A DNA stretch of 64,000 bases from assembly GCA_040756035.1 (NCBI GenBank), contig JBFLZV010000002.1, positions 16,124 to 80,123 of the forward strand. Reading direction: 5' to 3'. Below the pieces are notes generated by a model, which saw only the letters and a program-made list of their open reading frames with translations, made no database searches and had not been told where the DNA came from. Position 1 is the first letter of the stretch; each line of letters starts with the position of its first letter. This DNA comes from Pseudomonadota bacterium. Its GTDB lineage: Bacteria; Pseudomonadota; Gammaproteobacteria; SURF-13. The translations under genes were made by a program, and so were the position numbers. Shown here piece after piece: positions 1-64,000 of the stretch.

Positions 1-1
1 C

Positions 2-2491
<2,490 letters not shown>

Positions 2492-2560
2492 ACCACGCGG
2501 GTAATTGGTAGTGGGGGGGCGATGAAATATTGTTCCTTATTTTTCACCATTATTTACTCA

Positions 2561-3817
2561 CTAGCGCTTCATCGAATCGAAAAATTCCGCGTTGGTCTTG
2601 GTGGCTTTGAGGCGGTCGAGCAGGAACTCCATGGCGGCGAGTTCGTCCATGGGGTGCAGTAGTTTGCGCAGGATCCACATCTTCTGCAATTCGTCGGGCT
2701 TGGTGAGGAGTTCTTCGCGGCGCGTGCCGGAGCGGTTGATGTGGATGGCTGGGTAGATGCGTTTTTCGGCGATCTTGCGGTCCAAATGGATTTCCATGTT
2801 GCCGGTACCCTTGAATTCCTCGTAGATCACGTCGTCCATGCGCGAGCCGGTGTCGATGAGAGCGGTGGCGATGATGGTGAGGCTGCCGCCTTCTTCAATG
2901 TTGCGCGCGGCGCCGAAGAAGCGCTTGGGGCGTTGCAGCGCGTTGGCGTCCACGCCGCCGGTGAGCACCTTGCCGGAGGACGGGATGACCGTGTTGTAAG
3001 CGCGCGCCAGGCGCGTGATGGAGTCGAGCAGAATCACCACGTCGCGCTTGTGTTCGACCAGGCGTTTGGCCTTTTCGATGACCATTTCGGCCACTTGTAC
3101 GTGGCGGCTGGCGGGTTCGTCAAAGGTGCTGGACACTACTTCACCCTTCACCGAGCGCGCCATTTCCGTCACTTCTTCCGGGCGCTCGTCGATCAGCAGC
3201 ACAATCAAATAGCATTCGGGATGGTTGGCGGCGATGGACTGCGCGATGTTTTGCAGCATCATGGTCTTGCCCGACTTAGGCGAGGAGACGATCAGGCCGC
3301 GTTGGCCCTTGCCGATGGGTGCGATCAGGTCGATGACGCGTGCGGTGATGTCCTCGGTGCTGCCGTTGCCTTGCTCCAGCGTGAGCCGCTCGTTGGCGAA
3401 CAGCGGTGTGAGGTTTTCAAACAGCACTTTGTTCTTGGCGTTTTCCGGAGCCTCGAAATTGATCTCGCTGACCTTGAGCAGCGCGAAGTAGCGCTCGCCC
3501 TCCTTGGGCGGGCGGATCTTGCCGGACACCGTGTCGCCGGTGCGCAGGTTGAAGCGCCGCACCTGGCTGGGCGAGACGTAGATGTCGTCCGGGCCGGCAA
3601 GGAACGAGCTATCGGCGGAGCGCAGGAAGCCAAAACCGTCTTGAAGGATTTCCAGCACGCCGTCGCCGAAGATATCTTCGCCCTTTTGCGCGTGCGCCTT
3701 GAGGATGGCGAAGATCACGTCTTGCTTACGCGAGCGCGCCATGCCCTCGATTTCCATCGATTGGGCAAGGTCGATGAGTTCAGCGGCGGGTTTCTTTTTG
3801 AGTTCGGTGAGATTCAT
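2561..3817 (-). CDS. rho: Transcription termination factor Rho
   Basis: 418 aa. Has the N-terminal RNA-binding/cold-shock-like domain and the RecA-type ATPase core ([10 protein letters not shown] Walker A). Lies in the conserved rho-trxA neighbourhood. Confidence 0.95.
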
Positions 3818-4016
3818 GAGAGTGTGCTTTGTGAATGAATGCGAAGTGACACAGTCCGTTCGAGACGGCTGTCAGAATTGTACGATTTGTTGGGGAGTGT
3901 ACTGCCGGTGAGGCAGAAGACTTCTTTTTAGAATACTTATACTACCTTTTCAGCATACCATTAAATTTTGCGCGCGTCCAGTCCTCCGCGGCGAAATTTT
4001 GCGTGGCGAGTCTTAA
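3818..4016 (-). promoter_or_regulatory. rho 5' leader, a candidate autoregulatory attenuator region
   Basis: 199-bp untranslated gap between the trxA stop and the rho start. By established knowledge rho leaders are long and mediate Rho-dependent autoregulation. No specific motif was verified here. Confidence 0.3.
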
Positions 4017-4343
4017 TTAAAGGTTGGAATCGATAAACGCCGTCAACTGCGACTTCGACAGCGCGCCTACTTTGGTGGCTTCCACCGCGCCGTTTTTGAA
4101 CAGCATCAGGGTTGGAATGCCGCGTATGCCGTAGCGCGGGGGCGTGGCGGGATTTTCGTCGATGTTGAGCTTGGCGATCTTGACCTTGCCGGCGTATTCC
4201 GTGGCGATTTCGTCCAGGATCGGGGCGATCATCTTGCAGGGCGCGCACCAGTCTGCCCAATAGTCAACCAGCACCGGGTTGCCGGCCTTGAGCACCTCGG
4301 TTTCAAAATTTGCGTCACTGACGTGTACGATGGGTCCGCTCAT
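4017..4343 (-). CDS. trxA: Thioredoxin 1
   Basis: 108 aa with the WCAPC active site and the thioredoxin fold signature. Confidence 0.95.
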
Positions 4344-4495
4344 GTGCCTCGTGTCCTGATGAAAAACAATAATTAGGAATGTGCTGTGGGGAGTGGCGCG
4401 TGGCCCTGGCCACCGTGCCCGGAATGTACATTTGAGCCGATTTGGCGGAATATTTCAAGCCCAATAGTAGGCCGATTCTGCTATTCTGTACGGCT

Positions 4496-5797
4496 ATGAC
4501 CGAGAAACATTTAACCGGTGTGACGTTCGCGAGCCTGAATTTGCCGCGTGAGTTGCTGCAAGGCATTGAACAAGCGGGCTTTTCCCACTGCACGCCCATT
4601 CAGGCCGCGGCCCTGCCGCTGGCCCTACACGGCCGCGACGTGGCGGGCCGCGCGCAAACCGGCACCGGCAAGACCGCCGCTTTTCTGCTGGCCGTCATGA
4701 ACCATTTATTAAAGCATCCCGCGCCGCCGCAGCGCAAAGCCGATCAGCCGCGCGCGCTCATCCTCGCTCCCACGCGCGAACTCGCCATTCAAATCCATAA
4801 AGACGCCGAGGTGCTGGGTCGCTACACCGGTCTGCGCCTGGGGCTGGTGTACGGCGGCACGGGTTACGACACGCAGCGCGCCATGTTGGAGGCGGGCGTG
4901 GATATCCTGATCGGCACCCCGGGGCGGCTCATCGATTATCTCAAGCAACACGTCTTCGACCTCAAGGCCGTGCAAGCCATGGTGCTGGACGAGGCCGATC
5001 GCATGTTCGACCTGGGGTTCATCAAGGACGTGCGTTTTCTGCTGCGGCGCATGCCGCCGCCGGAAAAGCGCTTGAACATGCTGTTCTCGGCCACGCTGTC
5101 ACTGCGCGTCACCGAGCTGACCTACGAGCACATGAACAATGCCAAGCTGATCGAGATCGAGCCGGAAAAAGTCACCGCCGACAAGGTCACGCAAATACTC
5201 TATCATGTCGGCGAGGACGAGAAAATTTCCTTACTGCTCGGCCTGCTCAAGCACATGGACCCGCGGCGCAGCATCGTGTTCGTCAACACCAAGGTGGTGG
5301 CGCATAGAGTGTGGAGCTACCTGGAGGCGAACGGCTACAGCGCGGCCATGCTGTCCGGCGACGTGCCGCAGCAAAAGCGCGAGCGCCTGCTCACGCAATT
5401 CCAAAAGGGCGAGCTGGCCATCCTGGTAGCCACCGATGTGGCGGCGCGCGGCCTGCACATCCCGGACGTCAGCCACGTGTTCAATTACGACCTGCCGCAG
5501 GACGGCGAGGATTACGTGCACCGCATCGGGCGCACCGCGCGCGCCGGGGCGAGCGGCGACGCCATCAGTTTCGTGTGCGAGCAGTATGCCTACTCGCTCA
5601 TCGACATCGAAAAATACCTAGGCCGTAAACTGCCGGTGGGACGTATCACCAACGACATGCTCATTACGCCCGTGCAACCGGAAAAATCCGAGCGCGAAAT
5701 CGCGCGGCCGTTTCGCGGGCGTCGCGGCGGACGCCCGCCCGCGCCGCCGGCGCAGGGCCGCCGCGCGGGCCGCGCACGGACCGCCGGCAAAAGATAG
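4496..5797 (+). CDS. rhlB: ATP-dependent DEAD-box RNA helicase RhlB
   Basis: Contains the Q-motif, [15 protein letters not shown] and HRIGRTAR motifs, plus an Arg/Gly-rich C-terminal tail. The start is chosen at MTEKHLT (ATG 4496) by alignment with the E. coli RhlB N-terminus. The ORF-track start at 4442 is probably too far upstream. Confidence 0.85.
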
Positions 5798-5873
5798 GCG
5801 CTGATGGTTGAAGAACGGCGGCGTTCCCTTATCATAATGTTTTTTTCTATATAGTTATCGTTGGAGTCGATTC

Positions 5874-6416
5874 ATGGCGCGCATGATATTTTCTGACGGC
5901 GGCGAAACGCAGGAGTTGCCCGCCATCCAAGCGAAACTCGGCGAGATCGGCATCACCTTGCGGCAATGGCCGTTACCGGACGATGCCGCCATGCGGCGCT
6001 TGCTGGAACAGCCGGCGCTGGACGATGCGCAAAAAGAGCAACTGCTGCGCGCCGTCGATCATCGCTTCGAGACGTTGAAGCAAGAGGCCGGCTACACCAC
6101 GCGCGACATGGTGGTGCTGCACGAAAACATTCCCGGTCTCGCCGACATGCTCGGCAAGTTCGACAAGGTGCACTATCACACCGACGACGAGGTGCGCTAC
6201 ATCCTGGCGGGCAAGGGCTATTTTGGTTTCGTCGATCCGCGCGGCGAGCAGTTCATGCTCGAGGTGGCGGCCTCCGACTACATCAACGTGCCCGCCAATA
6301 CCGAACACTGGTTCACGCTGGGCGGATCAAAGCGCATCAAGGCGGTGCGCTACTTCATCGACACCAGCGGCTGGACGCCGGTGTATACGCAAAGAGCCGT
6401 GGCCAGTTTCGAGTAG
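5874..6416 (+). CDS. mtnD: Acireductone dioxygenase (1,2-dihydroxy-3-keto-5-methylthiopentene dioxygenase, ARD), methionine salvage
   Basis: 180-aa cupin with the HYHTDDEVRY and EHWF metal-binding signature typical of ARD. Confidence 0.8.
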   Translation: MARMIFSDGGETQELPAIQAKLGEIGITLRQWPLPDDAAMRRLLEQPALDDAQKEQLLRAVDHRFETLKQEAGYTTRDMVVLHENIPGLADMLGKFDKVHYHTDDEVRYILAGKGYFGFVDPRGEQFMLEVAASDYINVPANTEHWFTLGGSKRIKAVRYFIDTSGWTPVYTQRAVASFE

Positions 6417-6468
6417 CAGGTAGGTCGGTTCAAGCGCGCCGCGCGGAACCGATAAGCAGAAACTAAAA

Positions 6469-7095
6469 ATGCCTCAACCGTTTGACGACCTTACCCCGCG
6501 CGCCGCGCTCGTCGAGATCGCGCGCGACTTCCACGCGCGCGGCTGGATGGCGGGCACGGCGGGCAACCTCAGCGCCAAGGATGACGACGCCGCGTTTTGG
6601 ATCACCGCCAGCGGTATGCCTAAGGGCCGCTTGCAGGAATCGGACTTTCTCCTGGTCAACATAGCCGACGGCGCACTGATTGAACGCGCCGCCGCGCACA
6701 ATAAACCGTCGGCGGAAACCGCTATCCACCGCGCTATTTATCAATGCGTGCCCGAGGCGCGCGCGTGCCTGCACGTGCACAGCGTCGATGCCTGTCTGGC
6801 CGCTGCGCGCATTCCGCTCAGCTCCACGGTATTGCCGTTGCCCGCCCTGGAAATGATCAAGGGCTTGGACATCTGGGAAGAACGGCCGCGTGTCGCGCTG
6901 CCGTTATTCGAAAATTTTCTCGACGTCGGTAAAATCGCGGAAGCCATTACCGCGCGCTTTAAAAGCGAGCCGCCGCGCGTACCCGCGCTGATGGTGCGCG
7001 GCCACGGCGTGACGGTGTGGGGAAACAGCCTGCAACAAGCCTATAATAGAGTCGAGGTAATTGAGTTTATCCTGAGCTACATGGCGCGTGTTTAA
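6469..7095 (+). CDS. mtnB: Methylthioribulose-1-phosphate dehydratase (class II aldolase/adducin fold)
   Basis: 208 aa with the class II aldolase motifs (GTAGNLS, HVHS). Adjacent to mtnD. Confidence 0.8.
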   Translation: MPQPFDDLTPRAALVEIARDFHARGWMAGTAGNLSAKDDDAAFWITASGMPKGRLQESDFLLVNIADGALIERAAAHNKPSAETAIHRAIYQCVPEARACLHVHSVDACLAAARIPLSSTVLPLPALEMIKGLDIWEERPRVALPLFENFLDVGKIAEAITARFKSEPPRVPALMVRGHGVTVWGNSLQQAYNRVEVIEFILSYMARV

Positions 7096-7165
7096 ACTGC
7101 TAACGGGCGCGCCGTTCGTGCCCACTTTGCATCACTTGGCGTCTTGGCGGTTACTTTATTGACCT

Positions 7166-8119
7166 ATGAAAATCATCCTCGCCAATCCACGCGGCTTCTG
7201 CGCGGGCGTAAGCCGCGCCATCGACATCGTCGAGCGCGCGCTGGAAAATTTCGGCGCGCCGATCTACGTGCGCCACGAAGTCGTGCACAATAAATTTGTG
7301 GTGGACGACCTGCGCGCCAAGGGCGCGGTGTTCGTCGATGAATTGGACGAGATCCCCGACGACGGCATCGCCATCTTCAGCGCGCACGGCATATCGCGCG
7401 CGGTGCGCGAGGAAGCGGCGCGGCGTAAGTTGAAGGTCTTCGACGCCACCTGCCCGCTGGTCACCAAGGTGCACATGGAGGTGCTCGGCCACTACCGCGA
7501 CGGGCGCGAGTGCATCCTGATCGGTCATAAGGGTCACCCGGAAGTGGAAGGCACCATGGGGCAATACAACAAGCCGCAAGACCTGGGGTGCATGTATTTG
7601 GTTGAGACCGAGCAAGACGTCGCGGCGCTGCGCGTCACCGATCCGGAACGCCTGGCCTTCGTGACGCAGACCACGCTCTCCATGGACGACACCGCGCGCG
7701 TGATTGACGCGCTACGCGCGCGCTTTCCTAAAATCATCGGCCCGAAAAAAGACGATATCTGCTACGCCACGCAAAACCGCCAAGACGCCGTGAAGGATTT
7801 GGCGCAACGCTGCGACGTGGTGCTGGTGGTCGGTTCACCCAACAGCTCCAACTCCAACCGCCTGAAAGAACTCGCCGGCAAGCTCGGCACGCCCGCCTAC
7901 CTCATCGACAGCGCCGCCGAAATTCGCGGCGAGTGGCTGATCGGCGCGCACACCATCGGCGTCACCGCCGGCGCCTCCGCGCCGGAGGTGTTGGTGCAGC
8001 AGGTGATTGCGCGGCTGCAAGAGTGGGGTGCGCAAAGCATCGAGGAAAATAGCGGACCGCGAGAACGCGTCATGTTTCCGCTGCCCAAAGAGCTTTTAGC
8101 CGAAGGTGTAAAGCCCTAA
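7166..8119 (+). CDS. ispH: 4-hydroxy-3-methylbut-2-enyl diphosphate reductase (IspH/LytB)
   Basis: 317 aa. Has the [10 protein letters not shown]-terminus and the conserved Cys triad of IspH. Confidence 0.95.
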
Positions 8120-8604
8120 ACTACTTCCCCGGAATATCGGGGATCGGTGTTGGTAATAACAGTCGTCAAGATAACATTGGCGGCGTCGCTGTTGCCCGAG
8201 GCGCCGGGTCTGCTCCAACTAACCTGAACGGTGATGGTGATGTAGCTATAGGAACTGCTCACGGTGGGGGGGGCGCTGTAGCACGTCCGTGTGTAAACGG
8301 CTGTGGCGGTATTGATGGTTTCGCTTCTGCCGGAGGTCGGGCAGGCATTTGCGTCCTGGATATCGGAGAAATCTATTACCCCGGTTGCCGAGACGGTGTT
8401 CGTTATTGTTTGTAGTTGCCGGTAATTTCTAAGCTGTTCGATCTTCTGCTCGGCAAGCGCCACTGCTTCGCTGCGTTCCCTGGCCAGTGAACTGCCCTGC
8501 AGTACCACGCCTTGGAAGCGCGCCATGGCCGCCAAGCCCGTGGCCAGCACGGCAACGGTAATCAGCACCTCGATGAGGGAAAAGCCGCGTTGTTTAAGCT
8601 GCAT
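8116..8604 (-). CDS. pilV: Type IV pilus minor pilin PilV-like protein
   Basis: Prepilin N-terminus ([16 protein letters not shown]) with Glu at +5, matching the PilV family. Its stop codon overlaps the convergent ispH stop (CTAA). Confidence 0.7.
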
Positions 8605-8625
8605 GATGTGCCGCCCGCTTATAGC

Positions 8626-9831
8626 TTATACATCATCTGTCCAGGAGCCCGGTACTTTTACAAAAAGGCTCGGCCCGCTGGGGCCTCCGTTGCATCCATT
8701 CCTGCAGTATTTTGTATACGTGATGTTCACCGTGCCCGAGAAATCCAAGCTTTTTTCGGAGACCATGCCTCCATATAGAGTAGCGCCGCCGCTGGCGTCC
8801 ACGCCTGTGTCGTCATTGATATCGCCCGTTACATAGACGAAGCCGTAGATCGTCACGCCACCGTTAATGGTGAGGGTGCCGTTGATGACGAGTGTCACGG
8901 GGTTGGTAGGGCTACCGATCACGGTATTGGAGTTAAGCGTGGTGTTACCGGTAACCCAGAGCATGGGCGATTTTGGTGTTCCATGATTCGTGATGGTGTT
9001 GCCCGATTTGACTACCCCGGTATTGCCGAGTTGAGTATTGCAATTGCCGTTACATGTGACGGGCGTGCTCATGCTTTGCACATCGGCCTTACTGGTGCCG
9101 AAAGTGTACTGGAACAGGGCATCGCGTTCCGCACTGTTATCTACTACGCCGGTTATGCCGGTAATTTTTATAGCGCCGTTGGGTGACAAGCCCGCGCCGT
9201 CCACGCCATTGACCGAGGTGACGTCTTTGCCGTGTGTGTTGATCTCGCCTTGCGCCTGGATAGCGATAGGACCGATATTGTTTACAATATCGATGGCATT
9301 ACTGTTGGAGTGGTACGAGCCTCCCGTGGTCAAAGGGTTTGGAGGAGTGCGGGGCAGACGACTGGTGCGCTTGATGTACTGTTGGATCGTTTTGCTGGCG
9401 CCGGCCACTTGGCTGGGGTTGGCGTTTGCAACGTAATCATCCGAGTAACCGGTGGCGGTAATGAGGATAAGGTTAGTGTTGCCTCCACCGAGTGGTTGGC
9501 TGTAGCTATAGGTGTATCGGTTGGAATGGCCGGCCACGCCCGTGGCGGTAAGCGTGGCGTTGGTGACGTTGTTGGCGGAGCTGGGGCCGGTGTCGACGTC
9601 GGCAAAAAGTCTGTTGGCATCATAAATCGCCAATTCCAGCGCGGCCTGGGCGGCGTGCAACGCCTGTTTGGCGCGGTAATCATTGGCGGCGATTTTCTGT
9701 TCCATGTTGCCGACCTTGGCTGAAGAAAAGGTCATAAGCGTGATGGCCATCAGCAAAATCATGGCGGTGATCAGGGTGGCCATGCCGCGCTGATTTTTGC
9801 CGGGTGTGTTAAATTTTAGTGAAGTGGTCAT
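8626..9831 (-). CDS. pilX: PilX-like type IV pilus assembly protein with an unusually long Gly/Asn/Thr-rich C-terminal domain
   Basis: The PilX_N-type N-terminus (NQRGMATLITAMILLMAITLM) is followed by ~300 aa rich in NGT/TGV/GNT motifs. The start is chosen at the ATG at 9831 (MTTSL...), which has a GGAG Shine-Dalgarno 8 nt upstream. Confidence 0.6.
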   Translation of the reverse strand: MTTSLKFNTPGKNQRGMATLITAMILLMAITLMTFSSAKVGNMEQKIAANDYRAKQALHAAQAALELAIYDANRLFADVDTGPSSANNVTNATLTATGVAGHSNRYTYSYSQPLGGGNTNLILITATGYSDDYVANANPSQVAGASKTIQQYIKRTSRLPRTPPNPLTTGGSYHSNSNAIDIVNNIGPIAIQAQGEINTHGKDVTSVNGVDGAGLSPNGAIKITGITGVVDNSAERDALFQYTFGTSKADVQSMSTPVTCNGNCNTQLGNTGVVKSGNTITNHGTPKSPMLWVTGNTTLNSNTVIGSPTNPVTLVINGTLTINGGVTIYGFVYVTGDINDDTGVDASGGATLYGGMVSEKSLDFSGTVNITYTKYCRNGCNGGPSGPSLFVKVPGSWTDDV

Positions 9832-9850
9832 GGCATACACTCCTTTATTA

Positions 9851-10627
9851 TCAGCAGGGTGCTCTGCATACGGCGTCGTTGCGGACGCGCACGGTGTCTG
9901 TAATGCGCACCGACCGGGCGCTGTCGTTTATCGGATGGCCGGTAATGGTGATGGTGACGTCACGCACCTTGACCAGCACATCATTGTTATCCGGCGCGGC
10001 GTACGTGATGGCGGATGCGGTGTTATAGTCAGGATCGTTGCGGCAACTGGTGACGCCGGAGGAGCCGGTCTTGGCGTCGGTGACATTCAGGCAGTGGGTG
10101 GTTATAGTGAAAGCAAGTTCTGTGATCGTAACCTGGTCCGAATCCGTGATGCCCTCCCACGAACCTGGGGACCATGATGCTGGGTTGCAGTCATTGGCTG
10201 TAGCGGTGCCTCCTTTACGCCTTCCTATAGAATTGTTGCGTAAGAAAAAGGCGAACATTTCATTCGGATCCGCGTTGTCTACATCGGTATCGTAGTTGAC
10301 ATCGTAGGTATAGGTAAGACACGTACCGCCACCGCCTACCTGCAAGTCATTGACACCCTGTGTGAACACATTGTTGGTAGCTTGTACCGGCCCGGCGCCG
10401 CTGGTAGCAACCACATTTCGCCAATAGCCGGCGCGCTGAATATCCCGTATCATAAAATCCATGGCCGCGCGCAAGTCCTGGTTGACGCGTGCGAGTTTCA
10501 AGGTATCGCCGCTGTTGCTAACGGTATTGGAAAAAATTTGCGTAATTCCGGCGACGACCAAGAAACCTGTCGCTATTGCGACCAGCGCCTCCACCAAGCT
10601 GAAGCCGTGTTGTTTCAGGGTTGGCAT
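9851..10627 (-). CDS. pilW: Type IV pilus assembly protein PilW-like minor pilin
   Basis: Prepilin N-terminus QHGFSLVEALVAIATGFLV followed by the ...IRDIQRAGY signature shared with PilW. Confidence 0.7.
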   Translation of the reverse strand: MPTLKQHGFSLVEALVAIATGFLVVAGITQIFSNTVSNSGDTLKLARVNQDLRAAMDFMIRDIQRAGYWRNVVATSGAGPVQATNNVFTQGVNDLQVGGGGTCLTYTYDVNYDTDVDNADPNEMFAFFLRNNSIGRRKGGTATANDCNPASWSPGSWEGITDSDQVTITELAFTITTHCLNVTDAKTGSSGVTSCRNDPDYNTASAITYAAPDNNDVLVKVRDVTITITGHPINDSARSVRITDTVRVRNDAVCRAPC

Positions 10628-11190
10628 GTGCCGGTGCTCGGTTTATATTGGCTTAGTTCACTATTGTCAGAACAAATGCGCACTCGGCCCATGGAGCTGG
10701 CGATGACGTCAATGATGCCGGTGCTGCTATTAAAACTTGCCCGCCCCCCCGTGGGGCTGGTGCATCCTGTAAGGCTAATGGTGCCGCTTCTCATCGTACC
10801 GCGCCGGGGGTCGATGCAGAGATTGTTGCTGACAAAGGTGCTGCTAAGACTTACCCCAGAGAAATTTGAGGCGGATACGATTTTTTGTATTCCGTCAACG
10901 GTGCAGTTCGCCGCCTGTGTGCTGCAGTTGCAAACAGTCGTGGTGTCGTCATCGAGTCCGTAGCACCAATTGGCCCCTGTGGTGAAGGAAACGGTGACTT
11001 GCCTATTTTTCTTAATCGCCTCGGTGCGCGCGTATTGCAGATCAGCATAAAGTTGCTCGGCGGCGCCGACGAGGCGCCGTTTGTCCAACGTGCCCTGGAA
11101 GGAGGGGATGCCGATGGCAAGCAGGATCGCCAGCACCGCAACCGTCACGATCATCTCTACCAAGGTAAATCCCGCGGATATTTGCTGCAT
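10615..11190 (-). CDS. fimT: FimT/FimU (GspH-like) type IV minor pilin
   Basis: N-terminus AGFTLVEMIVTVAVLAIL followed by ...QLYADLQYARTEAI, typical of the GspH/FimT family. Confidence 0.7.
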   Translation of the reverse strand: MQQISAGFTLVEMIVTVAVLAILLAIGIPSFQGTLDKRRLVGAAEQLYADLQYARTEAIKKNRQVTVSFTTGANWCYGLDDDTTTVCNCSTQAANCTVDGIQKIVSASNFSGVSLSSTFVSNNLCIDPRRGTMRSGTISLTGCTSPTGGRASFNSSTGIIDVIASSMGRVRICSDNSELSQYKPSTGTCQP

Positions 11191-11364
11191 GGCTTGAGGG
11201 CCTCTTGTTGAAAACTATAGTAGTCGAGTACGCTGGGGATTAATATATTCTCTCCTACCGCCTATCGGAATTTCTTTGCCGCCGGTCGGAAAGGGGTCGC
11301 CAAAGCTCGTCCGGCTTGGCATACAGAGGGTTAAGAGAATAGACCTTCGTAAAGGAGCTTGGGT

Positions 11365-11790
11365 ATGAAGAAGCATCAGATAGGATTTACCCTGATTGAG
11401 ATGATGATCGTGGTGGCCATCATCGGTATCTTGGCGGCCATTGCCTACCCTTCTTACCAGGATTCGGTGCGCAAAGGGCGGCGCGCGGAGGCGATTACCG
11501 CGCTTTATCAGATGCAGTTGGCGCAGGAAAAATGGCGCGCGACTCATACTTCGTATACAACCACCCTCAGCGATTTAGGGTTTAGTACAGCCAATATTCC
11601 CAGCAGCGGTACAACTTATTATCAGATTGCCGTCACCGCGGCTTCGTCCACCGGGTTTACCGCTACGGCGACGGCGCAAAGCGCGGGAGGGCAGAACCAG
11701 GACAAGGCCGGAAGCGTATCGTGCACGCCGCTGACGATTACTCAAAACGGCCCTGATCTTACTACTCAAGCCGCCTGCTGGGGGAAATAA
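11365..11790 (+). CDS. pilE: Type IV pilin PilE-like protein (minor or major pilin)
   Basis: 141 aa. [27 protein letters not shown] prepilin signature with a downstream Cys pair. AGGAG Shine-Dalgarno upstream of the ATG at 11365. Divergent from the fimT cluster. Confidence 0.7.
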
Positions 11791-11834
11791 AATTCGGCGG
11801 TTCGGTATCACCAGCGTGGGCCTGCATACTCATA

Positions 11835-12911
11835 GTGAACGATTATCTAATTATCGGCGGCGGCGTGATCGGCATGCTCACCGCGCGCGAATTGGCGCGT
11901 GCGGGGGCGCGGGTCGGCTTGGTCGAGCGCGGGGCGGTGGGACGGGAGTCTTCTTGGGCGGGGGGCGGGATTTTGTCGCCGTTGCATCCTTGGCGGTTGC
12001 CGGATGCGTTGACGGCGTTGTGCGCCTGGAGTCAGCGCCGTTATACGGCGCTGGCGGAGGAGCTTAGGCGAGAATCGGACGTTGATCCGGAATGGACGCG
12101 CAGCGGGTTGCTGATTTTGGAGGACATGGAGCGCATCGAGGCCGCGGCGTGGGCGGCGCGCCACGGGGTGCGCCTGGAGGCGCTGGAACCGCAGGCGGTG
12201 CGCGGCTATGAACCGGCGCTGGGTATGGCGCCGCCCGCGTTGTGGTTGCCGGAGGTTGCGCAAATTCGCAATCCGCGTTTGGTGAAGGCGCTGCATCAAA
12301 GCATTGTGGCGAGCGGCGTGGAGCTGGAGGAGCATTGTGAGGTCACGTCCATTCTCGCACGGGAAGGCCGCGCCGTCGGTGTGCAAACCGCGCGCGGCCC
12401 ACGCTATGCGGACAAGCTGGTATTGGCGAGCGGGGCGTGGAGCGGTCAATTACTGGAGGGTTTGGGATGCGCGTTGCCGGTGACGCCGGTGCGCGGGCAG
12501 ATGCTGCTTTATCAGGCGCCGCCGGGTCTGTTGTCGCACATTGTCGTGTACCAGGATCATTATTTGATTCCGCGCCGCGACGGGCGCGTGCTGGTGGGGA
12601 GCACGGTGGAGCAAGTCGGCTTCGATAAATCGACGACGGGAGGGGCGCGCCGGGAGTTGCAGCGCGCGGCGGAGACGTTGCTGCCGGAACTGGCGAACTA
12701 TCCGATCGAGCGCCACTGGTCGGGATTGCGTCCGGGTTCGCCGACGGGTGTGCCGTTTATCGGCGAGCATCCGGGCGTGCGGAATCTGTATTTGAATACG
12801 GGGCATTTTCGCAACGGCCTGGCGGCGGGGCCGGCTTCCGCGCGCCTTTTGGCGGATGAACTGCTGGGGCGGCCGCCTATTCACGATCCCGCTCCTTATT
12901 TGCCGTGCTGA
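11835..12911 (+). CDS. thiO: Glycine oxidase ThiO (FAD-dependent, DAO family)
   Basis: GTG start. Has the IIGGGVIG dinucleotide-binding motif and a C-terminal HWSGLRPGSPTG...GHFRNG region closely matching ThiO. Confidence 0.75.
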   Translation: MNDYLIIGGGVIGMLTARELARAGARVGLVERGAVGRESSWAGGGILSPLHPWRLPDALTALCAWSQRRYTALAEELRRESDVDPEWTRSGLLILEDMERIEAAAWAARHGVRLEALEPQAVRGYEPALGMAPPALWLPEVAQIRNPRLVKALHQSIVASGVELEEHCEVTSILAREGRAVGVQTARGPRYADKLVLASGAWSGQLLEGLGCALPVTPVRGQMLLYQAPPGLLSHIVVYQDHYLIPRRDGRVLVGSTVEQVGFDKSTTGGARRELQRAAETLLPELANYPIERHWSGLRPGSPTGVPFIGEHPGVRNLYLNTGHFRNGLAAGPASARLLADELLGRPPIHDPAPYLPC

Positions 12912-12994
12912 CGAACAGGCTATTGATTATACATGTATTTTTCCATCGCCGAGGTGCTGGACTCCGTCTAATTCTCCGTTATATACTTTAGCGT

Positions 12995-13429
12995 ATGAAA
13001 AAAGATCACCAGCATAGCGAGTTTCCGCATAACGTCGACATGGCGGAGCTGCTGCGCGCGCACGGCATCACGCCCACGCACCAGCGCACGGAAATCGCCC
13101 AGATTCTGTTCGCCAAGCCGCAACACTTGTCCGCCGAGCAAATTCTGAGCATCGTCAATCAGGACAAGCCGGTGGCCTCGAAGGCGACCGTTTACAATAC
13201 CTTGGGGCTATTCGCCGAGCACGGGCTGATCCGCGAGGTAATTGTCGATCCGTCCAAGGTGTTTTACGACTCGAACACGTGCAATCACCATCATTTTTAT
13301 AACGTCGATACCGGCACGCTCATGGACATCGAGTGCGAGCGCGTGTCGTTGGGCGAACTGCCCACCTTGCCCGAAGGCACCGAGCCCGCGGGCGTGGACG
13401 TTATCATCCGCGTGCGCAATAGCGGCTGA
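12995..13429 (+). CDS. Fur-family transcriptional regulator, Irr-like (HHH motif, no C-terminal CxxC zinc site)
   Basis: 144 aa. Has ATVYNTL, ...NTCNHHHFYNVDTGTLMDIE and ...LPTLPEG...VDVIIRVR, which align with Bradyrhizobium Irr rather than with classical Fur or Zur. The N-terminus is His-rich (HQHSEFPH). Confidence 0.7.
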   Translation: MKKDHQHSEFPHNVDMAELLRAHGITPTHQRTEIAQILFAKPQHLSAEQILSIVNQDKPVASKATVYNTLGLFAEHGLIREVIVDPSKVFYDSNTCNHHHFYNVDTGTLMDIECERVSLGELPTLPEGTEPAGVDVIIRVRNSG

Positions 13430-13647
13430 TCCCTCTGCCCCCACGGAAGGCTAGATCGTCGCGTTTAGTCCAGCAACAATCGAGTTCACCCTGTATAATC
13501 GGCGCGTTCAGCGCCCCTCCTTTCTGCGCCGATGCGGCGCAGTCGGCTGAACCGCGCAGCGGCGAAGGCCGGCACAGGATGTGTCGGTGGGTGCGTGGAA
13601 GGTCGCTGCTGTTACGTCAGGGATGATACCACTTCAAGTTTATCCAA

Positions 13648-13723
<76 letters not shown>

Positions 13724-13724
13724 A

Positions 13725-14096
13725 TCACTCATCCATTTCCTTGTGGTTTACCCTGCGGCGCGTAAGTTTGGTGGCGGCACGCAGTTTTTTGCCGGCCAGA
13801 CGTTTCTTTTTGGAGGCCGCGGTAGGGCGCGTGGCGCGGCGTTTTTTCGGCACGCGGTTGAGGGCGCGCAGCTTTTCGATGAGCCGCTCGAAGGCCAGTG
13901 CGCGGTTGCGTAACTGCGAGGGCGTGTCTTGCGCGATCACCACCACGCCGGAGGGCGGGTGGGTGAGGCGCACCGCGGAACTGGTTTTCTGCACGTGTTG
14001 GCCGCCGGGTCCGCTGGCGCGGAAGGTGTCGATGCGCACTTCGCGCAGCAAGGTGGCGTAATCCAAGGCATAAGGCGGTTGTGTACGCGCTGACAT
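13725..14096 (-). CDS. arfB: Alternative ribosome-rescue factor ArfB (peptidyl-tRNA hydrolase, YaeJ)
   Basis: 123 aa with the GGQ motif ([16 protein letters not shown]) and a Lys/Arg-rich C-terminal tail, as in E. coli ArfB. Confidence 0.85.
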
Positions 14097-14141
14097 ACGG
14101 TTAACTTAGCGCTGCTAAAGCTGATTCTCAAGGGGGACGCT

Positions 14142-15371
14142 TTGCTAAACGCGATTTGGATGGGTTTTTTTCTGGCCGCCTTCGCTTTGGCGCTGGTCAA
14201 GACGATTTTCTTCGGCGAGGCGCACGTGTTCGCTGACATGATGGGCGCCACCTTCAGCACCGCCAAGACCGCCTTCGAGATCGCGCTCGGCCTCACCGGC
14301 GTGATGACGCTGTGGCTGGGCGTCATGCGCATCGGCGAGCGCGGCGGATTTTTACATTTGCTCACGCGTTTCCTCACGCCGCTGTTCCGGCGGCTGTTTC
14401 CCGACGTGCCCGCGCAGCATCCGGCGCTCGGTTCCATCACTATGAACATGTCGGCCAACATGCTGGGCTTGGACAACGCCGCCACGCCCATGGGGCTCAA
14501 GGCCATGCGTGAGTTGCAGGAGCTGAATCCGTCCCAGGACACCGCCAGCAACGCGCAGATTTTATTTTTGGTGATCAACGCCTCCTCGGTGACGATTTTT
14601 CCGATTACGATTTTCACTTATCGCGCCCAGCAGGGCGCCGCCGATCCCACCGACGTGTTCATCCCCATCCTCATCGCCACCTACGCCTCGACCATGGCCG
14701 GCCTGATCGCTACCGCCGTCGCGCAAAAAATCAATCTCATCGACCGCGTGGTGCTCGGCTATCTCGGCGCGATCACGGCGGCGGTGGCGGGCGTGGTGTT
14801 TTATTTCATGCAATTGCCGCACGAGGCGATGCTGCGCCAGTCGAGCATCGTGAGCAATTTTTTGCTGTTCGCGCTGATCGTTGTGTTCATCGCCGGCGCG
14901 GCGCGCAAGAGAGTGAACGTCTATGAAGCCTTCATCGAAGGCGCCAAGGACGGCTTTAACATTGCGGTGAGTATCATTCCCTATTTGGTGGCCATGTTGG
15001 TGGCGATTGCCGTGTTCCGCGCCAGCGGCGCGCTGGACATGCTGCTCGGCGGCATACGCTGGCTGGTGCATGGATTGGGAATGGATAGCCGCTTCATCGA
15101 AGGTTTGCCGACCGCGTTCATGAAGCCGCTGTCCGGCAGCGGCGCGCGCGCCATGATGGTGGAAACTATGCACACCTACGGCGCGGACTCGTTCGCCGGG
15201 CGGCTCGCCTCGGTGATCCAGGGCAGCACTGAAACCACGTTTTACGTGCTGGCGGTGTATTTCGGCGCGGTGGGCATACGCCGCGCGCGTCACGCGGTGA
15301 CGTGCGCGCTGATTGCCGACGCGGCGGGGATTACCGTGGCGATATTGGCGACGTACTTATTTTTCGGTTAA
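14142..15371 (+). CDS. Nucleoside-recognition (Gate) domain membrane protein, a SpmA/SpmB-like fusion
   Basis: 409-aa polytopic membrane protein carrying two Gate-domain-like halves. Confidence 0.55.
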
Positions 15372-16306
15372 GCGATTTTTTCGCCCGCCGCCTGTTGATC
15401 GGCGTGATATGACGAACGCACCATCGGGCCGCTGGCGACGTTGCTGAAGCCCATTTGCATTCCCACGGCGGCGAGGCGCTCGAATTCTTGCGGCGCGACG
15501 AAGCGCGCCACCGGCAGGTGATGGCGGCTCGGTTGCAGGTATTGGCCGAGCGTCAGCATGTCCACGTCGTGCGCGCGCAGGTCGCGCATCACCTGTTCGA
15601 TTTCCGCGCTGGTTTCCCCCAGGCCGAGCATCAGTCCCGATTTGGTGGGGATGCGCGGGTGCGTGGTCTTGAAGCGCTGGAGTAATTGCAACGACCATTG
15701 ATAATCGGAGCCGGGGCGCGCTTGCTTGTAGAGACGCGGCACGGTCTCCAGATTGTGATTGAACACGTCGGGCGGCGCGCGGTGCAGCAACTCCAGCGCG
15801 ACGTCCATGCGTCCGCGAAAGTCGGGTGTGAGGATTTCGATTTTGGTGTGCGGACTGTGACGGCGCACCGCTTCGATACAGGCCGTGAAATGCGCCGCGC
15901 CGCCGTCGCGCAGATCGTCGCGGTCCACCGAGGTGATGACCACGTAATTCAGGCGCATGTCTTTAATGACGCGCGCGAGATTTTCCGGTTCATCGGCGTC
16001 CAGCGGGTCGGGACGGCCGTGCGCCACGTCGCAAAACGGGCAACGGCGCGTGCACAGCCGGCCCATGATCATGAACGTCGCCGTACCATGGCCGAAGCAC
16101 TCGCCCAGGTTCGGGCACGACGCTTCTTCGCACACGGTGTGCAAGTTGTGCGCGCGCAGCACGCTCTTTAGACGCATCACTTCCGGGCTATTCGGCGACT
16201 TGGCGCGTATCCACGCGGGCTTGCGTTGCAGCGCGGTGGTCGGCTCGACCTTGACCGGGATGCGCGCGACTTTGGAGGCGCCCTTGGCGAGTGGTGGTTG
16301 TTCCAC
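15368..16306 (-). CDS. lipA: Lipoyl synthase
   Basis: Has the [12 protein letters not shown] and CTRRCPFC radical-SAM/auxiliary cluster motifs and aligns full length with E. coli LipA. Its stop overlaps the convergent upstream gene stop (TTAA). Confidence 0.95.
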
Positions 16307-16308
16307 GG

Positions 16309-16956
16309 TTACGTGTCCTGAACGTGTTGTACTGTATTATAACCTAACTGACGCACCAGCCGCGCGCCGAGCAGCGCGCCGGCTTGCCGCATATCCGCCG
16401 GGCCGCCCAGGTCGGAAAATTGCGTGACGGCCAACCCCGCATAGCCGCAGGGATTCATGCGCCGGAAAGGTTCCAAGTCCATGGCCACGTTGAAGCTCAG
16501 GCCGTGATAGCAACACCCGTGGCGCACGCGCAGACCCACGGCGGCGATTTTCGCGCCGCGCACGTAGACGCCGGGCGCATCGCGGCGCGCCTCGGCGGGA
16601 ATGTCGAATTCGGCCAGCAGGTCGATGACCGCTTGTTCCAAGGCGCTGACCAAGCGCCGCACGCCCCAGCCACGGCGTTGCAAATCGAGCAGCGTGTACG
16701 CGACGAGCTGACCGGGGCCGTGATGGGTGACTTGTCCGCCGCGATCGACGTGGATTACCGGAATGTCGCCGGGATCGTGCAGGTGTTCGGGTTTGGCGTT
16801 GAGGCCGAGCGTATAGACCGACGGGTGTTCGAGCAGCCACAGTTCGTCGGGCGTGGCGGGAGTGCGCGCCGCGGTGAAGGACTGCATGGCTTCCCATGTG
16901 CTTTGGTAATCGCGCAGTCCCAACGCGCGAATAATAAGATTAGACGTTTGCGTCAC
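16309..16956 (-). CDS. lipB: Octanoyltransferase LipB
   Basis: Aligns with E. coli LipB (LGLxxYxxxWxAMxxFT, EHPxVxTxG). The probable GTG start is at 16956. The longer track ORF (to 16989) overlaps dat. Confidence 0.85.
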
Positions 16957-17806
16957 GTAAAGTGCGCTTGTAATCCTGATAGAGTGCAATCATGCGCTGC
17001 CACATCGGCCCCGGCGTGCCTTGCGCGACGGGTCGGCCGTCGAGCCGCGTCACCGGCAGAATTTCCTTGGTGGAGCTGGTGAGCCACACTTCATCGGCAT
17101 CGCGCAGTTCTTGTTCGGTGATCGTGCGTTCTTCGCAGGCGATGCCGTGCGCCGCGGCGAGTTCCACGATGAGATCGCGCGTAATGCCGGGCAGCAGTTT
17201 CGGGCCGGTGGGCGGCGTGATGAGGACGTTGTTTTTCACGATGAACACGTTACTCGCCGCGCCCTCGGTCACTTCGCCGTCGCGGATCAAGATCGCCTCG
17301 ACCGCGCCTTGGTCCAGCGCCTCCTGGCGCAACAGATTGGCGGCCAGCAGCGTGATGGCCTTGATGTGGCAATACTGCCAGCGGATGTCCGGGCGCGTGA
17401 TGGCGGCGACGCCTTGCGCGGCCTGCGCGGCAGGCGCCGGCATGGGATTGCTCATGGCGAACACCGTGGGCTGTAAATCCTTGGGCAATCCGAAGTCGCG
17501 CTTGGCGGCGCCGCGCGTGATTTGCAAATAAATGGACTGGTCGGGATTTCCGGCATCGGTATTGCACCGCACTAATTCAGCCAGCACGTCTTGCCATTGC
17601 GCGTGCGTGAGCGGATTGGTCAGGCGAATGCCCGCGAGGCTTTGATCGAGGCGCTGCAAGTGCTGCGCGAGGCGAAACAAGCGCCCGCCATAGACGGGAA
17701 TGACTTCGTACACGCCGTCACCGAAAATAAAGCCGCGATCCAGCACCGGCACGCGGGCTTGGTCGAGCGGTAGGAATTTGCCGTTGAGATAAACTATTGG
17801 AGACAT
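16940..17806 (-). CDS. dat: Class IV (D-amino-acid/branched-chain) aminotransferase, likely D-alanine aminotransferase
   Basis: 288 aa with the fold-type IV PLP signature ([17 protein letters not shown]). Occupies the ybeD-equivalent position in the dacA-lipB-lipA cluster. Confidence 0.75.
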
Positions 17807-17813
17807 GATTTAT

Positions 17814-17890
17814 GGTGATAAGCAACGGGTGATGAGTAATGAGTGATGGGTGATGTTTTACTCATTACCGTTTACTCATTACCCATCACC
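17814..17890. repeat. Purine-unit/pyrimidine-unit palindromic element (family 2, copy A; GGTGAT/GAGTAA units)
   Basis: GGGTGATGAGTAATGAGTGATGGGTGATG ... TTACTCATTACCGTTTACTCATTACCCATCACC, between the dat start and the dacA stop. Confidence 0.75.
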
Positions 17891-17891
17891 G

Positions 17892-19082
17892 TTAACTAAA
17901 CCACAACTTGATCGTATCGATTAAGCGCCGCCACCAACTGCCTTGCGCCACGTCTTGCAGCGCGATCAGCGGGCGCGTGAGCAGCACCTTGTCGTTCAGG
18001 CTGATCTTCACGACGCCGTGCGTGGCGCCCTTGCGCGCCGGCGCGATCACCGATTTTTCGATTTCCATGGCGGCCTTGAGATTTTGGTACTGGCCGCGCG
18101 GCACGGTAATGTACAAGTCTTCGCCGATGCCGAGCGCCAGGCTCGGGCTCGCGCCCTTCCACACGCGCACTGTGGACAGCGGTGTCGCGGCGGCGTACAG
18201 GCGCTGCGTTTCGTAGGTGCGGAAGCCGTAGTTGAGCAGCGCCTGGCTTTCGTCGGCGCGCACATTTTCACTCTTGGTGCCGAGCACCACGGAGATGAGG
18301 CGCATACCGTCGCGCTGCGCCGAGGCGACCAAACAGTAGCCCGCCGATTCGGTGTGGCCGGTTTTTATGCCGTCCACGTTGCCGTCGCGCCACAATAATT
18401 TATTACGGTTGTATTGCTTGATGCCGTTGTAGGCGAATTCCTTCAGCGAGTACCACTTATAGTATTCCGGAAATTCGCGGATCATGGCGCGCGCCAGTTT
18501 GCCCATGTCGCGCGCGGTGATATACAGCTCCGGGTCGGGCAGGCCGGTGCTGTTGGTGAAGTGGCTGTGTTCCATGCCGAGTTCCTTGGCGTATTGATTC
18601 ATCAACGCGGCAAAGCCTTCCTCGCTGCCCGCCACGTGCTCGGCCAGTGCGACGGTCGCGTCGTTGCCGGATTGCACGATCATGCCCTTGAGCAAGTCCT
18701 CCACGCTGACTTGCGTGCCGACTTGCACAAAACTGCGCGAGCCGCCGGTGCGCCACGCCTTTTCGCTGACCGTGATCTTGTCGGCGAGCTGCATCTTGCC
18801 GGCGCCTAGCGCCTTGAACACCGCGTAGGCGGTCATGAGCTTGGTCAGGCTCGCCGGTTCCATGCGCACGTCGGCGTTGGATTCGGCCAGCACCTCGCCG
18901 CTGTAAAAATCTTGCAATAAATAAGCGCGCGCCGTGCTGGTGGGCGGCGGTGGCGTCGGCTGCTGCGGCGCCGCGGCAACCGGCGCGGTGGCCTTGGGAG
19001 GGGCGGACTGCGGCGCGTCCGCGGCGGCGTGCGCGTTGGCTACACAGAACGCGAGAAGTACAGCAAAGAAATGATGTTTCAT
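17892..19082 (-). CDS. dacA: D-alanyl-D-alanine carboxypeptidase (PBP5/6 family)
   Basis: Has SxxK (ASLTKLM), SGN and KTG motifs. A signal peptide begins at MKHHFFAVLL (ATG at 19082). Confidence 0.9.
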   Translation of the reverse strand: MKHHFFAVLLAFCVANAHAAADAPQSAPPKATAPVAAAPQQPTPPPPTSTARAYLLQDFYSGEVLAESNADVRMEPASLTKLMTAYAVFKALGAGKMQLADKITVSEKAWRTGGSRSFVQVGTQVSVEDLLKGMIVQSGNDATVALAEHVAGSEEGFAALMNQYAKELGMEHSHFTNSTGLPDPELYITARDMGKLARAMIREFPEYYKWYSLKEFAYNGIKQYNRNKLLWRDGNVDGIKTGHTESAGYCLVASAQRDGMRLISVVLGTKSENVRADESQALLNYGFRTYETQRLYAAATPLSTVRVWKGASPSLALGIGEDLYITVPRGQYQNLKAAMEIEKSVIAPARKGATHGVVKISLNDKVLLTRPLIALQDVAQGSWWRRLIDTIKLWFS

Positions 19083-19125
19083 GGCGATGAACAACCTTAG
19101 TGCTGAATAGCCGTTGCTAAAAAAT

Positions 19126-19247
19126 CCAACGCAAAGACGCAAATAAAGTAACGAGTTGCAAGTGACAAGATAAAAATCAATCTCTATGCCTTTTCTTGTA
19201 ACTTGTCACTTGTTACTTGAAACTGTTTTTCGGCGTTTTTGCGTTGG
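19126..19247. mobile_element. Composite small element: TIRs CCAACGCAAAGACGC / GCGTTTTTGCGTTGG enclose a family-3 ACAAGT-unit hairpin. Lies in the dacA upstream region.
   Basis: The TIRs match at 14 of 15 positions and are related to the sucC-sucD MITE TIR. The inner arms are GTTGCAAGTGACAAG (19155-19169) and CTTGTAACTTGTCACTTGTTACTTG (19195-19219). Confidence 0.6.
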
Positions 19248-19309
19248 ATTTTTTGGAAATTAAGGACTTGTAACATCGTAGCGACGCTATCATAGTGGCC
19301 GCGCGCGTA

Positions 19310-20163
19310 TTAATCAATGACTACGTGCGGCGCTTCCAGGCCGAGGCGCATGATGCTTGCGGCGATGCGGTCGGCTTCGTCGACGTCCTTCAGCGGGCCG
19401 AGACGCACGCGATACACGGCCGCTTGGTTAAGCGTGGCCTGGACGATTTTTGTCACGGAAGCAAAGTTCACCGCTAGGCGTTGGCGCAGACGCTCGGCGT
19501 TTTCGCGACTGGCGAAAGCGCCGACCTGGAGGTATAAACTCGGTTCATGCGCGTTCTGCACTGCTTGGACTTGCACGGAGACGTTGGACGGGGCGGCGGG
19601 CGGCGGTTGCGCAGCACCGGTGTCGGCCAACAGCGTGGCGGGTGGATTGTCGCGCGGGTCGATGGAGCGCACTTCGACCAGGCCGGTGCCGGTAGGCAGG
19701 ATGCCGAGCCGGCTGGCGGCGGCGTAGGATAAATCGATCAAGCGATTCTCGTGAAACGGGCCGCGGTCGTTCACGCGCACGACGATGGTGCGCCCGTTGC
19801 GCAGATTGGTGACTTGCACGTACGTGGGCAGCGGCAACGTCTTGTGCGCGGCGGTGAAGGCGTAGAGGTCGTAGGGTTCGCCGCTGGAGGTGCGGCGGCC
19901 ATGGAATTTGGTGCCGTACCACGAGGCGATGCCGCGCTCCACATAGCCCGCGCTGCTTTTAACCGTGACGTAGCGCTTGCCGTAGACCGTATAAGAAGGT
20001 GGGTTACCGTACTTGGCGAGCGGCTCGACGCGCGGCACGGGTTCGGGGATGGTGGATACGTCGATGGGCTGGGCGGGCGCGCCGTCCCGGTCGCCGCCGA
20101 TAATACCTCCGCCCGGAATGTCGGCCGTGCGCGGCAAGCCGCCGCAGCCTTGTAAAAACATAG
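19310..20163 (-). CDS. rlpA: Septal ring lytic transglycosylase RlpA (DPBB + C-terminal SPOR domain). The start is uncertain.
   Basis: DPBB core (ASWYG...TAAHKTLPLPTYVQVTNLRNGRTIVVRVNDRGP) and a C-terminal SPOR domain. The upstream hydrophobic segment LLLVTMFLQGC is encoded by a palindromic element. The true start lies somewhere between 20163 and 20305. Confidence 0.8.
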
Positions 20164-20338
20164 TTACAAGTAACAAGTAATAAGTGACAAGGTGAGGCGG
20201 CGTGCCCCGCCACCGAACGCCCCGCCTGGAGCGGGGCCGTGTTTCGCGCGAAGCATGGATAGCGTAGCGTGAAACCCGCTCCTTAGTTAAAATTTTTTTT
20301 ATCACATTATCATCACTTGATACTTGATTACTTGTAAC
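20164..20338. repeat. Family 3 (ACAAGT-unit) palindromic element, copy I. A ~120-bp GC-rich structured insert sits between its arms. Lies between rlpA and mltB.
   Basis: Left arm GTTACAAGTAACAAGTAATAAGTGACAAGG (20164-20193); right arm TCACTTGATACTTGATTACTTGTAAC (20313-20338). The interior contains the GCCCCGCCTGGAGCGGGGC and TTCGCGCGAA palindromes. Confidence 0.65.
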
Positions 20339-21302
20339 TTTCTTTTATCGCCTGCGATAATTGATACACCGCCATGGCGTATAAGGGGCTGCGATTATAA
20401 CGGGTAATCACGTAAAAGTTTTCCAGTCCCACCCAGTATTCCGTTCCTACCTCGGTTTCAAATTCCAGCAGCGCGCCGAGTTGATCGTCGCGCAAGGCAT
20501 CCCCGCTGACGCTGATGCCGGATTCCTTCAGATGTTGTAGGCTGAATTCCGGCTTCAAGCCGTTGGCGAGCAGTTCGCCGTAGCGGTCGCCGTTGACTTG
20601 CGCGGGCACGGCGACCGGTTTGCCCGGTTGCCAGCCGTGCTCGTGGAAATAATTCGCCACGCTGCCGATGATGTCGTCGATGTCGTTCCACAAGTCGCGC
20701 CGTCCATCGTCATTGAAGTCCACTGCGTAGCGCCGGTAGCTGCTGGGGATGAATTGCCCCCAGCCCATGGCGCCGGCGTAGGAGCCCTTGAGCGCCAACG
20801 GATCGAGCTGTTCTTCGCGCGTGAGCAGCAGATAATTTTCCAATTCGCCGCGGAAGAAATCGGCGCGCGGCGGGTAATCGAAGGCCAGCGTGGCGAGCGC
20901 GTCCAGCACGCGATAGGAACCGGTGATTTTTCCGTAGCGCGTTTCCACGCCGATGATGGCGGTGATGATCTCCGGTGGTACGCCGTAGGTATTTTGCGCG
21001 CGCGCCAGCACTTCGGCGTGTTGATTCCAGAATTGCACGCCGCCCTCGACGCGCGCTTCGTTCACGAAAATCGGGCGGTATTCGTACCAGGGCTTGGCTT
21101 CCGCGGGCCGGCTGATCGCCTCGATGATGTCCGGACGCGCGTTGGCTTGCGCAAACAGCGCGGTCAGATCCGTGTCGCTGAAGCCGTGCCGGGCCGTCAT
21201 CTCGTTAATAAAGTCGCGCAGCTCCGGGCGGTCGATGGCGGCGAAGGTGGAGGATGTCAAACAGACCGCGAGCAGTAGCGCGGCATGAAAATGCTTGTTC
21301 AC
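20328..21302 (-). CDS. mltB: Membrane-bound lytic murein transglycosylase B
   Basis: Has the MltB/Slt35 catalytic domain (IIGVETRYG, GAMGWGQF). The GTG start at 21302 overlaps the rodA TGA stop (GTGA). The N-terminal signal peptide has an AxA cleavage site. Confidence 0.85.
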   Translation of the reverse strand: MNKHFHAALLLAVCLTSSTFAAIDRPELRDFINEMTARHGFSDTDLTALFAQANARPDIIEAISRPAEAKPWYEYRPIFVNEARVEGGVQFWNQHAEVLARAQNTYGVPPEIITAIIGVETRYGKITGSYRVLDALATLAFDYPPRADFFRGELENYLLLTREEQLDPLALKGSYAGAMGWGQFIPSSYRRYAVDFNDDGRRDLWNDIDDIIGSVANYFHEHGWQPGKPVAVPAQVNGDRYGELLANGLKPEFSLQHLKESGISVSGDALRDDQLGALLEFETEVGTEYWVGLENFYVITRYNRSPLYAMAVYQLSQAIKESYK

Positions 21303-22393
21303 GGGGATCCTTGCGTCGGTGACGGTGTACGGTGCATATGGATGGACATGAGGATACCGAAAGCCGCCATCAGTGTCACCAGCGACGTGCCGCCGTAGCT
21401 GATGAGCGGCAGCGGCACGCCCACCACCGGCATCAGCCCGGTGACCATGCCGATGTTGACGAATACATAAATGAAAAAAGTCAGCGTCAGACTGCCGCTC
21501 AACAGGCGCGCGAACGCATCGCGCACATGCCAGGAAATATACAAGCCGCGCAGCACGATGAATAAATAAAGCGCGAGTAGCAACAGTGCGCCGATCAGGC
21601 CGAATTCCTCGCCGTATACCGCGAAGATGAAGTCGGTGGTGCGCTCCGGTATGAAATCCAAATACGATTGCGTGCCGTTCAGCCAGCCCTTGCCGAACAC
21701 GCCGCCCGAGCCGATGGCGATGGTGGATTGAATGATGTGGTAGCCGGTGCCGAGCGGATCGTTCTGCGGGTCCACGAAGGTGAGTATGCGTTGGCGCTGA
21801 TAATCGTGCAGAAAATGCCACACCAGCGGCGCGAGCAGAGCGAGTCCGGCCAGGCTTGCGCCCACCAGTCGCCAGCTTATGCCGGCCATCAGAATCACGA
21901 ACGCGCCGCTGCTGGCCACCAGCAGAGCGGTGCCGAGGTCGGGCTGTTTGGCGATGAGCCCGATGGGTATCAGGATCATCAGCGTGGCCAACAGAAGATG
22001 CGGGATGCTCGGCGGCAGACGCCGGGTGCTCAAATACCAGGCCGTCATCATCGGCACGGCGAGCTTCATGATCTCCGACGGCTGAAATCGGAACAGCTTG
22101 AGATCCAGCCAGCGCTGTGCGCCCTTGCTGGTGTCGCCTACCAGCAGCACCGCGACCAGCAGCAGCAGGCCGCCGCCGAACAGCCACGGCGCCCACAGCG
22201 CGAAGTAGCGCGGCGGGATTTGCGCGAGCGTCAGCATAACGGTGAAGCCGAGCAGCAGGCGCAGCGCGTGGCGCGTGAGCAGATCGGGGTGCTGGCCGCC
22301 GGCGCTGTAGAGAATGACGAAGCTCAGCAGCGACACCAGCAGCAGGCCGCCGAGCAGAGGGATGTCGACGTGTAGGCGTTCCGAGAAAGTCAT
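21299..22393 (-). CDS. mrdB: Peptidoglycan glycosyltransferase RodA (SEDS family)
   Basis: 364-aa polytopic SEDS protein. The ATG at 22393 overlaps the mrdA stop. Confidence 0.95.
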   Translation of the reverse strand: MTFSERLHVDIPLLGGLLLVSLLSFVILYSAGGQHPDLLTRHALRLLLGFTVMLTLAQIPPRYFALWAPWLFGGGLLLLVAVLLVGDTSKGAQRWLDLKLFRFQPSEIMKLAVPMMTAWYLSTRRLPPSIPHLLLATLMILIPIGLIAKQPDLGTALLVASSGAFVILMAGISWRLVGASLAGLALLAPLVWHFLHDYQRQRILTFVDPQNDPLGTGYHIIQSTIAIGSGGVFGKGWLNGTQSYLDFIPERTTDFIFAVYGEEFGLIGALLLLALYLFIVLRGLYISWHVRDAFARLLSGSLTLTFFIYVFVNIGMVTGLMPVVGVPLPLISYGGTSLVTLMAAFGILMSIHMHRTPSPTQGSP

Positions 22394-24285
22394 GGGTTGG
22401 CGGCCTGCTGCGCCGCGGTTTGCGGCAAGGGGTGGTCGGCGAAGTAGCGGTCCATCAGTTTGCGCGCGATGGGCGCGGCGGCGGTGGCGCCGTGGCTGCC
22501 GTTTTCCACCAGCACCGCCATGGCGATGCGTGGATCGTCGGCGGGCGCGAAGGCGATAAACCAGGCGTGATCGCGCAGCCGTTCCGCGACGGTGGCCTCG
22601 TCGTATTTTTCGTTTTGCTTGATGCTGAACACCTGCGCGGTGCCGGTCTTGCCGGCGATGGTGTAGCCGATGTCGCGGCCGATGCCGCGCGCGGTGCCGC
22701 GATCGCCGTGCACCACCTTGACCATGGCGTCGATCACGCGTCGCCAGTTGGCGCTCTGCACAATGGGGACGGCCTGGCCCGGTGCGAGCGGAAGCGGCGT
22801 AAGTTTTTGGCTGATCGGGTCTTGCGCGCCGTATGCCATGCGCGGCGCGAAGCGTTGCCCGCGATTGGCGAGCGCGGCGGTGGCCTCGGCGAGTTGCAGC
22901 GGCGTGACCAGCGTGTAGCCCTGGCCGATGCCGACGATCAGCGTCTCGCCGGGAAACCACGGCTGATTGTAGGAGCGGCGCTTCCAGTCGCGCGACGGCA
23001 TCACACCGGCCAGTTCGCCGTCCACGTCGATGCCGGTTTTCGCGCCGAAGCCGAAGCGGCTCATGAAATCGTGCAGGCGATCGATGCCGAGCGCCTGCGC
23101 CAGATTGTAAAAATACACGTCGCAGGATTCCACGATGGCGCGCTCCAGATCGACTGCGCCGTGGCCGCTTTTTTTCCAATCGCGATAGCGGTGATTGTGG
23201 CCGCTGAGCGTGAAAAAGCCCGGGCAAAATTTACTGTCCGACGGCGTAACCTGGTTCATCTCCAGACCGCCCAAGCCGATGAACGGCTTGACTGTGGAAC
23301 CGGGCGGATAGAGTCCGCGCAGCGCGCGGTTGTATAGCGGCCGGTCGATGTGCGTGGACAGTGTTTTATAAGTGTCGACGTCGATACCGTTCACAAATGG
23401 ATTGGGGTCGTAGCCGGGCATACTCGCCAGAGTCAGTACGCCGCCGGTCTTGGGGTCGATGGCCGCCACCGCGCCGCGATTTTCGCCGAGCAACGACTCC
23501 GCCAATATCTGCAAGCGTATGTCGAGGTTGAGATAAAGATTTTGGCCGGCGCGCGGCGGCGTGCGTTTCAAGATACGCAGGCGGCGGCCTTGCGCGTTGG
23601 TTTCCACTTGCTCGACGCCGACCGTGCCGTGCAGCAGTTCCTCGTAGGATTTTTCCACACCGGTCTTGCCGATGTGCGTGGTGCCGCTGTAATCGGTGGC
23701 GTCGAGTTTGGCCAATTCGTCCTCGCTGATGCGTCCTACGTAGCCGATCGCGTGCACGGCCAGCGCGCCCAGCGGGTAGTGGCGCGCCACGCTCGCCGCT
23801 ACGTCCACGCCGGGAAAGCGCGGACGGTTCACGGCGAACGCCGCCACTTCTTCCTCGCTCAAGCGCAGGCGCAGCGGCACGCCGTTGCTGGTGCGCTTCT
23901 GCTTGAGCATTTTGCGGAAGCGTTTGAGGTCGGTGTCGCTGATGGGGATGATCTCGCGCAGCGCGGCGAGCGTCTTGTTGAGGTTCGGCACTTGCTCCGG
24001 CACGATTTCCAGACTGAACGACGGCAGGTTTTGCGCGAGCAGCACGCCGTTGCGGTCGTAAATCAGCCCGCGCGCCGGCGGTAGCGCCACGATGCTGATG
24101 CGGTTGTCCTGTGACAGCGTCGTAAAACGCTCATTGCTGATTACCTGCAAATACACGAGCCGCGCGATCAGCGCCACGATCAGCACCATGGTCAACAGCA
24201 AAGCGGCCAGCAGGCGCTGCCGGTGCAGGCGCGTCTCGCGCAGCGTATCGCGAATCTGATCCTTGGCGGTGATGCGCGGATCCAT
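22390..24285 (-). CDS. mrdA: Penicillin-binding protein 2 (elongasome transpeptidase)
   Basis: 631 aa with STVK, SGN and KTGT motifs. Starts at MDPRITAKDQ. Confidence 0.95.
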   Translation of the reverse strand: MDPRITAKDQIRDTLRETRLHRQRLLAALLLTMVLIVALIARLVYLQVISNERFTTLSQDNRISIVALPPARGLIYDRNGVLLAQNLPSFSLEIVPEQVPNLNKTLAALREIIPISDTDLKRFRKMLKQKRTSNGVPLRLRLSEEEVAAFAVNRPRFPGVDVAASVARHYPLGALAVHAIGYVGRISEDELAKLDATDYSGTTHIGKTGVEKSYEELLHGTVGVEQVETNAQGRRLRILKRTPPRAGQNLYLNLDIRLQILAESLLGENRGAVAAIDPKTGGVLTLASMPGYDPNPFVNGIDVDTYKTLSTHIDRPLYNRALRGLYPPGSTVKPFIGLGGLEMNQVTPSDSKFCPGFFTLSGHNHRYRDWKKSGHGAVDLERAIVESCDVYFYNLAQALGIDRLHDFMSRFGFGAKTGIDVDGELAGVMPSRDWKRRSYNQPWFPGETLIVGIGQGYTLVTPLQLAEATAALANRGQRFAPRMAYGAQDPISQKLTPLPLAPGQAVPIVQSANWRRVIDAMVKVVHGDRGTARGIGRDIGYTIAGKTGTAQVFSIKQNEKYDEATVAERLRDHAWFIAFAPADDPRIAMAVLVENGSHGATAAAPIARKLMDRYFADHPLPQTAAQQAANP

Positions 24286-24311
24286 GATTACACGCCGCTT
24301 ATTCCAAGCCG

Positions 24312-24806
24312 CTATTTGAGAGCGGCATAACGTTGATGCATGCCACGCAGAGCTACCACCACGGCGGGCCACAGCAGCGCGCTGGATAGGGTCGGCAGCC
24401 AATAACCGATGCCCCACACCGGTTGTCCGGTAACGCCCTTGATCAGCAGCACCAGTGCTTGCGCGGCGACGATCAGCGCCAGCACCAGCGGCGCCTGCTG
24501 CGCCAGCGGCAGGGCGCGCATGTGCTGGTGCAGCTTGACGGCGAGATAGGCCACCACCGCGAAACTCAGCGCATATTGGCCAAGCAGGGCGTCCCGCGTC
24601 ACGTCGAGCAGCAGTCCCGCGCTCCAGCCGACGCCCACGCCGACGCGCTGCGGCGCGGTCGTGCACCAGTAAATCAGCACCAGCGCCACCCACTCCGGGC
24701 GTAACGCCTGCGCCCACTGCGGCAGCGGCAGCAGCGTCAGCGCGAAGGCCGCCACGAAACTCAGCAGGATCATCCAGCCGCTCTGGCGTGTGGAGTTCCG
24801 GCGCAC
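24312..24806 (-). CDS. mreD: Rod shape-determining protein MreD
   Basis: 164-aa polytopic membrane protein immediately downstream of mreC. Confidence 0.85.
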   Translation of the reverse strand: MRRNSTRQSGWMILLSFVAAFALTLLPLPQWAQALRPEWVALVLIYWCTTAPQRVGVGVGWSAGLLLDVTRDALLGQYALSFAVVAYLAVKLHQHMRALPLAQQAPLVLALIVAAQALVLLIKGVTGQPVWGIGYWLPTLSSALLWPAVVVALRGMHQRYAALK

Positions 24807-24807
24807 G

Positions 24808-25755
24808 TTATTCGACTTCTTCGGAGAGAGCGTCGACGGACATCGGCGTAAAGCTGATACCCGGTTGCGCAGAAACGGGCGCCGCCGACTTGGGCGCTTC
24901 GGCGTCGGCGGGCGTCGGCGCGGCGCGCGATGATGAATTTTCCGGCCATACCAGCAACACCTCGCGGCTGCGTTCCAGACGCGCGGTGGGCGCGGCGCTG
25001 ATCTTGGCGAACGGCTGGCCGGGATCGCGTTCCACCGCGGTCACCGTGGCCACCGGATAATCGGGCGGAAAGCGCCCGCCCAATCCGGAACTGATCAATA
25101 AATCGCCCACTTGCACGTCGGCGCTCTTGGAAATGTACGGCACGTCCAGACGGCTGAACGAGCCGGTGCCGATCACCAGCGCGCGCAGGCCGTTGCGGTT
25201 GACCTGCACGGGCAGCGCATGGCTGGGATCGGTGATGAGCAGCGCCGTGCTGCTGAGCGGCCCGACGTGAAACACTTGCCCTATAATGCCCGTGGAATCG
25301 AGCAGCGGCTGGCCGGGCACGACACCGTGACGCGCGCCCTTGTTCAAGGCAATCTTATGCCGGAACGGGTCGACGTCCACGTCCAACAATTCCGCGATTA
25401 GCATCCGTTCGCCGACTTTCTTGGACGATTGCAGCAATTCGCGCAAGCGCATATTCTCGGTTTCCAAGGCGGCGAATTTCTGCAACTGCGCCTCGAGCAG
25501 CCGGTTTTGCTCGCGCAGCATGGTGTTTTCCTTGGACAGCGCGGTGCGGGTGGAGAGGCTTTCGTCGAGCCACCGGTAGGTGAGGAAGGGGATGTTGACC
25601 GCATACTGCAACGGATAAATCACCACGGACAGAACGCCACGCACGCCGTCCAGATAATTCTGGCGGTGATCGACGGTCATCAGAATCAACGAGATAACGG
25701 CGAAAAACAGGAAACGGAGAACTAATGAAGGCCCGCGTATGAACAGGGGCTTCAT
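24808..25755 (-). CDS. mreC: Rod shape-determining protein MreC
   Basis: Aligns with E. coli MreC from MKPLFIRGPS onwards. Has a coiled-coil region and a Pro/Ala-rich C-terminus. Confidence 0.9.
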   Translation of the reverse strand: MKPLFIRGPSLVLRFLFFAVISLILMTVDHRQNYLDGVRGVLSVVIYPLQYAVNIPFLTYRWLDESLSTRTALSKENTMLREQNRLLEAQLQKFAALETENMRLRELLQSSKKVGERMLIAELLDVDVDPFRHKIALNKGARHGVVPGQPLLDSTGIIGQVFHVGPLSSTALLITDPSHALPVQVNRNGLRALVIGTGSFSRLDVPYISKSADVQVGDLLISSGLGGRFPPDYPVATVTAVERDPGQPFAKISAAPTARLERSREVLLVWPENSSSRAAPTPADAEAPKSAAPVSAQPGISFTPMSVDALSEEVE

Positions 25756-25896
25756 CGCGCCCGAGGAGTACGTCGTGTTCATCTCAAGCGTGTATCGCGC
25801 AGTAGAAACAAGCTGCTATAAGCAAATACCGTAATACCGTTCCCCTCCGCCGTTGCCTTTGCTCCCGATCGACTGAAGTGAAGCTTTGGTAACGGC

Positions 25897-26952
<1,056 letters not shown>

Positions 26953-27063
26953 CTATCCTAATAGTAATAAAGGTTCACACTGTATCAATGCGGGGGCTTT
27001 TGGGCAAGCGGCTTAATATGATAACTTGCACATTTTAAGTGACTTGTCATTATTAGGAGCCCC

Positions 27064-27351
27064 ATGTCCCTGCAAGCCTCCGAGGTGGAAAAAATCGCCC
27101 ATTTGGCGCGCCTCGCCATTGATCCCGCGGATATTCCCGTCTATACGCGCAACCTGTCCAACATCATCGACCTGGTGGCGCAGCTTCAGGCCGTTGATAC
27201 CGGCGGCGTCAAACCCATGGCCCATCCCCTGGAGATGGCCGCGCGCCTGCGCCCTGACGTCGTCACTGAAACTAACCAGCGCGATAAATTCCTGAGCCTG
27301 GCGCCGCAAGCGGCGGCGGGGCTGTATCTGGTGCCTAAGGTGATTGAATAA
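27064..27351 (+). CDS. gatC: Asp/Glu-tRNA amidotransferase subunit C
   Basis: 95 aa with the GatC signature. Lies upstream of gatA and gatB. Confidence 0.9.
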
Positions 27352-27356
27352 ACCAG

Positions 27357-27424
27357 TTAGGAGTGAGGCGTAAGGAGTGAGGGGTATGCTATTTACTCCT
27401 TACCCCTCACTTCTTACTCATTAC
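27357..27424. repeat. Family 2 palindromic element, copy B, inside the gatC-gatA intercistronic gap
   Basis: TTAGGAGTGAGGCGTAAGGAGTGAGGGGTA ... TACTCCTTACCCCTCACTTCTTACTCATTAC. Confidence 0.75.
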
Positions 27425-27431
27425 TAAACAT

Positions 27432-28886
<1,455 letters not shown>

Positions 28887-28893
28887 ATCAGTT

Positions 28894-28932
28894 GCGTAGA
28901 TTGGGGTGAATGAAATGAACCCCAACGAATAA
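28894..28932 (+). repeat. REP element copy 1 (GCGTAGATTGGGGTGA...GAACCCCAAC)
   Basis: Hairpin with a GTAG 5' motif, between gatA and gatB. Confidence 0.8.
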
Positions 28933-28975
28933 CGGAACCGTGTTACATATTTGCGTGAGACATTAGGAATTAGGT

Positions 28976-30415
28976 ATGGAATGGGAAACAGTCATCGGCT
29001 TGGAAATTCATGCCCAGCTTGCCACGAAAAGCAAAATCTTTTCCGGCGCGCCGACCGCTTATGGGGCCGAGCCGAACACGCAGGCGTGCGCGGTTGACCT
29101 GGGCTTGCCCGGTGTGCTGCCGGTGCTCAACGAAGAAGCCGTGCGCATGGCGGTGAAATTCGGCTTGGCGGTGCACGCCGCCATCGCGCCGTATTCCGTA
29201 TTCGCGCGCAAGAATTATTTCTATCCCGATTTGCCCAAGGGTTATCAAATCAGCCAATACGAATTGCCGGTGGTCGCCAAGGGCCGCATCGACATCGAAC
29301 TCGACGACGGCGCCGTCAAAACTATCGGCGTCACGCGCGCGCATTTGGAGGAAGACGCCGGCAAATCGCTGCACGAGGATTTTCACGGCATGAGCGGCAT
29401 CGACCTCAATCGCGCCGGCACGCCGCTGCTGGAAATCGTCTCCGAGCCGGACATGCGCTCCGCCAAGGAAGCGGTAGCCTATATGAAAAAAATCCATGCC
29501 CTGGTGCGCTACTTGGAAATCTGTGACGGCAATATGCAGGAAGGCTCGTTCCGCTGCGACGCCAACGTGTCGGTGCGCCCCAAGGGCCAGCAAAAATTCG
29601 GCACGCGCGCGGAGCTGAAAAACATCAACTCGTTCCGCTTCGTCGAGAAGGCTATCAATTACGAAGTCGAACGCCAGATCGAATTGCTGGAATCCGGCGG
29701 CACGGTGGTGCAGGAAACGCGCCTGTACGACGCCGACAAAGACGAAACGCGCCCCATGCGCTCCAAGGAAGAGGCCAACGATTACCGCTACTTCCCTGAT
29801 CCCGATCTGCTGCCGCTGGAGTTGAGCGCGGAATTCGTCGAGCAAGTGCGGCGCACGCTGCCGGAATTGCCCGATGAGAAGAAGCAGCGCTTCATGCGCG
29901 ACTATCAACTTTCACCTTACGAAGCCGGCGTGCTCACCGCCAGCCGCGAACTGGCCGACTACTACGAGGCCGTGGTGCGCGCCTCCAACGGCGCGGCCAA
30001 GCTGTCCGCCAACTGGGTGATGGGCGACTTGCTCGGCGCGCTCAACAAGGCCGGCCTGGAAATCGAAGCGAGTCCGCTCGACGCGAAAAAATTGGGCGGC
30101 CTGTTGCTGCGCATTCAAGACAACACCATCTCCGGCAAAATCGCCAAGCAAGTGTTCGAAGCCATGTGGAATGGCGAAGGCGAGGCCGACGCCATCATCG
30201 AGGCCAAGGGCTTGAAACAAGTCACCGACACCGGCGCGATCGAAAAGGCCATCGATGCCGTCATGGCGCAACACCCGCAGCAGTTACAGCAATACCGAGA
30301 TGGTCAGGACAAACTGTTCGGCTTCTTCGTCGGCCAAGTCATGAAGGCCACGCAAGGCAAAGCCAACCCGGCACAGTTGAACGCGCTGCTCAAGGAAAAA
30401 CTCGCACAGAAGTAA
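28976..30415 (+). CDS. gatB: Asp/Glu-tRNA amidotransferase subunit B
   Basis: 479 aa with the GatB/YqeY domain architecture. Confidence 0.95.
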
Positions 30416-30421
30416 AATATA

Positions 30422-30516
30422 TGTAGGTTGGGGTGACTCCGCACCTTGCTTGCCACGGTTGCGTGATGTACGGGCTTAGCAATTTGCAAGGTGCGGGGGA
30501 ACCCCAACAAAAATAA
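30422..30516 (+). repeat. REP element copy 2, expanded: a second palindrome (CCGCACCTTGC...GCAAGGTGCGG) is nested in the REP loop
   Basis: TGTAGGTTGGGGTGA...GGAACCCCAACAAAAATAA, between gatB and corA. Confidence 0.8.
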
Positions 30517-30549
30517 TCCGGTGACTTCGCCTTTGCACGAACACTACAC

Positions 30550-31617
30550 ATGGCCGAACTGCTGAAAGACTATCACCCGCCCGGCACCGCGCCCGGCACG
30601 TTGCATCCGGCGCGTGGAGAGGGCGAGCGGGTGCGCGTGCTGCTCACTCGCTACCGCGACGCCAAACCCGAGACGCAGGAATTTGCCGATGTCCGCGAAC
30701 TCGCCGCGGCTATGCGGGGCGCGGAATTAAGTTGGGTACACGTGATCGGCTTGGGCGACATCAAGGCGCTGGAGCGGCTCGGTGAACTTTTTGAATTGCA
30801 TCCGCTTGCGTTGGAAGACGTCACGCGTCTCGGCCAACGTCCTAAAGTGGAAACCTACGCGGATCAGTTGTTCGTTATTTTGCAACACATGGAATACGCG
30901 CAAGAGCAAACCAGATTCACCCAATTTGCGCTGTTTCTCAGAAAAAACTGCGTCATCACTTTCCAGCCGAGCAGGTCCGATCTGCTGGAACCGCTGCGCC
31001 GCCGTATGCCGAACGGCACGGGCGGCGCACCGCTGTTCAGCGCCGATTATCTCGCCTATTCCATCATCGATTTGATCATCGATTCCGCGTTTCCGGCGCT
31101 GGAAGCGTTCGGCAATCGCATGGAAGCATTGGAAGACGAAATTCTGCGCAATCCCAATCGCCAAGTCATGGCGCGCATACACGGCGTGCGTCGCCAACTG
31201 GTGCATCTGCGCCGCATACTGTGGCCGCAGCGCGACGTGATCGTGCGCCTGATGCGCAACGAGCAAGATCTGATCAGCCACGATGTGATCGTATACCTGC
31301 GCGACTCCTCCGATCACGCGGTGCAAGCCATGGACGTGGTGGAAAGCTACCGCGAAATGGCCGCAAGCCTGCTCGACGTGCACCTCTCCAACACCAACGT
31401 GCGCCTCACCGAAGTGATGCGCGTGCTCACCGTCATCGCCACACTGTTCACCCCGCCGATATTCGTCACCAGCATCTACGGCATGAACTTCGACCGCTCC
31501 CATCCATTAAACATGCCCGAACTGGGCTGGGAATACGGCTATCTCATGGTGTGGGGCATCATCATCTCCATCATCATCGGCATGCTCCTTTATTTCCGCC
31601 GCAAGCGGTGGATGTGA
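30550..31617 (+). CDS. corA: Magnesium/cobalt transporter CorA
   Basis: 355 aa. YGMNF (GMN) motif followed by two C-terminal transmembrane helices. Confidence 0.9.
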   Translation: MAELLKDYHPPGTAPGTLHPARGEGERVRVLLTRYRDAKPETQEFADVRELAAAMRGAELSWVHVIGLGDIKALERLGELFELHPLALEDVTRLGQRPKVETYADQLFVILQHMEYAQEQTRFTQFALFLRKNCVITFQPSRSDLLEPLRRRMPNGTGGAPLFSADYLAYSIIDLIIDSAFPALEAFGNRMEALEDEILRNPNRQVMARIHGVRRQLVHLRRILWPQRDVIVRLMRNEQDLISHDVIVYLRDSSDHAVQAMDVVESYREMAASLLDVHLSNTNVRLTEVMRVLTVIATLFTPPIFVTSIYGMNFDRSHPLNMPELGWEYGYLMVWGIIISIIIGMLLYFRRKRWM

Positions 31618-31825
31618 ATCCTTATCATATGAATGAATGCTAATATCCATGCTAACTCAGTGAGAATATAAAGCTACCGATCACGATTTGCTTTACCACT
31701 ATTGCTCTGCGGAGACATTTCTTGCTATTTGCGGAAGTAAGAGACTCCGCTTTAATGATCTTTTTTCGATGAATGATTTCTCGGAGTTGCATTGGGGCTA
31801 CCATGTTTGGGAAGAAGCCGCTAGC

Positions 31826-31863
31826 GCGTAGGTTGGGGTAAGCGAAGCGAACCCCAACAAAAA
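31826..31863 (+). repeat. REP element copy 3, 5' flank of the RAYT gene
   Basis: GCGTAGGTTGGGGTAAGCGAAGCGAACCCCAACAAAAA. Confidence 0.85.
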
Positions 31864-31909
31864 CGATTCAACGAGGCGAACAAATAAACAATCATCTGGA
31901 ATATCAGCG

Positions 31910-32440
31910 ATGCGATATCGACGCGCCGATATAGCCGGAGGAACGTATTTCTTTACGGTCAATCTCGCGGAGCGTAGCCGCACGCTATTGTTCGATTACG
32001 TTGACGTGTTGCGTGCGGTGATCCAAGAGGTCAAACGGCGGCATCCCTTTCACATTGACGCAATAGTGATATTGTCCGACCATTTACACGCTTTGTGGAC
32101 ATTGCCGGCGGATGATCGCGATTACCCTACCCGTTGGACGCTCATCAAAGCCGGTTTTTCCCGGCATATCGCACCCAATGAACAGCGCAATGCGAGCCGG
32201 TTATCCAAAGGCGATCGGGGCGTTTGGCAACGGCGTTATTGGGAGCATCTTATTCGGGATGAGCAAGACTACGCTCGGCACGTGGATTATATCCATTACA
32301 ATCCGGTGAAACACGGCCATGTGCAGCGCGCTTCGGATTGGCCGTATTCCAGCATTCACCAGCATATCGCGGCGGGATTAATCAATAAAGATTGGGGTGT
32401 TGAGGGGCTTGATGAAAGTGGTAAATTTGGCGAGCGGTGA
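31910..32440 (+). CDS. REP-associated tyrosine transposase (RAYT, TnpA_REP; IS200/IS605-like Y1 HuH enzyme)
   Basis: 176 aa. Strong match to E. coli RAYT/YafM (YRRADIAGGTYFFTVNL, HuH motif HLHALWTLP, QRRYWEHLIR, HVDYIHYNPVKHG, SDWPYSS). Flanked by inverted REP copies. Confidence 0.85.
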   Translation: MRYRRADIAGGTYFFTVNLAERSRTLLFDYVDVLRAVIQEVKRRHPFHIDAIVILSDHLHALWTLPADDRDYPTRWTLIKAGFSRHIAPNEQRNASRLSKGDRGVWQRRYWEHLIRDEQDYARHVDYIHYNPVKHGHVQRASDWPYSSIHQHIAAGLINKDWGVEGLDESGKFGER

Positions 32441-32449
32441 AGAGTCGAT

Positions 32450-32483
32450 GTTGGGGTTCGCGTTGCTCACCCCAACCTACGTG
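32450..32483 (-). repeat. REP element copy 4 (inverted), 3' flank of the RAYT gene. Overlaps the uup stop codon.
   Basis: The reverse complement reads CACGTAGGTTGGGGTGAGCAACGCGAACCCCAAC. Confidence 0.85.
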
Positions 32484-34363
32484 AGTGATTCTAATTCATC
32501 CCAGCGGGCATAGGCTTTGTGCAGTGCAGCGCTGAGGGTTTCCAGTTCTTGGGTGGCGGTTAGGAAGCCTTGTTGGTCGCGTTGGTAGAAGTCGGGTTGC
32601 GCGAGCGCGGTGGTGAGTTTTGCTTGTTGCGCTTCCAGTTTTTCGATGTGCGCGGGTAGATTTTCCAGTTCGCGTTGGTCTTTGTAGTTGAGTTTGCGCT
32701 TGGGGATGGATGGTGTTCGGGGTTCCGGCGCGGGTTTGGCGGGGGATGACGGAGTGGCCGGTTGCGCGGGCCGCTGGCGCAGCCAGTCTTCGTAGCCGCC
32801 GACGTATTCGTTGATTTTTCCTTCTCCTTCGAATACCAGCACGCTGGTGACGACGTTGTCGAGAAACGCGCGGTCGTGGCTCACCAACAACAGCGTGCCT
32901 TGGTAGGCGCTTAGCAGTTCTTCGAGCAGTTCCAGCGTTTCGATATCCAAGTCATTGGTGGGTTCGTCCATGACCAGCAGGTTGGCGGGTTGCGTGAACA
33001 GGCGCGCCAGCAGCAGGCGGTTGCACTCGCCGCCCGACAGGGATTTCACCGGCGAGCGCGCGCGTTCCGGAGCGAACAGGAAATCTTGTAAGTAACTCAT
33101 GAGATGCCGCGAGCGGCCGTTGATGGTGACGGTGTCGTTGCCGCCGGCGATGTTGTCGATCACCGAGCGTTCGGGGTCGAGATGCGCGCGCAGTTGATCG
33201 AAGTAGGCCACTTGTAATTTGGTGCCGTGGCGCACGCTGCCCGTTTGCGGCGCGATTTGGCCGAGCAGCAATTTGAGCAGCGTGGTTTTGCCCACGCCGT
33301 TCGGCCCGATTAATCCGATGCGGTCGCCGCGCAGGATGCGCAGCGAAAAATCCTTGATGAGCGGCGCATCATTGTACGACAGGCTGATGTTCTCGGCTTC
33401 GATTACCAGTTTGCCGGAGCTTACGCTGCTGTCGATGTCGAGGCGCACGTTGCCTAGTTGATTGCGGCGTTTGGCGCGCTCGGCGCGCAGTGCGTACAGG
33501 GCGCGCACGCGGCCTTCGTTGCGCGTGCGCCGCGCTTGGACGCCTTGGCGTATCCACACTTCCTCCTGCGCCAGTTTTTTATCGAACTTGGCGGCGTGCT
33601 CGGCTTCGATGGCGAGATTCTCTTGTTTCTTTTGCAGGTAACGCGCGTAATCGCCGGGCCAGGAGCTGAGTTGGCCGCGATCCAGTTCGACGATGCGCGT
33701 GGCGAGATGTTTCAGCAGCGTGCGGTCGTGGGTGATGAACAACAGGCCGCCGTTGAAGTTATTGAGCAGCATGTCTTCCAGCCACTGTATCGCTTCGATG
33801 TCGAGATGATTGGTGGGCTCGTCGAGCAACAGCAGATCGGGTTCGGCCACCAAGGCTTGTGCCAAGGCGACGCGGCGTTTCCAGCCGCCGGAGAGTTCGC
33901 TGACTAATTTGTCCGCCGGCAATCCGAGGCGGCTCAGCGTGGTTTCGATGCGCTGCTGGAAGCGCCAGCCGTCCTGCGCTTCCAGGCTGTGCTGCAATGC
34001 GGAGAGGCGTTGCAAATGAACGCCATCAGGATCATCGTGCAGTAGCAGGGCGGTATGGTGATACTCGGCCAGTTGCGCGCCCAGCGTGCCGAGGCCGTCG
34101 GCGACGGCGTCGAATACGGTGCGGGTTTCTTGCAAGGGTAAATCTTGCGCGAGATAAGCGATGCGCAGGCCGGCTTGACGCCGCACCACGCCGTCATCGG
34201 GAAGTATGGCGCCGCGCAGGATTTGCATGAGCGTGGATTTTCCCGCGCCGTTGCGGCCGATCAGGCACACGCGCTCTTTGACGTCGAGCGTGAAATCGGC
34301 GGCGTCGAGCAGGGCGTGATGACCGAAGGCGATGGAGACTTTTTCGAGGGTGATGAGGGGCAT
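32477..34363 (-). CDS. uup: ABC-F family ATPase Uup
   Basis: 628 aa. Two ABC cassettes (Walker A GRNGAGKST and GPNGVGKTT, LSGG signatures) plus a C-terminal coiled-coil/DNA-binding domain. Confidence 0.8.
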   Translation of the reverse strand: MPLITLEKVSIAFGHHALLDAADFTLDVKERVCLIGRNGAGKSTLMQILRGAILPDDGVVRRQAGLRIAYLAQDLPLQETRTVFDAVADGLGTLGAQLAEYHHTALLLHDDPDGVHLQRLSALQHSLEAQDGWRFQQRIETTLSRLGLPADKLVSELSGGWKRRVALAQALVAEPDLLLLDEPTNHLDIEAIQWLEDMLLNNFNGGLLFITHDRTLLKHLATRIVELDRGQLSSWPGDYARYLQKKQENLAIEAEHAAKFDKKLAQEEVWIRQGVQARRTRNEGRVRALYALRAERAKRRNQLGNVRLDIDSSVSSGKLVIEAENISLSYNDAPLIKDFSLRILRGDRIGLIGPNGVGKTTLLKLLLGQIAPQTGSVRHGTKLQVAYFDQLRAHLDPERSVIDNIAGGNDTVTINGRSRHLMSYLQDFLFAPERARSPVKSLSGGECNRLLLARLFTQPANLLVMDEPTNDLDIETLELLEELLSAYQGTLLLVSHDRAFLDNVVTSVLVFEGEGKINEYVGGYEDWLRQRPAQPATPSSPAKPAPEPRTPSIPKRKLNYKDQRELENLPAHIEKLEAQQAKLTTALAQPDFYQRDQQGFLTATQELETLSAALHKAYARWDELESLT

Positions 34364-34394
34364 TTTTATTAGAGAAGACGCACAATGATGTGTT

Positions 34395-34429
34395 GTTGGG
34401 GTTCGCTTCGCTCACCCCAACCTACGTGG
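34395..34429 (-). repeat. REP element copy 5 (inverted), between the pilR stop and the uup start
   Basis: The reverse complement reads CCACGTAGGTTGGGGTGAGCGAAGCGAACCCCAAC. Confidence 0.85.
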
Positions 34430-34433
34430 ATTT

Positions 34434-35765
34434 TTAGTAATCCAATCCCAATTTTTTCAGACGGTAGCGCAACGCGCGGAAGGTGATGCCGAGCAGTTTG
34501 GCGGCGGCGGTTTTGTTGTAGCGCGTTTTTTCCAGAGCCTTGATGATCGCTTCTTTTTCCAGCGTGTCGAGGTACGGTTCCAGCGGCAGTTTGCCGCCAT
34601 GCGCGTGTTGTTCGATGACGTGCTGCGGCAGGCGCAGATCGTCGGCGTCGATCACGCGGCCTTCGCACAGGGTCATGGCGCGCTCCAGAATATTTTCCAG
34701 TTCGCGCACATTGCCGGGAAATGGATGTTTCATCAGGGCGTCCATCGCGGCGGGCGTGAGTTCCGGCTTGGCGGTGTCGGCCTGCTCGGCGAGCCGCGTG
34801 AGAATGTGCTCGGCGAGGATGGGAATGTCTTGCGGGCGCTCGCGCAGGCTCGGCACGTGCAGTTCGATGACGTTGATGCGGTAAAACAAATCCTGGCGGA
34901 ATTCGCCTTGCTTGACGAGGCTGGCTAAATCCTTGTGCGTGGCGCTCAGGATGCGCACGTCGATGGGCACTTCCTTTTGCGCGCCGACCGGGCGCACCGC
35001 TTTTTCCTGAATGGCGCGCAGCAGTTTGACTTGCATGTGCAGCGGCAAATCGGCGACTTCGTCGAGAAACAGCGTGCCGCCCTCGGCCACTTGGAACAGT
35101 CCCGGTTTGTCCGCCACCGCGCCGGTGAAGCTGCCTTTTTTGTGTCCGAAAAATTCGCTTTCCATCAGATGTTCGGGAATGGCGCCGCAATTCACCGCGA
35201 TGAACGGGTGATCGGCGCGCGCCCCCTTTTCGTGAATCATGCGCGCCACCAGTTCCTTGCCGGTGCCGGACTCGCCGCTGATGTACACCGGCGCCTGGCT
35301 GCGCGCCAGCTTGGCGATGGTGGCGCGGGTGGCCTGCATGGCCGACGAATCGCCGAGCAGGGTGAGCGCGCCGCGCTGCGGCTGCTGATCCGGTTTTTCG
35401 GAAAGTTTCAGCGCCGTGTTGACCAGCGTGCGCAGCGCTTGCAGATCGACGGGCTTGGATACGAAATCGAACGCGCCGGCCTTGAGCGCGTGGATGGCCG
35501 ATTCCATGTTGCCGTGCGCGGTGATCACCGCGACCGGCAGATTAGGGTCGGTTTGTTGAATATGCTCGACCAGCCCAATGCCGTTGCCGTCCGGCAGGCG
35601 CATGTCGGTGAGGCACAAATCGAAATGCTGCTTGGACAACAGACTACGCGCCTGACCGAGTGTTTCCGCGGTGTGCGTTTGAATGTTCATGCGCCCAAGG
35701 GTGAGCTGCAAGAGCTCGCGGATGTCGGGCTCGTCATCGACGACTAAAGCGAGGTGCGGCGACAT
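34434..35765 (-). CDS. pilR: Sigma-54-dependent response regulator PilR
   Basis: Has receiver, AAA+ sigma-54 activation domain (GESGTGKE, GAFTGA-like ESEFFGH) and HTH. Very similar to P. aeruginosa PilR along its length. Start at MSPHLALVVDDEP. Confidence 0.85.
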   Translation of the reverse strand: MSPHLALVVDDEPDIRELLQLTLGRMNIQTHTAETLGQARSLLSKQHFDLCLTDMRLPDGNGIGLVEHIQQTDPNLPVAVITAHGNMESAIHALKAGAFDFVSKPVDLQALRTLVNTALKLSEKPDQQPQRGALTLLGDSSAMQATRATIAKLARSQAPVYISGESGTGKELVARMIHEKGARADHPFIAVNCGAIPEHLMESEFFGHKKGSFTGAVADKPGLFQVAEGGTLFLDEVADLPLHMQVKLLRAIQEKAVRPVGAQKEVPIDVRILSATHKDLASLVKQGEFRQDLFYRINVIELHVPSLRERPQDIPILAEHILTRLAEQADTAKPELTPAAMDALMKHPFPGNVRELENILERAMTLCEGRVIDADDLRLPQHVIEQHAHGGKLPLEPYLDTLEKEAIIKALEKTRYNKTAAAKLLGITFRALRYRLKKLGLDY

Positions 35766-35943
35766 GATAGTAATACCCTCTCTACCCGGATACGGCAACT
35801 ACAGACAAGCGGGCGAAAGACACAAGGAGTCATGCACAAAAGCCGCGCGCATGTCTGCTGCCGGGGGATATTTTTGAGTAATGCTGGAACGTCTTCAATA
35901 TGCGGACTATACAGCGTAAGGCTGAGTTTGAAAAGCGTGTCAA

Positions 35944-37578
35944 TCAGGCGACCTGGCGACGACGCGGGTCGGCGAAGGTGATGCGGAAGCAACTGCCGCC
36001 GGCGGGCATGGCGACGTAACTCAGCCGCGCTTGGTTGCATTCGCACAGTTCGCGCGCGATGTACAGGCCGAGTCCGGTGCCGCTCTGTTCGGTGGTGAAG
36101 AACGGCTCGAAGATGTGCTGTACCACGTCCGGCGCGATGCCGGGGCCGGTGTCGATCACGTCCAGGAACGGCGCGCGCGATTCCAGCAGCACGCCGTTAC
36201 GCAACGTGAGGCGCGGGCCGCCGTTCTGCCGCGCGTAGCGCAGACCGTTTTCGCACAGATTACATAAAATTTGCTGCAACTGACTGGGGTCCATGCGCAC
36301 CACGACGTCCGGCGCGCCGTGTTCCAAATCGATTTCGGCGCCGTCGATGTTTTGGCTGCGCGTGAAATCATCGACGAATTCCTCCAGCCACGGCTTTAAT
36401 TGAAAATCGGCCGGATGCGAGCGCTCGCGGCGGCTCAATTGCAGCATGTTCTCGACGATCTTGTTCATGCGCTGCGATTGTTCGCGAATGATTTGCGTGA
36501 GACGCGCCTCGCCGCCGCCGACCGATTCAGCGAGCAGTTGGCCGGCGTGGCTGATGGCCGCGAGCGGATTGCGTATCTCGTGCGCGATGCTGGCGGTGAG
36601 CCGCCCCAGCGAGGCGAGTTTGAGATGTTGCGCCTGCTGTGCGATGCTCGACGTGTCTTCCAGAAATATCAACGTGCCAGGTGTTTCGCCGCGGCCCAGG
36701 CGCGCGAAGCGCGGCAGGATGTCCGCTGCGTTGGTAAACGGGCGGAAGGCGCTGGGTTCGTAAAGCTGGTTTTCGGAGCGCCACGCCTTGAGCTGACGTG
36801 CCAAATCCGGCGACAGTCGTTCGAGCGCTTGCCGCTCTTGCGTATGCGCAATGCCGAGCAAGTGCCAGGCGGATTCGTTCATAAGGCGTATCTCATCTGC
36901 GCCGTCCAGCACGATGATGCCGGTTTGCATACGCTGGACGATGTAGTCGGTGAGCTGCGCCATGTGCGCGAGTTCCTCGCCGCGGCTTTGCGCGAGCGCC
37001 TCGCTTTCGCGCACGCGCTGCGCCAGGATGTGGGAGAGTATGGCGGCGCCGAAGAAGGTTGCGCCGAGCATGCCCGCCTGCGTGTAGCCGCTGACGTCGG
37101 AGAGGGTACGGAGGTGCGCGTAAAGTTGTTCGTTGAGAACCGCCAGCGTGGCGACGGCGGCGAGCAGTATGGCGGCGCGCAGATTAGTAAGAATGCTACC
37201 CGCCGCGATCGAGACCACCAACAACATGCCGAGGCCGCTGCTGATGCCGCCGCTGGCGTGCATCAGCAGCGTGATAAATACGATGTCGAATAATACTTGC
37301 GCGTAAAGCTGGATACCGAAGGCCGGCCAGCGCGCCAGCAGGGCGAGCGCGCAAGCGACGGCGAAGGCAAGGTAGCCGACGGTCAATTGTATGAACAGCG
37401 TAGGATTGTGCTCGCCCAATGGTTTGGGCAGACCCTCGCTGCTCAGCATTAAAATAAGAAACAGCGTGGCAACGCCTAAACGGTAAAGAGTAAGCAGGCC
37501 AAGCGGCCGCCAAGTTTGCGCGGGGACGGCGGTGTCGCCCGCGCGGGTTTTGGGGTGCAGATAAGAGAGTATGGTCAT
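35944..37578 (-). CDS. pilS: Sensor histidine kinase PilS
   Basis: Multi-TM N-terminus, HisKA (HEIRNPL) and HATPase_c (GTGLGLYIARELCE). Collinear with P. aeruginosa PilS. The start is either 37578 or 37605. Confidence 0.8.
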   Translation of the reverse strand: MTILSYLHPKTRAGDTAVPAQTWRPLGLLTLYRLGVATLFLILMLSSEGLPKPLGEHNPTLFIQLTVGYLAFAVACALALLARWPAFGIQLYAQVLFDIVFITLLMHASGGISSGLGMLLVVSIAAGSILTNLRAAILLAAVATLAVLNEQLYAHLRTLSDVSGYTQAGMLGATFFGAAILSHILAQRVRESEALAQSRGEELAHMAQLTDYIVQRMQTGIIVLDGADEIRLMNESAWHLLGIAHTQERQALERLSPDLARQLKAWRSENQLYEPSAFRPFTNAADILPRFARLGRGETPGTLIFLEDTSSIAQQAQHLKLASLGRLTASIAHEIRNPLAAISHAGQLLAESVGGGEARLTQIIREQSQRMNKIVENMLQLSRRERSHPADFQLKPWLEEFVDDFTRSQNIDGAEIDLEHGAPDVVVRMDPSQLQQILCNLCENGLRYARQNGGPRLTLRNGVLLESRAPFLDVIDTGPGIAPDVVQHIFEPFFTTEQSGTGLGLYIARELCECNQARLSYVAMPAGGSCFRITFADPRRRQVA

Positions 37579-37632
37579 CACCGGGGACGGCGGCAAGGAA
37601 CGCATTATTTTAACATGAACAGACCTTTTGCA

Positions 37633-37860
37633 TTATTTTTGTACGTCCCCGGGGAGGTGTTGGACGGAGCAGTAATAGTCATCGCCGCGCCGCAGCGCCT
37701 CGCTTTCCGGCACGTGCAAGCCACATTGCGCGCAACGCACCATGGTGCCGATGCGCGCCGGCTTTTTTTTGGCCGCGCGCGAGCGTTGCAGGTAACCGCG
37801 CACGATGAGCGCTATCACCCAGATGAGCAGAACAATAAGCAGGAAGCGGATAAAGGACAT
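37633..37860 (-). CDS. Small membrane-anchored zinc-ribbon protein (PP0621-like family)
   Basis: 75 aa. An N-terminal TM helix is followed by a CxxC...C..H cluster (CAQCGLH...YYCSVQH). Sits between pilS and sucC. Confidence 0.5.
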   Translation of the reverse strand: MSFIRFLLIVLLIWVIALIVRGYLQRSRAAKKKPARIGTMVRCAQCGLHVPESEALRRGDDYYCSVQHLPGDVQK

Positions 37861-37963
37861 AAATCGTTTTGGTCTCGGTTAACTTAACTAGCATAGCGCA
37901 TTTTGCGTAAATCGCCCATTTCCGCCACAATAGCGCCTTTTATGCAAGGGTGCTGACGAGCGC

Positions 37964-39136
37964 ATGAATCTCCACGAATACCAAGCCAAACAACTGTTTG
38001 CCGCATACGCCATTTCGGTGACCGCCGGTAAACCGGCGCGCTCGGCGGAGGAGGCGGCGGACGTTGCCGAGGAACTGGGTGGCGCGAATTGGATTGTGAA
38101 GGCGCAGGTGCACGCGGGCGGACGCGGCAAGGCGGGCGGCGTGCGCCGCGCGACGAGTTTGCACGAGGTGCGCGAGATCGTTGCCGCGCTGCTCGGCGCG
38201 CGGCTGGTCACGGCGCAGACCGGCGCCGAGGGTTTGCCCGTGCACAGCGTGCTGATCGAGCGGCCGTGCGCGATTGCGCGCGAGCTGTATCTCGGCGTGC
38301 TGGTCGACCGCGGCCGCGAACGCGTGGTGTTCATGGCGTCGGCGGCGGGCGGCATGGACATCGAGGAGCTCGCCGCCCGCCAGCCCGAAGCCATACACAC
38401 GGCGGCGGTCGATCCGGTGGCGGGTTTGCAGCCTTATCAATGCCGCCGCATCGGTTTCGCGCTGGGTCTGAATGATACGCAGGTAGCGGCGCTCACGCGC
38501 ATCATGTTGAGCCTCTATCGCTTGTTCACGGAAAAAGACGCGAGCCTGGTCGAGATCAATCCGCTCATCGTCACCGACGCGGGTGAGTTGCTGGCGCTGG
38601 ACGCCAAGGTTACGCTCGACGACAACGCCTTATATCGCCAATCCGAACTCGCCGCGCTGCGCGACGTGACGCAAGAGGACGCGCGTGAACACGCCGCGCG
38701 GCAATTCGGACTCAATTACATCACGCTCGGCGGCAACATCGCTTGCATGGTGAACGGCGCCGGATTGGCTATGGCGACCATGGACTTGATCAAGCTGCAC
38801 GGCGGCGAGCCCGCCAATTTTCTCGACGTGGGCGGCGGCACCAGCAGCGAAAAAGTCGCGCAGGCGTTCAAGCTGATATTGTCCGACACCAAGGTCAAGG
38901 CCATCTTGGTGAATATTTTCGGCGGCATTGTGCGCTGCGATTTGATCGCGGAAGGCATCATCCAGGCCGCGCGCGAGACCGCCGTGCGCATTCCCATTGT
39001 GGCGCGCCTGGAAGGCACCAACGTGGAGCGCGGACGCGAATTATTGAAGAACAGCGGCCTAGCCATCGTCACGGCCACGGATTTGACCGATGCGGCGGTG
39101 AAGGCCGTGGCGGCGGGAAAAGGCTTGAAAATCTAA
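37964..39136 (+). CDS. sucC: Succinyl-CoA ligase (ADP-forming) beta subunit
   Basis: 390 aa with the ATP-grasp domain (MNLHEYQAKQLF...). Confidence 0.95.
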   Translation: MNLHEYQAKQLFAAYAISVTAGKPARSAEEAADVAEELGGANWIVKAQVHAGGRGKAGGVRRATSLHEVREIVAALLGARLVTAQTGAEGLPVHSVLIERPCAIARELYLGVLVDRGRERVVFMASAAGGMDIEELAARQPEAIHTAAVDPVAGLQPYQCRRIGFALGLNDTQVAALTRIMLSLYRLFTEKDASLVEINPLIVTDAGELLALDAKVTLDDNALYRQSELAALRDVTQEDAREHAARQFGLNYITLGGNIACMVNGAGLAMATMDLIKLHGGEPANFLDVGGGTSSEKVAQAFKLILSDTKVKAILVNIFGGIVRCDLIAEGIIQAARETAVRIPIVARLEGTNVERGRELLKNSGLAIVTATDLTDAAVKAVAAGKGLKI

Positions 39137-39318
39137 CGCAAAGACGCGAAGACGCAAACAAAAAAATGATTATGGATCAAGATGAAAGTTTATCGTCTCT
39201 GCACTTCTTCGCGGAAAATTATCTTGTTTATATTTACCCCTGCATTTGGGAAGGACTATGAATTTTCCGAGCAAGTGGTTTTTTAATTATTCTCTTTGCG
39301 TCTTGGCGTCTTTGCGTT
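39135..39318. mobile_element. MITE-like element with 24-bp terminal inverted repeats, inserted between sucC and sucD
   Basis: The left TIR AACGCAAAGACGCGAAGACGCAAA (39135-39158) and the reverse complement of the right TIR AACGCAAAGACGCCAAGACGCAAA (39295-39318) match at 23 of 24 positions. The interior is AT-rich. The left TIR starts inside the sucC TAA stop codon. Confidence 0.7.
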
Positions 39319-39333
39319 GAGGTTTTTTAGTCT

Positions 39334-40209
39334 GTGTCAATTTTGATTGATAAAAACACGCGCGTGATTTGCCAAGGCTTCACCGGCAAGCAAGGCACGT
39401 TTCACTCCGAGCAGGCCATTGCTTATGGCACGCGCATGGTGGGCGGTGTTACGCCGGGCAAGGGTGGGCAAACGCATTTGGGGCTGCCGGTGTTCGACAC
39501 CGTGCATGACGCAGTGCGCGCGACCGGCGCGCAGGCGAGCATGATTTACGTGCCCGCACCGTTTGCCGCGGACGCCATTCTGGAAGCGGCGGACGCGGGC
39601 ATGGAATTGATCGTGTGCATTACCGAGGGCATTCCGGTGCTGGACATGCTGAAAGTCAAGGCGGCGCTGCGCGGTTCAACGGCGCGTTTGATCGGGCCGA
39701 ATTGTCCGGGCGTGATTACGCCCGGCGCGTGCAAGATCGGCATCATGCCCGGCGCCATTCATCAACCCGGTTGCGTCGGCATCGTATCACGCTCCGGCAC
39801 GCTCACCTATGAAGCCGTATTCCAAACCACCGCCAACGGCTTGGGACAAAGCACCTGCGTGGGCATCGGCGGCGATCCTATCCAGGGCATGGGTTTTATC
39901 GATTGCCTGGAATTGTTCGAACGCGACGCGCAAACGCGCGGCATTATTCTGGTGGGTGAGATCGGCGGCGCGGCGGAAGAAGCGGCGGCGGATTACATTA
40001 AGCAGCACGTATCCAAACCGGTTGTGGCTTACATCGCCGGTGCGACCGCGCCGCCCGGCAAGCGCATGGGCCACGCGGGTGCGATTATCAGCGGCGGCCA
40101 AGGCACGGCGCACGCGAAAGTCGCCGCGTTGGAAGCGTCTGGCGTGAGCGTCGCGCGCTCGCCCGCGGATATGGGGCGGCTGATGTTTGAGAAGCTCAGT
40201 AAGAAGTGA
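39334..40209 (+). CDS. sucD: Succinyl-CoA ligase alpha subunit
   Basis: 291 aa with the CoA-binding and His-phosphorylation loop signature. GTG start with a GAGG Shine-Dalgarno that directly abuts the right end of a MITE-like insert. Confidence 0.95.
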
Positions 40210-40292
40210 GGAGTTAGGAGTGAGGAGTAAAAACCCCCATGCATCTTGAGCACAGGTCTTCCTCCCCACGCCTTACTTCTTACACCTCACTG
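40206..40292. repeat. Family 2 palindromic element, copy C. Overlaps the sucD stop and lies upstream of nadE.
   Basis: GTGAGGAGTTAGGAGTGAGGAGTAAAAACCCCC ... CTTCCTCCCCACGCCTTACTTCTTACACCTCAC. Confidence 0.75.
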
Positions 40293-40306
40293 GACGAAGC
40301 CCCGTC

Positions 40307-41923
40307 ATGACTACTCAACTACGCCTAGCCCTGGCCCAGATCAATACGCTGGTCGGCGACGTGTCCGGCAACGTCGCCAAGTTCATCGGCGCGGCGCGGC
40401 GCGCGCGCGACGAATTGCGCGCGCACGCGATTGTGTTTCCCGAGCTGGCGCTCAGCGGTTATCCGCCGGAGGATTTAGTGCTGCGCGAGGATTTTTGCGC
40501 GCGCGTGCAGGCCGGACTCGCCGAGCTGGCGCAGGCCACTGTCGGCATCGACGTGATCGTCGGCTATCCGCATCGCGTGGGCGGCAATGTGCTGCATAAT
40601 TCCGCGGCGCTGCTGCGCGACGGCGCGCAGATCGCGCGTTACGACAAGCAATTCCTGCCCAATTACAGCGTATTCGACGAGAAGCGTTACTTCACGCCCG
40701 GCGCCCGGCCGTGCGTGGTGACGCTGCAAGGCGTGCCGGTGGCGCTGACCATTTGCGAGGATATCTGGATGCCCGGCCCGGCGCGCCAGGCGCGCGACGC
40801 CGGCGCACGTGCGATTCTCACCCTCAATGCCTCGCCGTTTCATATCGGCAAGGGCGCCGAGCGCGAGGCGCTGCTCAAGCAGCGCGTTACCGAGAGCGGT
40901 CTGCCTATTGTCTATCTCAATCTGGTGGGCGGCCAGGACGAACTGGTGTTCGACGGCGAGTCGCTGGCGGTGGACGCGCAAGGAGGCACCGTGCTGCGCG
41001 CGCCGGCCTTCGAGGAAGGGCTATACACCTTAGACCTCGACGAACAAGGTATGCGCGCCGTCGGGCCGTTGAGCACGCCGCTCACAGAGGAAGAAAGTGT
41101 CTATCGCGCACTGGTGCTGGGCGTACGTGATTACGTAAACAAAAACGGTTTTCGCAGCGTGGTGATAGGGCTGTCCGGCGGTGTCGATTCGGCGCTCACT
41201 CTGCTGCTCGCGGTGGATGCCCTGGGCGCGCAGCGTGTGCAGGCGGTGATGATGCCGTCGCGCTATACGTCCGACATGAGTTTGGAAGATGCGCAGGCCC
41301 TGGCGCAGGCGCTCGGTGTGAAATACAGCGTCATCTCCATCGAGCCTGCGTTCAGTGCGTTTTTGGAAAGTTTGAAACAAGAATTCGCCGGGCTGGCGCC
41401 GGATGTGACCGAGGAAAACATCCAGGCGCGCTGCCGCGGGGTGATCCTGATGGCGCTGGCCAATAAGAAGCGCGCCATGGTGCTGACCACCGGTAACAAG
41501 AGTGAATTTGCGGTCGGTTATGCTACGCTATACGGCGACATGGCGGGAGGCTTCGCGCCGATCAAGGACGTGCCCAAAACCTTGGTGTATCGATTGGCCG
41601 CCTACCGCAATGGTTTGGCGCGCGTCATTCCGCAGCGCATTCTCAAGCGCGCGCCGTCCGCGGAGCTGGCGCCCGGTCAAAAAGACACGGACAGCCTGCC
41701 GCCCTATGCGGTGCTGGACCCGATTTTGCATAGGTACGTCGAATTGGACAAACGCTGCGAGGACATCGTAGCAGAGGGATTCGACGAGGCGACCGTGCGC
41801 CGCGTGATCGCCATGGTCGATCGTAACGAATACAAGCGCCGCCAAGCCCCGCCCGGGGTGCGCATCACGCGGCGCGCGTTCGGGCGCGATAGGCGGTATC
41901 CTATTACTTGCGGTTTTAAGTAG
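40307..41923 (+). CDS. nadE: Glutamine-dependent NAD+ synthetase (nitrilase domain + NAD synthetase domain)
   Basis: 538 aa. Has an N-terminal CN-hydrolase domain and a C-terminal PP-loop (SGGVDS). Confidence 0.9.
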   Translation: MTTQLRLALAQINTLVGDVSGNVAKFIGAARRARDELRAHAIVFPELALSGYPPEDLVLREDFCARVQAGLAELAQATVGIDVIVGYPHRVGGNVLHNSAALLRDGAQIARYDKQFLPNYSVFDEKRYFTPGARPCVVTLQGVPVALTICEDIWMPGPARQARDAGARAILTLNASPFHIGKGAEREALLKQRVTESGLPIVYLNLVGGQDELVFDGESLAVDAQGGTVLRAPAFEEGLYTLDLDEQGMRAVGPLSTPLTEEESVYRALVLGVRDYVNKNGFRSVVIGLSGGVDSALTLLLAVDALGAQRVQAVMMPSRYTSDMSLEDAQALAQALGVKYSVISIEPAFSAFLESLKQEFAGLAPDVTEENIQARCRGVILMALANKKRAMVLTTGNKSEFAVGYATLYGDMAGGFAPIKDVPKTLVYRLAAYRNGLARVIPQRILKRAPSAELAPGQKDTDSLPPYAVLDPILHRYVELDKRCEDIVAEGFDEATVRRVIAMVDRNEYKRRQAPPGVRITRRAFGRDRRYPITCGFK

Positions 41924-41928
41924 AATAG

Positions 41929-42294
<366 letters not shown>

Positions 42295-42545
42295 GATTTA
42301 TTCCGGCCTGCTTCCGTTTAATATCGACGGAGCTATGCGAACATCGAGCATTGTCTCTTGGGGGTTGGGATGGGATCGCCCAACTCGCGCGCTGTATCAA
42401 TCCATAATTGAATAGCTTCTTGCACGTTAGCCAACGCTGCTTCCTGCGTGTCGCCATGCGCCCGGGTAGTTCCGGCGCTTCGGTGACGAAGGCTTGATCC
42501 TCATCACCTCAGTAGAGAATGATCTCGTATTTATACATCAACGAT

Positions 42546-43067
42546 TTATAAATATTTCACCACTTCATCCATGCGCCGACGCGGCGTAGGTTCGGGGAGT
42601 TCGGCGGGGTAGCCGAGGCTGAGCAGCGCGACGGGAATTATGCCGTTGTCCAATTTTAGAATTTTCGCGACCGCGTCTTCATCAAAGCTGCCCACCCAGG
42701 TGGAGGCCATGCCCGCCGCGACGATGGCGAGTTGCGCGTAGGCGGCGGCGATGGTGGCGTCTTGCAGGGCGTAGAGGGTTTCGCCGCGCGTGCCGTATTG
42801 CTGCGCGGAACGCCGCGGGTCGCTGCAAAACACCAGGCACACCGGCGCCGCGGCGATGAAGGTTTGGTCGTGCGCGGCTTGGCGCAGCGCCTCGCGCTGC
42901 GCTTGATTTTGCACGACCACGATGCGGTAGGCTTGCAGGTCGCCGGCGGAGGGCGCGGCGCAGGCCATTTCCAAAACGGCGTGCAGCTTTTCGCTTTCCA
43001 CCGGCATGTCGGATTGGTATTTGCGCACCGAGTGCCGGTAGCGCACGGTCTCGAAGAAATCCCACAT
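42546..43067 (-). CDS. Nitroreductase family protein
   Basis: 173 aa with the FMN-nitroreductase fold signature (RHSVRKY, PSAGDLQ). Confidence 0.75.
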   Translation of the reverse strand: MWDFFETVRYRHSVRKYQSDMPVESEKLHAVLEMACAAPSAGDLQAYRIVVVQNQAQREALRQAAHDQTFIAAAPVCLVFCSDPRRSAQQYGTRGETLYALQDATIAAAYAQLAIVAAGMASTWVGSFDEDAVAKILKLDNGIIPVALLSLGYPAELPEPTPRRRMDEVVKYL

Positions 43068-43087
43068 GGCGTGCTCCTTGGTTAGGG

Positions 43088-43153
43088 GGGGTGAGGTGTG
43101 AGGAGTAAGGAGTAAAAGGTATCACTCCTCACACCTCACTCCTCACGCCTCAC
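43088..43153. repeat. Family 2 palindromic element, copy D, between the nitroreductase gene and bamD
   Basis: GGGTGAGGTGTGAGGAGTAAGGAGTAAAAGG ... TCACTCCTCACACCTCACTCCTCACGCCTCAC. Confidence 0.75.
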
Positions 43154-43156
43154 GAC

Positions 43157-43936
43157 TTACTTAAGCGTTAGATTCTCCACCTCGGCGATGGCCGGGTGAT
43201 CGGGATAGTTCAGCTTCAGCACGCGCAGCGCGTCGGCGGACAGGTCGTTGAGGTTCATGATCTTGTACGCCTTGGCCATCACACCGAGCGCGTCGGGCAC
43301 GGCGGGCGTGCGCGGATAATTTTCCACCACGTATTTGGCGCGGTTGGCGGCGGCCACAAATGCTTCGCGCTTCATGTAATAATTGGCCACGTTGACTTCG
43401 TACTGCGCGAGATTGTTGCGCAGAAAAGTCATGCGCAGCGCGGCGTCCTTGGCGTATTTGCTGTTCGGGAAGCGCTTGACCAGTTCGGCAAAATCCTGGA
43501 ACGATTGGCGCGCGGCGCCGGGGTCGCGCTGCGTCGGGTCTTGCGGCAGATAGCGCTCGACGAGACCGCGGCTTTGATTGAAATTCGCCAACCCCTTTAA
43601 ATAATAGGCGTAGTCCACGTACGGGTGGCGCGGGTGCAGTTTGATAAAGCGGTCCGCGGCGGCGACGGCGGAGGCGGGTTCCTGGTCTTTATAGTAAGCG
43701 TAGATGATTTCCAATTGCGCCTGCTGGGCATAGCGCCCGAACGGGTAGCGGCCTTCCAGGGTCTCGAAATATTTGATGGCGGTGGCGTAGTCGCCGGAAT
43801 CGAGCGCGTCCTTGGCCTCCGCGTAGAGGCGTTCGGCGGACCAGTTCTTGGTCTTGTCGATTTGCTCCGGCAGCAATCCGCAGCCGGCCACGGCGGCGAA
43901 AAGTGCGATAATAAGCAACGATTTGAGAGTGCGCAT
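43157..43936 (-). CDS. bamD: Outer membrane protein assembly factor BamD (YfiO), TPR lipoprotein
   Basis: Lipoprotein signal (LFAAVAGC) plus TPR repeats. Divergent from rluD, as in E. coli. Confidence 0.85.
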
Positions 43937-44043
43937 GGTGTTACCAAGAAGCTCACTGGTTAAGATAACGTCCCCGCTGCGTTCCCGCCCCCCCCTGTGT
44001 AGAGGGCGGGATAGGGTGGGGGCAGGGTGAAATAAGAATTCTA

Positions 44044-44092
44044 CTAAGAAGAAACAAAATAAGCGATGGCCGCTTATTTTGTTTCTTCTTAG
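44044..44092. promoter_or_regulatory. Perfect 22-bp inverted repeat with a 5-nt spacer, in the bamD-rluD divergent promoter region
   Basis: CTAAGAAGAAACAAAATAAGCG-ATGGC-CGCTTATTTTGTTTCTTCTTAG. The exact complementarity was verified by hand. Confidence 0.5.
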
Positions 44093-44113
44093 TTAAGGTG
44101 CTGGGTTAAAGAC

Positions 44114-45115
44114 ATGCCATCCAGTATATCACTAGATGCCGAAGAAACCGCGCCGCAACGGTTGACGGCGCGTATTCCCGCGCATTTGGCCGGGCGGCGC
44201 CTCGATCAGGCGCTGGCCGAGTTGTTCGCCGGCTACTCGCGCGCGCGCCTGCAGCAGTGGGTGCGCGGCGGGCAGGTGCGGGTGAACCGCGCGCAGTGGC
44301 GGCCGCGCGATAAGGTGCGCGGCGGCGAGACAGTGGAAATCTTGGCGAGTATGGCGCAGGAAACGCCATGGCAGCCAGAGGCGCTGGCGCTGGATATCGT
44401 CTACGAAGATACCGCGCTGCTGGTCATCAACAAGCCGCCCGGTTTGGTGGTGCACCCCGGCGCCGGAAATCGTGCGGGCACGTTGCTCAACGCGCTGCTG
44501 CATTACGCGCCGGAGCTGGCCGGCGTGCCGCGCGCCGGCATTGTGCATCGTTTAGATAAGGACACCAGCGGCTTGCTGGTGGTGGCGCGCGATTTGAGCG
44601 CGCAGAAAAATTTGGTCGAGCAGTTGCAGGCGCACACTGTGCGGCGCGAGTACGACGCGGTAGTGGTGGGCGTGATGACGGCGGGCGGGCGCGTCGATAG
44701 GGCGGTCGGCAGGCACCCGTCGCAGCGCACGCGCATGGCGGTGGCGCGGCCCGAGTCGAAGCGCGGCAAGCCCGCGGTCACGCATTACCGCGTGCTGGAG
44801 CGGTTTCGCGCGCACACCTATGTGCGCGCGCGCCTGGAAACCGGACGCACGCACCAAATCCGCGTGCACATGGCGCACATCCATCATCCACTGGTGGGCG
44901 ACCCGCTGTACGGCGGACGCCTGCGCATCCCCAAGGGCGCGAGTGAACAGCTCATCGACACCCTGCGCAATTTCAAGCGCCAGGCGCTGCACGCCGGCAG
45001 CTTGGGATTGATCCATCCGCGCAGCGGCGCGGCCATGCAGTGGTCGGCGCCGTTGCCCGCCGACATGGCGCGGTTACTGGAGGCGCTGCGCGCGGATGTT
45101 CAAGCCTCTTCTTGA
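44114..45115 (+). CDS. rluD: 23S rRNA pseudouridine(1911/1915/1917) synthase RluD
   Basis: S4 domain plus RluA-family catalytic domain (HRLDKDTSGLLVVA). Collinear with E. coli RluD. Confidence 0.9.
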   Translation: MPSSISLDAEETAPQRLTARIPAHLAGRRLDQALAELFAGYSRARLQQWVRGGQVRVNRAQWRPRDKVRGGETVEILASMAQETPWQPEALALDIVYEDTALLVINKPPGLVVHPGAGNRAGTLLNALLHYAPELAGVPRAGIVHRLDKDTSGLLVVARDLSAQKNLVEQLQAHTVRREYDAVVVGVMTAGGRVDRAVGRHPSQRTRMAVARPESKRGKPAVTHYRVLERFRAHTYVRARLETGRTHQIRVHMAHIHHPLVGDPLYGGRLRIPKGASEQLIDTLRNFKRQALHAGSLGLIHPRSGAAMQWSAPLPADMARLLEALRADVQASS

Positions 45116-45887
45116 TTTTGAACCAGAGCTGATCGTGCCGGACTGGCCCGCGCCCGCGTGCGTGCGCGCCTACAGCACCACGCGCCGCGGCGGCGTGAGT
45201 GCACCGCCCTACGGCGAGTTCAATCTCGCCGCGCACGTTGGCGATGACGTGCACGGCGTGCGGGAAAATCGCGCGCGTCTGGCGGCGCGGCTCGATTTGC
45301 CCGCGCCGCCGCTGTGGCTCGACCAAGTGCACGGCGCGCGCGTAGTCGATGCCGCCGCGACCGATGCGACACCGCAAGCGGATGCCGCGTACACCAGTGC
45401 GCCGCGCACGGTGTGCGCCGTGCTCACCGCCGATTGCCTGCCGCTGCTGCTGTGCGATCGCGCGGGCACGCGCGTGGCCGCCGTGCACGCCGGCTGGCGC
45501 GGGCTTGCGGCGGGCGTCATCGAGGCCACGCTGCGCGCCATGCAGATGCCTGGCAGCGAATTGCTGGCGTGGATGGGGCCGGCCATCGGGCCACGAGCGT
45601 TCGAGGTGGGCGGTGAAATGCGTGAATTGTTCGTGCGCCACGATGCGCACGCGGCGCGCGCCTTCCAGCCCGCGCCCGGACAAAAATGGTTGGCGGACAT
45701 TTACCAGCTCGCGCGCCTACGCCTCGCGGCGTGCGGTGTGCACGCGGTATACGGCGCGCGGTGGTGCACGGTGAGCGACGCGCGTTTCTATTCCTACCGG
45801 CGCGACGGGGTGACAGGGCGCATGGCGACGGTCATTTGGATGGAAGGCGTGAGGGGTGTGAGGCAGCCTTCGGCTGGTGAGGCGTGA
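45096..45887 (+). CDS. pgeF: YfiH/PgeF family purine-nucleoside phosphorylase / laccase-domain protein
   Basis: Aligns with E. coli YfiH (LIVPDWPAP..., CAVLTADCLP, HAGWRG, RMATVIWM). The 3' end runs into a palindromic element. Confidence 0.85.
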   Translation: MFKPLLDFEPELIVPDWPAPACVRAYSTTRRGGVSAPPYGEFNLAAHVGDDVHGVRENRARLAARLDLPAPPLWLDQVHGARVVDAAATDATPQADAAYTSAPRTVCAVLTADCLPLLLCDRAGTRVAAVHAGWRGLAAGVIEATLRAMQMPGSELLAWMGPAIGPRAFEVGGEMRELFVRHDAHAARAFQPAPGQKWLADIYQLARLRLAACGVHAVYGARWCTVSDARFYSYRRDGVTGRMATVIWMEGVRGVRQPSAGEA

Positions 45888-45940
45888 GGTGTTACTCCTC
45901 ACTTCTCACCGGTCTTTCTCTCCTCGCGCCTCACTTCCCC
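45847..45940. repeat. Family 2 palindromic element, copy E. Covers the 3' end of yfiH and the gap before zupT.
   Basis: GGCGTGAGGGGTGTGAGGCAGCCTTCGGCTGGTGAGGCGTGAGGTG ... TTACTCCTCACTTCTCACC...CCTCGCGCCTCACTTCCCC. Confidence 0.7.
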
Positions 45941-45978
45941 ATATGAGGTATCATAAACAATTTACCTAAGGGGACCCT

Positions 45979-46767
45979 ATGAACCTGCTGGCCTGGATTA
46001 TGCTGTTCAGCCTTATCGGTGGCGTGCTCAGCGTGCTGGCGGCGGGGGCTTTTCTATTATTCCCGGAGCGCTCGCGCATACGCCTGCTGCCGCATCTGGT
46101 CAGCTTCGCCGTCGGCGCGCTGCTCGGCGCGGCGTTTTTGGAACTGTTGCCGGAGGCCATGGAGAGCCCGCACGTCACTACGCAGCAAGTCGGCGCGGCG
46201 GTGTTGATCGGACTGCTGATTTTTTTCGTGCTGGAAAAAATTGTGCTGTGGCGCCACTCGCACGCCGACTCCCCGGAGTGCGCCGCGACGCCGGGTCACG
46301 CGCACCACCATCCGCCGCTGCGCGCGGCCGGCATTCTCATCGTGATCGGCGACGCCATTCACAACTTCGTCGACGGCATACTCATCGCGGCGGCGTTTCT
46401 CACCGACGTGCGCTTAGGAATCATCACCAGCCTGGCCGTCGCCGCACACGAAATTCCGCAGGAGGTGGGCGACTTCGCCATTCTACTGCACAGTGGCTAT
46501 AGCCGCGCCAAGGCGCTGTTCTACAATATTCTGTCGAGCGTCACCACCATCATCGGCGCGCTGCTGGCTTATTACAGCCTTGCCGGCTTGGAGCAAGTGG
46601 TGCCGTTCGTGCTGGCGATCGCGGCGGCCAGTTTTATTTACATCGCCGTCGCGGATTTGTTGCCCGACCTGCACCAGCGCGCGCAGAGGCGCGCGTCGCT
46701 GCAGCAGTTCGCGCTGATCGGTTTGGGCATCGCGTTGATTTACGCGGCGGAAGTGGTTTTGCATTAA
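45979..46767 (+). CDS. zupT: ZIP-family zinc transporter (ZupT-like)
   Basis: 262-aa polytopic protein with the ZIP signature HNFVDGILIAAAF...HEIPQEVGDFAIL. Confidence 0.8.
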   Translation: MNLLAWIMLFSLIGGVLSVLAAGAFLLFPERSRIRLLPHLVSFAVGALLGAAFLELLPEAMESPHVTTQQVGAAVLIGLLIFFVLEKIVLWRHSHADSPECAATPGHAHHHPPLRAAGILIVIGDAIHNFVDGILIAAAFLTDVRLGIITSLAVAAHEIPQEVGDFAILLHSGYSRAKALFYNILSSVTTIIGALLAYYSLAGLEQVVPFVLAIAAASFIYIAVADLLPDLHQRAQRRASLQQFALIGLGIALIYAAEVVLH

Positions 46768-46855
46768 GGGTGATGGGTAATGAGTAAAAACCATCACCCA
46801 TCACCCATCACCCATACCCATCATCCATCACTCATCACTCATTGACTCATTACCC
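46768..46855. repeat. Family 2 palindromic element, copy F, between convergent zupT and cydB. It contains the cydB C-terminus and stop.
   Basis: GGGTGATGGGTAATGAGTAAAAACC ... ATCACCCATCACCCATCACCCATACCCATCATCCATCACTCATCACTCATTGACTCATTACCC. Confidence 0.75.
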
Positions 46856-47865
46856 GTCCCGTAGCCTTCACCCTCGCGCACTTTCCCGCGGAACACTAAA
46901 TACTGATAGCCGTTGTACACCAGCATGACCGGAATGAGCATACCGATGCCGGGCAGCATGAACACCAGCGTGCGCGGCGAGGCGGCGGCTTCCAGCAGTG
47001 TGATATCGGGCGGCACGATCACCGGATACAAGCTCGCCGCCAGGCCCGCGAACGAGCATGCGAAGATCAGCAGGCTCCAGGCAAACGGCGCGCGCTCGTA
47101 GCCGCGCGCGAGCGCACGCAGCAGCATGAAAAATGCGAACAGGGCGAGCGCGGGCAGCGGTGCGATCAGGAAAAAATTCGGCAGGCTGAACCATTTTTCG
47201 GCGATGTCGGGAAATTTCAGCGGCGTCCAAATCGTCACGCCCACCGCGGCGAGCAGCATCAGCCAGCCGGACGCGCGCGCGTAGCGCACGCTGCGCCGTT
47301 GCACCGCGCCGGTGGTTTTGAGTATCAGCCAGGTTGCGCCGAGCAAGGTGTAGCCGCATAGCACGCCGACGACAACCAGCAGCGTGAACGGCGTGAGCCA
47401 ATCCCACACGCCGCCGGCGTAGGCGCGGTCTTGCACGCGCAGCCCGCTGAGCAGACCGCCCAGGATCATGCCCTGCGCGAGCGCGGCGAGCAGGCTGCCC
47501 AGGCCGAACGACCAGCCCCACAGGCCCTTGCGTGGCGCGTGTTCGTGAAATTCAAACGCCACGCCGCGCAAGATGAATCCCAGCAGCATGAGCATGACGG
47601 GGATGTAGAGCGCGTGCAGGATCACGCCGAACGCCAGCGGAAACGCGCCGAACAGCGCGCCGGCCAGCAGCACCAGCCACGTTTCGTTGGCGCCCCACAC
47701 GCTGCCGATGCTGGACATCAGCGCCGCTTGCTGCGTCTCGTTGCGCGCGCCCAGCGCGAGTATGCCCACGCCGAGGTCGAAGCCGTCGGACATTACGTAC
47801 AGCACCAGAATCAGGCCGAGGAGAAAAAACCAGATATTCACGAGTAGCGGCAGTGTGCTGTCCAT
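46828..47865 (-). CDS. cydB: Cytochrome bd-type quinol oxidase subunit II
   Basis: 345-aa polytopic protein with the CydB signature. Its last ~9 codons and stop lie inside a palindromic repeat. Confidence 0.85.
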   Translation of the reverse strand: MDSTLPLLVNIWFFLLGLILVLYVMSDGFDLGVGILALGARNETQQAALMSSIGSVWGANETWLVLLAGALFGAFPLAFGVILHALYIPVMLMLLGFILRGVAFEFHEHAPRKGLWGWSFGLGSLLAALAQGMILGGLLSGLRVQDRAYAGGVWDWLTPFTLLVVVGVLCGYTLLGATWLILKTTGAVQRRSVRYARASGWLMLLAAVGVTIWTPLKFPDIAEKWFSLPNFFLIAPLPALALFAFFMLLRALARGYERAPFAWSLLIFACSFAGLAASLYPVIVPPDITLLEAAASPRTLVFMLPGIGMLIPVMLVYNGYQYLVFRGKVREGEGYGTGNESMSDE

Positions 47866-47889
47866 GCTTATTCCTGGTGCAGCCGTTTA

Positions 47890-49269
47890 TCACCCGGCGC
47901 GGTGCGCAGCGCCGGGCGGATGTTCGGGCGCGGGCAATGTGAGATCGGGGCCGCGCAGCACGATGCGCCGCGCGAAATATAAGAAGAACGCCAGCAGCGC
48001 GGTATACAGCAGGCCATAGCCGAGCAGTGTGGCGCCGACGGTTTCCGGCGGCAGGCGCGAGGCCATGTCGCGCGTGCGCAGCCAATCCTGCACCAGCCAC
48101 GGCTGACGCCCCACCTCGCGCGTGATCCAGCCCATGTGGATGGCGATGTAACCGAGCGGAATGGCGTACAGCCAGGCGCGCAGCAGCGCGGTCTGCGCGC
48201 CGATGCACTGCGCGTCGAGCTGTCCGCGCCGCCACGCCCAGGCGCTCCACAGCGTCAACGCGAGCAACGCGAAGCCGATCAGCACCATGACGCGAAAGCT
48301 GTAGAACACCAGCCACACCGGCGGCTGATCTTCAGGAGGAAATTCGCGTAGGCCTTGCACTTCGCCGGTGAGCGAGCGGGTGTTGAGCAGACTCAGCAGC
48401 GCGGGAATTTCAATGGCCCAGGTGTTTTTCTGGCGCGCCTGGTCGGGCCAGGCGATGACCGCCCACGGCGCGCCTTGCCCGGGGGGGTTGGTGTGCCAAT
48501 GACCCTCCATGGCCGCGAGCTTGGCCGGCTGGTGCGCGGCGACCGTCAAACCGCTCACGTCGCCGAGCATGATTTGTAAGGGGGTGATGAGTATCGCGCT
48601 GAACAACGCGATGCGAAAACTTTTGTGAAAAAATTCGACGTGCCGGTTTTTCAAAATGTACCAGGCGCTGATACCGCCCACCACGAACAGGCTGGTTTCC
48701 AGACACGCCACCCACATGTGCGCGACGCTGCTGAACGTGGCGGGATTGAAAATGGCGTCGAAATAGCTGTCCACGACCACCCGCCCGTTTTCCAGATGCG
48801 CGCCGCGCGGTGTTTGCAGCCAGGCGTTGGCGGTCATGATCCAGAACGCCGACAGCGAGGCGCCGAATGCGACCATGCAGGTGGCGAAGAAGTGCATGCC
48901 CGGCGCGACGCGCTTCCAGCCGAGCAGCATGATGCCGAGGAAGCCGGCCTCCAGCATGAACGCCATAGCCGCCTCGAAGCCCAGGATGTTGCCGACGAAG
49001 TCGCCGCTGGCCGCGGAGAACGGCGCCCAGTTGGCGCCGAGCTGGAATTGCAGCGGGATGCCGGTGACCACGCCCACGCCGAAGTTGAGGGCGAACAGTT
49101 TGGTCCAGAAACGCGCGTGGTGATAGTAGGCCGGGTTGCGTGTCTTCAGCCACAGCGCCTCGACCGTCACCAGGAAAATGCTCAAGCCGATGGTGAGTGC
49201 GGGCCAGATGATGTGAAACAGCGAGGTCAGCCCGAACAGCAGCCGCGACAAAAAGACGTGATCGTCCAT
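47890..49269 (-). CDS. cydA: Cytochrome bd-type quinol oxidase subunit I (short Q-loop, CioA-like)
   Basis: 459 aa with the CydA haem-ligand motifs (GW...H, Q-loop region). Confidence 0.9.
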   Translation of the reverse strand: MDDHVFLSRLLFGLTSLFHIIWPALTIGLSIFLVTVEALWLKTRNPAYYHHARFWTKLFALNFGVGVVTGIPLQFQLGANWAPFSAASGDFVGNILGFEAAMAFMLEAGFLGIMLLGWKRVAPGMHFFATCMVAFGASLSAFWIMTANAWLQTPRGAHLENGRVVVDSYFDAIFNPATFSSVAHMWVACLETSLFVVGGISAWYILKNRHVEFFHKSFRIALFSAILITPLQIMLGDVSGLTVAAHQPAKLAAMEGHWHTNPPGQGAPWAVIAWPDQARQKNTWAIEIPALLSLLNTRSLTGEVQGLREFPPEDQPPVWLVFYSFRVMVLIGFALLALTLWSAWAWRRGQLDAQCIGAQTALLRAWLYAIPLGYIAIHMGWITREVGRQPWLVQDWLRTRDMASRLPPETVGATLLGYGLLYTALLAFFLYFARRIVLRGPDLTLPAPEHPPGAAHRAG

Positions 49270-49311
49270 GCGCCACCATGAAGTTCCGCGCGGGAACGCG
49301 GCAGAAAGCCT

Positions 49312-49347
49312 CCCTCATCCCTCTTCCAACGGAAGAGGGATGAGGGG
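49312..49347 (-). terminator. Strong 16-bp stem-loop (CCCTCATCCCTCTTCC-AACG-GGAAGAGGGATGAGGG) between the lipoprotein gene and cydA
   Basis: The perfect 16-bp inverted repeat was read directly. No strong U-tract is present, so this may be a terminator, attenuator or RNA-stability hairpin. Confidence 0.35.
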
Positions 49348-49363
49348 CGGATGTATCAAACTA

Positions 49364-49732
49364 CTACTGGATAGTCCAGGTCGCCGCTTGGTCGCCGGCC
49401 AGCGTGACGGTGCCTTCCGGGCTGTGCGTCTTGGCGGCGTCGCTGGCGGTCAGTTTCACTTGCGTGCCGGCGGGCGCGTTGACGTCGAAGGTCTTGGTCT
49501 CGTTGGGTTTGACCGTGCCCAATTCCTTCTGGCCCTGACCCCAGTCGGCGCTGACGGTCATGTCGTGCGGCATGGGGTTGGTGACGACGATCTGCGCGCC
49601 GGCGGCTTGGCTTGCCCCCATGCGCGCGCTTTCGCCGCCGCTGGTGCCGGCGCTGTTGGTGGGTTGGCAAGCGGCGCCGAAGCCGCCCAGCGCGGCGATG
49701 AACAGGATGGTAAACAAGCGTTGATTATGCAT
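49364..49732 (-). CDS. Hypothetical secreted/lipoprotein
   Basis: 122 aa. N-terminal signal with a possible lipobox (GAAC), then a Thr/Ala/Gly-rich beta-like domain. No family recognised. Confidence 0.4.
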   Translation of the reverse strand: MHNQRLFTILFIAALGGFGAACQPTNSAGTSGGESARMGASQAAGAQIVVTNPMPHDMTVSADWGQGQKELGTVKPNETKTFDVNAPAGTQVKLTASDAAKTHSPEGTVTLAGDQAATWTIQ

Positions 49733-49804
49733 AGTAATGCCTCCTTTTCTAGTGTGAACTTAATCTTGGGAATTTAACTTTATGGCTCCCGGCGTTATGC
49801 CGTC

Positions 49805-51703
49805 TCAATGCGTAATCAGTGACTTTACCGCGCGCACGACGGCGGCGGCGTCGATGCCGTAGGCGGCCAGCAGTTCCGCCGGTTTGCCGGAGCGCGGCAT
49901 GTCGCGCACCGCCAGGCTGTGCACGCGGATGCCGAACGGCGCCACCGCCCCGGCCACCGCCTCGCCGATGCCGCCGGCGGGTGCGTGATCTTCCACGGTA
50001 ACGATGAGGTTGTGCGTCTCCTGGCCGGCGCTGCACAGCGTTTGCGCGTCGAGCGGCTGCACGGAGAACACATCGATGACGCGCACGCCGATGCCCTCGC
50101 GTTTTAATTCCTCGTGCGCCTTGAGCACTTCGAACAGCGTCACGCCGCCGCTCACCACGGTAACCCGGTCAGCGCCGCTCGTCCGCAACACTTTGACCTG
50201 GCCGACGGCGAACGGTTCATCGGGCGGATAGAGCAGCGGCGTCTTGGGGCGGCTGGTGCGGATGTACACGATGCCGTCGTGCGCGGCGGCCAATTGCACG
50301 GCGGCGCGCGCCGCCACGGCGTCGGACGGATAGAGCACCACGGCGCCGTGCACGGCGCGCAGCATGGCGATGTCTTCCAGGCCCATTTGCGAGGGGCCGT
50401 CCTCGCCGATGGAGACGCCGGCGTGCGAACCGCACAGTTTGATGTTGGCGCGCGAGATGGCGGCCATGCGGATTTGGTCGTAGGCGCGCGTGAGGAAGCA
50501 GGCGAAGGTGGAGGCGAACGGAATCTTGCCGAGCGCCGCGAGACCGACCGCGGCGCTTACCATATTTTGCTCGGCGATGAACGCCTCGAAATAACGTTGC
50601 GGATGTGCCTTGGCGAATTTTTCCGCGAACGTGGAATTTTTGGTGTCGCCGTCCAGCGCCGTGACGCGCGGGTTGGCGGCGCCCAGCCACGCCAGGGCGT
50701 CGCCGTAGGCTTCGCGCGTGGCCGTTTCGTGATCGGGCGCGTAGGCGGGCGCCGGCGGCGCGTCTTGAGCGCTGGCTACCGGCTGGAGGGTGCGTCCTTG
50801 CGGCGACTGCACGTTCAAGTCCTCCATGGTAAAGCCGTCTAGATCGGGATCGGCGCGGCGCAGTTCGGCGAGCGCGGCGTCCAGTTCGTCCGGCTTGAGC
50901 GCGCGGCCGTGCCACTGGTCGCGGCCTTCGGTGAGCGCCACGCCTTTGCCTTTTTGGGTGGCGGCGACTAGCGCCGCGGGCCGGCCGCGCACCGCGGCGG
51001 CCTCGTCCAGCGCCACGACGATGTCTTGCATGGTGTGGCCGTCGATGGCGCGCGCGTGCCAGCCGAACGCTTCAAGGCGGCAGCGGTAAGCTTCCACGTC
51101 GCGCCCGTACATGGTGGCCTGGCTCTGGCCGAGGCCGTTGATGTCGAACAGCGCCACCAGGTTATCGAGCTTGTAGTGCGCGGCCAATTCCACCGCCTCC
51201 CACACCGCGCCCTCAGCCGCCTCGCCGTCGCCCAGCAGCACGAACACGCGATAGCCGCTGCGGTCGAGATATTTACTATTGAGCGCCATACCGACGCCGC
51301 ACGACAGGCCCTGGCCGAGCGAACCGGTGGCCACGTCGACCCACGGCAGGCGCGGCGTAGGGTGGCCTTCCAGGTCGCTGTCGAAGCGGCGCAAGGTGCT
51401 GAGATGTTCGTGCGGAAACGCACCCGCCGCCGCCCAGGCCGCATACAGTAGCGGCGCGGCGTGGCCCTTGGATAATATAAAACGGTCGTTGAGTGGATTG
51501 TGCGGGTGCGCCACGTCGTAGCGCATGGCGTGGAAAAACACCGCAGCCACTAGATCCGCCGCCGACATGCACGAGGTGGGATGCCCGGAGCCCGCCGCCG
51601 TGGTGGCGGTCAGGGAGTCGACGCGCAGTTTGTTGCCGAGCGTGGCGAGCTTGCGCAGCCGGTCGTGCTGCACGGTGGTTTCTCTGCGTACGTTAGAAGG
51701 CAT
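49805..51703 (-). CDS. tkt: Transketolase (single-chain)
   Basis: 632 aa with a TPP-binding N-domain (GHPxxxxxxGxxxxTGSLGQG, GDG), a Pyr domain and a C-domain. Confidence 0.9.
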   Translation of the reverse strand: MPSNVRRETTVQHDRLRKLATLGNKLRVDSLTATTAAGSGHPTSCMSAADLVAAVFFHAMRYDVAHPHNPLNDRFILSKGHAAPLLYAAWAAAGAFPHEHLSTLRRFDSDLEGHPTPRLPWVDVATGSLGQGLSCGVGMALNSKYLDRSGYRVFVLLGDGEAAEGAVWEAVELAAHYKLDNLVALFDINGLGQSQATMYGRDVEAYRCRLEAFGWHARAIDGHTMQDIVVALDEAAAVRGRPAALVAATQKGKGVALTEGRDQWHGRALKPDELDAALAELRRADPDLDGFTMEDLNVQSPQGRTLQPVASAQDAPPAPAYAPDHETATREAYGDALAWLGAANPRVTALDGDTKNSTFAEKFAKAHPQRYFEAFIAEQNMVSAAVGLAALGKIPFASTFACFLTRAYDQIRMAAISRANIKLCGSHAGVSIGEDGPSQMGLEDIAMLRAVHGAVVLYPSDAVAARAAVQLAAAHDGIVYIRTSRPKTPLLYPPDEPFAVGQVKVLRTSGADRVTVVSGGVTLFEVLKAHEELKREGIGVRVIDVFSVQPLDAQTLCSAGQETHNLIVTVEDHAPAGGIGEAVAGAVAPFGIRVHSLAVRDMPRSGKPAELLAAYGIDAAAVVRAVKSLITH

Positions 51704-51947
51704 AGCGGTCCGACACGCCGTAGCGGTCGTATACGGCGTCGCGCGGCAAGCTCAGGACGATGAGCTCCGCACCGACCGCGACGTCGATGATCCACACCGG
51801 ATCGCGCACGGCGTCCAGCAGCAGCCACGGCGCGACGATGACCCGGGCGCTGAACAGAATATTGATGAAGCGCACGCCGCGTGCCGCCATCAGCCACATA
51901 CCCGGCACACTATTGAGGTAGTGCCCCCAATGCGCACCCTGCATCAT
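51693..51947 (-). CDS. Hypothetical small membrane protein. This is a weak call.
   Basis: An ORF with two hydrophobic stretches. It overlaps the tkt start by 11 nt, and the upstream part overlaps the epimerase gene. The start was chosen at an internal Met. Confidence 0.2.
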   Translation of the reverse strand: MMQGAHWGHYLNSVPGMWLMAARGVRFINILFSARVIVAPWLLLDAVRDPVWIIDVAVGAELIVLSLPRDAVYDRYGVSDRYAF

Positions 51948-51988
51948 GTCGCGTTGAGAGGTGGCAGGCATCATGGCGGGGACGTCCC

Positions 51989-53113
51989 TCATCGCGACTG
52001 TCCGTGCGGCGCAACGCCGGGCCGCGGACCGGCTGCCGGGCGCGCGACGCGCTCCATCCAATCGGGGGGCGTAAGTTGATTAGCGCGATACCAGGCCAAT
52101 GGGTCGGCCTTGAGCGTCGCCACCATATGCGGCAATGTAGCGCGCAGCGTGCGGCGTGGTTCCCAGCCGAGCACCGTGCGCGCGCGCGTGATATCGAGCG
52201 CATAGTGGTCGTCGGCCACGTCGATCATCCACGGCTTGATGAACGGCTCCTCGCCGGGCAGCGCATCTTCCAGCCAGGCGCCGGTCTTGGCCAGCGCCTT
52301 GGGAATTTCATGCGTGGTGAATTCCTCGCCGTGGATGAGCACGCCGAGGCGGCGTTGCAGCTCCTCGTAGCTGACCGTGTCCGGTTCGCCCACCAGCAGC
52401 GGCAGTTCCGGCGGCAGCACGGCGCGGCGTTCGATGAGCAGGAACAAGGCGTCCAGTAGATCGTCGAGATGCAGCGTCGCCTGCCCGTGCGTGGAATCGC
52501 CGGGAAACACCGAGCGCAATATCTGGCGCTCGTAGATGCGCTGTATCTGATGCGCGAGCGTCGGCAAATGGCAGTATTCGTCGTATACGCCGGCGATGCG
52601 CAGCAGCACCGCGGGGATGGCGCCGCGCTGCGCGCGGATCAACTGCTCCGCTTCTAATTTGGACTGCGGGTAGGCCCATTTGGGCTCCAACGGCCAGTCT
52701 TCGTTGATGGTTTGACCGGGCGCGCAGGGCGCATGCACCAGCATGGTGCTGGCGAAGAGGAATTGACCGACGTCTTGGAATTCCTGCAGGGCGTGCAGCA
52801 AATGCCCGGTGCCGTGCACGGTGACGGCGTCGTACAAGGGACTGGGCTCGCCACTGAAGTCGTAATAACCGGCGAGGTGCACCACGCTGGCGATGTGCTC
52901 GCCGTGCAGGCGGCGGATCTCGTGTAGCGTGCGCCGCACCTGCTCGCGCGAGGCGATGTCGACGACGAAGTTGGCGCCACCGGGCGGCAGGTGCGCTGGA
53001 CGGCGGCGGTCGAGCGCGATGACGTTATAGCGTTCCGCCGCGCGCTGGCACAACGCGGCGCCGATCAGGCCGCTGCTGCCGGTGACAATGAGGGTGTCCT
53101 TACCACTTGGCAT
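51989..53113 (-). CDS. NAD-dependent epimerase/dehydratase family protein (extended SDR)
   Basis: TGSSGLIG Rossmann motif and a YxxxK catalytic dyad region. Confidence 0.8.
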   Translation of the reverse strand: MPSGKDTLIVTGSSGLIGAALCQRAAERYNVIALDRRRPAHLPPGGANFVVDIASREQVRRTLHEIRRLHGEHIASVVHLAGYYDFSGEPSPLYDAVTVHGTGHLLHALQEFQDVGQFLFASTMLVHAPCAPGQTINEDWPLEPKWAYPQSKLEAEQLIRAQRGAIPAVLLRIAGVYDEYCHLPTLAHQIQRIYERQILRSVFPGDSTHGQATLHLDDLLDALFLLIERRAVLPPELPLLVGEPDTVSYEELQRRLGVLIHGEEFTTHEIPKALAKTGAWLEDALPGEEPFIKPWMIDVADDHYALDITRARTVLGWEPRRTLRATLPHMVATLKADPLAWYRANQLTPPDWMERVARPAAGPRPGVAPHGQSR

Positions 53114-53128
53114 GGATTCTCCCTATAT

Positions 53129-53212
53129 GTGAGGCGTGAGGGGTGAGGAGAAAAACCCCTGCTCGGAATACATGATTTTTTACTCCTCACACCCCTCTTC
53201 TTACCCCTCACC
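53129..53212. repeat. Family 2 palindromic element, copy G, between the epimerase gene and the CBS gene
   Basis: GTGAGGCGTGAGGGGTGAGGAGAAAAACCCC ... TTTTTTACTCCTCACACCCCTCTTCTTACCCCTCACC. Confidence 0.75.
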
Positions 53213-53219
53213 GGCCGGC

Positions 53220-53672
53220 TTACATCTTGGCGTGCGGCGCGGCGTGATGATGGGGCTGGGAAATCTCGCGCACCACGCCGGCGATTTCCTCGTCGGAGGC
53301 CTTGCGCGCCAGGTTCGCCTGCGTGACGATGCCGCAACAACGGCCTTGCTTGTCGAGCACGATGACGCGCCGGATTTGGTGTTCCTTCATCAATTCCTCG
53401 CAGTCATCGAGACTTTCTTGCTCGCCGATGGTGATGGGTGGTTGCGACATGCACTCGCCGGCGGTCATGCCCAGCGGATTCTTACCCTGCGCCACGGCGC
53501 GCACTGTGATATCGCGGTCGGTGATCATGCCCACCGGCTTCATATCCTGCATGGAGTTGACCACCGGAATGGCCCCGCAATCATTCTCCACCATCATGCG
53601 CGCCACATCCTGCAGGCTGGTGTCCGGCGTACAGCACGCCGGGTCTCTGCTCATTACGTCTGCTACGTTCAT
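53220..53672 (-). CDS. CBS domain pair protein
   Basis: 150 aa with two CBS motifs. GGAGG Shine-Dalgarno upstream of the ATG at 53672. Confidence 0.8.
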   Translation of the reverse strand: MNVADVMSRDPACCTPDTSLQDVARMMVENDCGAIPVVNSMQDMKPVGMITDRDITVRAVAQGKNPLGMTAGECMSQPPITIGEQESLDDCEELMKEHQIRRVIVLDKQGRCCGIVTQANLARKASDEEIAGVVREISQPHHHAAPHAKM

Positions 53673-53692
53673 CGTGCACCTCCTTGTTAAAA

Positions 53693-53764
53693 GCAGTTAC
53701 AAGTGACGAGTTGCAAGTTACAAGAAAAACATTAAGCGGTTTTTTATCTTGTCACTTGTAACTG
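53693..53764. repeat. Family 3 palindromic element, copy K, between the CBS gene start and the dienelactone hydrolase stop. It encodes the hydrolase C-terminus.
   Basis: GCAGTTACAAGTGACGAGTTGCAAGTTACAAG ... TCTTGTCACTTGTAACTG. Confidence 0.7.
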
Positions 53765-54443
53765 TTTTTCCAGTCAAGTATTGAACGAACCACTGCCGCG
53801 CCAAATCGGCCACCCGCTCCAGCGTGCCGGGTTCCTCGAACAAATGCGTGGCGCCGCCCACGATCGACAGCTTTTTCACCGCGGGCAGTTGCGCCAATGC
53901 GTCTTCATTGAGGCGCAGCACCGCGACGTCGTCGCCGCCCACGATCAGCAGCGTGGGCGCGCGCACCTTGGCCAGCGCCGGACCCGCCAGGTCGGGCCGT
54001 CCGCCGCGCGACACCACCGCGTGCACGGCGTCCGGATGCCGCGCGGCGGCCAGCAGCGCCGCGCCCGCGCCGGTGCTGGCGCCGAAATAGCCGATCGGCA
54101 ATGCGTGCGTGGCGGCGTGTTCGCGCAGCCAGTCGGTGGCGCGCGTGAGCCGTTCCGCGAGCAGTTCGATGTCGAAGCGCAGGTGCCCGGTGTAGCGCTC
54201 GGCGGCTTCCTCTTCCGCGGTGAGCAGGTCGATGAGCAGTGTGGCTAGGCCGGCCTGTTGCAGCACCTGCGCCACGTAGCGGTTGCGCGGACTATGGCGG
54301 CTGCTGCCGCTGCCGTGCGCGAACAACACCACGCCGCGCGCGTCGGGCGGTATCGTCAAGTCGCCTTCCAAAACCGTATTAGGCCCTATGCTGATGCGCA
54401 CCGGATATTCGTCGAGCGCGGGGCTGGTTGCAGCTGTTCTCAT
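53718..54443 (-). CDS. Dienelactone hydrolase family alpha/beta hydrolase
   Basis: 241 aa with a GxSxG-like nucleophile elbow (GASTGAG) and the DLH fold. The C-terminal 15 codons are encoded by a palindromic element. Confidence 0.7.
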   Translation of the reverse strand: MRTAATSPALDEYPVRISIGPNTVLEGDLTIPPDARGVVLFAHGSGSSRHSPRNRYVAQVLQQAGLATLLIDLLTAEEEAAERYTGHLRFDIELLAERLTRATDWLREHAATHALPIGYFGASTGAGAALLAAARHPDAVHAVVSRGGRPDLAGPALAKVRAPTLLIVGGDDVAVLRLNEDALAQLPAVKKLSIVGGATHLFEEPGTLERVADLARQWFVQYLTGKTVTSDKIKNRLMFFL

Positions 54444-54474
54444 AATTGATCTCCCCTTACGGAGGGCGTGGATA

Positions 54475-55185
54475 CTAGTGTTTGATCTCCGACCCGCGCA
54501 GGGCTGGTTCCGCGCCGTGGCGCGGCTGCGCGGGACGCGCGCCGCCGCCCGGCGCGCGCGCCGTTTGCATGCCCATGCCGCGCGCCAGCAAGGCGAGTCC
54601 CGCGATCATCACCACGCGGCCCAGCAGGCCGCCGTGTTTGACACCGTAGGCCAGCAGCGCACTGCCGCTGCCGGCGCCGAATAAACGCGCGGTGGGCGAC
54701 CAATTACGCGGCGCCGGCGCGCGTCCGCCGCCCTGTAATGATGGGATGGAGTCGGCGTCGTCATGCGGTTCCAGTTGATTCTCTATGCCGCTCACGCCCG
54801 GCACCGCGGCGATGCCGGCCAGCAGCGCGCCGCTCTCGTGCGTGAGCACCGGCCCGCTCAGCGTCACGCGCCCCTGTTCGGCGCTCACGCGGATGGCGCG
54901 CGGATGCGAAACCAAGCGGCCCAGTCTGGCGCGCACGCGTTCCACGAGCTGTGCATCGCTAACCTGTTTCTGGTGGAGCCATTTGTCCCATTCGGCCAGC
55001 AGTCCGTAAGCGCGTTGCGTCACGTCGCGCCGTGTAATCTCCCAGGCGCGCCGCAGTTGCTTGGAGAAGTGTGCGCTTTTATCGTATAGGCGCGCGCGCC
55101 GTGCGCGGCCACGGTCGGGATCGAACAGATACATCAGGCCCGCGCCCACTCCCAGGCCGCCCAGTAAAGTTGTTATTCTGCCCAT
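54475..55185 (-). CDS. BON domain-containing protein (OsmY-like)
   Basis: N-terminal TM helix, a BON domain (AQLVERVRARLGRLVSHPRAIRVSAEQGRVTLSGPV) and a C-terminal hydrophobic segment. Confidence 0.55.
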   Translation of the reverse strand: MGRITTLLGGLGVGAGLMYLFDPDRGRARRARLYDKSAHFSKQLRRAWEITRRDVTQRAYGLLAEWDKWLHQKQVSDAQLVERVRARLGRLVSHPRAIRVSAEQGRVTLSGPVLTHESGALLAGIAAVPGVSGIENQLEPHDDADSIPSLQGGGRAPAPRNWSPTARLFGAGSGSALLAYGVKHGGLLGRVVMIAGLALLARGMGMQTARAPGGGARPAQPRHGAEPALRGSEIKH

Positions 55186-55228
55186 TGGCTCCTCCTGTGC
55201 GCAGCACTTGTGGTTGACGGGCCGCGTC

Positions 55229-56056
55229 TCACGTAGTGCGCAGCGTGCTCGCCGTCGCGCGCGCGCGATGACTGGTGCTGCGTGCGCCGATGGCCCCGCC
55301 CCAGATGCCCAGCGCCATCGACAGCAATATTCCGAAGAACAGCCACCACGACGCCGTGGCCAGCGCCGATACGGCTTGGTCCGCCGCCTGGCGCGCCTGC
55401 TGCGAGGCTTGGCCGCCTTGGCCGAACAGCATCAGCGCCTGGTCCACTACTTGGTTGGCGCGCTCCTGGGTAAAGCCCATTTGATTTATCATCACATCCA
55501 TGGCGCCCTGCCGGTCACCCGCTTGTAAACGCTGTTGCAGCGTCTGTAGGGATTCAGGCGTGATGGCGCCCTCGGTGGAGCCGCCCTTGATGAGCGCCTC
55601 GAGCTGGCCGCCTGCGCCGCTCGGCGCGCCGGCCACTACTTGCGCCGCGCCGCGCAGGCTCTGGCCGAGCATACCGAACGCACCGCCCAGCAGCGAACCC
55701 ATGGCGGTGGTGGTGAGATAGGCGAACAGCAGCGTAGTGACGCCCCACGCCACGAAGCCGTGAAACATACCGTCGGTGAGACGCGACAATCCGGACATGC
55801 GCGCCGCCACATAACCGCCCACGAATGCGGCGATTAACAGGCTGATGCCGGTCCAGATGCCGGTCGCCACCGGCACCGCGCCGACCGGCTGCGCGGCCTG
55901 CGGCTCCACGGCGGACAACCCGGCGGCGATGCCGAGCAGCGTAAGTAAAATATAACTTGCCGTGCCCACCACCAGCCCGGCGAAAATCGCGCCCCAGCTT
56001 ATCCAGGAAAAATACGATCTGCGCGGGGTGGTGGTAACTTGTTGAGCTTCCGTCAT
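55229..56056 (-). CDS. Hypothetical membrane protein (4 TM, Gln/Ala-rich loop)
   Basis: The start was chosen at MTEAQQ (ATG 56056), which has a strong AAGGAGG Shine-Dalgarno. No family recognised. Confidence 0.5.
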   Translation of the reverse strand: MTEAQQVTTTPRRSYFSWISWGAIFAGLVVGTASYILLTLLGIAAGLSAVEPQAAQPVGAVPVATGIWTGISLLIAAFVGGYVAARMSGLSRLTDGMFHGFVAWGVTTLLFAYLTTTAMGSLLGGAFGMLGQSLRGAAQVVAGAPSGAGGQLEALIKGGSTEGAITPESLQTLQQRLQAGDRQGAMDVMINQMGFTQERANQVVDQALMLFGQGGQASQQARQAADQAVSALATASWWLFFGILLSMALGIWGGAIGARSTSHRARATASTLRTT

Positions 56057-56124
56057 TGCGGATTCCTCCTTGTTAGGCGTTAAAATTAAAAGGCGTCTGA
56101 CGCCGCTCCAGTAAAAGCTGCGCA

Positions 56125-56280
56125 TCACAAGCGTCCCATCAGCACCAGGATGATGACAATGATGAGAATCAATCCCAGCACACCGCTGGGATAGTAGCCC
56201 CAGCCGCTGCTGTAAGGCCACGAGGGAATGGCACCGATAACGAGTAGGATCAATAAAATAATCAAGATTGTCCCTACCAT
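56125..56280 (-). CDS. DUF3309-family small membrane protein (51 aa). Not present in the ORF track.
   Basis: Translated by hand: MVGTILIILLILLVIGAIPSWPYSSGWGYYPSGVLGLILIIVIILVLMGRL, which matches the DUF3309 pattern. AAGGAGGG Shine-Dalgarno upstream. The ATG overlaps the hemerythrin stop. Confidence 0.6.
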   Translation of the reverse strand: MVGTILIILLILLVIGAIPSWPYSSGWGYYPSGVLGLILIIVIILVLMGRL

Positions 56281-56633
56281 GCAGCCCTCCTTAATTTAGG
56301 TGTTCGTCGGCTGGGTTCGCACGCTATCGGTGCGGGCGATGCGCCGTGCCGCGCTGCACGGCGGTCCAGCGCCGCGGCCACGTGATGCTCTTCCTCGGCC
56401 TCATCCATGAGATCGTCGTCGTCGATGGCGGCGCGCACCGCAGGATAGAAAATTTCCTCCTCGATCGCGCGGTGGATTTTTAGTTCGGACAGCGCATCGT
56501 TCACGATGCGCCGCTCGGTGCGCTGGTCGGCGGTCTGCTCGAATTTATCGAACAAGGCTTGCATGCGTTCATGATCTTCGCGCAGCATTTTCAGCGCATC
56601 CATTGCATGGCCTTTGGTCTTGCGGGTTGCCAT
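56274..56633 (-). CDS. Hemerythrin HHE cation-binding domain protein
   Basis: Has LREDHERM, IHRAIEEEIFYP and EEEHH motifs. The start is chosen at MATRKTK (ATG 56633), which has a GGAGG Shine-Dalgarno. Confidence 0.6.
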   Translation of the reverse strand: MATRKTKGHAMDALKMLREDHERMQALFDKFEQTADQRTERRIVNDALSELKIHRAIEEEIFYPAVRAAIDDDDLMDEAEEEHHVAAALDRRAARHGASPAPIACEPSRRTPKLRRAAW

Positions 56634-56684
56634 TCTCTTCCTCCATGAATCGCGGCCGCGCTGAGTGCGGCTCAAGCTCAACAC

Positions 56685-56852
56685 TTAAGAGCGTTTCTTG
56701 GCTTTTTGTCCGCCCCCTTGCTGGATGCCCATCGGGCCACCCAGTTTGTGGATGTCGGGTGATCCGCGGCGGGGGGTGGATGCGCTTTTGTCCTTATCGC
56801 GCGCACGCTCTCGTTCCACTTTGCCGGTCTTGGGATTTTCCGGACGCGCCAT
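56685..56852 (-). CDS. Small Lys/Arg/Gly-rich protein (55 aa), possibly a stress-induced KGG-like protein. Not present in the ORF track.
   Basis: Translated by hand: MARPENPKTGKVERERARDKDKSASTPRRGSPDIHKLGGPMGIQQGGGQKAKKRS. AAGGAGA Shine-Dalgarno 7 nt upstream of the ATG. Confidence 0.35.
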   Translation of the reverse strand: MARPENPKTGKVERERARDKDKSASTPRRGSPDIHKLGGPMGIQQGGGQKAKKRS

Positions 56853-57035
56853 GAGTGCTCTCCTTGCATATTTAGGGAATCTCTGGTTATTCAGAGGTTC
56901 CTAGAAGACCGGGCGGGTTCGCCCCGCCCGCTGTAATTCACATAAAAATTTGGACAGCACGATCCTAGAAAAATTCATAGTCGTCCATCCTCGACGGACG
57001 GCTGCATCGCCCTGTATAAGACGGTGTCCGGCGCG

Positions 57036-57905
57036 TTATGTTTCAACGGAAATGCCGTATTGCCACGACTGCTCGCCGCGCGGCGCCACGCCGATCACGC
57101 CCGGTTTGTCTCGAAATTCACCGTCGAATTCTTCCGGGCTGGCGTGGCCTTGCCAGGGTTCGATGCACACGAAACCGGCACCGGGCTTGGTCCATATGCC
57201 CAAATGCGGGAAGCCGGGGAAGGTGAGATGAATCTTGGGCGCGCCCGGCGCGCTATAGACCAGCGAGCGGCTGTGCAGTGCGTCGAACAGCACCACGTCG
57301 TCCACGAACAGCACGTCGCGCAAGCGCAGTACGCGGCCCTGCACCGGCGTCGCAAAGCGCTCCGCGACGATCAGCCCGTCGCGGATGCGGCGTATCGGCG
57401 CGGGTTCGTCCTGCGCGAAGGTGATGGTGTGCGCGGTGCGCTCCGCGCCGTCCTGCAACGGCCAATTGAAGGCTGGATGCGCGCCGATGCTGGCGTACAG
57501 CGGCTCCGCCGCCGGATTGCGCAGCCGGTAGGTGATGACCAGCGTGGCGCCATCGAGGCGGTGCGTGATAAAAAGTTCGAAGGCGAACGGATAGCGTGCG
57601 CGGGTCTGCTCGGAATCGCTCAATAGCAGCGTGCACTGCGTCGCCGATTGTTCCACGCAGGTGAACTCCAGGTCACGCGCGAAGCCGTGATTGGTGAGCG
57701 GATACGCCTTGCCGGCGTGGCGCAGCGTGTCGTTCTTAAGCCGCCCGACGATGGGGAACAGATGCGGGGCATGGCGGCCCCATACCGCCGGGTCGGCCTG
57801 CCACAGCAATTCGCGGCCGGCGGCGGTCTGCAACGATTGCAGTTCCGCGCCGCGGCTGGCAATCTTTACCGATAGGGCGGGCGAACGCAGTATGTAATCA
57901 GTCAT
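57036..57905 (-). CDS. Aldose 1-epimerase (galactose mutarotase-like) family protein
   Basis: 289 aa with the mutarotase-fold signature (HLFPIVGRL, GAHPAFN). Confidence 0.75.
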   Translation of the reverse strand: MTDYILRSPALSVKIASRGAELQSLQTAAGRELLWQADPAVWGRHAPHLFPIVGRLKNDTLRHAGKAYPLTNHGFARDLEFTCVEQSATQCTLLLSDSEQTRARYPFAFELFITHRLDGATLVITYRLRNPAAEPLYASIGAHPAFNWPLQDGAERTAHTITFAQDEPAPIRRIRDGLIVAERFATPVQGRVLRLRDVLFVDDVVLFDALHSRSLVYSAPGAPKIHLTFPGFPHLGIWTKPGAGFVCIEPWQGHASPEEFDGEFRDKPGVIGVAPRGEQSWQYGISVET

Positions 57906-57977
57906 GACGATTCCTTAAAAATTTTAGAGAGGATACCTTGCCTACCGCCTTGTACCCTGTCAAGCAACGGGGCCCGG

Positions 57978-58005
57978 TTGAATCCCGCGCGCCCAGCCCC
58001 CATAT
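57978..58005 (+). promoter_or_regulatory. Sigma-32 (RpoH) heat-shock promoter of clpB
   Basis: TTGAAT-N14-CCCCATAT read directly. This matches the sigma-32 consensus CTTGAAA-N13-15-CCCCATnT and lies 28 nt upstream of the clpB ATG. Confidence 0.7.
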
Positions 58006-58032
58006 TCATCTGAACTACTAGAGGACACCGCC

Positions 58033-60636
<2,604 letters not shown>

Positions 60637-60637
60637 T

Positions 60638-60738
60638 GGTGAGGAGTGAGGAGAAAGGTGTGAGGGGTAAAAAAAACCATGCTCCCTAATCAAGGGATTT
60701 CCTGCTCACTCCTCACTCCTTACTCCTCACGCCTCACC
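60638..60738. repeat. Family 2 palindromic element, copy H, between clpB and the HDOD gene
   Basis: The outer 16 bp, GGTGAGGAGTGAGGAG (60638-60653), pair with CTCCTCACGCCTCACC (60723-60738) with one mismatch. The inner arms show the same unit structure. Confidence 0.75.
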
Positions 60739-60755
60739 GGCGCAGCCTCGCACAC

Positions 60756-62258
60756 ATGAACGCCACCACTCGCACGCAACCTGCCAACCTAAGCAACTGG
60801 GTCGAGCGTATCAGCCAGGAAGAGATGCCGGTGTTCAGCCACACCATCCAAAAAATGGTGCGCTTCACCGAGAACTCCGAAGGCTCGCTGTCGGAACTCG
60901 CCAAGCTGGTGCTGCAAGACGTGGGCATGACCGCGCGCGTGCTGCGCATGGCCAACAGCAGCTACTACAACCCGCTGCGCTACAGCATCAGCACCATCAG
61001 CCGCGCCGTGGTGCTGCTCGGACTCAACGTGGTGCGCAGCATTTGCCTGTCCGCGGTGCTCATCGACACGCTCATCAAACGCGGCGTGCGCGAGCGCGTG
61101 GCGCAGGAAATCGCGCGCTCCTTTCACGCCGCGGTGCAGGCGCGTGCTCTGGCCGTACAACGCAGCGATACCTCGCCGGAGACGGTGTTCATCGCCGCGC
61201 TGCTGCAAAACATCGGCGAGATGGCGTTCTGGTGCATGTCCGGCGAGACCGGCGAACGCCTGGACCGCGCGCTGCGCAGGCCGGGCTGCGATCCCGCGCA
61301 AGTCGAAGAGGAAATCCTGGGCTTTCGTCTCAAGGAGCTGAGTCAGGGGCTGTCGCAAGCGTGGGGGCTGGAAGAAGTCTTGCACGCGCCGGCCCAGGAG
61401 GGCGCCAAGGCCAAACAGCGCGGCGAATGGATCACGCTCGGCTACCAAGTCGCGAAAAAGGCCGAACACGGCTGGGACAGTCCGGACATGGAGGTCCTCA
61501 AGCAGCGCATCGCCGAACAATTGCACCAACCGCTCGAGCAGGTGCAGCCGTTCCTGCACCACAACGCCGGCGAAGCGGCGGCCATTACCAGCGGCTACGG
61601 CATGAAGGCGGCGGCGCAGAAAATACCGCTGCCCGCTTGGCAGGCGAAAAAGTTCGAGGAGCAGGCGGCGACGCACGAAGAAGAGCGCGCCGAGGCGAGC
61701 GTCGTATTTTTGGAGCCCGACCCGTTGCTGCAACTGAAAATTCTGCGCGAACTGTCGGCGCTGCTCAACAGCCGGCCCAATCTCAACACGCTGCTGGAAA
61801 TGGTATTGGAAGGCATTTATCGCGGCGTCGGTATGGACCGCGCCCTGTTCACGCTGCTCACCCCGGATCACCGCGCGCTGCGCCCGCGCCTGGCGCTGGG
61901 CGCAGCGCAGGAAAAGTGGGTCGCGCAATTTCATCTGGACGTCGACAAGGCGCACCCCAATCTGCTGACGTGCACCATGGACGACAAGGAAAGCCTGTGG
62001 GTCAAGGACAGCCGCGCGCCGCAGTACTACAGCCAGTTGCCCGCGCACTTTATCGATGTCTTGCAGGTGCAGGCGTTTTTCCTATCGCCCATTATCATCA
62101 ATCAGCGCGCCATCGGCCTGTTTTACGCCGACCGCGAACCCTCCGCGCGCCCCCTCGACGAAGAAAGTTTCGAGAGCTTCAAATTATTCACGCAGCAGGC
62201 CAATCTGGGCCTGCAACACCTCACCGCCAAGCCCGATTCCGCGCCGCCGCAGCGCTAA
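60756..62258 (+). CDS. HDOD domain-containing signalling protein (HDOD + C-terminal GAF-like region)
   Basis: Has the HDOD signature (LxxxxxMxxSSYYN..., LLQNIGEMAFW). Confidence 0.7.
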   Translation: MNATTRTQPANLSNWVERISQEEMPVFSHTIQKMVRFTENSEGSLSELAKLVLQDVGMTARVLRMANSSYYNPLRYSISTISRAVVLLGLNVVRSICLSAVLIDTLIKRGVRERVAQEIARSFHAAVQARALAVQRSDTSPETVFIAALLQNIGEMAFWCMSGETGERLDRALRRPGCDPAQVEEEILGFRLKELSQGLSQAWGLEEVLHAPAQEGAKAKQRGEWITLGYQVAKKAEHGWDSPDMEVLKQRIAEQLHQPLEQVQPFLHHNAGEAAAITSGYGMKAAAQKIPLPAWQAKKFEEQAATHEEERAEASVVFLEPDPLLQLKILRELSALLNSRPNLNTLLEMVLEGIYRGVGMDRALFTLLTPDHRALRPRLALGAAQEKWVAQFHLDVDKAHPNLLTCTMDDKESLWVKDSRAPQYYSQLPAHFIDVLQVQAFFLSPIIINQRAIGLFYADREPSARPLDEESFESFKLFTQQANLGLQHLTAKPDSAPPQR

Positions 62259-62650
62259 ATTAGCTGTTCGCTCAGGCTCTTCCGCGGCCTGATTTTCCGC
62301 GCCCCGCCAAGCCGCATTCTGATGCGCCTGTCTAATTTTAATTTCTCAATAATCAATAGCCTATGACGCACACCTCGCTCATTCCCTAATTTTTGCCGGG
62401 GGGTATTGACAGAGGAACATTGTTAGGAATAAGGTGTCACAAACTACATCATCTTGTGTTTATCCGGTTTATCGCACCCATTCTGTAGTGGTAAAGCCAG
62501 AAAACACAGGTATTAAACACAGGTATTGTAAGGGAAGCAGGGCAAGGCAGGCAGCGGTTTCGTACTCCCCGGGGGGAAGTCACGCCGATCTATAGGACCA
62601 CAGCTCCATACGCCGGGCCGTCTTTGAACAAAACGATTTGGGAGGGAATC
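62259..62650 (+). promoter_or_regulatory. Long nrdA 5' leader/promoter region
   Basis: 392 bp of non-coding sequence. Contains TTGACA (62406-62411), a near-palindrome CACAAACTACATCATCTTGTG (62438-62458) and a direct repeat ACACAGGTATT x2 (62505-62530). The GGAGGG Shine-Dalgarno sits before the ATG at 62651. Confidence 0.4.
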
Positions 62651-64000
62651 ATGCAAACAGAATCTATCGCAGCCGTCTCCGGTGTTGAGCCCGCCGCCCA
62701 CGCGCAAACCGCGTCGGACGCGCCCGCCGCCGACGTGCTGGCCACCGCGCCGGGTAAATATAAGGTCATCCGCCGCAACGGCAAGGCCACCGGCTTCGAT
62801 CCGGACAAGATCGTCATCGCCATGACCAAGGCGTTTCTGGCGGTGGAGGGTGGCAGCGGCGCGGCCTCGGCGCGCATCCGCGACATCGTGCGCGAACTGG
62901 GGATGCAGGTGGCCGACTCGCTGATGCGCCGCCAGCCGGGCGGCGGCACCTTTCATATCGAGGACATTCAAGACCAGGTGGAGCTGGCGCTGATGCGCGC
63001 CGGCCACCATAAAATAGCGCGCGCCTACGTGCTGTACCGTGAACAGCGCGCGCAGGAGCGCGAGCGCGAGCGCGCCGAGGCCGCGGCGCAGCCGGCGCTG
63101 CCCACGCTCAACGTCACCGCCGCCGACGGCGGCGTGCGCCCGCTGGATATGGCGCGCTTGCAAAAAGTGGTGAATGAGGCCTGCCAGGGGCTGGCCGAGG
63201 TCAGCGCGCAGACCATCCTCGACGACACGCTGCGTAACCTGTTCGACGGCGTGTCCGAGCGCGATGTGGCGCGCGCCCTGGTGATGAGCGCGCGCGCGCT
63301 CATCGAGCAGGAACCGAACTACAGCTACGTCGCCGCGCGCCTGCTGCTCGACGAGCTGCGCCGCGAGGCGCTGTCGTTCACGGCCGGGTGCGAACGCTCC
63401 GCCACGCACGCCGACATGAGCGAGGTGTACGTCGATTATTTCCAAGACTACATCCGGCGCGGCGTGGAGCTGGAGCTGCTCGACCCGCGCCTCAAACAGT
63501 TTAATCTGGTGTGCCTGGGTCAGGCGCTGGTGCCGGCGCGTGACGCGCAGTTTACCTATCTCGGCCTGCAAACGCTGTACGACCGCTACTTCCTGCATTC
63601 GCACGGCACGCGCTTCGAACTGCCGCAGGCGTTTTTCATGCGCGTGGCCATGGGACTGGCCATCAACGAGGTCGAGCGTGAGGCGCGCGCCATCGAGTTC
63701 TACAACCTGCTGTCGAGCTTCGATTTCATGAGTTCCACGCCCACGCTGTTCAACGCCGGCACGCTGCGCCCGCAGTTGTCGAGCTGCTATCTCACCACCG
63801 TGCCCGACCACCTGGAGGGCATCTACGGCGCCATCAAGGACAACGCGTTGCTGTCCAAATACGCCGGCGGCCTGGGCAACGACTGGTCGCGCGTGCGCGC
63901 GTTGGGCGCGCACATCAAGGGCACCAACGGCAAGTCGCAGGGCGTGGTGCCGTTCCTGAAAGTCGCCAACGACACCGCAGTGGCGGTCAACCAGGGCGGC
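62651..64000 (+). CDS. nrdA: Ribonucleoside-diphosphate reductase alpha subunit (class Ia). Partial: it runs off the window end and is not in the ORF track.
   Basis: Hand translation from the ATG at 62651 gives an ATP-cone (KVIRRNGKATGFDPDKIVIAMTKAF) followed by class I RNR core motifs (FDFMSSTPTLFNAGT, LSSCYLTT). Confidence 0.9.
   Translation, partial: MQTESIAAVSGVEPAAHAQTASDAPAADVLATAPGKYKVIRRNGKATGFDPDKIVIAMTKAFLAVEGGSGAASARIRDIVRELGMQVADSLMRRQPGGGTFHIEDIQDQVELALMRAGHHKIARAYVLYREQRAQERERERAEAAAQPALPTLNVTAADGGVRPLDMARLQKVVNEACQGLAEVSAQTILDDTLRNLFDGVSERDVARALVMSARALIEQEPNYSYVAARLLLDELRREALSFTAGCERSATHADMSEVYVDYFQDYIRRGVELELLDPRLKQFNLVCLGQALVPARDAQFTYLGLQTLYDRYFLHSHGTRFELPQAFFMRVAMGLAINEVEREARAIEFYNLLSSFDFMSSTPTLFNAGTLRPQLSSCYLTTVPDHLEGIYGAIKDNALLSKYAGGLGNDWSRVRALGAHIKGTNGKSQGVVPFLKVANDTAVAVNQGG

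Follow-up and report, generated by a model that had tools for sequence, protein, structure and literature searches.

A heptamer-repeat hairpin at the mltB-rlpA junction of an uncultured gammaproteobacterium that probably supplies the signal peptide of RlpA

Where does the lipoprotein gene rlpA begin, and from what is its export signal made, when the junction with the preceding gene is occupied by a long repeat hairpin? The question is raised by a stretch of 64,000 nucleotides (64 kb, here called the window), in which rlpA belongs to a minus-strand cell-wall operon (Table 1). The product of the preceding gene was assigned to MltB by NCBIfam TIGR02282 (406 bits against a cut-off of 281), the profile ending at residue 319 of 324, and the counterpart of the gene in a 99%-identical sister strain is a 324-aa SLT_2 gene. 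RlpA is a member of its family by TIGR00413 (156.4 bits, cut-off 82.15), and its homologues carry PF03330 and PF05036, that is, the DPBB domain and a C-terminal SPOR domain. The public RlpA entry predicted by PGAP (MEW6352838.1; Dat of the same operon is MEW6352836.1) matches the window protein exactly, has 283 aa and begins MFLQGC, while the gene caller of the Logan assemblies placed the start at a TTG 8 codons downstream of the PGAP ATG, giving 275 aa. A lipoprotein signal peptide (Sec/SPase II) comprises a positively charged N-terminal region, a hydrophobic region of ~7-22 residues and a lipobox, [LVI][ASTVI][GAS]C. From the annotated start, the lipobox Cys is residue 6 with no hydrophobic region ahead of it. 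Because no signal peptide is left before the Cys, the public start was judged to lie too far downstream, and the gene has probably been truncated by automatic annotation.

Table 1. Features of the mltB-rlpA junction and of the related hairpins, in positions of the window; rlpA and its start are as predicted here.
Feature	Position	Strand	Remarks
Cell-wall operon		minus	mrdA, rodA, mltB, rlpA, dacA, dat
mltB	20328-21302	minus	ORF; lytic murein transglycosylase B, TIGR02282
rlpA, as proposed here	19310-20305	minus	331-aa precursor: 53-residue signal peptide, then DPBB and SPOR domains
dacA	17892-19082	minus	
A-run and 5' (purine) arm	20306-20349	minus	sense strand GATAAAAGAAAGTTACAAGTAATCAAGTATCAAGTGATGATAAT; inverted-repeat pairs; pairs with 20162-20193 in the minimum-energy fold
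GTG, proposed rlpA start	20303-20305	minus	in the hairpin loop, 22 nt after the mltB stop
A/T-rich loop spacer	20283-20302	minus	ATAAAAAAAATTTTAACTAA, ~20 nt; one sister-strain difference at 20293
GC-rich module	20191-20282	minus	92 nt; closing helix GAGC/GUUC around H1 and H2, then H3
H1	20238-20279	minus	
H2	20219-20237	minus	
H3	20196-20214	minus	
3' (pyrimidine) arm	20162-20193	minus	CCTTGTCACTTATTACTTGTTACTTGTAACT; encodes (H)LVTYYLLLVT, core of the hydrophobic region of the signal peptide
T-run of the element	20153-20161	minus	ATG TTT TTA = M-F-L, by comparison with copies A and C; ATG is the public start
Lipobox cysteine codon (L-Q-G-C)	20144-20146	minus	Cys invariant in a 25-sequence RlpA alignment
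Family copy A	19141-19230	.	between rlpA and dacA; inverted repeats; fold -62.2 kcal/mol
Family copy C	53689-53769	.	between a CBS-domain gene and an alpha/beta-hydrolase gene

The whole gap from the conserved body and stop of MltB to the RlpA lipobox Cys codon was found to be filled by a single element, 20153-20349, which consists, in order, of an A-run, (AGTNACA)n as its 5' arm of 7-nt units, the loop, (TGTNACT)n as its 3' arm, and finally a T-run, the two runs being GATAAAAGAAAG and ATGTTTTTA in this copy. An earlier reading made from the sequence alone (the sequence-only reading) had described a hairpin with a purine arm and a pyrimidine arm at 20164-20338. That design was borne out, but the element runs further and includes both runs. 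Its arms are inverted repeats, 20155-20173 matching 20328-20346 at 89% and 20168-20181 matching 20327-20340 at 93%. For the segment 20150-20350 the predicted fold has -78.7 kcal/mol (z = -6.97) when the minus strand is used and -76.4 kcal/mol (z = -6.95) when the plus strand is used, energies reached by none of 200 shuffles. The last codons of mltB (..KESYK; AAA GAA AGT TAC AAG TAA) lie in the A-run and 5' arm, so that its stop, 20328-20330, is inside the element.

The element is one of three ACAAGT-unit hairpins in the 64 kb, as the sequence-only reading had proposed. Allowing at most one mismatch, ACAAGTNACAAGT has 7 matches against 0.07 expected, all of them at these copies (19194-19220, 20166-20185, 53699-53711 and 53747-53759), and 7 of the 22 exact ACAAGT/ACTTGT hexamers fall within 368 nt, or 0.6% of the window. 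The canonical copies, A and C, consist of an A-run, (AGTNACA)n, loop, (TGTNACT)n and GTTTTT, with ends AACTGTTTTT. The features that define the family, namely at least three tandem AGTNACA units, a complementary 3' arm, an A-run and a T-run, are all present in the rlpA copy, whose arms match those of the two others at 79-87%, over the arms only. The hydrolase ORF next to copy C runs into the repeat and thereby acquires a 15-residue tail (..TVTSDKIKNRLMFFL, then the stop). Tracts of period 7 were located at 10 sites of the window, each of them a gene junction, and about ten hairpins with heptamer arms of several unit types (AGTNACA, AGTGAGG, GGTGATG and AGACGCA) occupy short intergenic gaps. 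The purine-first design of such a hairpin is automatically identical on both strands.

This setting bears on an alternative reading, by which the coding use of the repeat is real while the hairpin is a non-regulatory DNA palindrome, either selfish or a by-product of slippage and hairpin-templated repair, that has been kept at this junction solely for its 3' arm, by now indispensable as a signal peptide, its GC-rich module being the remnant of a nested element or a recombined cassette. The ten or so hairpins in short gaps speak for it, and across all families in the window no sense-strand folding bias was found (5 against 5). Nesting, which is common, also speaks for it: copy A itself is enclosed by the loop of another hairpin (19114-19259), whose arms are of the GACGCAA type. 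The window hairpins in general look like DNA palindromes, and against that background a coupling role reserved for the rlpA copy looks like special pleading. This reading deserves serious attention but is considered doubtful, in view of the comparative evidence given below.

The 3' arm and T-run encode LVTYYLLLVTMFL, the only hydrophobic stretch ahead of the RlpA lipobox Cys; the minus-strand translation ...HLVTYYLLLVTMFLQGC given for the left arm in the sequence-only reading was correct. The stretch LVTYYLLLVTMFL aligns with the signal-peptide core of homologues (consensus C.LLL....L.AC), in each of which a signal peptide of 12 residues or more leads up to the invariant Cys of the alignment. 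Cores of the closest homologues (roughly 55-69% identity) are of the L[AV][TA]C[CYH]LLL type, and the arm is positionally homologous to the hydrophobic region of relatives, exemplified by LAACYLLLAAMILSGC and LATCHLLLVAVVVSAC. The lipobox reads L-Q-G-C, its Q at -2 being atypical with respect to the motif given above. A twin-arginine signal was considered and rejected, as SRRGVRW and QRRLILL are inconsistent with a Tat motif across lineages.

The junction was compared between the window and the DNA of twelve further lineages (13 in all), together with 79 distant GTDB loci. A heptamer hairpin of facing CAAGTNN and NNACTTG units was found at the same junction in at least nine other lineages with RlpA 55-69% identical, including L001, L003, L006, L086, L087, L088, L090 and L091. 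In these relatives the NNACTTG heptamers encode the core of the signal peptide, opposite the upstream CAAGTNN, and the hairpins from the mltB stop to the Cys codon fold at -43 to -98 kcal/mol. Three lineages (L089, L093 and L094) keep the 3' heptamer tract with no facing 5' tract, and heptamer tracts are absent from the rlpA start in the 79 distant loci (L007-L085). Where a relative starts before the 5' arm, this is read as a polar N-terminal region such as KFQVTSS or KWQTASGKWQAK.

The frame of rlpA is free of stop codons from the mltB stop to the Cys in 13 of 13 lineages, including the 58-codon non-homologous leader of L092. Compared with shuffled sequence, this gives a combined p of about 0.01 for the 13 lineages, the window taken alone being weak (P = 0.095). 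Because no lineage of the 13 has the frame closed at the junction, construction of the RlpA signal peptide from the repeat hairpin is supported as an old, retained co-option. The proposal of the sequence-only reading that repeat sequence furnishes both the start of rlpA and its lipoprotein signal was supported, through the comparison with relatives that it had called for, at the level of homologous cores, hairpins and open frames, the position of the start remaining a prediction.

Ahead of the hydrophobic stretch there is a single canonical in-frame start, GTG 20305, which is the first to follow the last stop codon of the frame. Its context, TAATGTGATAA, is common to L003, whose GTG, 1 nt after the mltB stop, yields a textbook signal peptide, MITKHHNPTTKKRLIFLVTCNLLLVTMFLQAC; the leaders of the window and L003 differ in length by 66 nt, which keeps the frame. 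No clear Shine-Dalgarno sequence was found at GTG 20305. In none of the lineages is the mltB stop more than about 40 nt away from a start codon, and the two often overlap. Translated from GTG 20305, RlpA of the window would have 331 aa, with a 53-residue signal peptide whose basic N-terminal region is read via the GC-rich module. This region of 38 residues, with 12 K/R and 2 E (net charge about +10), would be atypical.

The design of the hairpin offers an explanation of how a repeat could come to serve in this way. Translation of a purine arm yields a peptide rich in K/Q/S/R, and that of a pyrimidine arm one rich in L/V/T/C. A 7-nt repeat gives the same peptide in all three frames. A purine-first hairpin is thus read as a ready-made, charged and then hydrophobic signal peptide, because A-rich codons are polar, their complements are hydrophobic and the frame is irrelevant.

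The public annotation may nevertheless be right, with a start at ATG 20161 or at the TTG 8 codons later, the element serving as a REP-like or terminator-like spacer and the open frame having arisen by chance. Two gene callers (PGAP and that of Logan) chose these starts, and the ATG is canonical. An ORF in the +1 frame, which opens at an ATG conserved within H1 and closes 2 nt upstream of ATG 20161, could allow re-initiation there. The canonical copies, in which a hairpin is followed by a T-run (A and C end in TTTTT), resemble bidirectional terminators. An intrinsic terminator has a GC-rich stem of 5-20 pairs, a loop of 3-8 nt and a U-run, whereas the stems of A and C are long and AT-rich. Against the annotated start, a consensus scan for intrinsic terminators found none on the sense strand at the junction (20150-20350), its only call being 19229-19248, the inner part of the outer hairpin. 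A Cys at residue 6 would permit neither Sec targeting nor processing as a lipoprotein, although this RlpA has DPBB and SPOR domains that are conserved and undamaged. In the alignment, the stretch encoded by the arm corresponds to a signal peptide in every homologue, and in none of the 13 lineages is the frame interrupted. The model of an upstream ORF with re-initiation was rejected, as it would leave RlpA without a signal peptide and as L001 has no in-frame start after the stop of that ORF. A start at MFLQGC or later, named by the sequence-only reading as evidence against itself, is found in the automatic annotation alone. It is considered very improbable that the annotated start is the true one.

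With the coding role of the 3' arm accepted, the question becomes whether the hairpin acts as RNA. In the three more distant lineages L086-L088 the hairpin is seen only at the mltB-rlpA junction of their contigs, which argues against a non-regulatory DNA palindrome, as does the complementarity of the 5' arm, which is kept in nine lineages though only the 3' arm need be hydrophobic. In 7 of 9 lineages the fold at this junction is more stable for the sense than for the antisense strand, and 5'G-3'U wobbles outnumber 5'U-3'G wobbles by 31 to 17, with L001, L006 and L090 having G-rich 5' arms opposite U-rich coding arms; these G-U-biased changes favour an RNA of the sense strand. Covariation of the arms is weak, own arms pairing at -34.0 kcal/mol and crossed arms at -29.1 kcal/mol (permutation p = 0.018), which is explained by simple conservation of the CAAGT/ACTTG core. 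The weak covariation agrees with a DNA palindrome, as do the fact that the 190-nt element contains 3 of the 9 positions at which the sister strain differs, and the differing loops or arms between near-identical flanks in L001/L006 and in window/L003, which point to rapid turnover or cassette exchange. Two further models were discarded: that of two unrelated half-elements, as in L003 a short loop is flanked by the same pair of arms, and that of phase variation by unit slippage, as the units are imperfect and no unit-number polymorphism is seen between the two strains.

Between the arms, the sequence-only reading had placed a GC-rich insert of ~120 bp with palindromes of its own. The palindromes, GCCCCGCCTGGAGCGGGGC (20219-20237) and TTCGCGCGAA, are present and each is unique in the window, but the GC-rich part measures 92 nt and the rest is the A/T-rich spacer of ~20 nt. 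Folding of the insert, proposed by that reading as a check, disclosed the same structure, a three-way junction plus a hairpin, in the window (-44.9 kcal/mol) and in L001 (-44.5 kcal/mol), the two independent lineages on which the comparison of the module rests. The H2 stem is GCCCCGC/GCGGGGC in the window and GGGCTTGC/GCAAGCCC in L001, fully complementary in both, so that in single-sequence folds both partners have changed in 5 of 7 pairs, with pairing intact throughout. On the MAFFT alignment, in which H2 is misaligned, RNAalifold gave no compensatory pair. H3 is nearly identical in the two lineages and is read in different frames (GVRWRGTPP and RSAAGQRR). From the double changes in H2 and the change of reading frame in H3, it follows that the constraint is on the nucleic acid and not on the protein. 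The 5' strand and loop of H1 are identical at 31 of 31 nt between window and L001, forming the identity peak (0.97 over 30 nt) of a 2-kb mltB-rlpA alignment with a mean of 0.64, above the enzyme cores at 0.90-0.93. The sole change in the module between the two strains is in the loop of H2, and an SD-like GGAG is paired in its closing helix.

The module recurs solely upstream of rlpA in L001/L005, a lineage with RlpA 61% identical. One copy was found in the window and none elsewhere in 487 kb of related loci (nhmmer), none in plasmid and phage collections, and a 20-mer search of JGI metagenomes returned one contig, of the same organism as L001; in the window, related loci, JGI metagenomes, plasmids and phages, the module is thus not a dispersed or mobile repeat. 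Its single copy, together with an H1 conserved above neighbouring enzyme cores, stands against its being a remnant carried by a DNA palindrome. The module is absent from the close sisters of both carriers, L003 (of the window) and L006 (of L001), in spite of near-identical flanks, and has therefore been recently gained, lost or exchanged and is dispensable. At the same place, TCACGC occurs in L087, L093 and L094, which also have a GC hairpin, ACGCCCCGGGGGGC or ACGCCCAACGGGGCGT, and the leader of L003 has AGCATCAC at the corresponding position. This suggests that the module may be an elaborated version of an old leader and not a foreign insertion, so that the nested insert of the sequence-only reading, a single-copy sequence and not a dispersed repeat, is better described as such an elaboration.

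These features also allow the module to be viewed as an independent functional RNA, a cis leader sensing a ligand, a protein or temperature, or else a small RNA, merely hosted by the hairpin. Its shared fold in two lineages with RlpA as divergent as 61% identity, the identity of H1, the double changes in H2, the other frame of H3, the paired GGAG, and the GC hairpin with TCACGC in L087, L093 and L094 are all in its favour. The independent lineages are only two, though; the module has no promoter or terminator of its own that could be found, it is absent from sister lineages, and palindromes can keep perfect arms without selection. At the gathering threshold, Rfam matched only a tRNA in the window and not the module, and a permissive scan of 20100-20400 gave one chance-level match (Arthropod 7SK, 9.8 bits, E = 0.94). 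A hammerhead ribozyme, prompted by a CGAAAC motif, was rejected, as the CUGAUGA core is missing and no Rfam match exists. An independent RNA is on balance considered unlikely; as modelled here, the module would most likely be an RNA leader tuning the initiation of rlpA.

Several known systems resemble the rlpA element in part. REP/BIME sequences are short palindromes in gaps within operons, for which mRNA stabilisation, attenuation and differential expression have been proposed. A REP is reportedly a GC-rich palindrome of 20-40 nt with a GTAG or CGTC head, present in high copy and associated with a RAYT gene. The rlpA element is likewise a palindrome in an intergenic gap inside an operon, nested or clustered, but its arms are AT-rich (in genes of about 58-74% GC), 25-35 nt long and heptameric, and no GTAG or CGTC head was found in the window copies, which do not qualify as REP. 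A MITE has terminal inverted repeats, a target-site duplication and dispersed copies that are nearly identical. Inverted arms are present in copies A, B and C, with no direct duplication evident at their ends and with mutual matches confined to the arms, and the element is not demonstrably a MITE. Translational coupling that depends on structure is known from MS2 coat-replicase and from many overlapping bacterial gene pairs. The rlpA junction is similar in that a helix contains or adjoins the predicted downstream start and has as its opposite strand the translated end of the upstream gene, and in most lineages stop and start are within a few nt or overlap, as in coupled pairs. It differs in that the helix is much longer than usual and its 3' strand would itself code for the signal peptide.

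Lineage-abundant, short, tandemly repeated heptanucleotides (STRR) are found in cyanobacteria. The TAACTGA repeats of marine Beggiatoaceae are also of 7 nt, mostly intergenic and often just upstream of start codons (MacGregor 2015, PMC4679880); sets of them are direct repeats, 1 of 170 being inverted (PMC4679880). Like both of these, the window hairpins consist of tandem 7-nt units at gene junctions, but the units are different, they are arranged as long hairpins of purine arm, loop and pyrimidine arm, and one copy is coding. Translation of a hairpin-forming repeat also has precedents. In Yersinia, a hydrophobic stretch of a YPAL/RU-2 repeat contributes to the predicted signal peptide of YPO1552 (Delihas 2008, PMC2229807), and the Rickettsia palindromic elements (RPE) are palindromic repeats translated in frame (PMC2229807). 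These share with the rlpA element the reading of a small hairpin-forming repeat as protein. The YPAL host is a hypothetical protein, whereas that of the rlpA element is a conserved housekeeping lipoprotein; unlike RPE and YPAL, the rlpA element is retained across a clade (~55-69% protein identity) and has arms of tandem heptamers, read as one and the same peptide whatever the frame, and it has no sequence similarity to them and no evident terminal inverted repeats or target duplication. No description of a co-opted heptamer hairpin of the rlpA type was found in the literature. The element combines an in-frame palindromic repeat and a lineage-specific heptamer repeat, both of which are known, within a conserved lipoprotein and together with a folded module.

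Taken together, it is held with moderate confidence that a hairpin of the family was long ago absorbed into the mltB-rlpA junction and is now coding, that rlpA starts at GTG 20305 and is translationally coupled to mltB, and that the module is a folded, constrained element. The rlpA start would lie in or beside a helix of ~30 bp, which ribosomes finishing mltB would open first. By such coupling the hairpin would tie the synthesis of RlpA to that of MltB, a step less certain than the coding role. Coupling appears the most economical mechanism because of where the start codon would be, close to the mltB stop and either within the helix or adjoining it. A bolder extension, by which heptamer hairpins are a general source of export signals in the lineage and the mltB-rlpA hairpin with its module is an RNA device setting RlpA against MltB, possibly in response to a signal, is put forward as a long shot. 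On that extension, a single stretch of sequence would act at once as repeat, as regulatory RNA and as signal peptide.

If the favoured account is true, the locus offers a clean and phylogenetically deep example of a repeat turned into an essential part, the signal peptide, of a lipoprotein that is conserved and acts in cell division. The genetic code, by its sense/antisense logic, would explain why purine/pyrimidine hairpins are pre-adapted to a signal-peptide role. The same error of annotation is likely wherever such repeats overlap gene starts. A system of heptamer-hairpin repeats is hereby documented in uncultured Gammaproteobacteria, and the 92-nt module could be a new cis-regulatory RNA.

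Several short intergenic spaces of the window are each occupied by a hairpin outside the ACAAGT family, whose arms consist of tandem 7-nt units, GGTGATG, AGTGAGG, GTGAGGA and their complements, at a density of about 10 heptamer-arm hairpins per 64 kb. In every hairpin of these three types the purine arm is the first arm. The GTGAGGA-type hairpins repeat GGAG in their 5' arms, and their 3' arms are similar to the anti-Shine-Dalgarno end of 16S rRNA.

Hairpins and repeat-associated open reading frames in the window
Feature	Position	Strand	Details
Heptamer-arm hairpin	17825-17892		unit other than ACAAGT; between genes
Heptamer-arm hairpin	27355-27425		AGTGAGG type; gatC-gatA junction
Heptamer-arm hairpin	40197-40292		unit other than ACAAGT; between genes
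Heptamer-arm hairpin	43085-43162		unit other than ACAAGT; between genes
Heptamer-arm hairpin	46754-46845		unit other than ACAAGT; between genes
Heptamer-arm hairpin	60639-60739		unit other than ACAAGT; between genes
Nested hairpin	19114-19259		rlpA/dacA gap; GACGCAA-type arms CCAACGCAAAGACGCAAA / TTTGCGTTGG around ACAAGT copy A
Second GACGCAA-type hairpin	39135-39318		flanked by two plus-strand genes
Perfect palindrome, 23 bp	44043-44093		ACTAAGAAGAAACAAAATAAGCG + 5 nt + complement; divergent intergenic region; not heptameric
GC-richer hairpin	30420-30515		after gatB; not heptameric
30-codon ORF, MLRAKHG...ITCYL*	20153-20256	minus	+1 frame relative to rlpA; ATG in conserved H1 loop, TATCCATGCT
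Alpha/beta-hydrolase ORF	53718-54443		overlaps ACAAGT copy C at 53718-53769

The nested hairpin as a whole folds at -62 kcal/mol. The second GACGCAA-type hairpin has 33-nt arms with 88% complementarity and an AT-rich loop of 118 nt, in which no similarity to the rlpA module, the GC-rich folded part of the mltB-rlpA hairpin, was found. The hairpin after gatB (30-nt arms, 80% complementarity) folds at -50 kcal/mol.

ACAAGT copy C is read through by an alpha/beta-hydrolase frame, of which it encodes the final ~15 residues, TVTSDKIKNRLMFFL. The 30-codon frame on the minus strand begins in the loop of H1, the first helix of the rlpA module, and stops 2 nt upstream of the annotated rlpA ATG. The H1-loop ATG and an open +1 frame are also present in the rlpA locus L001, where the encoded peptide is unrelated to that of the window, and the small frame may be due to chance.

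Comparison with other lineages disclosed hairpins after dacA that are of the ACAAGT type in L001 and L003 but of the GGTGATG type in the window. L089, a distant relative (RlpA 53% identical), has GCGAGTG-type heptamer tracts (1408-1447 and 2991-3030) between gatB and gatA and between gatA and gatC; at its gatC-gatA junction, the window carries an AGTGAGG-type hairpin. As judged from these sequences, hairpins appear to keep their positions as their units change in sequence.

In the organisms L001 and L006 the 3' end of mltB is the same and the mature region of rlpA almost so, but the hairpin between the two genes (1842-2000 and 2406-2505, respectively) is completely different in arms, loop and module; the mltB-rlpA junction behaves like a replaceable cassette. 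A further lineage, L092, carries a different insertion of ~150 nt (124-300), located between the mltB stop and the heptamer tract, and here too the rlpA frame is open, giving 58 codons ahead of the Cys.

Follow-up and report, generated by a model that had tools for sequence, protein, structure and literature searches.

REPtrons have one copy of the RAYT gene, which is inherited for the most part vertically, and the cognate REPs typically number tens to hundreds per genome. The closest described system is the E. coli K-12 REPtron (tnpA_REP, also yafM or rayT; y, z1 and z2 REPs and BIMEs; structure 4ER8). The C-terminal extension of the E. coli RAYT supplies a metal ligand, E161, and touches the GTAG. 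Inverted REP doublets, called REPINs, have been proposed as the mobile unit, and Bertels and Rainey are said to have described, in 2011, REPIN-RAYT systems of Pseudomonas fluorescens whose RAYT belongs to group 3. IS200/IS605 elements have subterminal hairpins that differ between the left and right ends and point the same way. REPtrons were defined by Corneloup et al. 2021, who read the clustering of Marinomonas REPs as a recent arrival followed by local multiplication; the same paper describes group 2 REPs as imperfect palindromes with an internal irregularity and states that evidence for mobility of tnpA_REP is lacking (PMC8266576). Table 1 of Nunvar et al. 2010 gives the REP of Coxiella burnetii Dugway as GTAGGTTGGGCTGAGCTTGCGAAGCCCAAC, with a low copy number, in the tens (PMC2817692).

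The window analyzed here is a 64-kb stretch of bacterial DNA. The open reading frame at 31910–32440 and the GTAG hairpins around it constitute an E. coli-like (group 2-like) REPtron, a reading to which we give a probability of about 90%. The core of the sequence-only reading, a RAYT gene between inverted GTAG-tagged REPs with the same REP copied nearby, is supported by family models, a homologue of solved structure, catalytic residues that are conserved, and dozens of relatives that share the arrangement. The RAYT gene would be a domesticated single-strand DNA nuclease gene, and the REPs are the hairpins it is predicted to recognize. The locus is a genuine but ordinary REPtron and a further member of a known RAYT/REP type. 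It adds one textbook case from a lineage of uncultured Gammaproteobacteria, and its REP class had been seen before in Coxiella.

The RAYT protein and the five REP hairpins

The RAYT (TnpA_REP) gene (31910–32440, plus strand) encodes a 176-residue protein that is an HUH Y1 nuclease by homology. The NCBIfam equivalog model NF047646.1 scored 200.1 bits against a cut-off of 80 with 146 of 146 model positions covered, and the sole PDB match was to 4ER8, the E. coli TnpA_REP (E = 9.9e-43, residues 2–169, 49% identity). Both matches confirm the frame that had been called a RAYT by eye. The predicted active site contains the HuH motif, H58-L59-H60, and the catalytic Tyr, Y127. The sequence-only reading had staked its call on these residues, and they are conserved on alignment. 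H58, H60, Y127, N131, and H135 are invariant across 23 aligned homologues, E. coli among them. The E. coli equivalents are H59, H61, Y115, N119, and H123 (PMC3479197). The 4ER8 alignments end at chain residue 157, short of E. coli E161. Most clade members keep a C-terminal G-E-R, whose Glu (E175 in the window protein) is a candidate counterpart of E161.

Five hairpins of the form GTAG(G/A)TTGGGGT…ACCCCAAC lie within 28896–34425. All five had been picked out from the sequence beforehand with ranges a few bases too wide, which are trimmed here. The REP design is about 31 nt long and consists of a 5' GTAG, an 8-bp stem GTTGGGGT/ACCCCAAC, and a conserved tandem G-A/G-A internal loop, beyond which the tip forms a 2-bp covarying distal stem with a 3-nt loop. 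GTAG stands at the 5' start of five out of five window REPs, as in E. coli and as had been proposed. The stem arm GTTGGGGT occurs 10 times in the window compared to 1.08 expected, a count reached by none of 100 shuffles, and nine of the 10 occurrences fall inside the five REPs. As single-stranded DNA, the short REPs fold with −6.1 to −9.4 kcal/mol (z −2.9 to −3.6). The distal pair 15–21 is GC in 19 variants and AU in 8, the pair 16–20 is CG in 17 and UA in 7, and the covariation score of the distal stem was reached by 0/500 shuffles.

REP3 (31828–31858, plus) and REP4 (32450–32480, minus) bracket the RAYT gene as an inverted pair with GTAG pointing outward, the arrangement that had been claimed. 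REP3 has A instead of G13 and is separated from the RAYT start codon by a 51-nt leader (31859–31909, plus), which is identical at 45 of 51 positions to the leader in L131, the locus of the closest relative. REP4 lies 9 nt past the RAYT stop codon. The other three REPs sit in adjacent intergenic spacers. REP1 (28896–28926, plus; GTAGATTGGGGTGAATGAAATGAACCCCAAC) is a solo copy in the gatA-gatB spacer, identified by sequence and fold; it is degenerate, with G5 changed to A, which places A.C at the stem base, and its distal stem is a compensated AT/AT. REP2 (30423–30508, plus; 86 nt), also identified by sequence and fold, occupies the gatB-corA spacer. REP5 (34395–34425, minus) sits between pilR and uup: it follows the pilR stop codon by 8 nt and precedes the uup start codon by 31 nt. 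It has the orientation of REP4, and over 35 nt these two direct repeats are 94% identical. All window REPs are within 5.5 kb of the RAYT gene, the three nonflanking ones within 3 kb, and REPs are absent from the other 58 kb of the window. The window contains one RAYT copy and no inverted REP doublets; all five REPs are singlets, and the nearest inverted pair is REP3/REP4, 591 nt apart with the RAYT gene between them. Logan short-read contigs pass unbroken through REP2 and REP3, and therefore these two variants are not high-copy.

REP2 has a normal frame (GTAG followed by GTTGGGGT-GA ... GA-ACCCCAAC) with 60 nt in place of the usual 7-nt tip. The insert forms a 13-bp stem from arms at 30437–30449 and 30486–30498, with one T.G pair and a 36-nt loop, and the REP2 fold reaches −28.1 kcal/mol (z −5.9). 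The perfect 11-bp core of this stem is the palindrome that had been reported and taken as REP-within-REP growth. The palindrome is real, but that growth is unsupported: the inner palindrome lacks GTAG, and neither the window nor 120 genome stretches with REPs contain a second copy. The insert is a one-off that lengthens the distal stem. The sequence-only reading had also listed 42364–42384 as a possible decayed copy. A hairpin is present at this intergenic site, but GTAG is missing and an equally good fold arises in 20 of 200 shuffles (z −1.4), so the hairpin cannot be told apart from chance and is discarded as a REP.

Association of REP type with RAYT in relatives

The same REP type is found upstream (plus) and downstream (minus) of RAYT homologues of 58–86% identity in five unrelated contexts, and inverted bracketing with GTAG outward recurs in four compared loci, L131 among them. 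Metagenome loci encoding homologues of 52–73% identity (n = 80) carry GTAG hairpins on both sides in 50 cases and on one side in 21, which gives 71/80 homologues with flanking GTAG hairpins. REP stem sequence tracks RAYT similarity: mean identity to the window protein is 65% for loci with the GTTGGGGT stem, 61% for the GTTGGGCT-type, 56.5% for the GATG-type, and 55% for others. Individual metagenomic RAYTs with GTTGGGCT-type flanks are about 54–68% identical to the window protein. REPs of the window type are abundant in many other genomes: at least 120 genome stretches contain them, frequently as plus/minus doublets with spacers of 11–30 nt, and '+-' pairs of this REP class number 37 in 120 stretches.

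The biochemistry and structure of E. coli TnpA_REP are the source of the enzyme steps proposed for this locus. The RAYT would bind the folded REP on single-stranded DNA, reading GTAG base-specifically and recognizing the irregular stem. Cleavage near the REP would proceed through a covalent 5'-phosphotyrosine link at Y127, with the metal presumably held by H58, H60, N131, and H135, and the enzyme may also rejoin strands. New REP copies could be seeded in this way over time, here mostly near the RAYT gene.

The corA/pilR site and the position of uup

In one relative (L143), pilR and corA are adjacent with a 10-nt spacer, and neither RAYT nor uup is present at the corA/pilR site in this or two other relatives. 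In L131, the same site reads corA-REP-RAYT-REP-pilR without uup. The orthologous gatA/gatB spacer of L143 is 15 nt long and contains no REP, and neighboring REP sites in relatives are empty or otherwise filled. Because relatives have pilR next to corA, the segment 31618–34433 is an insertion of REP-RAYT-REP, a pseudogene scrap, and uup into a junction that is bare in those relatives. The scrap is a DUF2971-family remnant (31664–31831, plus) of about 55 N-terminal codons of a ~286-residue protein. It is 71% identical to residues 10–60 of 286 in P0361 (E = 1e-18), full-length matches carry PF11185, and its frame terminates in the TAG of REP3's GTAG. The G+C content is 41% across 31618–31825 and 52.5% in the REP-RAYT-REP cassette, compared to 61% in the surroundings of the cassette. 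Measured against L131, the dS of RAYT is 0.40, whereas the flanking corA and pilR genes give 1.52 and 1.21. So low a value for RAYT next to these flanks suggests that the gene arrived later or was exchanged.

Absence of the cassette from the orthologous site in three relatives, its low G+C, and its low dS would also suit an autonomous, self-transposing IS200/IS605-type insertion sequence rather than a domesticated RAYT, and the protein does have Y1 transposase ancestry (Pfam Y1_Tnp, PF01797, E = 2.7e-4). We consider this extremely unlikely. The Pfam score of 21.5 bits falls just under the gathering threshold of 23, whereas the RAYT equivalog model is satisfied. The cassette ends are one hairpin type in inverted orientation, unlike the two different, like-oriented subterminal hairpins of IS200/IS605 elements, and solo copies of the end hairpin are dispersed nearby and, in other genomes, throughout the genome. 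The single gene copy in the window and the finding of homologous cassettes in differing contexts, one per locus examined, also speak against such an insertion sequence.

The gene uup (32477–34363, minus; ABC-F ATPase, 628 residues) lies between REP5 and REP4, bounded to the base by these two direct REPs, and its stop codon is the TAG from REP4's GTAG. In relatives uup is found in another, conserved context. Comparison with these relatives indicates that the window position is derived and that uup moved out of its conserved context to a REP-bounded position beside the RAYT gene.

The join itself could be an artifact of a metagenome-assembled genome, a chimera across short repeats. Five independent Logan short-read contigs with the RAYT gene all end at 32477–32479, the GTAG edge of REP4, and so do not confirm the RAYT-uup join. 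Since the contigs stop there, the REP4 31-mer must continue in more than one way in those samples, a hint of additional copies. A misassembly is nevertheless very unlikely. A second long contig (50–200 kb class) on record has mostly the same neighbors, and two wrong joins would be needed to put one gene exactly between RAYT and pilR. Two loop positions distinguish REP4 from REP5, and both REPs, at 31–35 nt, are below the usual final assembly k-mers. Moreover, the uup stop formed by REP4's TAG lies one codon past the end of several orthologues (...LESL).

Two mechanisms were weighed for the move. In the first, the REPtron would be more than a passive relic: after the two lineages split, the REP-RAYT-REP cassette would have entered, or been re-exchanged into, the corA/pilR site, and REP-directed cleavage and joining, not plain homologous recombination, would have captured uup from an ancestral EamA-uup-fbp-dnaX order as REP5-uup-REP4, with direct repeats and CAC/GTAG junctions. 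We regard this scenario as doubtful. In the second, which is a better but still tentative possibility, the RAYT had no part in local rearrangements, the REPs are static host hairpins such as 3'-end mRNA stabilizers, and uup was moved by RecA-type recombination between 31–35-nt REPs, for example by a [REP-uup] circle entering a resident REP. The direct-repeat relation and near identity of REP4 and REP5 fit such recombination. In L131, the single REP combines REP4's loop, toward RAYT, with the flank of REP5, toward pilR, which is the pattern of a REP x REP crossover. Four of five REPs (REP1, REP2, REP3, and REP5) closely follow the 3' end of a gene and share its sense, as mRNA 3'-end elements would; the location of REP4 between convergent genes leaves its case ambiguous. 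Static hairpins, however, leave unexplained both the covariation of REP type with RAYT over 80 loci and the clustering of REPs at the RAYT gene. An intrinsic terminator role is not indicated either: none of six terminator-like sites coincides with a REP, and the REPs are followed by A-rich sequence with no T-run. RecA-type recombination bears only on how uup moved and is compatible with the identification of the locus as a REPtron.

The modest added value of this REPtron is comparative: it offers a clean series of filled and empty sites and shows, with base precision, a conserved housekeeping gene, uup, between two direct REPs beside a RAYT. If confirmed, the junctions could be used to ask whether RAYTs or mere REP homology reshape gene order. 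REP-directed capture of uup, if true, would be natural evidence of a RAYT/REP system relocating host genes, like IS200/IS605 with cargo.

Comparison with described systems

The IS200/IS605 transposases, such as IS608 TnpA, resemble the window RAYT in their Y1 HUH fold, and presumably in acting on single-stranded DNA hairpins whose foot carries a guide-like tag of 4 nt. The window element differs in having neither distinct left and right ends nor tnpB. Like the P. fluorescens REPIN-RAYT systems, the locus has a single RAYT flanked by its repeats, and relatives of the window REP class form inverted doublets; in contrast, the window itself has no doublet, and its protein is closer to the E. coli type. 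Like the copies in the window, the REPs of the Marinomonas sp. MWYL1 REPtrons Ma and Mb are concentrated near tnpA_REP; they are not dispersed over that genome, and they differ in sequence and length from the window REPs. The Coxiella REP has the same architecture and is one compensated base pair off the class REP GTAGGTTGGGGTGAGCTTGCGAACCCCAAC, a likeness at the level of the REPs. The window REP has an internal irregularity like that of group 2 REPs, and RAYT group 2 is the putative group of the protein in a comparison that takes E. coli TnpA_REP as the reference.

The E. coli K-12 REPtron is the nearest match. Its Y1 HUH nuclease is 49% identical to the window RAYT with the same HUH, Tyr, Asn, and His active-site residues, GTAG directly precedes an imperfect hairpin with an internal non-Watson-Crick element, and the gene is bracketed by inverted REPs. 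The two systems differ in a 13-residue insertion (about residues 87–99) in the window RAYT's clade, in the stem sequence, and in the internal element, which is a tandem G-A/G-A loop here and an A12A13/G26C27 mismatch in E. coli. The window REPs are singlets rather than BIME arrays, and the copies seen are concentrated beside the RAYT gene.

The RAYT protein and its bracketing REPs

The 176-aa ORF at 31910-32440 (+) scores 200 bits on the NCBIfam equivalog model NF047646 'REP-associated tyrosine transposase' (RAYT; cut-off 80) and 21.5 on the Pfam IS200 model, just below the threshold of 23. The sole relative of solved structure is E. coli TnpA_REP (4ER8, E=9.9e-43). Across 23 aligned homologues, E. 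coli (49% identity) among them, residues H58, H60, Y127, N131 and H135 do not vary; in the E. coli enzyme they correspond to H59/H61 of the HUH motif, catalytic Y115 and the metal-binding N119 and H123 (PMC3479197). The HuH-Y residues (H58/H60, Y127) claimed in a sequence-only reading of this DNA hold up on careful alignment. The E. coli C-terminal ligand E161 has no aligned counterpart in two alignments, and the C-terminal G-E-R found in most clade members (E175 in the window RAYT) is only a candidate for it. The RAYT family comprises at least 8000 proteins at E<=1e-10, mainly on short contigs.

The genes run gatA (27432-28886, +), gatB (28976-30415, +), corA (30550-31617, +), RAYT, the ABC-F ATPase gene uup (32477-34363, -) and a PilR-type regulator gene, pilR (34434-35765, -). 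Each intergenic spacer from gatA to pilR holds one hairpin of the same repeat: REP1 (28896-28926, +), REP2 (30423-30508, +), REP3 (31828-31858, +), REP4 (32450-32480, -) and REP5 (34395-34425, -). In the consensus, GTAG-GTTGGGGT-GA-GC-GAA-GC-GA-ACCCCAAC, the 5' GTAG is followed by a stem of 8 bp, then by a tandem G-A/G-A internal loop with at least 90% conservation, and finally by a distal stem of 2 bp closed by a loop of 3 nt. The distal stem was compared across 27 distinct 31-nt REP variants from many genomes. At pair 15-21, 19 variants have GC and 8 have AU; at pair 16-20, 17 have CG and 7 have UA. The observed compensation score is higher than that of any of 500 shuffles, and slid controls collapse. 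Because the distal pairs change by compensation, the shape of the REP is under selection, not its sequence alone. Within the window, REP4 and REP5 are intact, the G-A loop of REP3 begins with an A where the others have G, and REP1 has a compensated distal stem (AT/AT), yet an A.C at the stem base. Sequence comparison establishes an intact RAYT active site, a covarying GTAG-tagged hairpin and the canonical bracket.

Within the window, the REPs are confined to 5.5 kb around the RAYT ORF. Their stem word, GTTGGGGT, has 10 occurrences in the window where 1.08 are expected, a count reached in 0 of 100 shuffles; nine occurrences lie inside the five REPs and the tenth (59810) is within a coding region. 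A general scan of the window found 9 GTAG-tagged perfect hairpins compared to 3-14 in shuffles, and none recurs apart from the known REPs. The other 58 kb thus hold neither a GTTGGGGT REP nor a recurrent GTAG hairpin. A second REP class known from relatives, GTAGCGTGCGC, does not occur in the window, where a search for it gave 3 weak matches (0.85 expected). A decayed REP copy had been suspected at 42364-42384. This intergenic hairpin (GTTGGGATGGGATCGCCCAAC) downstream of glnB has no GTAG and folds no better than shuffles (z -1.4). It is rejected as a REP remnant and probably has no relation to the REPs.

In REP2 the frame GTAG-GTTGGGGT-GA...GA-ACCCCAAC is retained, with 60 nt in place of the tip. 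The insert adds a 13-bp stem with one T.G pair and a 36-nt loop, and REP2 folds at -28.1 kcal/mol. The inner palindrome described from the sequence is real. Its interpretation as REP-within-REP growth is rejected, because the palindrome carries no GTAG and recurs neither elsewhere in the window nor in 120 genome stretches that bear REPs. A one-off expansion of the tip describes REP2 best. Longer loops are known from other members of this REP class, among them the copies of 41-42 nt in comparison locus L085. The insert is no known RNA, since no Rfam family matched 28000-36000 at E<=1. A terminator and promoter scan found no T-run or intrinsic-terminator call at any REP. A possible host benefit, protection of mRNA 3' ends, is suggested only by the fact that the REPs behind gatA, gatB, corA and pilR lie in sense orientation. 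The E. coli cleavage rule of GTAG and a CT dinucleotide could not be transferred to the five REPs: CT dinucleotides lie at no consistent distance from them.

Inserted DNA at the pilR-corA junction

The window DNA is identical to part of JBMOPP010000002.1 from metagenome-assembled genome GCA_049322975.1 ('Pseudomonadota bacterium'), and its nearest relatives are labelled Gammaproteobacteria. The junction was compared in relatives whose PilR orthologues are 78-85% identical. In L143 (PilR 80%), pilR and corA are convergent and 10 nt apart, and the 15-nt gatA|gatB spacer is empty with no counterpart of REP1. Relative to L143, window positions 31618-34433 (2816 nt) are inserted DNA. In L142 (PilR 81%) the junction is 99 nt long and contains REPs of a different class (GTAGCGTGCGCTGTGCGCACG) as an inverted doublet, and in L141 (PilR 85%) it holds one REP of the L142 class and a small toxin-antitoxin-like gene pair. 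In L144 (PilR 78%), where corA is missing, two small genes lie there together with the gene for a RAYT-like protein of 320 aa (79.9 bits, cut-off 80). None of these four loci has uup near pilR. In L131, which holds the RAYT closest to that of the window, and in its siblings (RAYT 86% aa identity), the order is gatB-corA-600 nt of unrelated DNA with a 98-aa ORF-REP-RAYT-REP-pilR. As the contents differ among relatives, REPs and small cargo have landed repeatedly at the pilR-corA junction in this clade. By this comparison, the cassette is an insertion relative to relatives. The spacers of REP1 and REP2 are likewise empty or otherwise occupied in relatives; where the window has REP2, L131 retains between gatB and corA no more than a decayed 5' half of the repeat (GTAG-TCG-GGTTAAGGTGAG).

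The L142 doublet (11333-11431) and the L141 singlet (3852-3880) belong to another GTAG-tagged class, GTAGCGTGCGC-NGT-GCGCACG, at the pilR 3' end. Which REP family has colonised this one intergenic site thus differs from lineage to lineage. The RAYT-like Y1 protein of L144 (11629-12591; NF047646) is followed by a 37-nt direct repeat, and DUF805 and DUF6122 genes adjoin pilR there. Another palindromic repeat (GTAGCGAGTGGC.../...GCCACTCGCTAC-like) occupies the position of REP1 in the gatA|gatB spacers of L141 (7411-7510) and L144 (14883-14979).

To the left of REP3 lies a 208-nt stretch of 41% G+C compared to 61% for the window. An open frame at 31664-31828 matches residues ~10-60 of ~286-aa DUF2971 proteins (E=1e-18, 71% identity), about 55 N-terminal residues. 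Pfam run directly on the 55-aa low-G+C fragment gave no match; the DUF2971 assignment comes from an exhaustive representative search followed by Pfam on the full-length matches. The stop codon of the frame is the TAG of the REP3 GTAG, so the frame is a gene scrap (31618-31831) cut at the REP boundary. At the same position L131 has its 600 nt of unrelated DNA with the 98-aa ORF. From these alignments, the DNA next to the GTAG of each bracketing REP, the scrap left of REP3 and uup right of REP4, is lineage-specific.

Uup orthologues in four assemblies (72-78% identity) lie in another, mutually conserved context, (dinB)-EamA-small ORF-uup-(276-aa ORF)-fbp-dnaX-ybaB-recR, as in relatives L137, L139 and L140. 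No window-type REP occurs in this context, and none of these uup neighbours is in the window. DNA similarity of the relatives' uup to the window starts exactly at the ATG (34363) and ends near the stop. REP5 is 31 nt upstream of the ATG, and the uup stop codon is the TAG of the REP4 GTAG; the window Uup ends in ...LESLT and several orthologues end in ...LESL. As direct repeats, REP4 and REP5 both run in the sense direction of uup, each preceded by CAC. The only REP between RAYT and pilR in L131, where no uup intervenes, carries the loop variant of REP4, and it has the position of REP4 with respect to RAYT and of REP5 with respect to pilR. Together with the scrap, these junctions identify foreign or relocated DNA joined with REP precision, as judged by alignment. 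The simplest reading is that a REP-leader-uup segment integrated into a resident REP. A crossover between REPs involving a circular intermediate would yield this arrangement; RAYT-catalysed strand transfer may instead have moved uup.

An assembly artefact could also have placed uup beside RAYT. Five Logan short-read contigs from other samples (L002-L006) carry an identical RAYT and are continuous across REP2 and REP3. All five end at 32477-32479, the GTAG edge of REP4, and leave the RAYT-uup join uncrossed. Against an artefact, a second long contig is on record and its neighbours are mostly the same. An artefact is unlikely. Because the five contigs stop at REP4, its 31-mer has more than one continuation in those samples, and these could reflect additional copies, relatives living in the same samples or polymorphism of the uup insertion. 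An exact-match metagenome scan with the uup leader for a donor context or an independent assembly gave 0 matches.

The age of the integrated cassette was estimated by comparing window 31910-32437 with L131:1936-2463 for RAYT, plus the flanking corA and pilR. The dS was 0.40 for RAYT (pS 0.31, 86% aa identity) compared to 1.52 for corA (pS 0.65, 62%) and 1.21 for the C-terminal part of pilR (pS 0.60, 86%), three- to four-fold lower for RAYT than for its flanks. The non-coding RAYT leader is identical to L131 at 45/51 nt (88%), and the gatB|corA spacer is barely alignable. RAYT has 52.5% G+C compared to 59-61% in its neighbours. These values suggest that the common ancestor of the cassette is younger than that of its flanks, either because it was exchanged horizontally or because it inserted again at the same site. 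This younger age is treated as a lead because it comes from one genome pair with saturated flank values.

RAYT/REP association across genomes and known systems

In five unrelated contexts, every RAYT homologue (58-86% identity) has the window's REP type on both sides, with a (+) copy or a doublet upstream and a (-) copy downstream. These homologues lie within a type I restriction-modification operon (L127), beside a toxin-antitoxin pair (L129), beside dctM (L135), in a Dyella genome (L100) and at the locus syntenic with the window (L131). In L127 (5629-13750) the 69%-identical RAYT and its REPs lie between the hsdM/specificity-side genes and hsdR, and a REP doublet is found 4.4 kb upstream. 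At 80 metagenome loci with RAYT homologues of 52-73% identity, GTAG hairpins are present on both sides in 50 and on one side in 21; they are absent in 9, several of which have incomplete flanks. The stem class follows RAYT similarity to the window protein at these loci: mean identity is 65% for GTTGGGGT, 61% for the GTTGGGCT-type, 56.5% for GATGGGTT / GATGCGGT and 55% for the GGCGG / GGTGG types. In these sequence sets, protein and repeat co-vary family-wide.

Species-representative genomes were scanned by pattern for the window's REP class, which is present in at least 120 stretches. The matches listed include Dyella, Mycoavidus, Sedimenticola, Methylococcales, Hydrocarboniphaga and others, and among these 120 stretches are 37 '+-' doublets (spacers mostly 11-30 nt), 7 '-+' doublets and 97 singlets. 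Shortened RAYT fragments lie beside same-class REPs in a betaproteobacterial MAG (L070:5377-5592, residues 1-72) and a Methylococcales MAG (L090:5738-5833, residues 1-32), and they appear to be decayed RAYT genes. A 24-nt form, GTAGGTTGGGGT-NNNN-ACCCCAAC, is also found in non-proteobacterial gut MAGs of Melainabacteria/Gastranaerophilales (L024, L040, L054, L075, L094, L114, L115) and Muribaculaceae (L046, L118), where it may represent REPs with a RAYT or belong to another conserved element.

By analogy with E. coli work (PMC3479197, PMC8266576), the RAYT would bind the folded REP on single-stranded DNA and read its GTAG and irregular stem. It would then cut near the REP via a 5'-phosphotyrosine intermediate and rejoin the strands, and REPs would be disseminated in this way.

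RAYT genes are always flanked by two inverted REPs according to Nunvar et al. 2010 (PMC2817692). The REPtron was defined by Corneloup et al. 2021 (PMC8266576), who described Marinomonas REPtrons with REPs concentrated near the gene. The family model, the conserved active site and the same bracket at many homologous loci bear out the sequence-only identification of a RAYT gene bracketed by inverted REPs as a REPtron. This identification is correct and the system is of a known kind, because the association is family-wide and already in the literature. What goes beyond the ordinary is limited to comparative extras, namely the empty sites, the position of uup between REPs and the low dS of RAYT. 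The window locus is a further member of a known element type, and its REP class is close to the published RAYT-flanking REP of Coxiella burnetii Dugway, GTAGGTTGGGCTGAGCTTGCGAAGCCCAAC (Nunvar et al. 2010, PMC2817692).

Follow-up and report, generated by a model that had tools for sequence, protein, structure and literature searches.

Small palindromes are usually classed as MITE or REP, and the element described here, which lies between sucC and sucD, fits neither class cleanly. Correia/NEMIS (Neisseria) and ERIC (Yersinia) are MITEs of 100–200 bp with a fixed TIR and a conserved core, and in polycistronic mRNAs their TIRs fold into long hairpins. Correia elements are accompanied by a TA target duplication and their hairpins are substrates of RNase III; those of ERIC alter the stability of the flanking cistrons. 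Hairpins in mRNA also alter the stability or expression of neighbouring cistrons, as with the malE-malF REP and in BIME attenuation. REPINs offer a further comparison (PMC3116915). In Xanthomonas, GGGAATC heptanucleotides form pairs of inverted arrays near stop codons, 70–75 per genome, which are intergenic, are enriched between co-oriented ORFs, and lie at most 50 bp from a stop codon or overlap it (Rehm et al., 2015; PMC4692102). These pairs are transcribed and show no IS association, and the formation of G-quadruplexes was the property studied (PMC4692102). Moreover, TAACTGA heptamers in Beggiatoaceae, Cyanobacteria and Bacteroidetes are direct repeats at gene boundaries that sit just upstream of start codons, with one inverted set out of 170, and their patchy distribution suggests horizontal spread without a known mechanism (MacGregor, 2015; PMC4679880).

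Here we compare these systems with an element found in the window, that is, the whole 64-kb stretch of DNA that was analyzed. The initial annotation had described it as MITE-like. With moderate confidence, we read it as a copy of a very widespread extragenic palindromic class whose arms consist of a variable number of tandem short units, either REP/BIME-like or a simple-repeat inverted pair, and not as a classical MITE.

Anatomy of the element between sucC and sucD

The two genes flanking the element encode the subunits of succinyl-CoA synthetase. sucC (37964–39136, forward strand) codes for a beta subunit of 390 aa with the Pfam domains ATP-grasp_2 and Ligase_CoA, and sucD (39334–40209, forward strand) codes for the alpha subunit with CoA_binding and Ligase_CoA; both were also identified by tblastn, which placed the GTG start of sucD at the position of the ATG of its homologues. 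The gap between them is 197 nt, as first annotated. Among 80 other gammaproteobacterial species the median gap was 4.5 nt, the two genes overlapped in 33, and the gap exceeded 197 nt in two, which bears out the premise that sucC and sucD are usually adjacent or overlapping. The claim that an element is tolerated between two such genes is supported.

The element at this junction (copy A, all parts given on the forward strand) is bounded by the 24-bp inverted repeats that had been reported, at 39135–39158 and 39295–39318, with 23 of 24 positions matching and 184 bp from end to end. The left arm, AACGCAAAGACGCGAAGACGCAAA, is composed of three tandem octamers, AACGCAAA GACGCGAA GACGCAAA (TRF period 8, 2.9 copies). 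The right arm, TTTGCGTC TTGGCGTC TTTGCGTT (TRF period 8, 3.1 copies), is the left arm inverted, its reverse complement being AACGCAAAGACGCCAAGACGCAAA; matches between units were 86–88% according to TRF. The octamer unit is (R)ACGCRAA, i.e., (G/A)ACGC(A/G)AA, with the conserved terminus AACGCAAAG, and the arms are tandem octamers rather than palindromes.

The arm-to-arm extent of 184 bp stood, and the full palindrome proved longer than claimed, with pairing from 39121 to 39333. In a repeat search the inverted repeat grew to 33 nt (88%). Among the short-range inverted repeats of the window it ranks second in length, and it is the best matched among the long ones; the longest (35 nt, 74%) belongs to the copy at 19126–19247. 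The left outer flank, AGGCUUGAAAAUCU (39121–39134), is A-rich, encodes the tail of SucC and, in the MFE structure, pairs with 39320–39333. The right outer flank (39319–39333) comprises GAGG (39319–39322), T6 (39323–39328) and AGTCT, and pairs with the end of sucC in the same structure.

Because the sucC TAA occupies 39134–39136, the left arm begins at its second base, within the stop codon as had been noted, and the first two bases of the arm complete that codon. On the other side, GAGG, the Shine-Dalgarno of the GTG-initiated sucD, follows directly 3′ of the right arm, and this adjacency had been recognized correctly as well. SucC ends in ..KAVAAGK|GLKI* here, compared with ..KAVASDK* and similar termini in homologues of 386 aa, and the last four sucC codons and the stop (GGC TTG AAA ATC TAA, 39122–39136) lie beyond the end of the nearest homologues. 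The predicted stem (39121–39333, ∼213 nt) fills exactly the space from SucC residue 386 to the sucD start, so the element supplies the sucC stop, the four-residue SucC tail and the sucD Shine-Dalgarno. In place of "inserted exactly at the stop codon", the junction is better read as one where the element provides the stop and SucC runs four codons into the outer flank of the palindrome. For annotation, C-terminal tails, stop codons and ribosome-binding sites can come from repeat elements.

The 136-nt core between the arms (39159–39294) is AT-rich in a genome of 61% GC and was identical in six of seven same-species contigs. Both features would suit a functional core (one that encodes a small RNA or protein or carries an internal sucD promoter) that the arms merely insulate, a reading that we consider extremely unlikely. 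A blastn-short search detected no homologous core in either the window or ∼2 Mb of loci. Rfam at gathering thresholds returned tRNA only over the whole window, and the region itself gave noise (E ∼0.5–1) at E ≤ 1. The fold of the core was no better than that of shuffled sequences (z = –0.3), the promoter scan found no promoter-like site in it, and the ORFs of the element are at most 34 aa long and all lack ribosome-binding sites. The only SNP among the contigs is non-synonymous in the longest of these small ORFs. The core was also considered as a degenerate nested hairpin, an idea ruled out by the shuffle-level fold.

The arm family and its spread across genomes

A related inverted-repeat copy had been placed at 19126–19247, and this copy is real. 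With its flanks, copy B (19114–19259, no strand assigned) lies between rlpA and dacA, as identified by Pfam. It opens with A6-TCC and a two-octamer outer arm (AACGCAAA GACGCAAA), followed by an inner hairpin whose arms are GTNACAA heptamers (19148–19223), and closes with the mirrored outer arm and GGA-T6. It is preceded by the flank AAAAATCC, of the same type as the left flank of copy A, and folds at –50.8 kcal/mol (z = –6.7). TRF and inspection of the sequence revealed ∼11 tandem-arm hairpins in the window, all at gene ends and most of them heptamer-armed, including hairpins between other subunit genes or neighbours, namely gatC|gatA and sucD|nadE. In the latter, the sucD stop TGA (40207–40209) falls within the first unit of a GTGAGGA-type hairpin (40205–40290). 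Hairpins of the GTRANNN heptamer type carry stops in all three frames.

The arm motif was present in at least 120 metagenome contigs with a GC content of 41–71%, from several phyla including Chlamydiota and with soils and sediments among the sources; by our own estimate, about one occurrence of a 20-base pattern would be expected by chance. The chlamydial host was recognized by its best named PheT matches, which were to Parachlamydiaceae. An inverted partner lay within 450 nt in 65 of the at least 120 contigs. These results bear out a small, non-coding, multi-copy family bounded by inverted repeats, with copies both in the window and elsewhere. A Ca. Muproteobacteria MAG (L012) has these arms at its junction of sucC and sucD, and two further loci (L023 and L068) have them at sucD|nadE junctions. 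Members are 58–285 nt long and their cores are unrelated. Of the 46 scorable elements, 39 adjoin the tail of a gene, typically 4–31 nt past the stop, and 14 lie between convergent gene pairs. Members often have other hairpins nested within them (e.g., copy B, L102, L023 and L165), and GTAG-type REP doublets were found as separate entities nested inside hairpins (L023 and L008). The flanks follow the consensus AAAAGATTTC|..|GAAATCTTTT and show 35–60% complementarity per position out to 10 nt in the 65 paired members; being inverted-complementary, they continue the palindrome outward.

Small size, the lack of coding capacity, near-perfect terminal repeats (23/24; 33 nt at 88%), a second copy with related ends and the abundance of the arm motif in other genomes are all features expected of a MITE, i.e., a deletion derivative of a DDE-transposase IS that was mobilized in trans through its 24-bp TIRs and landed at the sucC stop by chance. 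In addition, paralogous copies flank panB in one contig (L179), and the left 70 nt of the core weakly resemble that of copy B (Smith-Waterman score 34 vs. 22 ± 4, reached by 6 of 500 shuffles). However, several lines of evidence argue against a derivative of a transposase element. First, target-site duplications are absent: copy A has none for either 39135/39318 or 39121/39333, copy B has none, and among the 65 paired members no direct flanks of ≥4 bp occurred, with two of 3 bp and six of 2 bp, which is the chance level. Second, the arms are variable-number tandem repeats and not a fixed transposase-binding end, and the cores are unrelated among members. Third, no cognate transposase was found among the ∼50 proteins of the window. 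Arms more than 450 nt apart were considered as the ends of a possible autonomous element, and the intervals held ordinary genes (fhs, arfB, panB or a GxxExxY gene) and no transposase. We therefore regard the MITE reading as quite unlikely.

Compared with the described systems, the family has neither the fixed TIR and conserved core of Correia/NEMIS and ERIC nor a target duplication. It resembles REP, BIME and REPIN sequences of Enterobacteria and Pseudomonas as extragenic palindromes at the 3′ ends of genes, including genes in operons, with no target duplication and a mosaic or nested structure. It differs from REP/REPIN in that the GTAG head is absent and the arms start with AACGCAAAG and are not short imperfect palindromes. 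No gene for a RAYT (IS200/IS605-like Y1 transposase) was found in the window. Like the Xanthomonas pairs, the present arms contain at least two tandem units of 7–9 nt, arranged as opposite-strand arrays in intergenic positions at a stop codon between co-oriented ORFs. They differ in having an octamer, the conserved terminus and flank, a cross-phylum spread and cores that are often long or nested, and G-quadruplex formation does not apply to them because the unit, GACGCAAA, has no G-run. Similar to the TAACTGA and cyanobacterial STRR heptamers, the family has short tandem units at gene boundaries that can overlap stop codons and a patchy cross-phylum spread, but its arrays come in inverted pairs, giving a hairpin, and those of TAACTGA/STRR are almost all direct. 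A literature search with the sequence strings returned nothing relevant.

Relatives and the origin of the element

The element was present in all seven same-species contigs. Beyond these, the protein search showed a gap in SucC identity between 99 and 76%, and the next relatives, with SucC identity of 75–76%, carry different tandem-arm hairpins at the same junction; in the contig search, the best SucC identity was 70% among the matches listed. The spacer is not a conserved non-repetitive sequence shared by related species. The hairpins of the relatives start inside the sucC coding sequence (GCA GTA GCA AGT), and tails of SucC can come from repeat elements, with GLKI here and ASDK, SSKLQVAR and similar in the relatives. 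Arrival of the element by insertion is inferred and not observed, since no empty site occurred among the seven same-species contigs or the relatives at 75–76% SucC identity.

Local growth offers a different origin. A native motif may have been expanded by slippage and one arm mirrored by template switching (quasipalindrome correction), with the likeness to arms elsewhere due to convergence and no mobility required. The start of the relatives' hairpins in sucC coding sequence would agree with this, as would the variation in unit number between arms and between orthologous copies (e.g., L122 vs. L196). A variable arm position was mirrored more often than expected (0.66 observed vs. 0.47 expected), and this is the only unbiased position, because the sample was picked by the exact arm pattern. 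Compensatory covariation between the arms was not clear, with 11 mirrored departures observed and 13 expected; this suggests that the sequence itself is conserved and not just the pairing, and it counts against the reading that we favour. Against local growth, a single genome carries these families at numerous unrelated loci. Convergence is not plausible because an identical 21-mer arm, the conserved terminus and the flank consensus recur across at least 120 contigs of several phyla. We judge such an origin to be very unlikely.

For the extragenic palindromic class that we favour, it is possible, and we put it forward tentatively, that hairpins with (GACGCAAA)n arms and those with heptamer arms are mobile palindromes that cross phyla, leave no target duplication, and enter stop codons and each other's loops through a hairpin- or ssDNA-specific non-DDE mechanism. 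They would then be "operon-compatible", carrying the stop of the upstream ORF and, at this locus, a coupled Shine-Dalgarno as well, and this would explain how they can reside at sucC|sucD and gatC|gatA with no polar effect. Mobility of the family would imply a vector or enzyme that works across phyla. Viral contigs gave four matches only, all single arms, and no annotated plasmid or phage matched a consensus element in BLAST, possibly owing to the low-complexity filter.

The predicted stem in the sucCD transcript

The RNA of 39120–39345 had an MFE of –76.6 kcal/mol (z = –6.8), and none of 200 shuffles folded as well. According to this model, the arms and flanks in the sucCD transcript would form a stem of ∼36 bp with the AT-rich core looped out, setting the sucC stop beside the ribosome-binding site of sucD with the Shine-Dalgarno buried. 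In the free RNA, the modelled probability of being unpaired was 0.002 for the GG of the Shine-Dalgarno; when the footprint of a ribosome at the sucC stop was added to the model, this probability rose to 0.5–0.8 for the first G and ∼0.13 for the second. The Shine-Dalgarno is thus predicted to be hidden by the stem unless a ribosome occupies the sucC stop. A ribosome terminating there would melt the base of the stem and expose the site, and translation of sucD may in this way stay coupled to that of sucC across the 197-nt spacer. The palindrome would bring its own stop (T|AA), four SucC residues, and GAGG with a T-tract ahead of sucD. In addition, a long perfect stem is an expected RNase III substrate, and cleavage of it may separate the two cistrons. 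The locus offers a natural setting in which to ask whether translational coupling, and a 1:1 output of subunits, can be kept by a long-range stem over a spacer of 200 nt.

The A-tract and T-tract flanks, which sit less comfortably with our preferred reading, also fit a terminator. In both copies in the window the stem is preceded by A4–6 and followed by T6, the family flank consensus is of the same kind, convergent gene pairs are common (14/46), and a simple scan flagged a local hairpin and T-run at 39300–39333. The element could accordingly be a bidirectional intrinsic terminator or attenuator, in which the A-tract, a GC-containing stem and a U-tract end some of the transcription after sucC or block transcription of the antisense strand, with the family as a whole being terminators. 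We hold this to be unlikely. The stem encloses 118–136 nt, compared with the 3–8-nt loop of efficient terminators, and in most family members AU pairs split the U-run from the GC-rich part. The two subunits on either side of the site are needed 1:1, hairpins of a similar kind stand between gatC and gatA, and the promoter scan found no promoter-like site from which sucD could be re-started. Although U6 is present, the element is not the compact GC-rich stem with a short loop at the end of a unit that characterizes intrinsic terminators.

Returning to the coupled stem, we also modelled the junction hairpins of other loci. In L012 and L090, a ribosome on the stop left the sucD ribosome-binding site no more exposed in the fold model, and a general role of junction hairpins in translational coupling was rejected on that account. 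In L007 and L087, the fold model supported a coupling role, as at the present locus.

Structure of the palindrome between sucC and sucD

The 184-bp element between sucC and sucD (39135-39318, copy A) has inverted ends of 24 bp, as the initial annotation described, with the left arm AACGCAAAGACGCGAAGACGCAAA (39135-39158) complementary to the right arm (39295-39318) at 23 of 24 positions. A repeat search lengthened this pair to 33 nt at 88% match; it is the best matched of the long short-range inverted repeats in the window and the second longest, after a 35-nt, 74% pair of a second element at 19126-19247 (copy B). Each arm of copy A consists of three octamers in tandem, AACGCAAA GACGCGAA GACGCAAA, and TRF reported a period of 8 with 2.9 and 3.1 copies. 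Copy B, located between rlpA and dacA, has two octamer units per arm, and a second hairpin with GTNACAA heptamer arms is nested in it. All six reading frames are open through the array (GACGCAAA)n.

Pfam annotation placed sucC at 37964-39136 and sucD at 39334-40209, the latter with a GTG start at the same position as the ATG of its homologues. The proposed boundaries were confirmed at both ends: the TAA of sucC occupies 39134-39136 and the left arm opens at its second base, and the Shine-Dalgarno GAGG (39319-39322) lies directly 3' of the right arm. The two genes are indeed normally tight, as had been claimed, with a median gap of 4.5 nt and 33 overlaps among 80 other gammaproteobacterial species, only two of which exceed the 197 nt observed here. 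RNA of 39120-39345 was predicted to fold at -76.6 kcal/mol (z = -6.8; equaled by none of 200 shuffles), with a stem reaching from 39121 to 39333. SucC has 390 aa here vs 386 aa in the nearest homologues, and in the alignment its C-terminus reads DAAVKAVAAGK plus GLKI where homologues end in DAAVKAVASDK. The four added codons and the stop (39122-39136) coincide exactly with the left outer stem flank, and the right outer flank (39319-39333) is made up of GAGG, a run of six T's and the last five bases ahead of GTG. This flank type, AAAATCY on the left and GRRTTTTTT on the right, is common to copies A and B. We infer that a palindrome of about 213 nt took the place of an originally tight sucC/sucD junction, and that it now supplies sucC with its stop codon and a short C-terminal tail, and sucD with its Shine-Dalgarno.

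The octamer family and its relation to MITEs

The pattern AACGCAAAGACGCNAAGACGC was found in at least 120 metagenome contigs, the chance expectation for its 20 specified bases being about one match by our estimate. Among the matches listed, the contigs had a GC content of 45-71% and came from soils, sediments, peat and waters, and the inverted terminus GCGTCTTTGCGTT occurred within 450 nt in 65 cases, giving elements of 58-285 nt (median near 95). Only four viral contigs carried an octamer arm. Contig L165 (GC 41%), chlamydial according to PheT (best named matches Parachlamydiaceae, 58-64% identity), has two octamer-armed copies, one around a (CACAGAGAN)n hairpin; together with the gamma-/betaproteobacterial and Muproteobacteria cases, this indicates that the family crosses phyla.

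Copy A had been read as a MITE-like insertion. The palindromic repeat itself stands, and the search for two defining features of MITEs was negative. No target-site duplication was present at copy A or copy B, and among the 65 elements from the matches listed direct flanks of at least 4 bp occurred in none, of 3 bp in two and of 2 bp in six, which is the chance level. The flanks of these elements were inverted-complementary at 35-60% per position, out to 10 nt, with the consensus AAAAGATTTC before and GAAATCTTTT after AACGC...GCGTT. Neither a core search nor comparison of family members recovered a conserved core, the cores of copies A and B being weakly alike (Smith-Waterman 34 vs 22 ± 4; 6 of 500 shuffles). 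The element is thus a palindromic repeat without these two MITE features. In addition, no autonomous partner was found: where the arms were spaced by more than 450 nt, they flanked fhs, arfB, panB or a GxxExxY gene. No transposase gene is encoded in the 64-kb window.

Departures from the arm consensus affected one arm only in 213 cells vs 11 mirrored, not above permutation. Since the search pattern dictated one arm of every pair, only one position was unbiased; there the arms agreed in 66% of elements vs 47% expected. This agreement and the conserved terminus and flank point to sequence copying, whether by mobility or homogenisation, as a probable origin over selection for any hairpin.

By crude ORF calls, 46 elements lay between co-directional (25), convergent (14) or divergent (7) genes, and 39 of them lay next to the tail of a gene, in most cases at a distance of 4-31 nt from its stop codon. 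Such placement resembles that of REP-type elements and of Xanthomonas heptamer repeats, which are enriched between co-oriented ORFs, ≤50 bp from or overlapping the stop codon, at 70-75 inverted pairs per genome and without IS association (PMC4692102). The element is of an already known kind, extragenic palindromic repeats, and among these the tandem 7-9-nt repeats that occur as inverted pairs close to stops. Literature searches by topic and sequence string, incomplete in coverage, returned no description of the octamer family, its cross-phylum spread or the nested "onion" architecture.

Several further arrangements were observed. In other Gammaproteobacteria, CGCAAAG-armed hairpins enclose or border REPIN-like doublets of GTAG-type REPs (L023 12068-12205; L008 6380-6590), and other palindromic elements seem to land preferentially in hairpin loops. 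Other tandem-arm families, (CACAGAGAN)n, (CACGGAAG)n and (CACGGATGAA / CACAGATGAA)n, form inner layers or neighbours (L165 723-982; L102 310-484; L103; L199), and layered hairpins recur in Chlamydiota and high-GC soil contigs. In L179, panB lies between two mutually inverted octamer-armed copies (477-572 and 1438-1536); the two copies agree over at least 15 nt of flanking sequence, contain identical rare arm variants (GACGCTAA GACGCCAAGG) and are evidently paralogous within one genome. L174 (8520-9136) holds three tandem 210-bp units, each comprising a hairpin with octamer arms and the 5'-terminal part of a small GxxExxY-like gene; such genes also lie downstream of arms in L184 and L193. About 100 nt past a solitary left arm in L186 (minus strand, 8515 on that strand), an ORF whose N-terminus reads by eye like IS3-family orfA may be an IS inserted into a hairpin.

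Predicted role in the sucCD transcript

In the predicted fold of the free RNA, both Shine-Dalgarno G's had a P(unpaired) of 0.002. When the sucC stop region was blocked from -15 to between +9 and +15, mimicking a terminating ribosome, this probability increased to 0.5-0.8 for the first G and to about 0.13 for the second. These models suggest that sucD may be coupled to sucC translation through the stem: sucD initiation would depend on ribosomes completing sucC, and coupling would be kept across the spacer. Unmasking was modelled here and at the corresponding junctions of L007 and L087, and was not found in L012 or L090, so that it is a property of the locus here, not of the family. RNase III cleaves such stems in Correia-containing transcripts. 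The stem here, close to perfect over about 36 bp, would be the kind of substrate this enzyme accepts, and cleavage would part the two cistrons and make the ribosome-binding site accessible. The main rival to coupling is that copy A acts as a terminator; its A-tract and T-tract flanks fit this role, but the stem interior is 118-136 nt, the element sits between two subunit genes, and a promoter scan found no promoter-like site downstream.

Tandem-arm hairpins in relatives and in the window

The species is isolated, SucC identity falling from 99-100% within it straight to 76% in a homologue search. Synteny of pilR-pilS-orf-sucC-sucD-nadE-glnB was kept in the nearest relatives (L087, L090, L007), which also have a hairpin between sucC and sucD, but of GTNGCAA/GTNACAA heptamer type, with the sucC stop codon within the first heptamer units. 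A CGCAAAG-type hairpin occupies the junction in L012 (Ca. Muproteobacteria MAG, 66% SucC identity) and lies between sucD and nadE in L023 and L068; a CGTAGGC-heptamer hairpin fills an enlarged sucC-sucD gap in L043 (Steroidobacter MAG, 4022-4174). Tandem-arm palindromes belonging to distinct sequence families have thus occupied this site repeatedly. Elsewhere, this gap holds a 156-nt insert with inverted repeat ends of about 16 nt (TATAACTATTCATCAC / GGTGAATAGTTATA) in Legionella longbeachae (L070 11161-11318), and a 342-nt spacer, apparently with a small ORF, in Acidithiobacillus sulfurivorans (L029 11164-11507).

About 11 AT-rich hairpins with tandem 7-8-mer arms occur in the window, whose GC content is 61%. 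Besides copies A and B, they have arms of GTGATGA (17826-17893, dacA/D-aminotransferase), GTTACAA (20155-20346, mltB/rlpA; 53689-53769, hydrolase/CBS-domain genes), GTGAGG (27362-27425, between gatC and gatA for two subunits of GatCAB amidotransferase; 43088-43150, bamD/nitroreductase gene), GTGAGGA (40205-40290, sucD/nadE, with the sucD TGA within the first unit; 60639-60737, clpB/HDOD), CCATCAC (46765-46842, convergent ZIP transporter gene/cydB) and GTGAGGC (53129-53148, 3' of an epimerase-family gene at 51989-53113). The heptamer families are GTGATGA/GTAATGA, GTTACAA/GTGACAA, GTGAGGA/GTAAGGA and CCATCAC. Every one of these hairpins adjoins a gene end, often beginning on the stop codon or within it, and several interrupt operons that encode multi-subunit enzymes. 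Both gatC-gatA (27351-27432) and sucD-nadE (40207-40307) are normally tightly linked pairs.

Heptamers of the form GT(G/A)ANNN contain TGA or TAA (window 20328-20346 and 40205-40228; L087 4267-4285; L090 3857-3874; L007 6503-6538), and, as 7 is not divisible by 3, their arrays place a stop in each reading frame over a span of 21 nt. An mltB-like ORF, sucD and the relatives' sucC end in the first units, gaining short repeat-encoded tails.

The window also holds GTAG-headed palindromes, GTAGGTTGGGGTGA...ACCCCAAC, resembling classical REPs (30420-30515, downstream of gatB; 28897-28925, gatA-gatB), a repeat family distinct from the tandem-arm hairpins. The divergent bamD-rluD intergenic region contains a hairpin of 23 perfectly paired bp around a 5-nt loop (ACTAAGAAGAAACAAAATAAGCG / CGCTTATTTTGTTTCTTCTTAGT; 44043-44093), without tandem periodicity. 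Downstream of corA come about 230 nt of AT-rich sequence and then a 176-aa ORF (31910-32440) without Pfam match, and this region (31580-32440) is a possible foreign insertion. The gene for the Rho termination factor is also present (2561-3817), its 3' end facing a degenerate GTAATTG/GTAGTGG-type hairpin (2492-2560), which it shares with the convergent glycogen phosphorylase gene.
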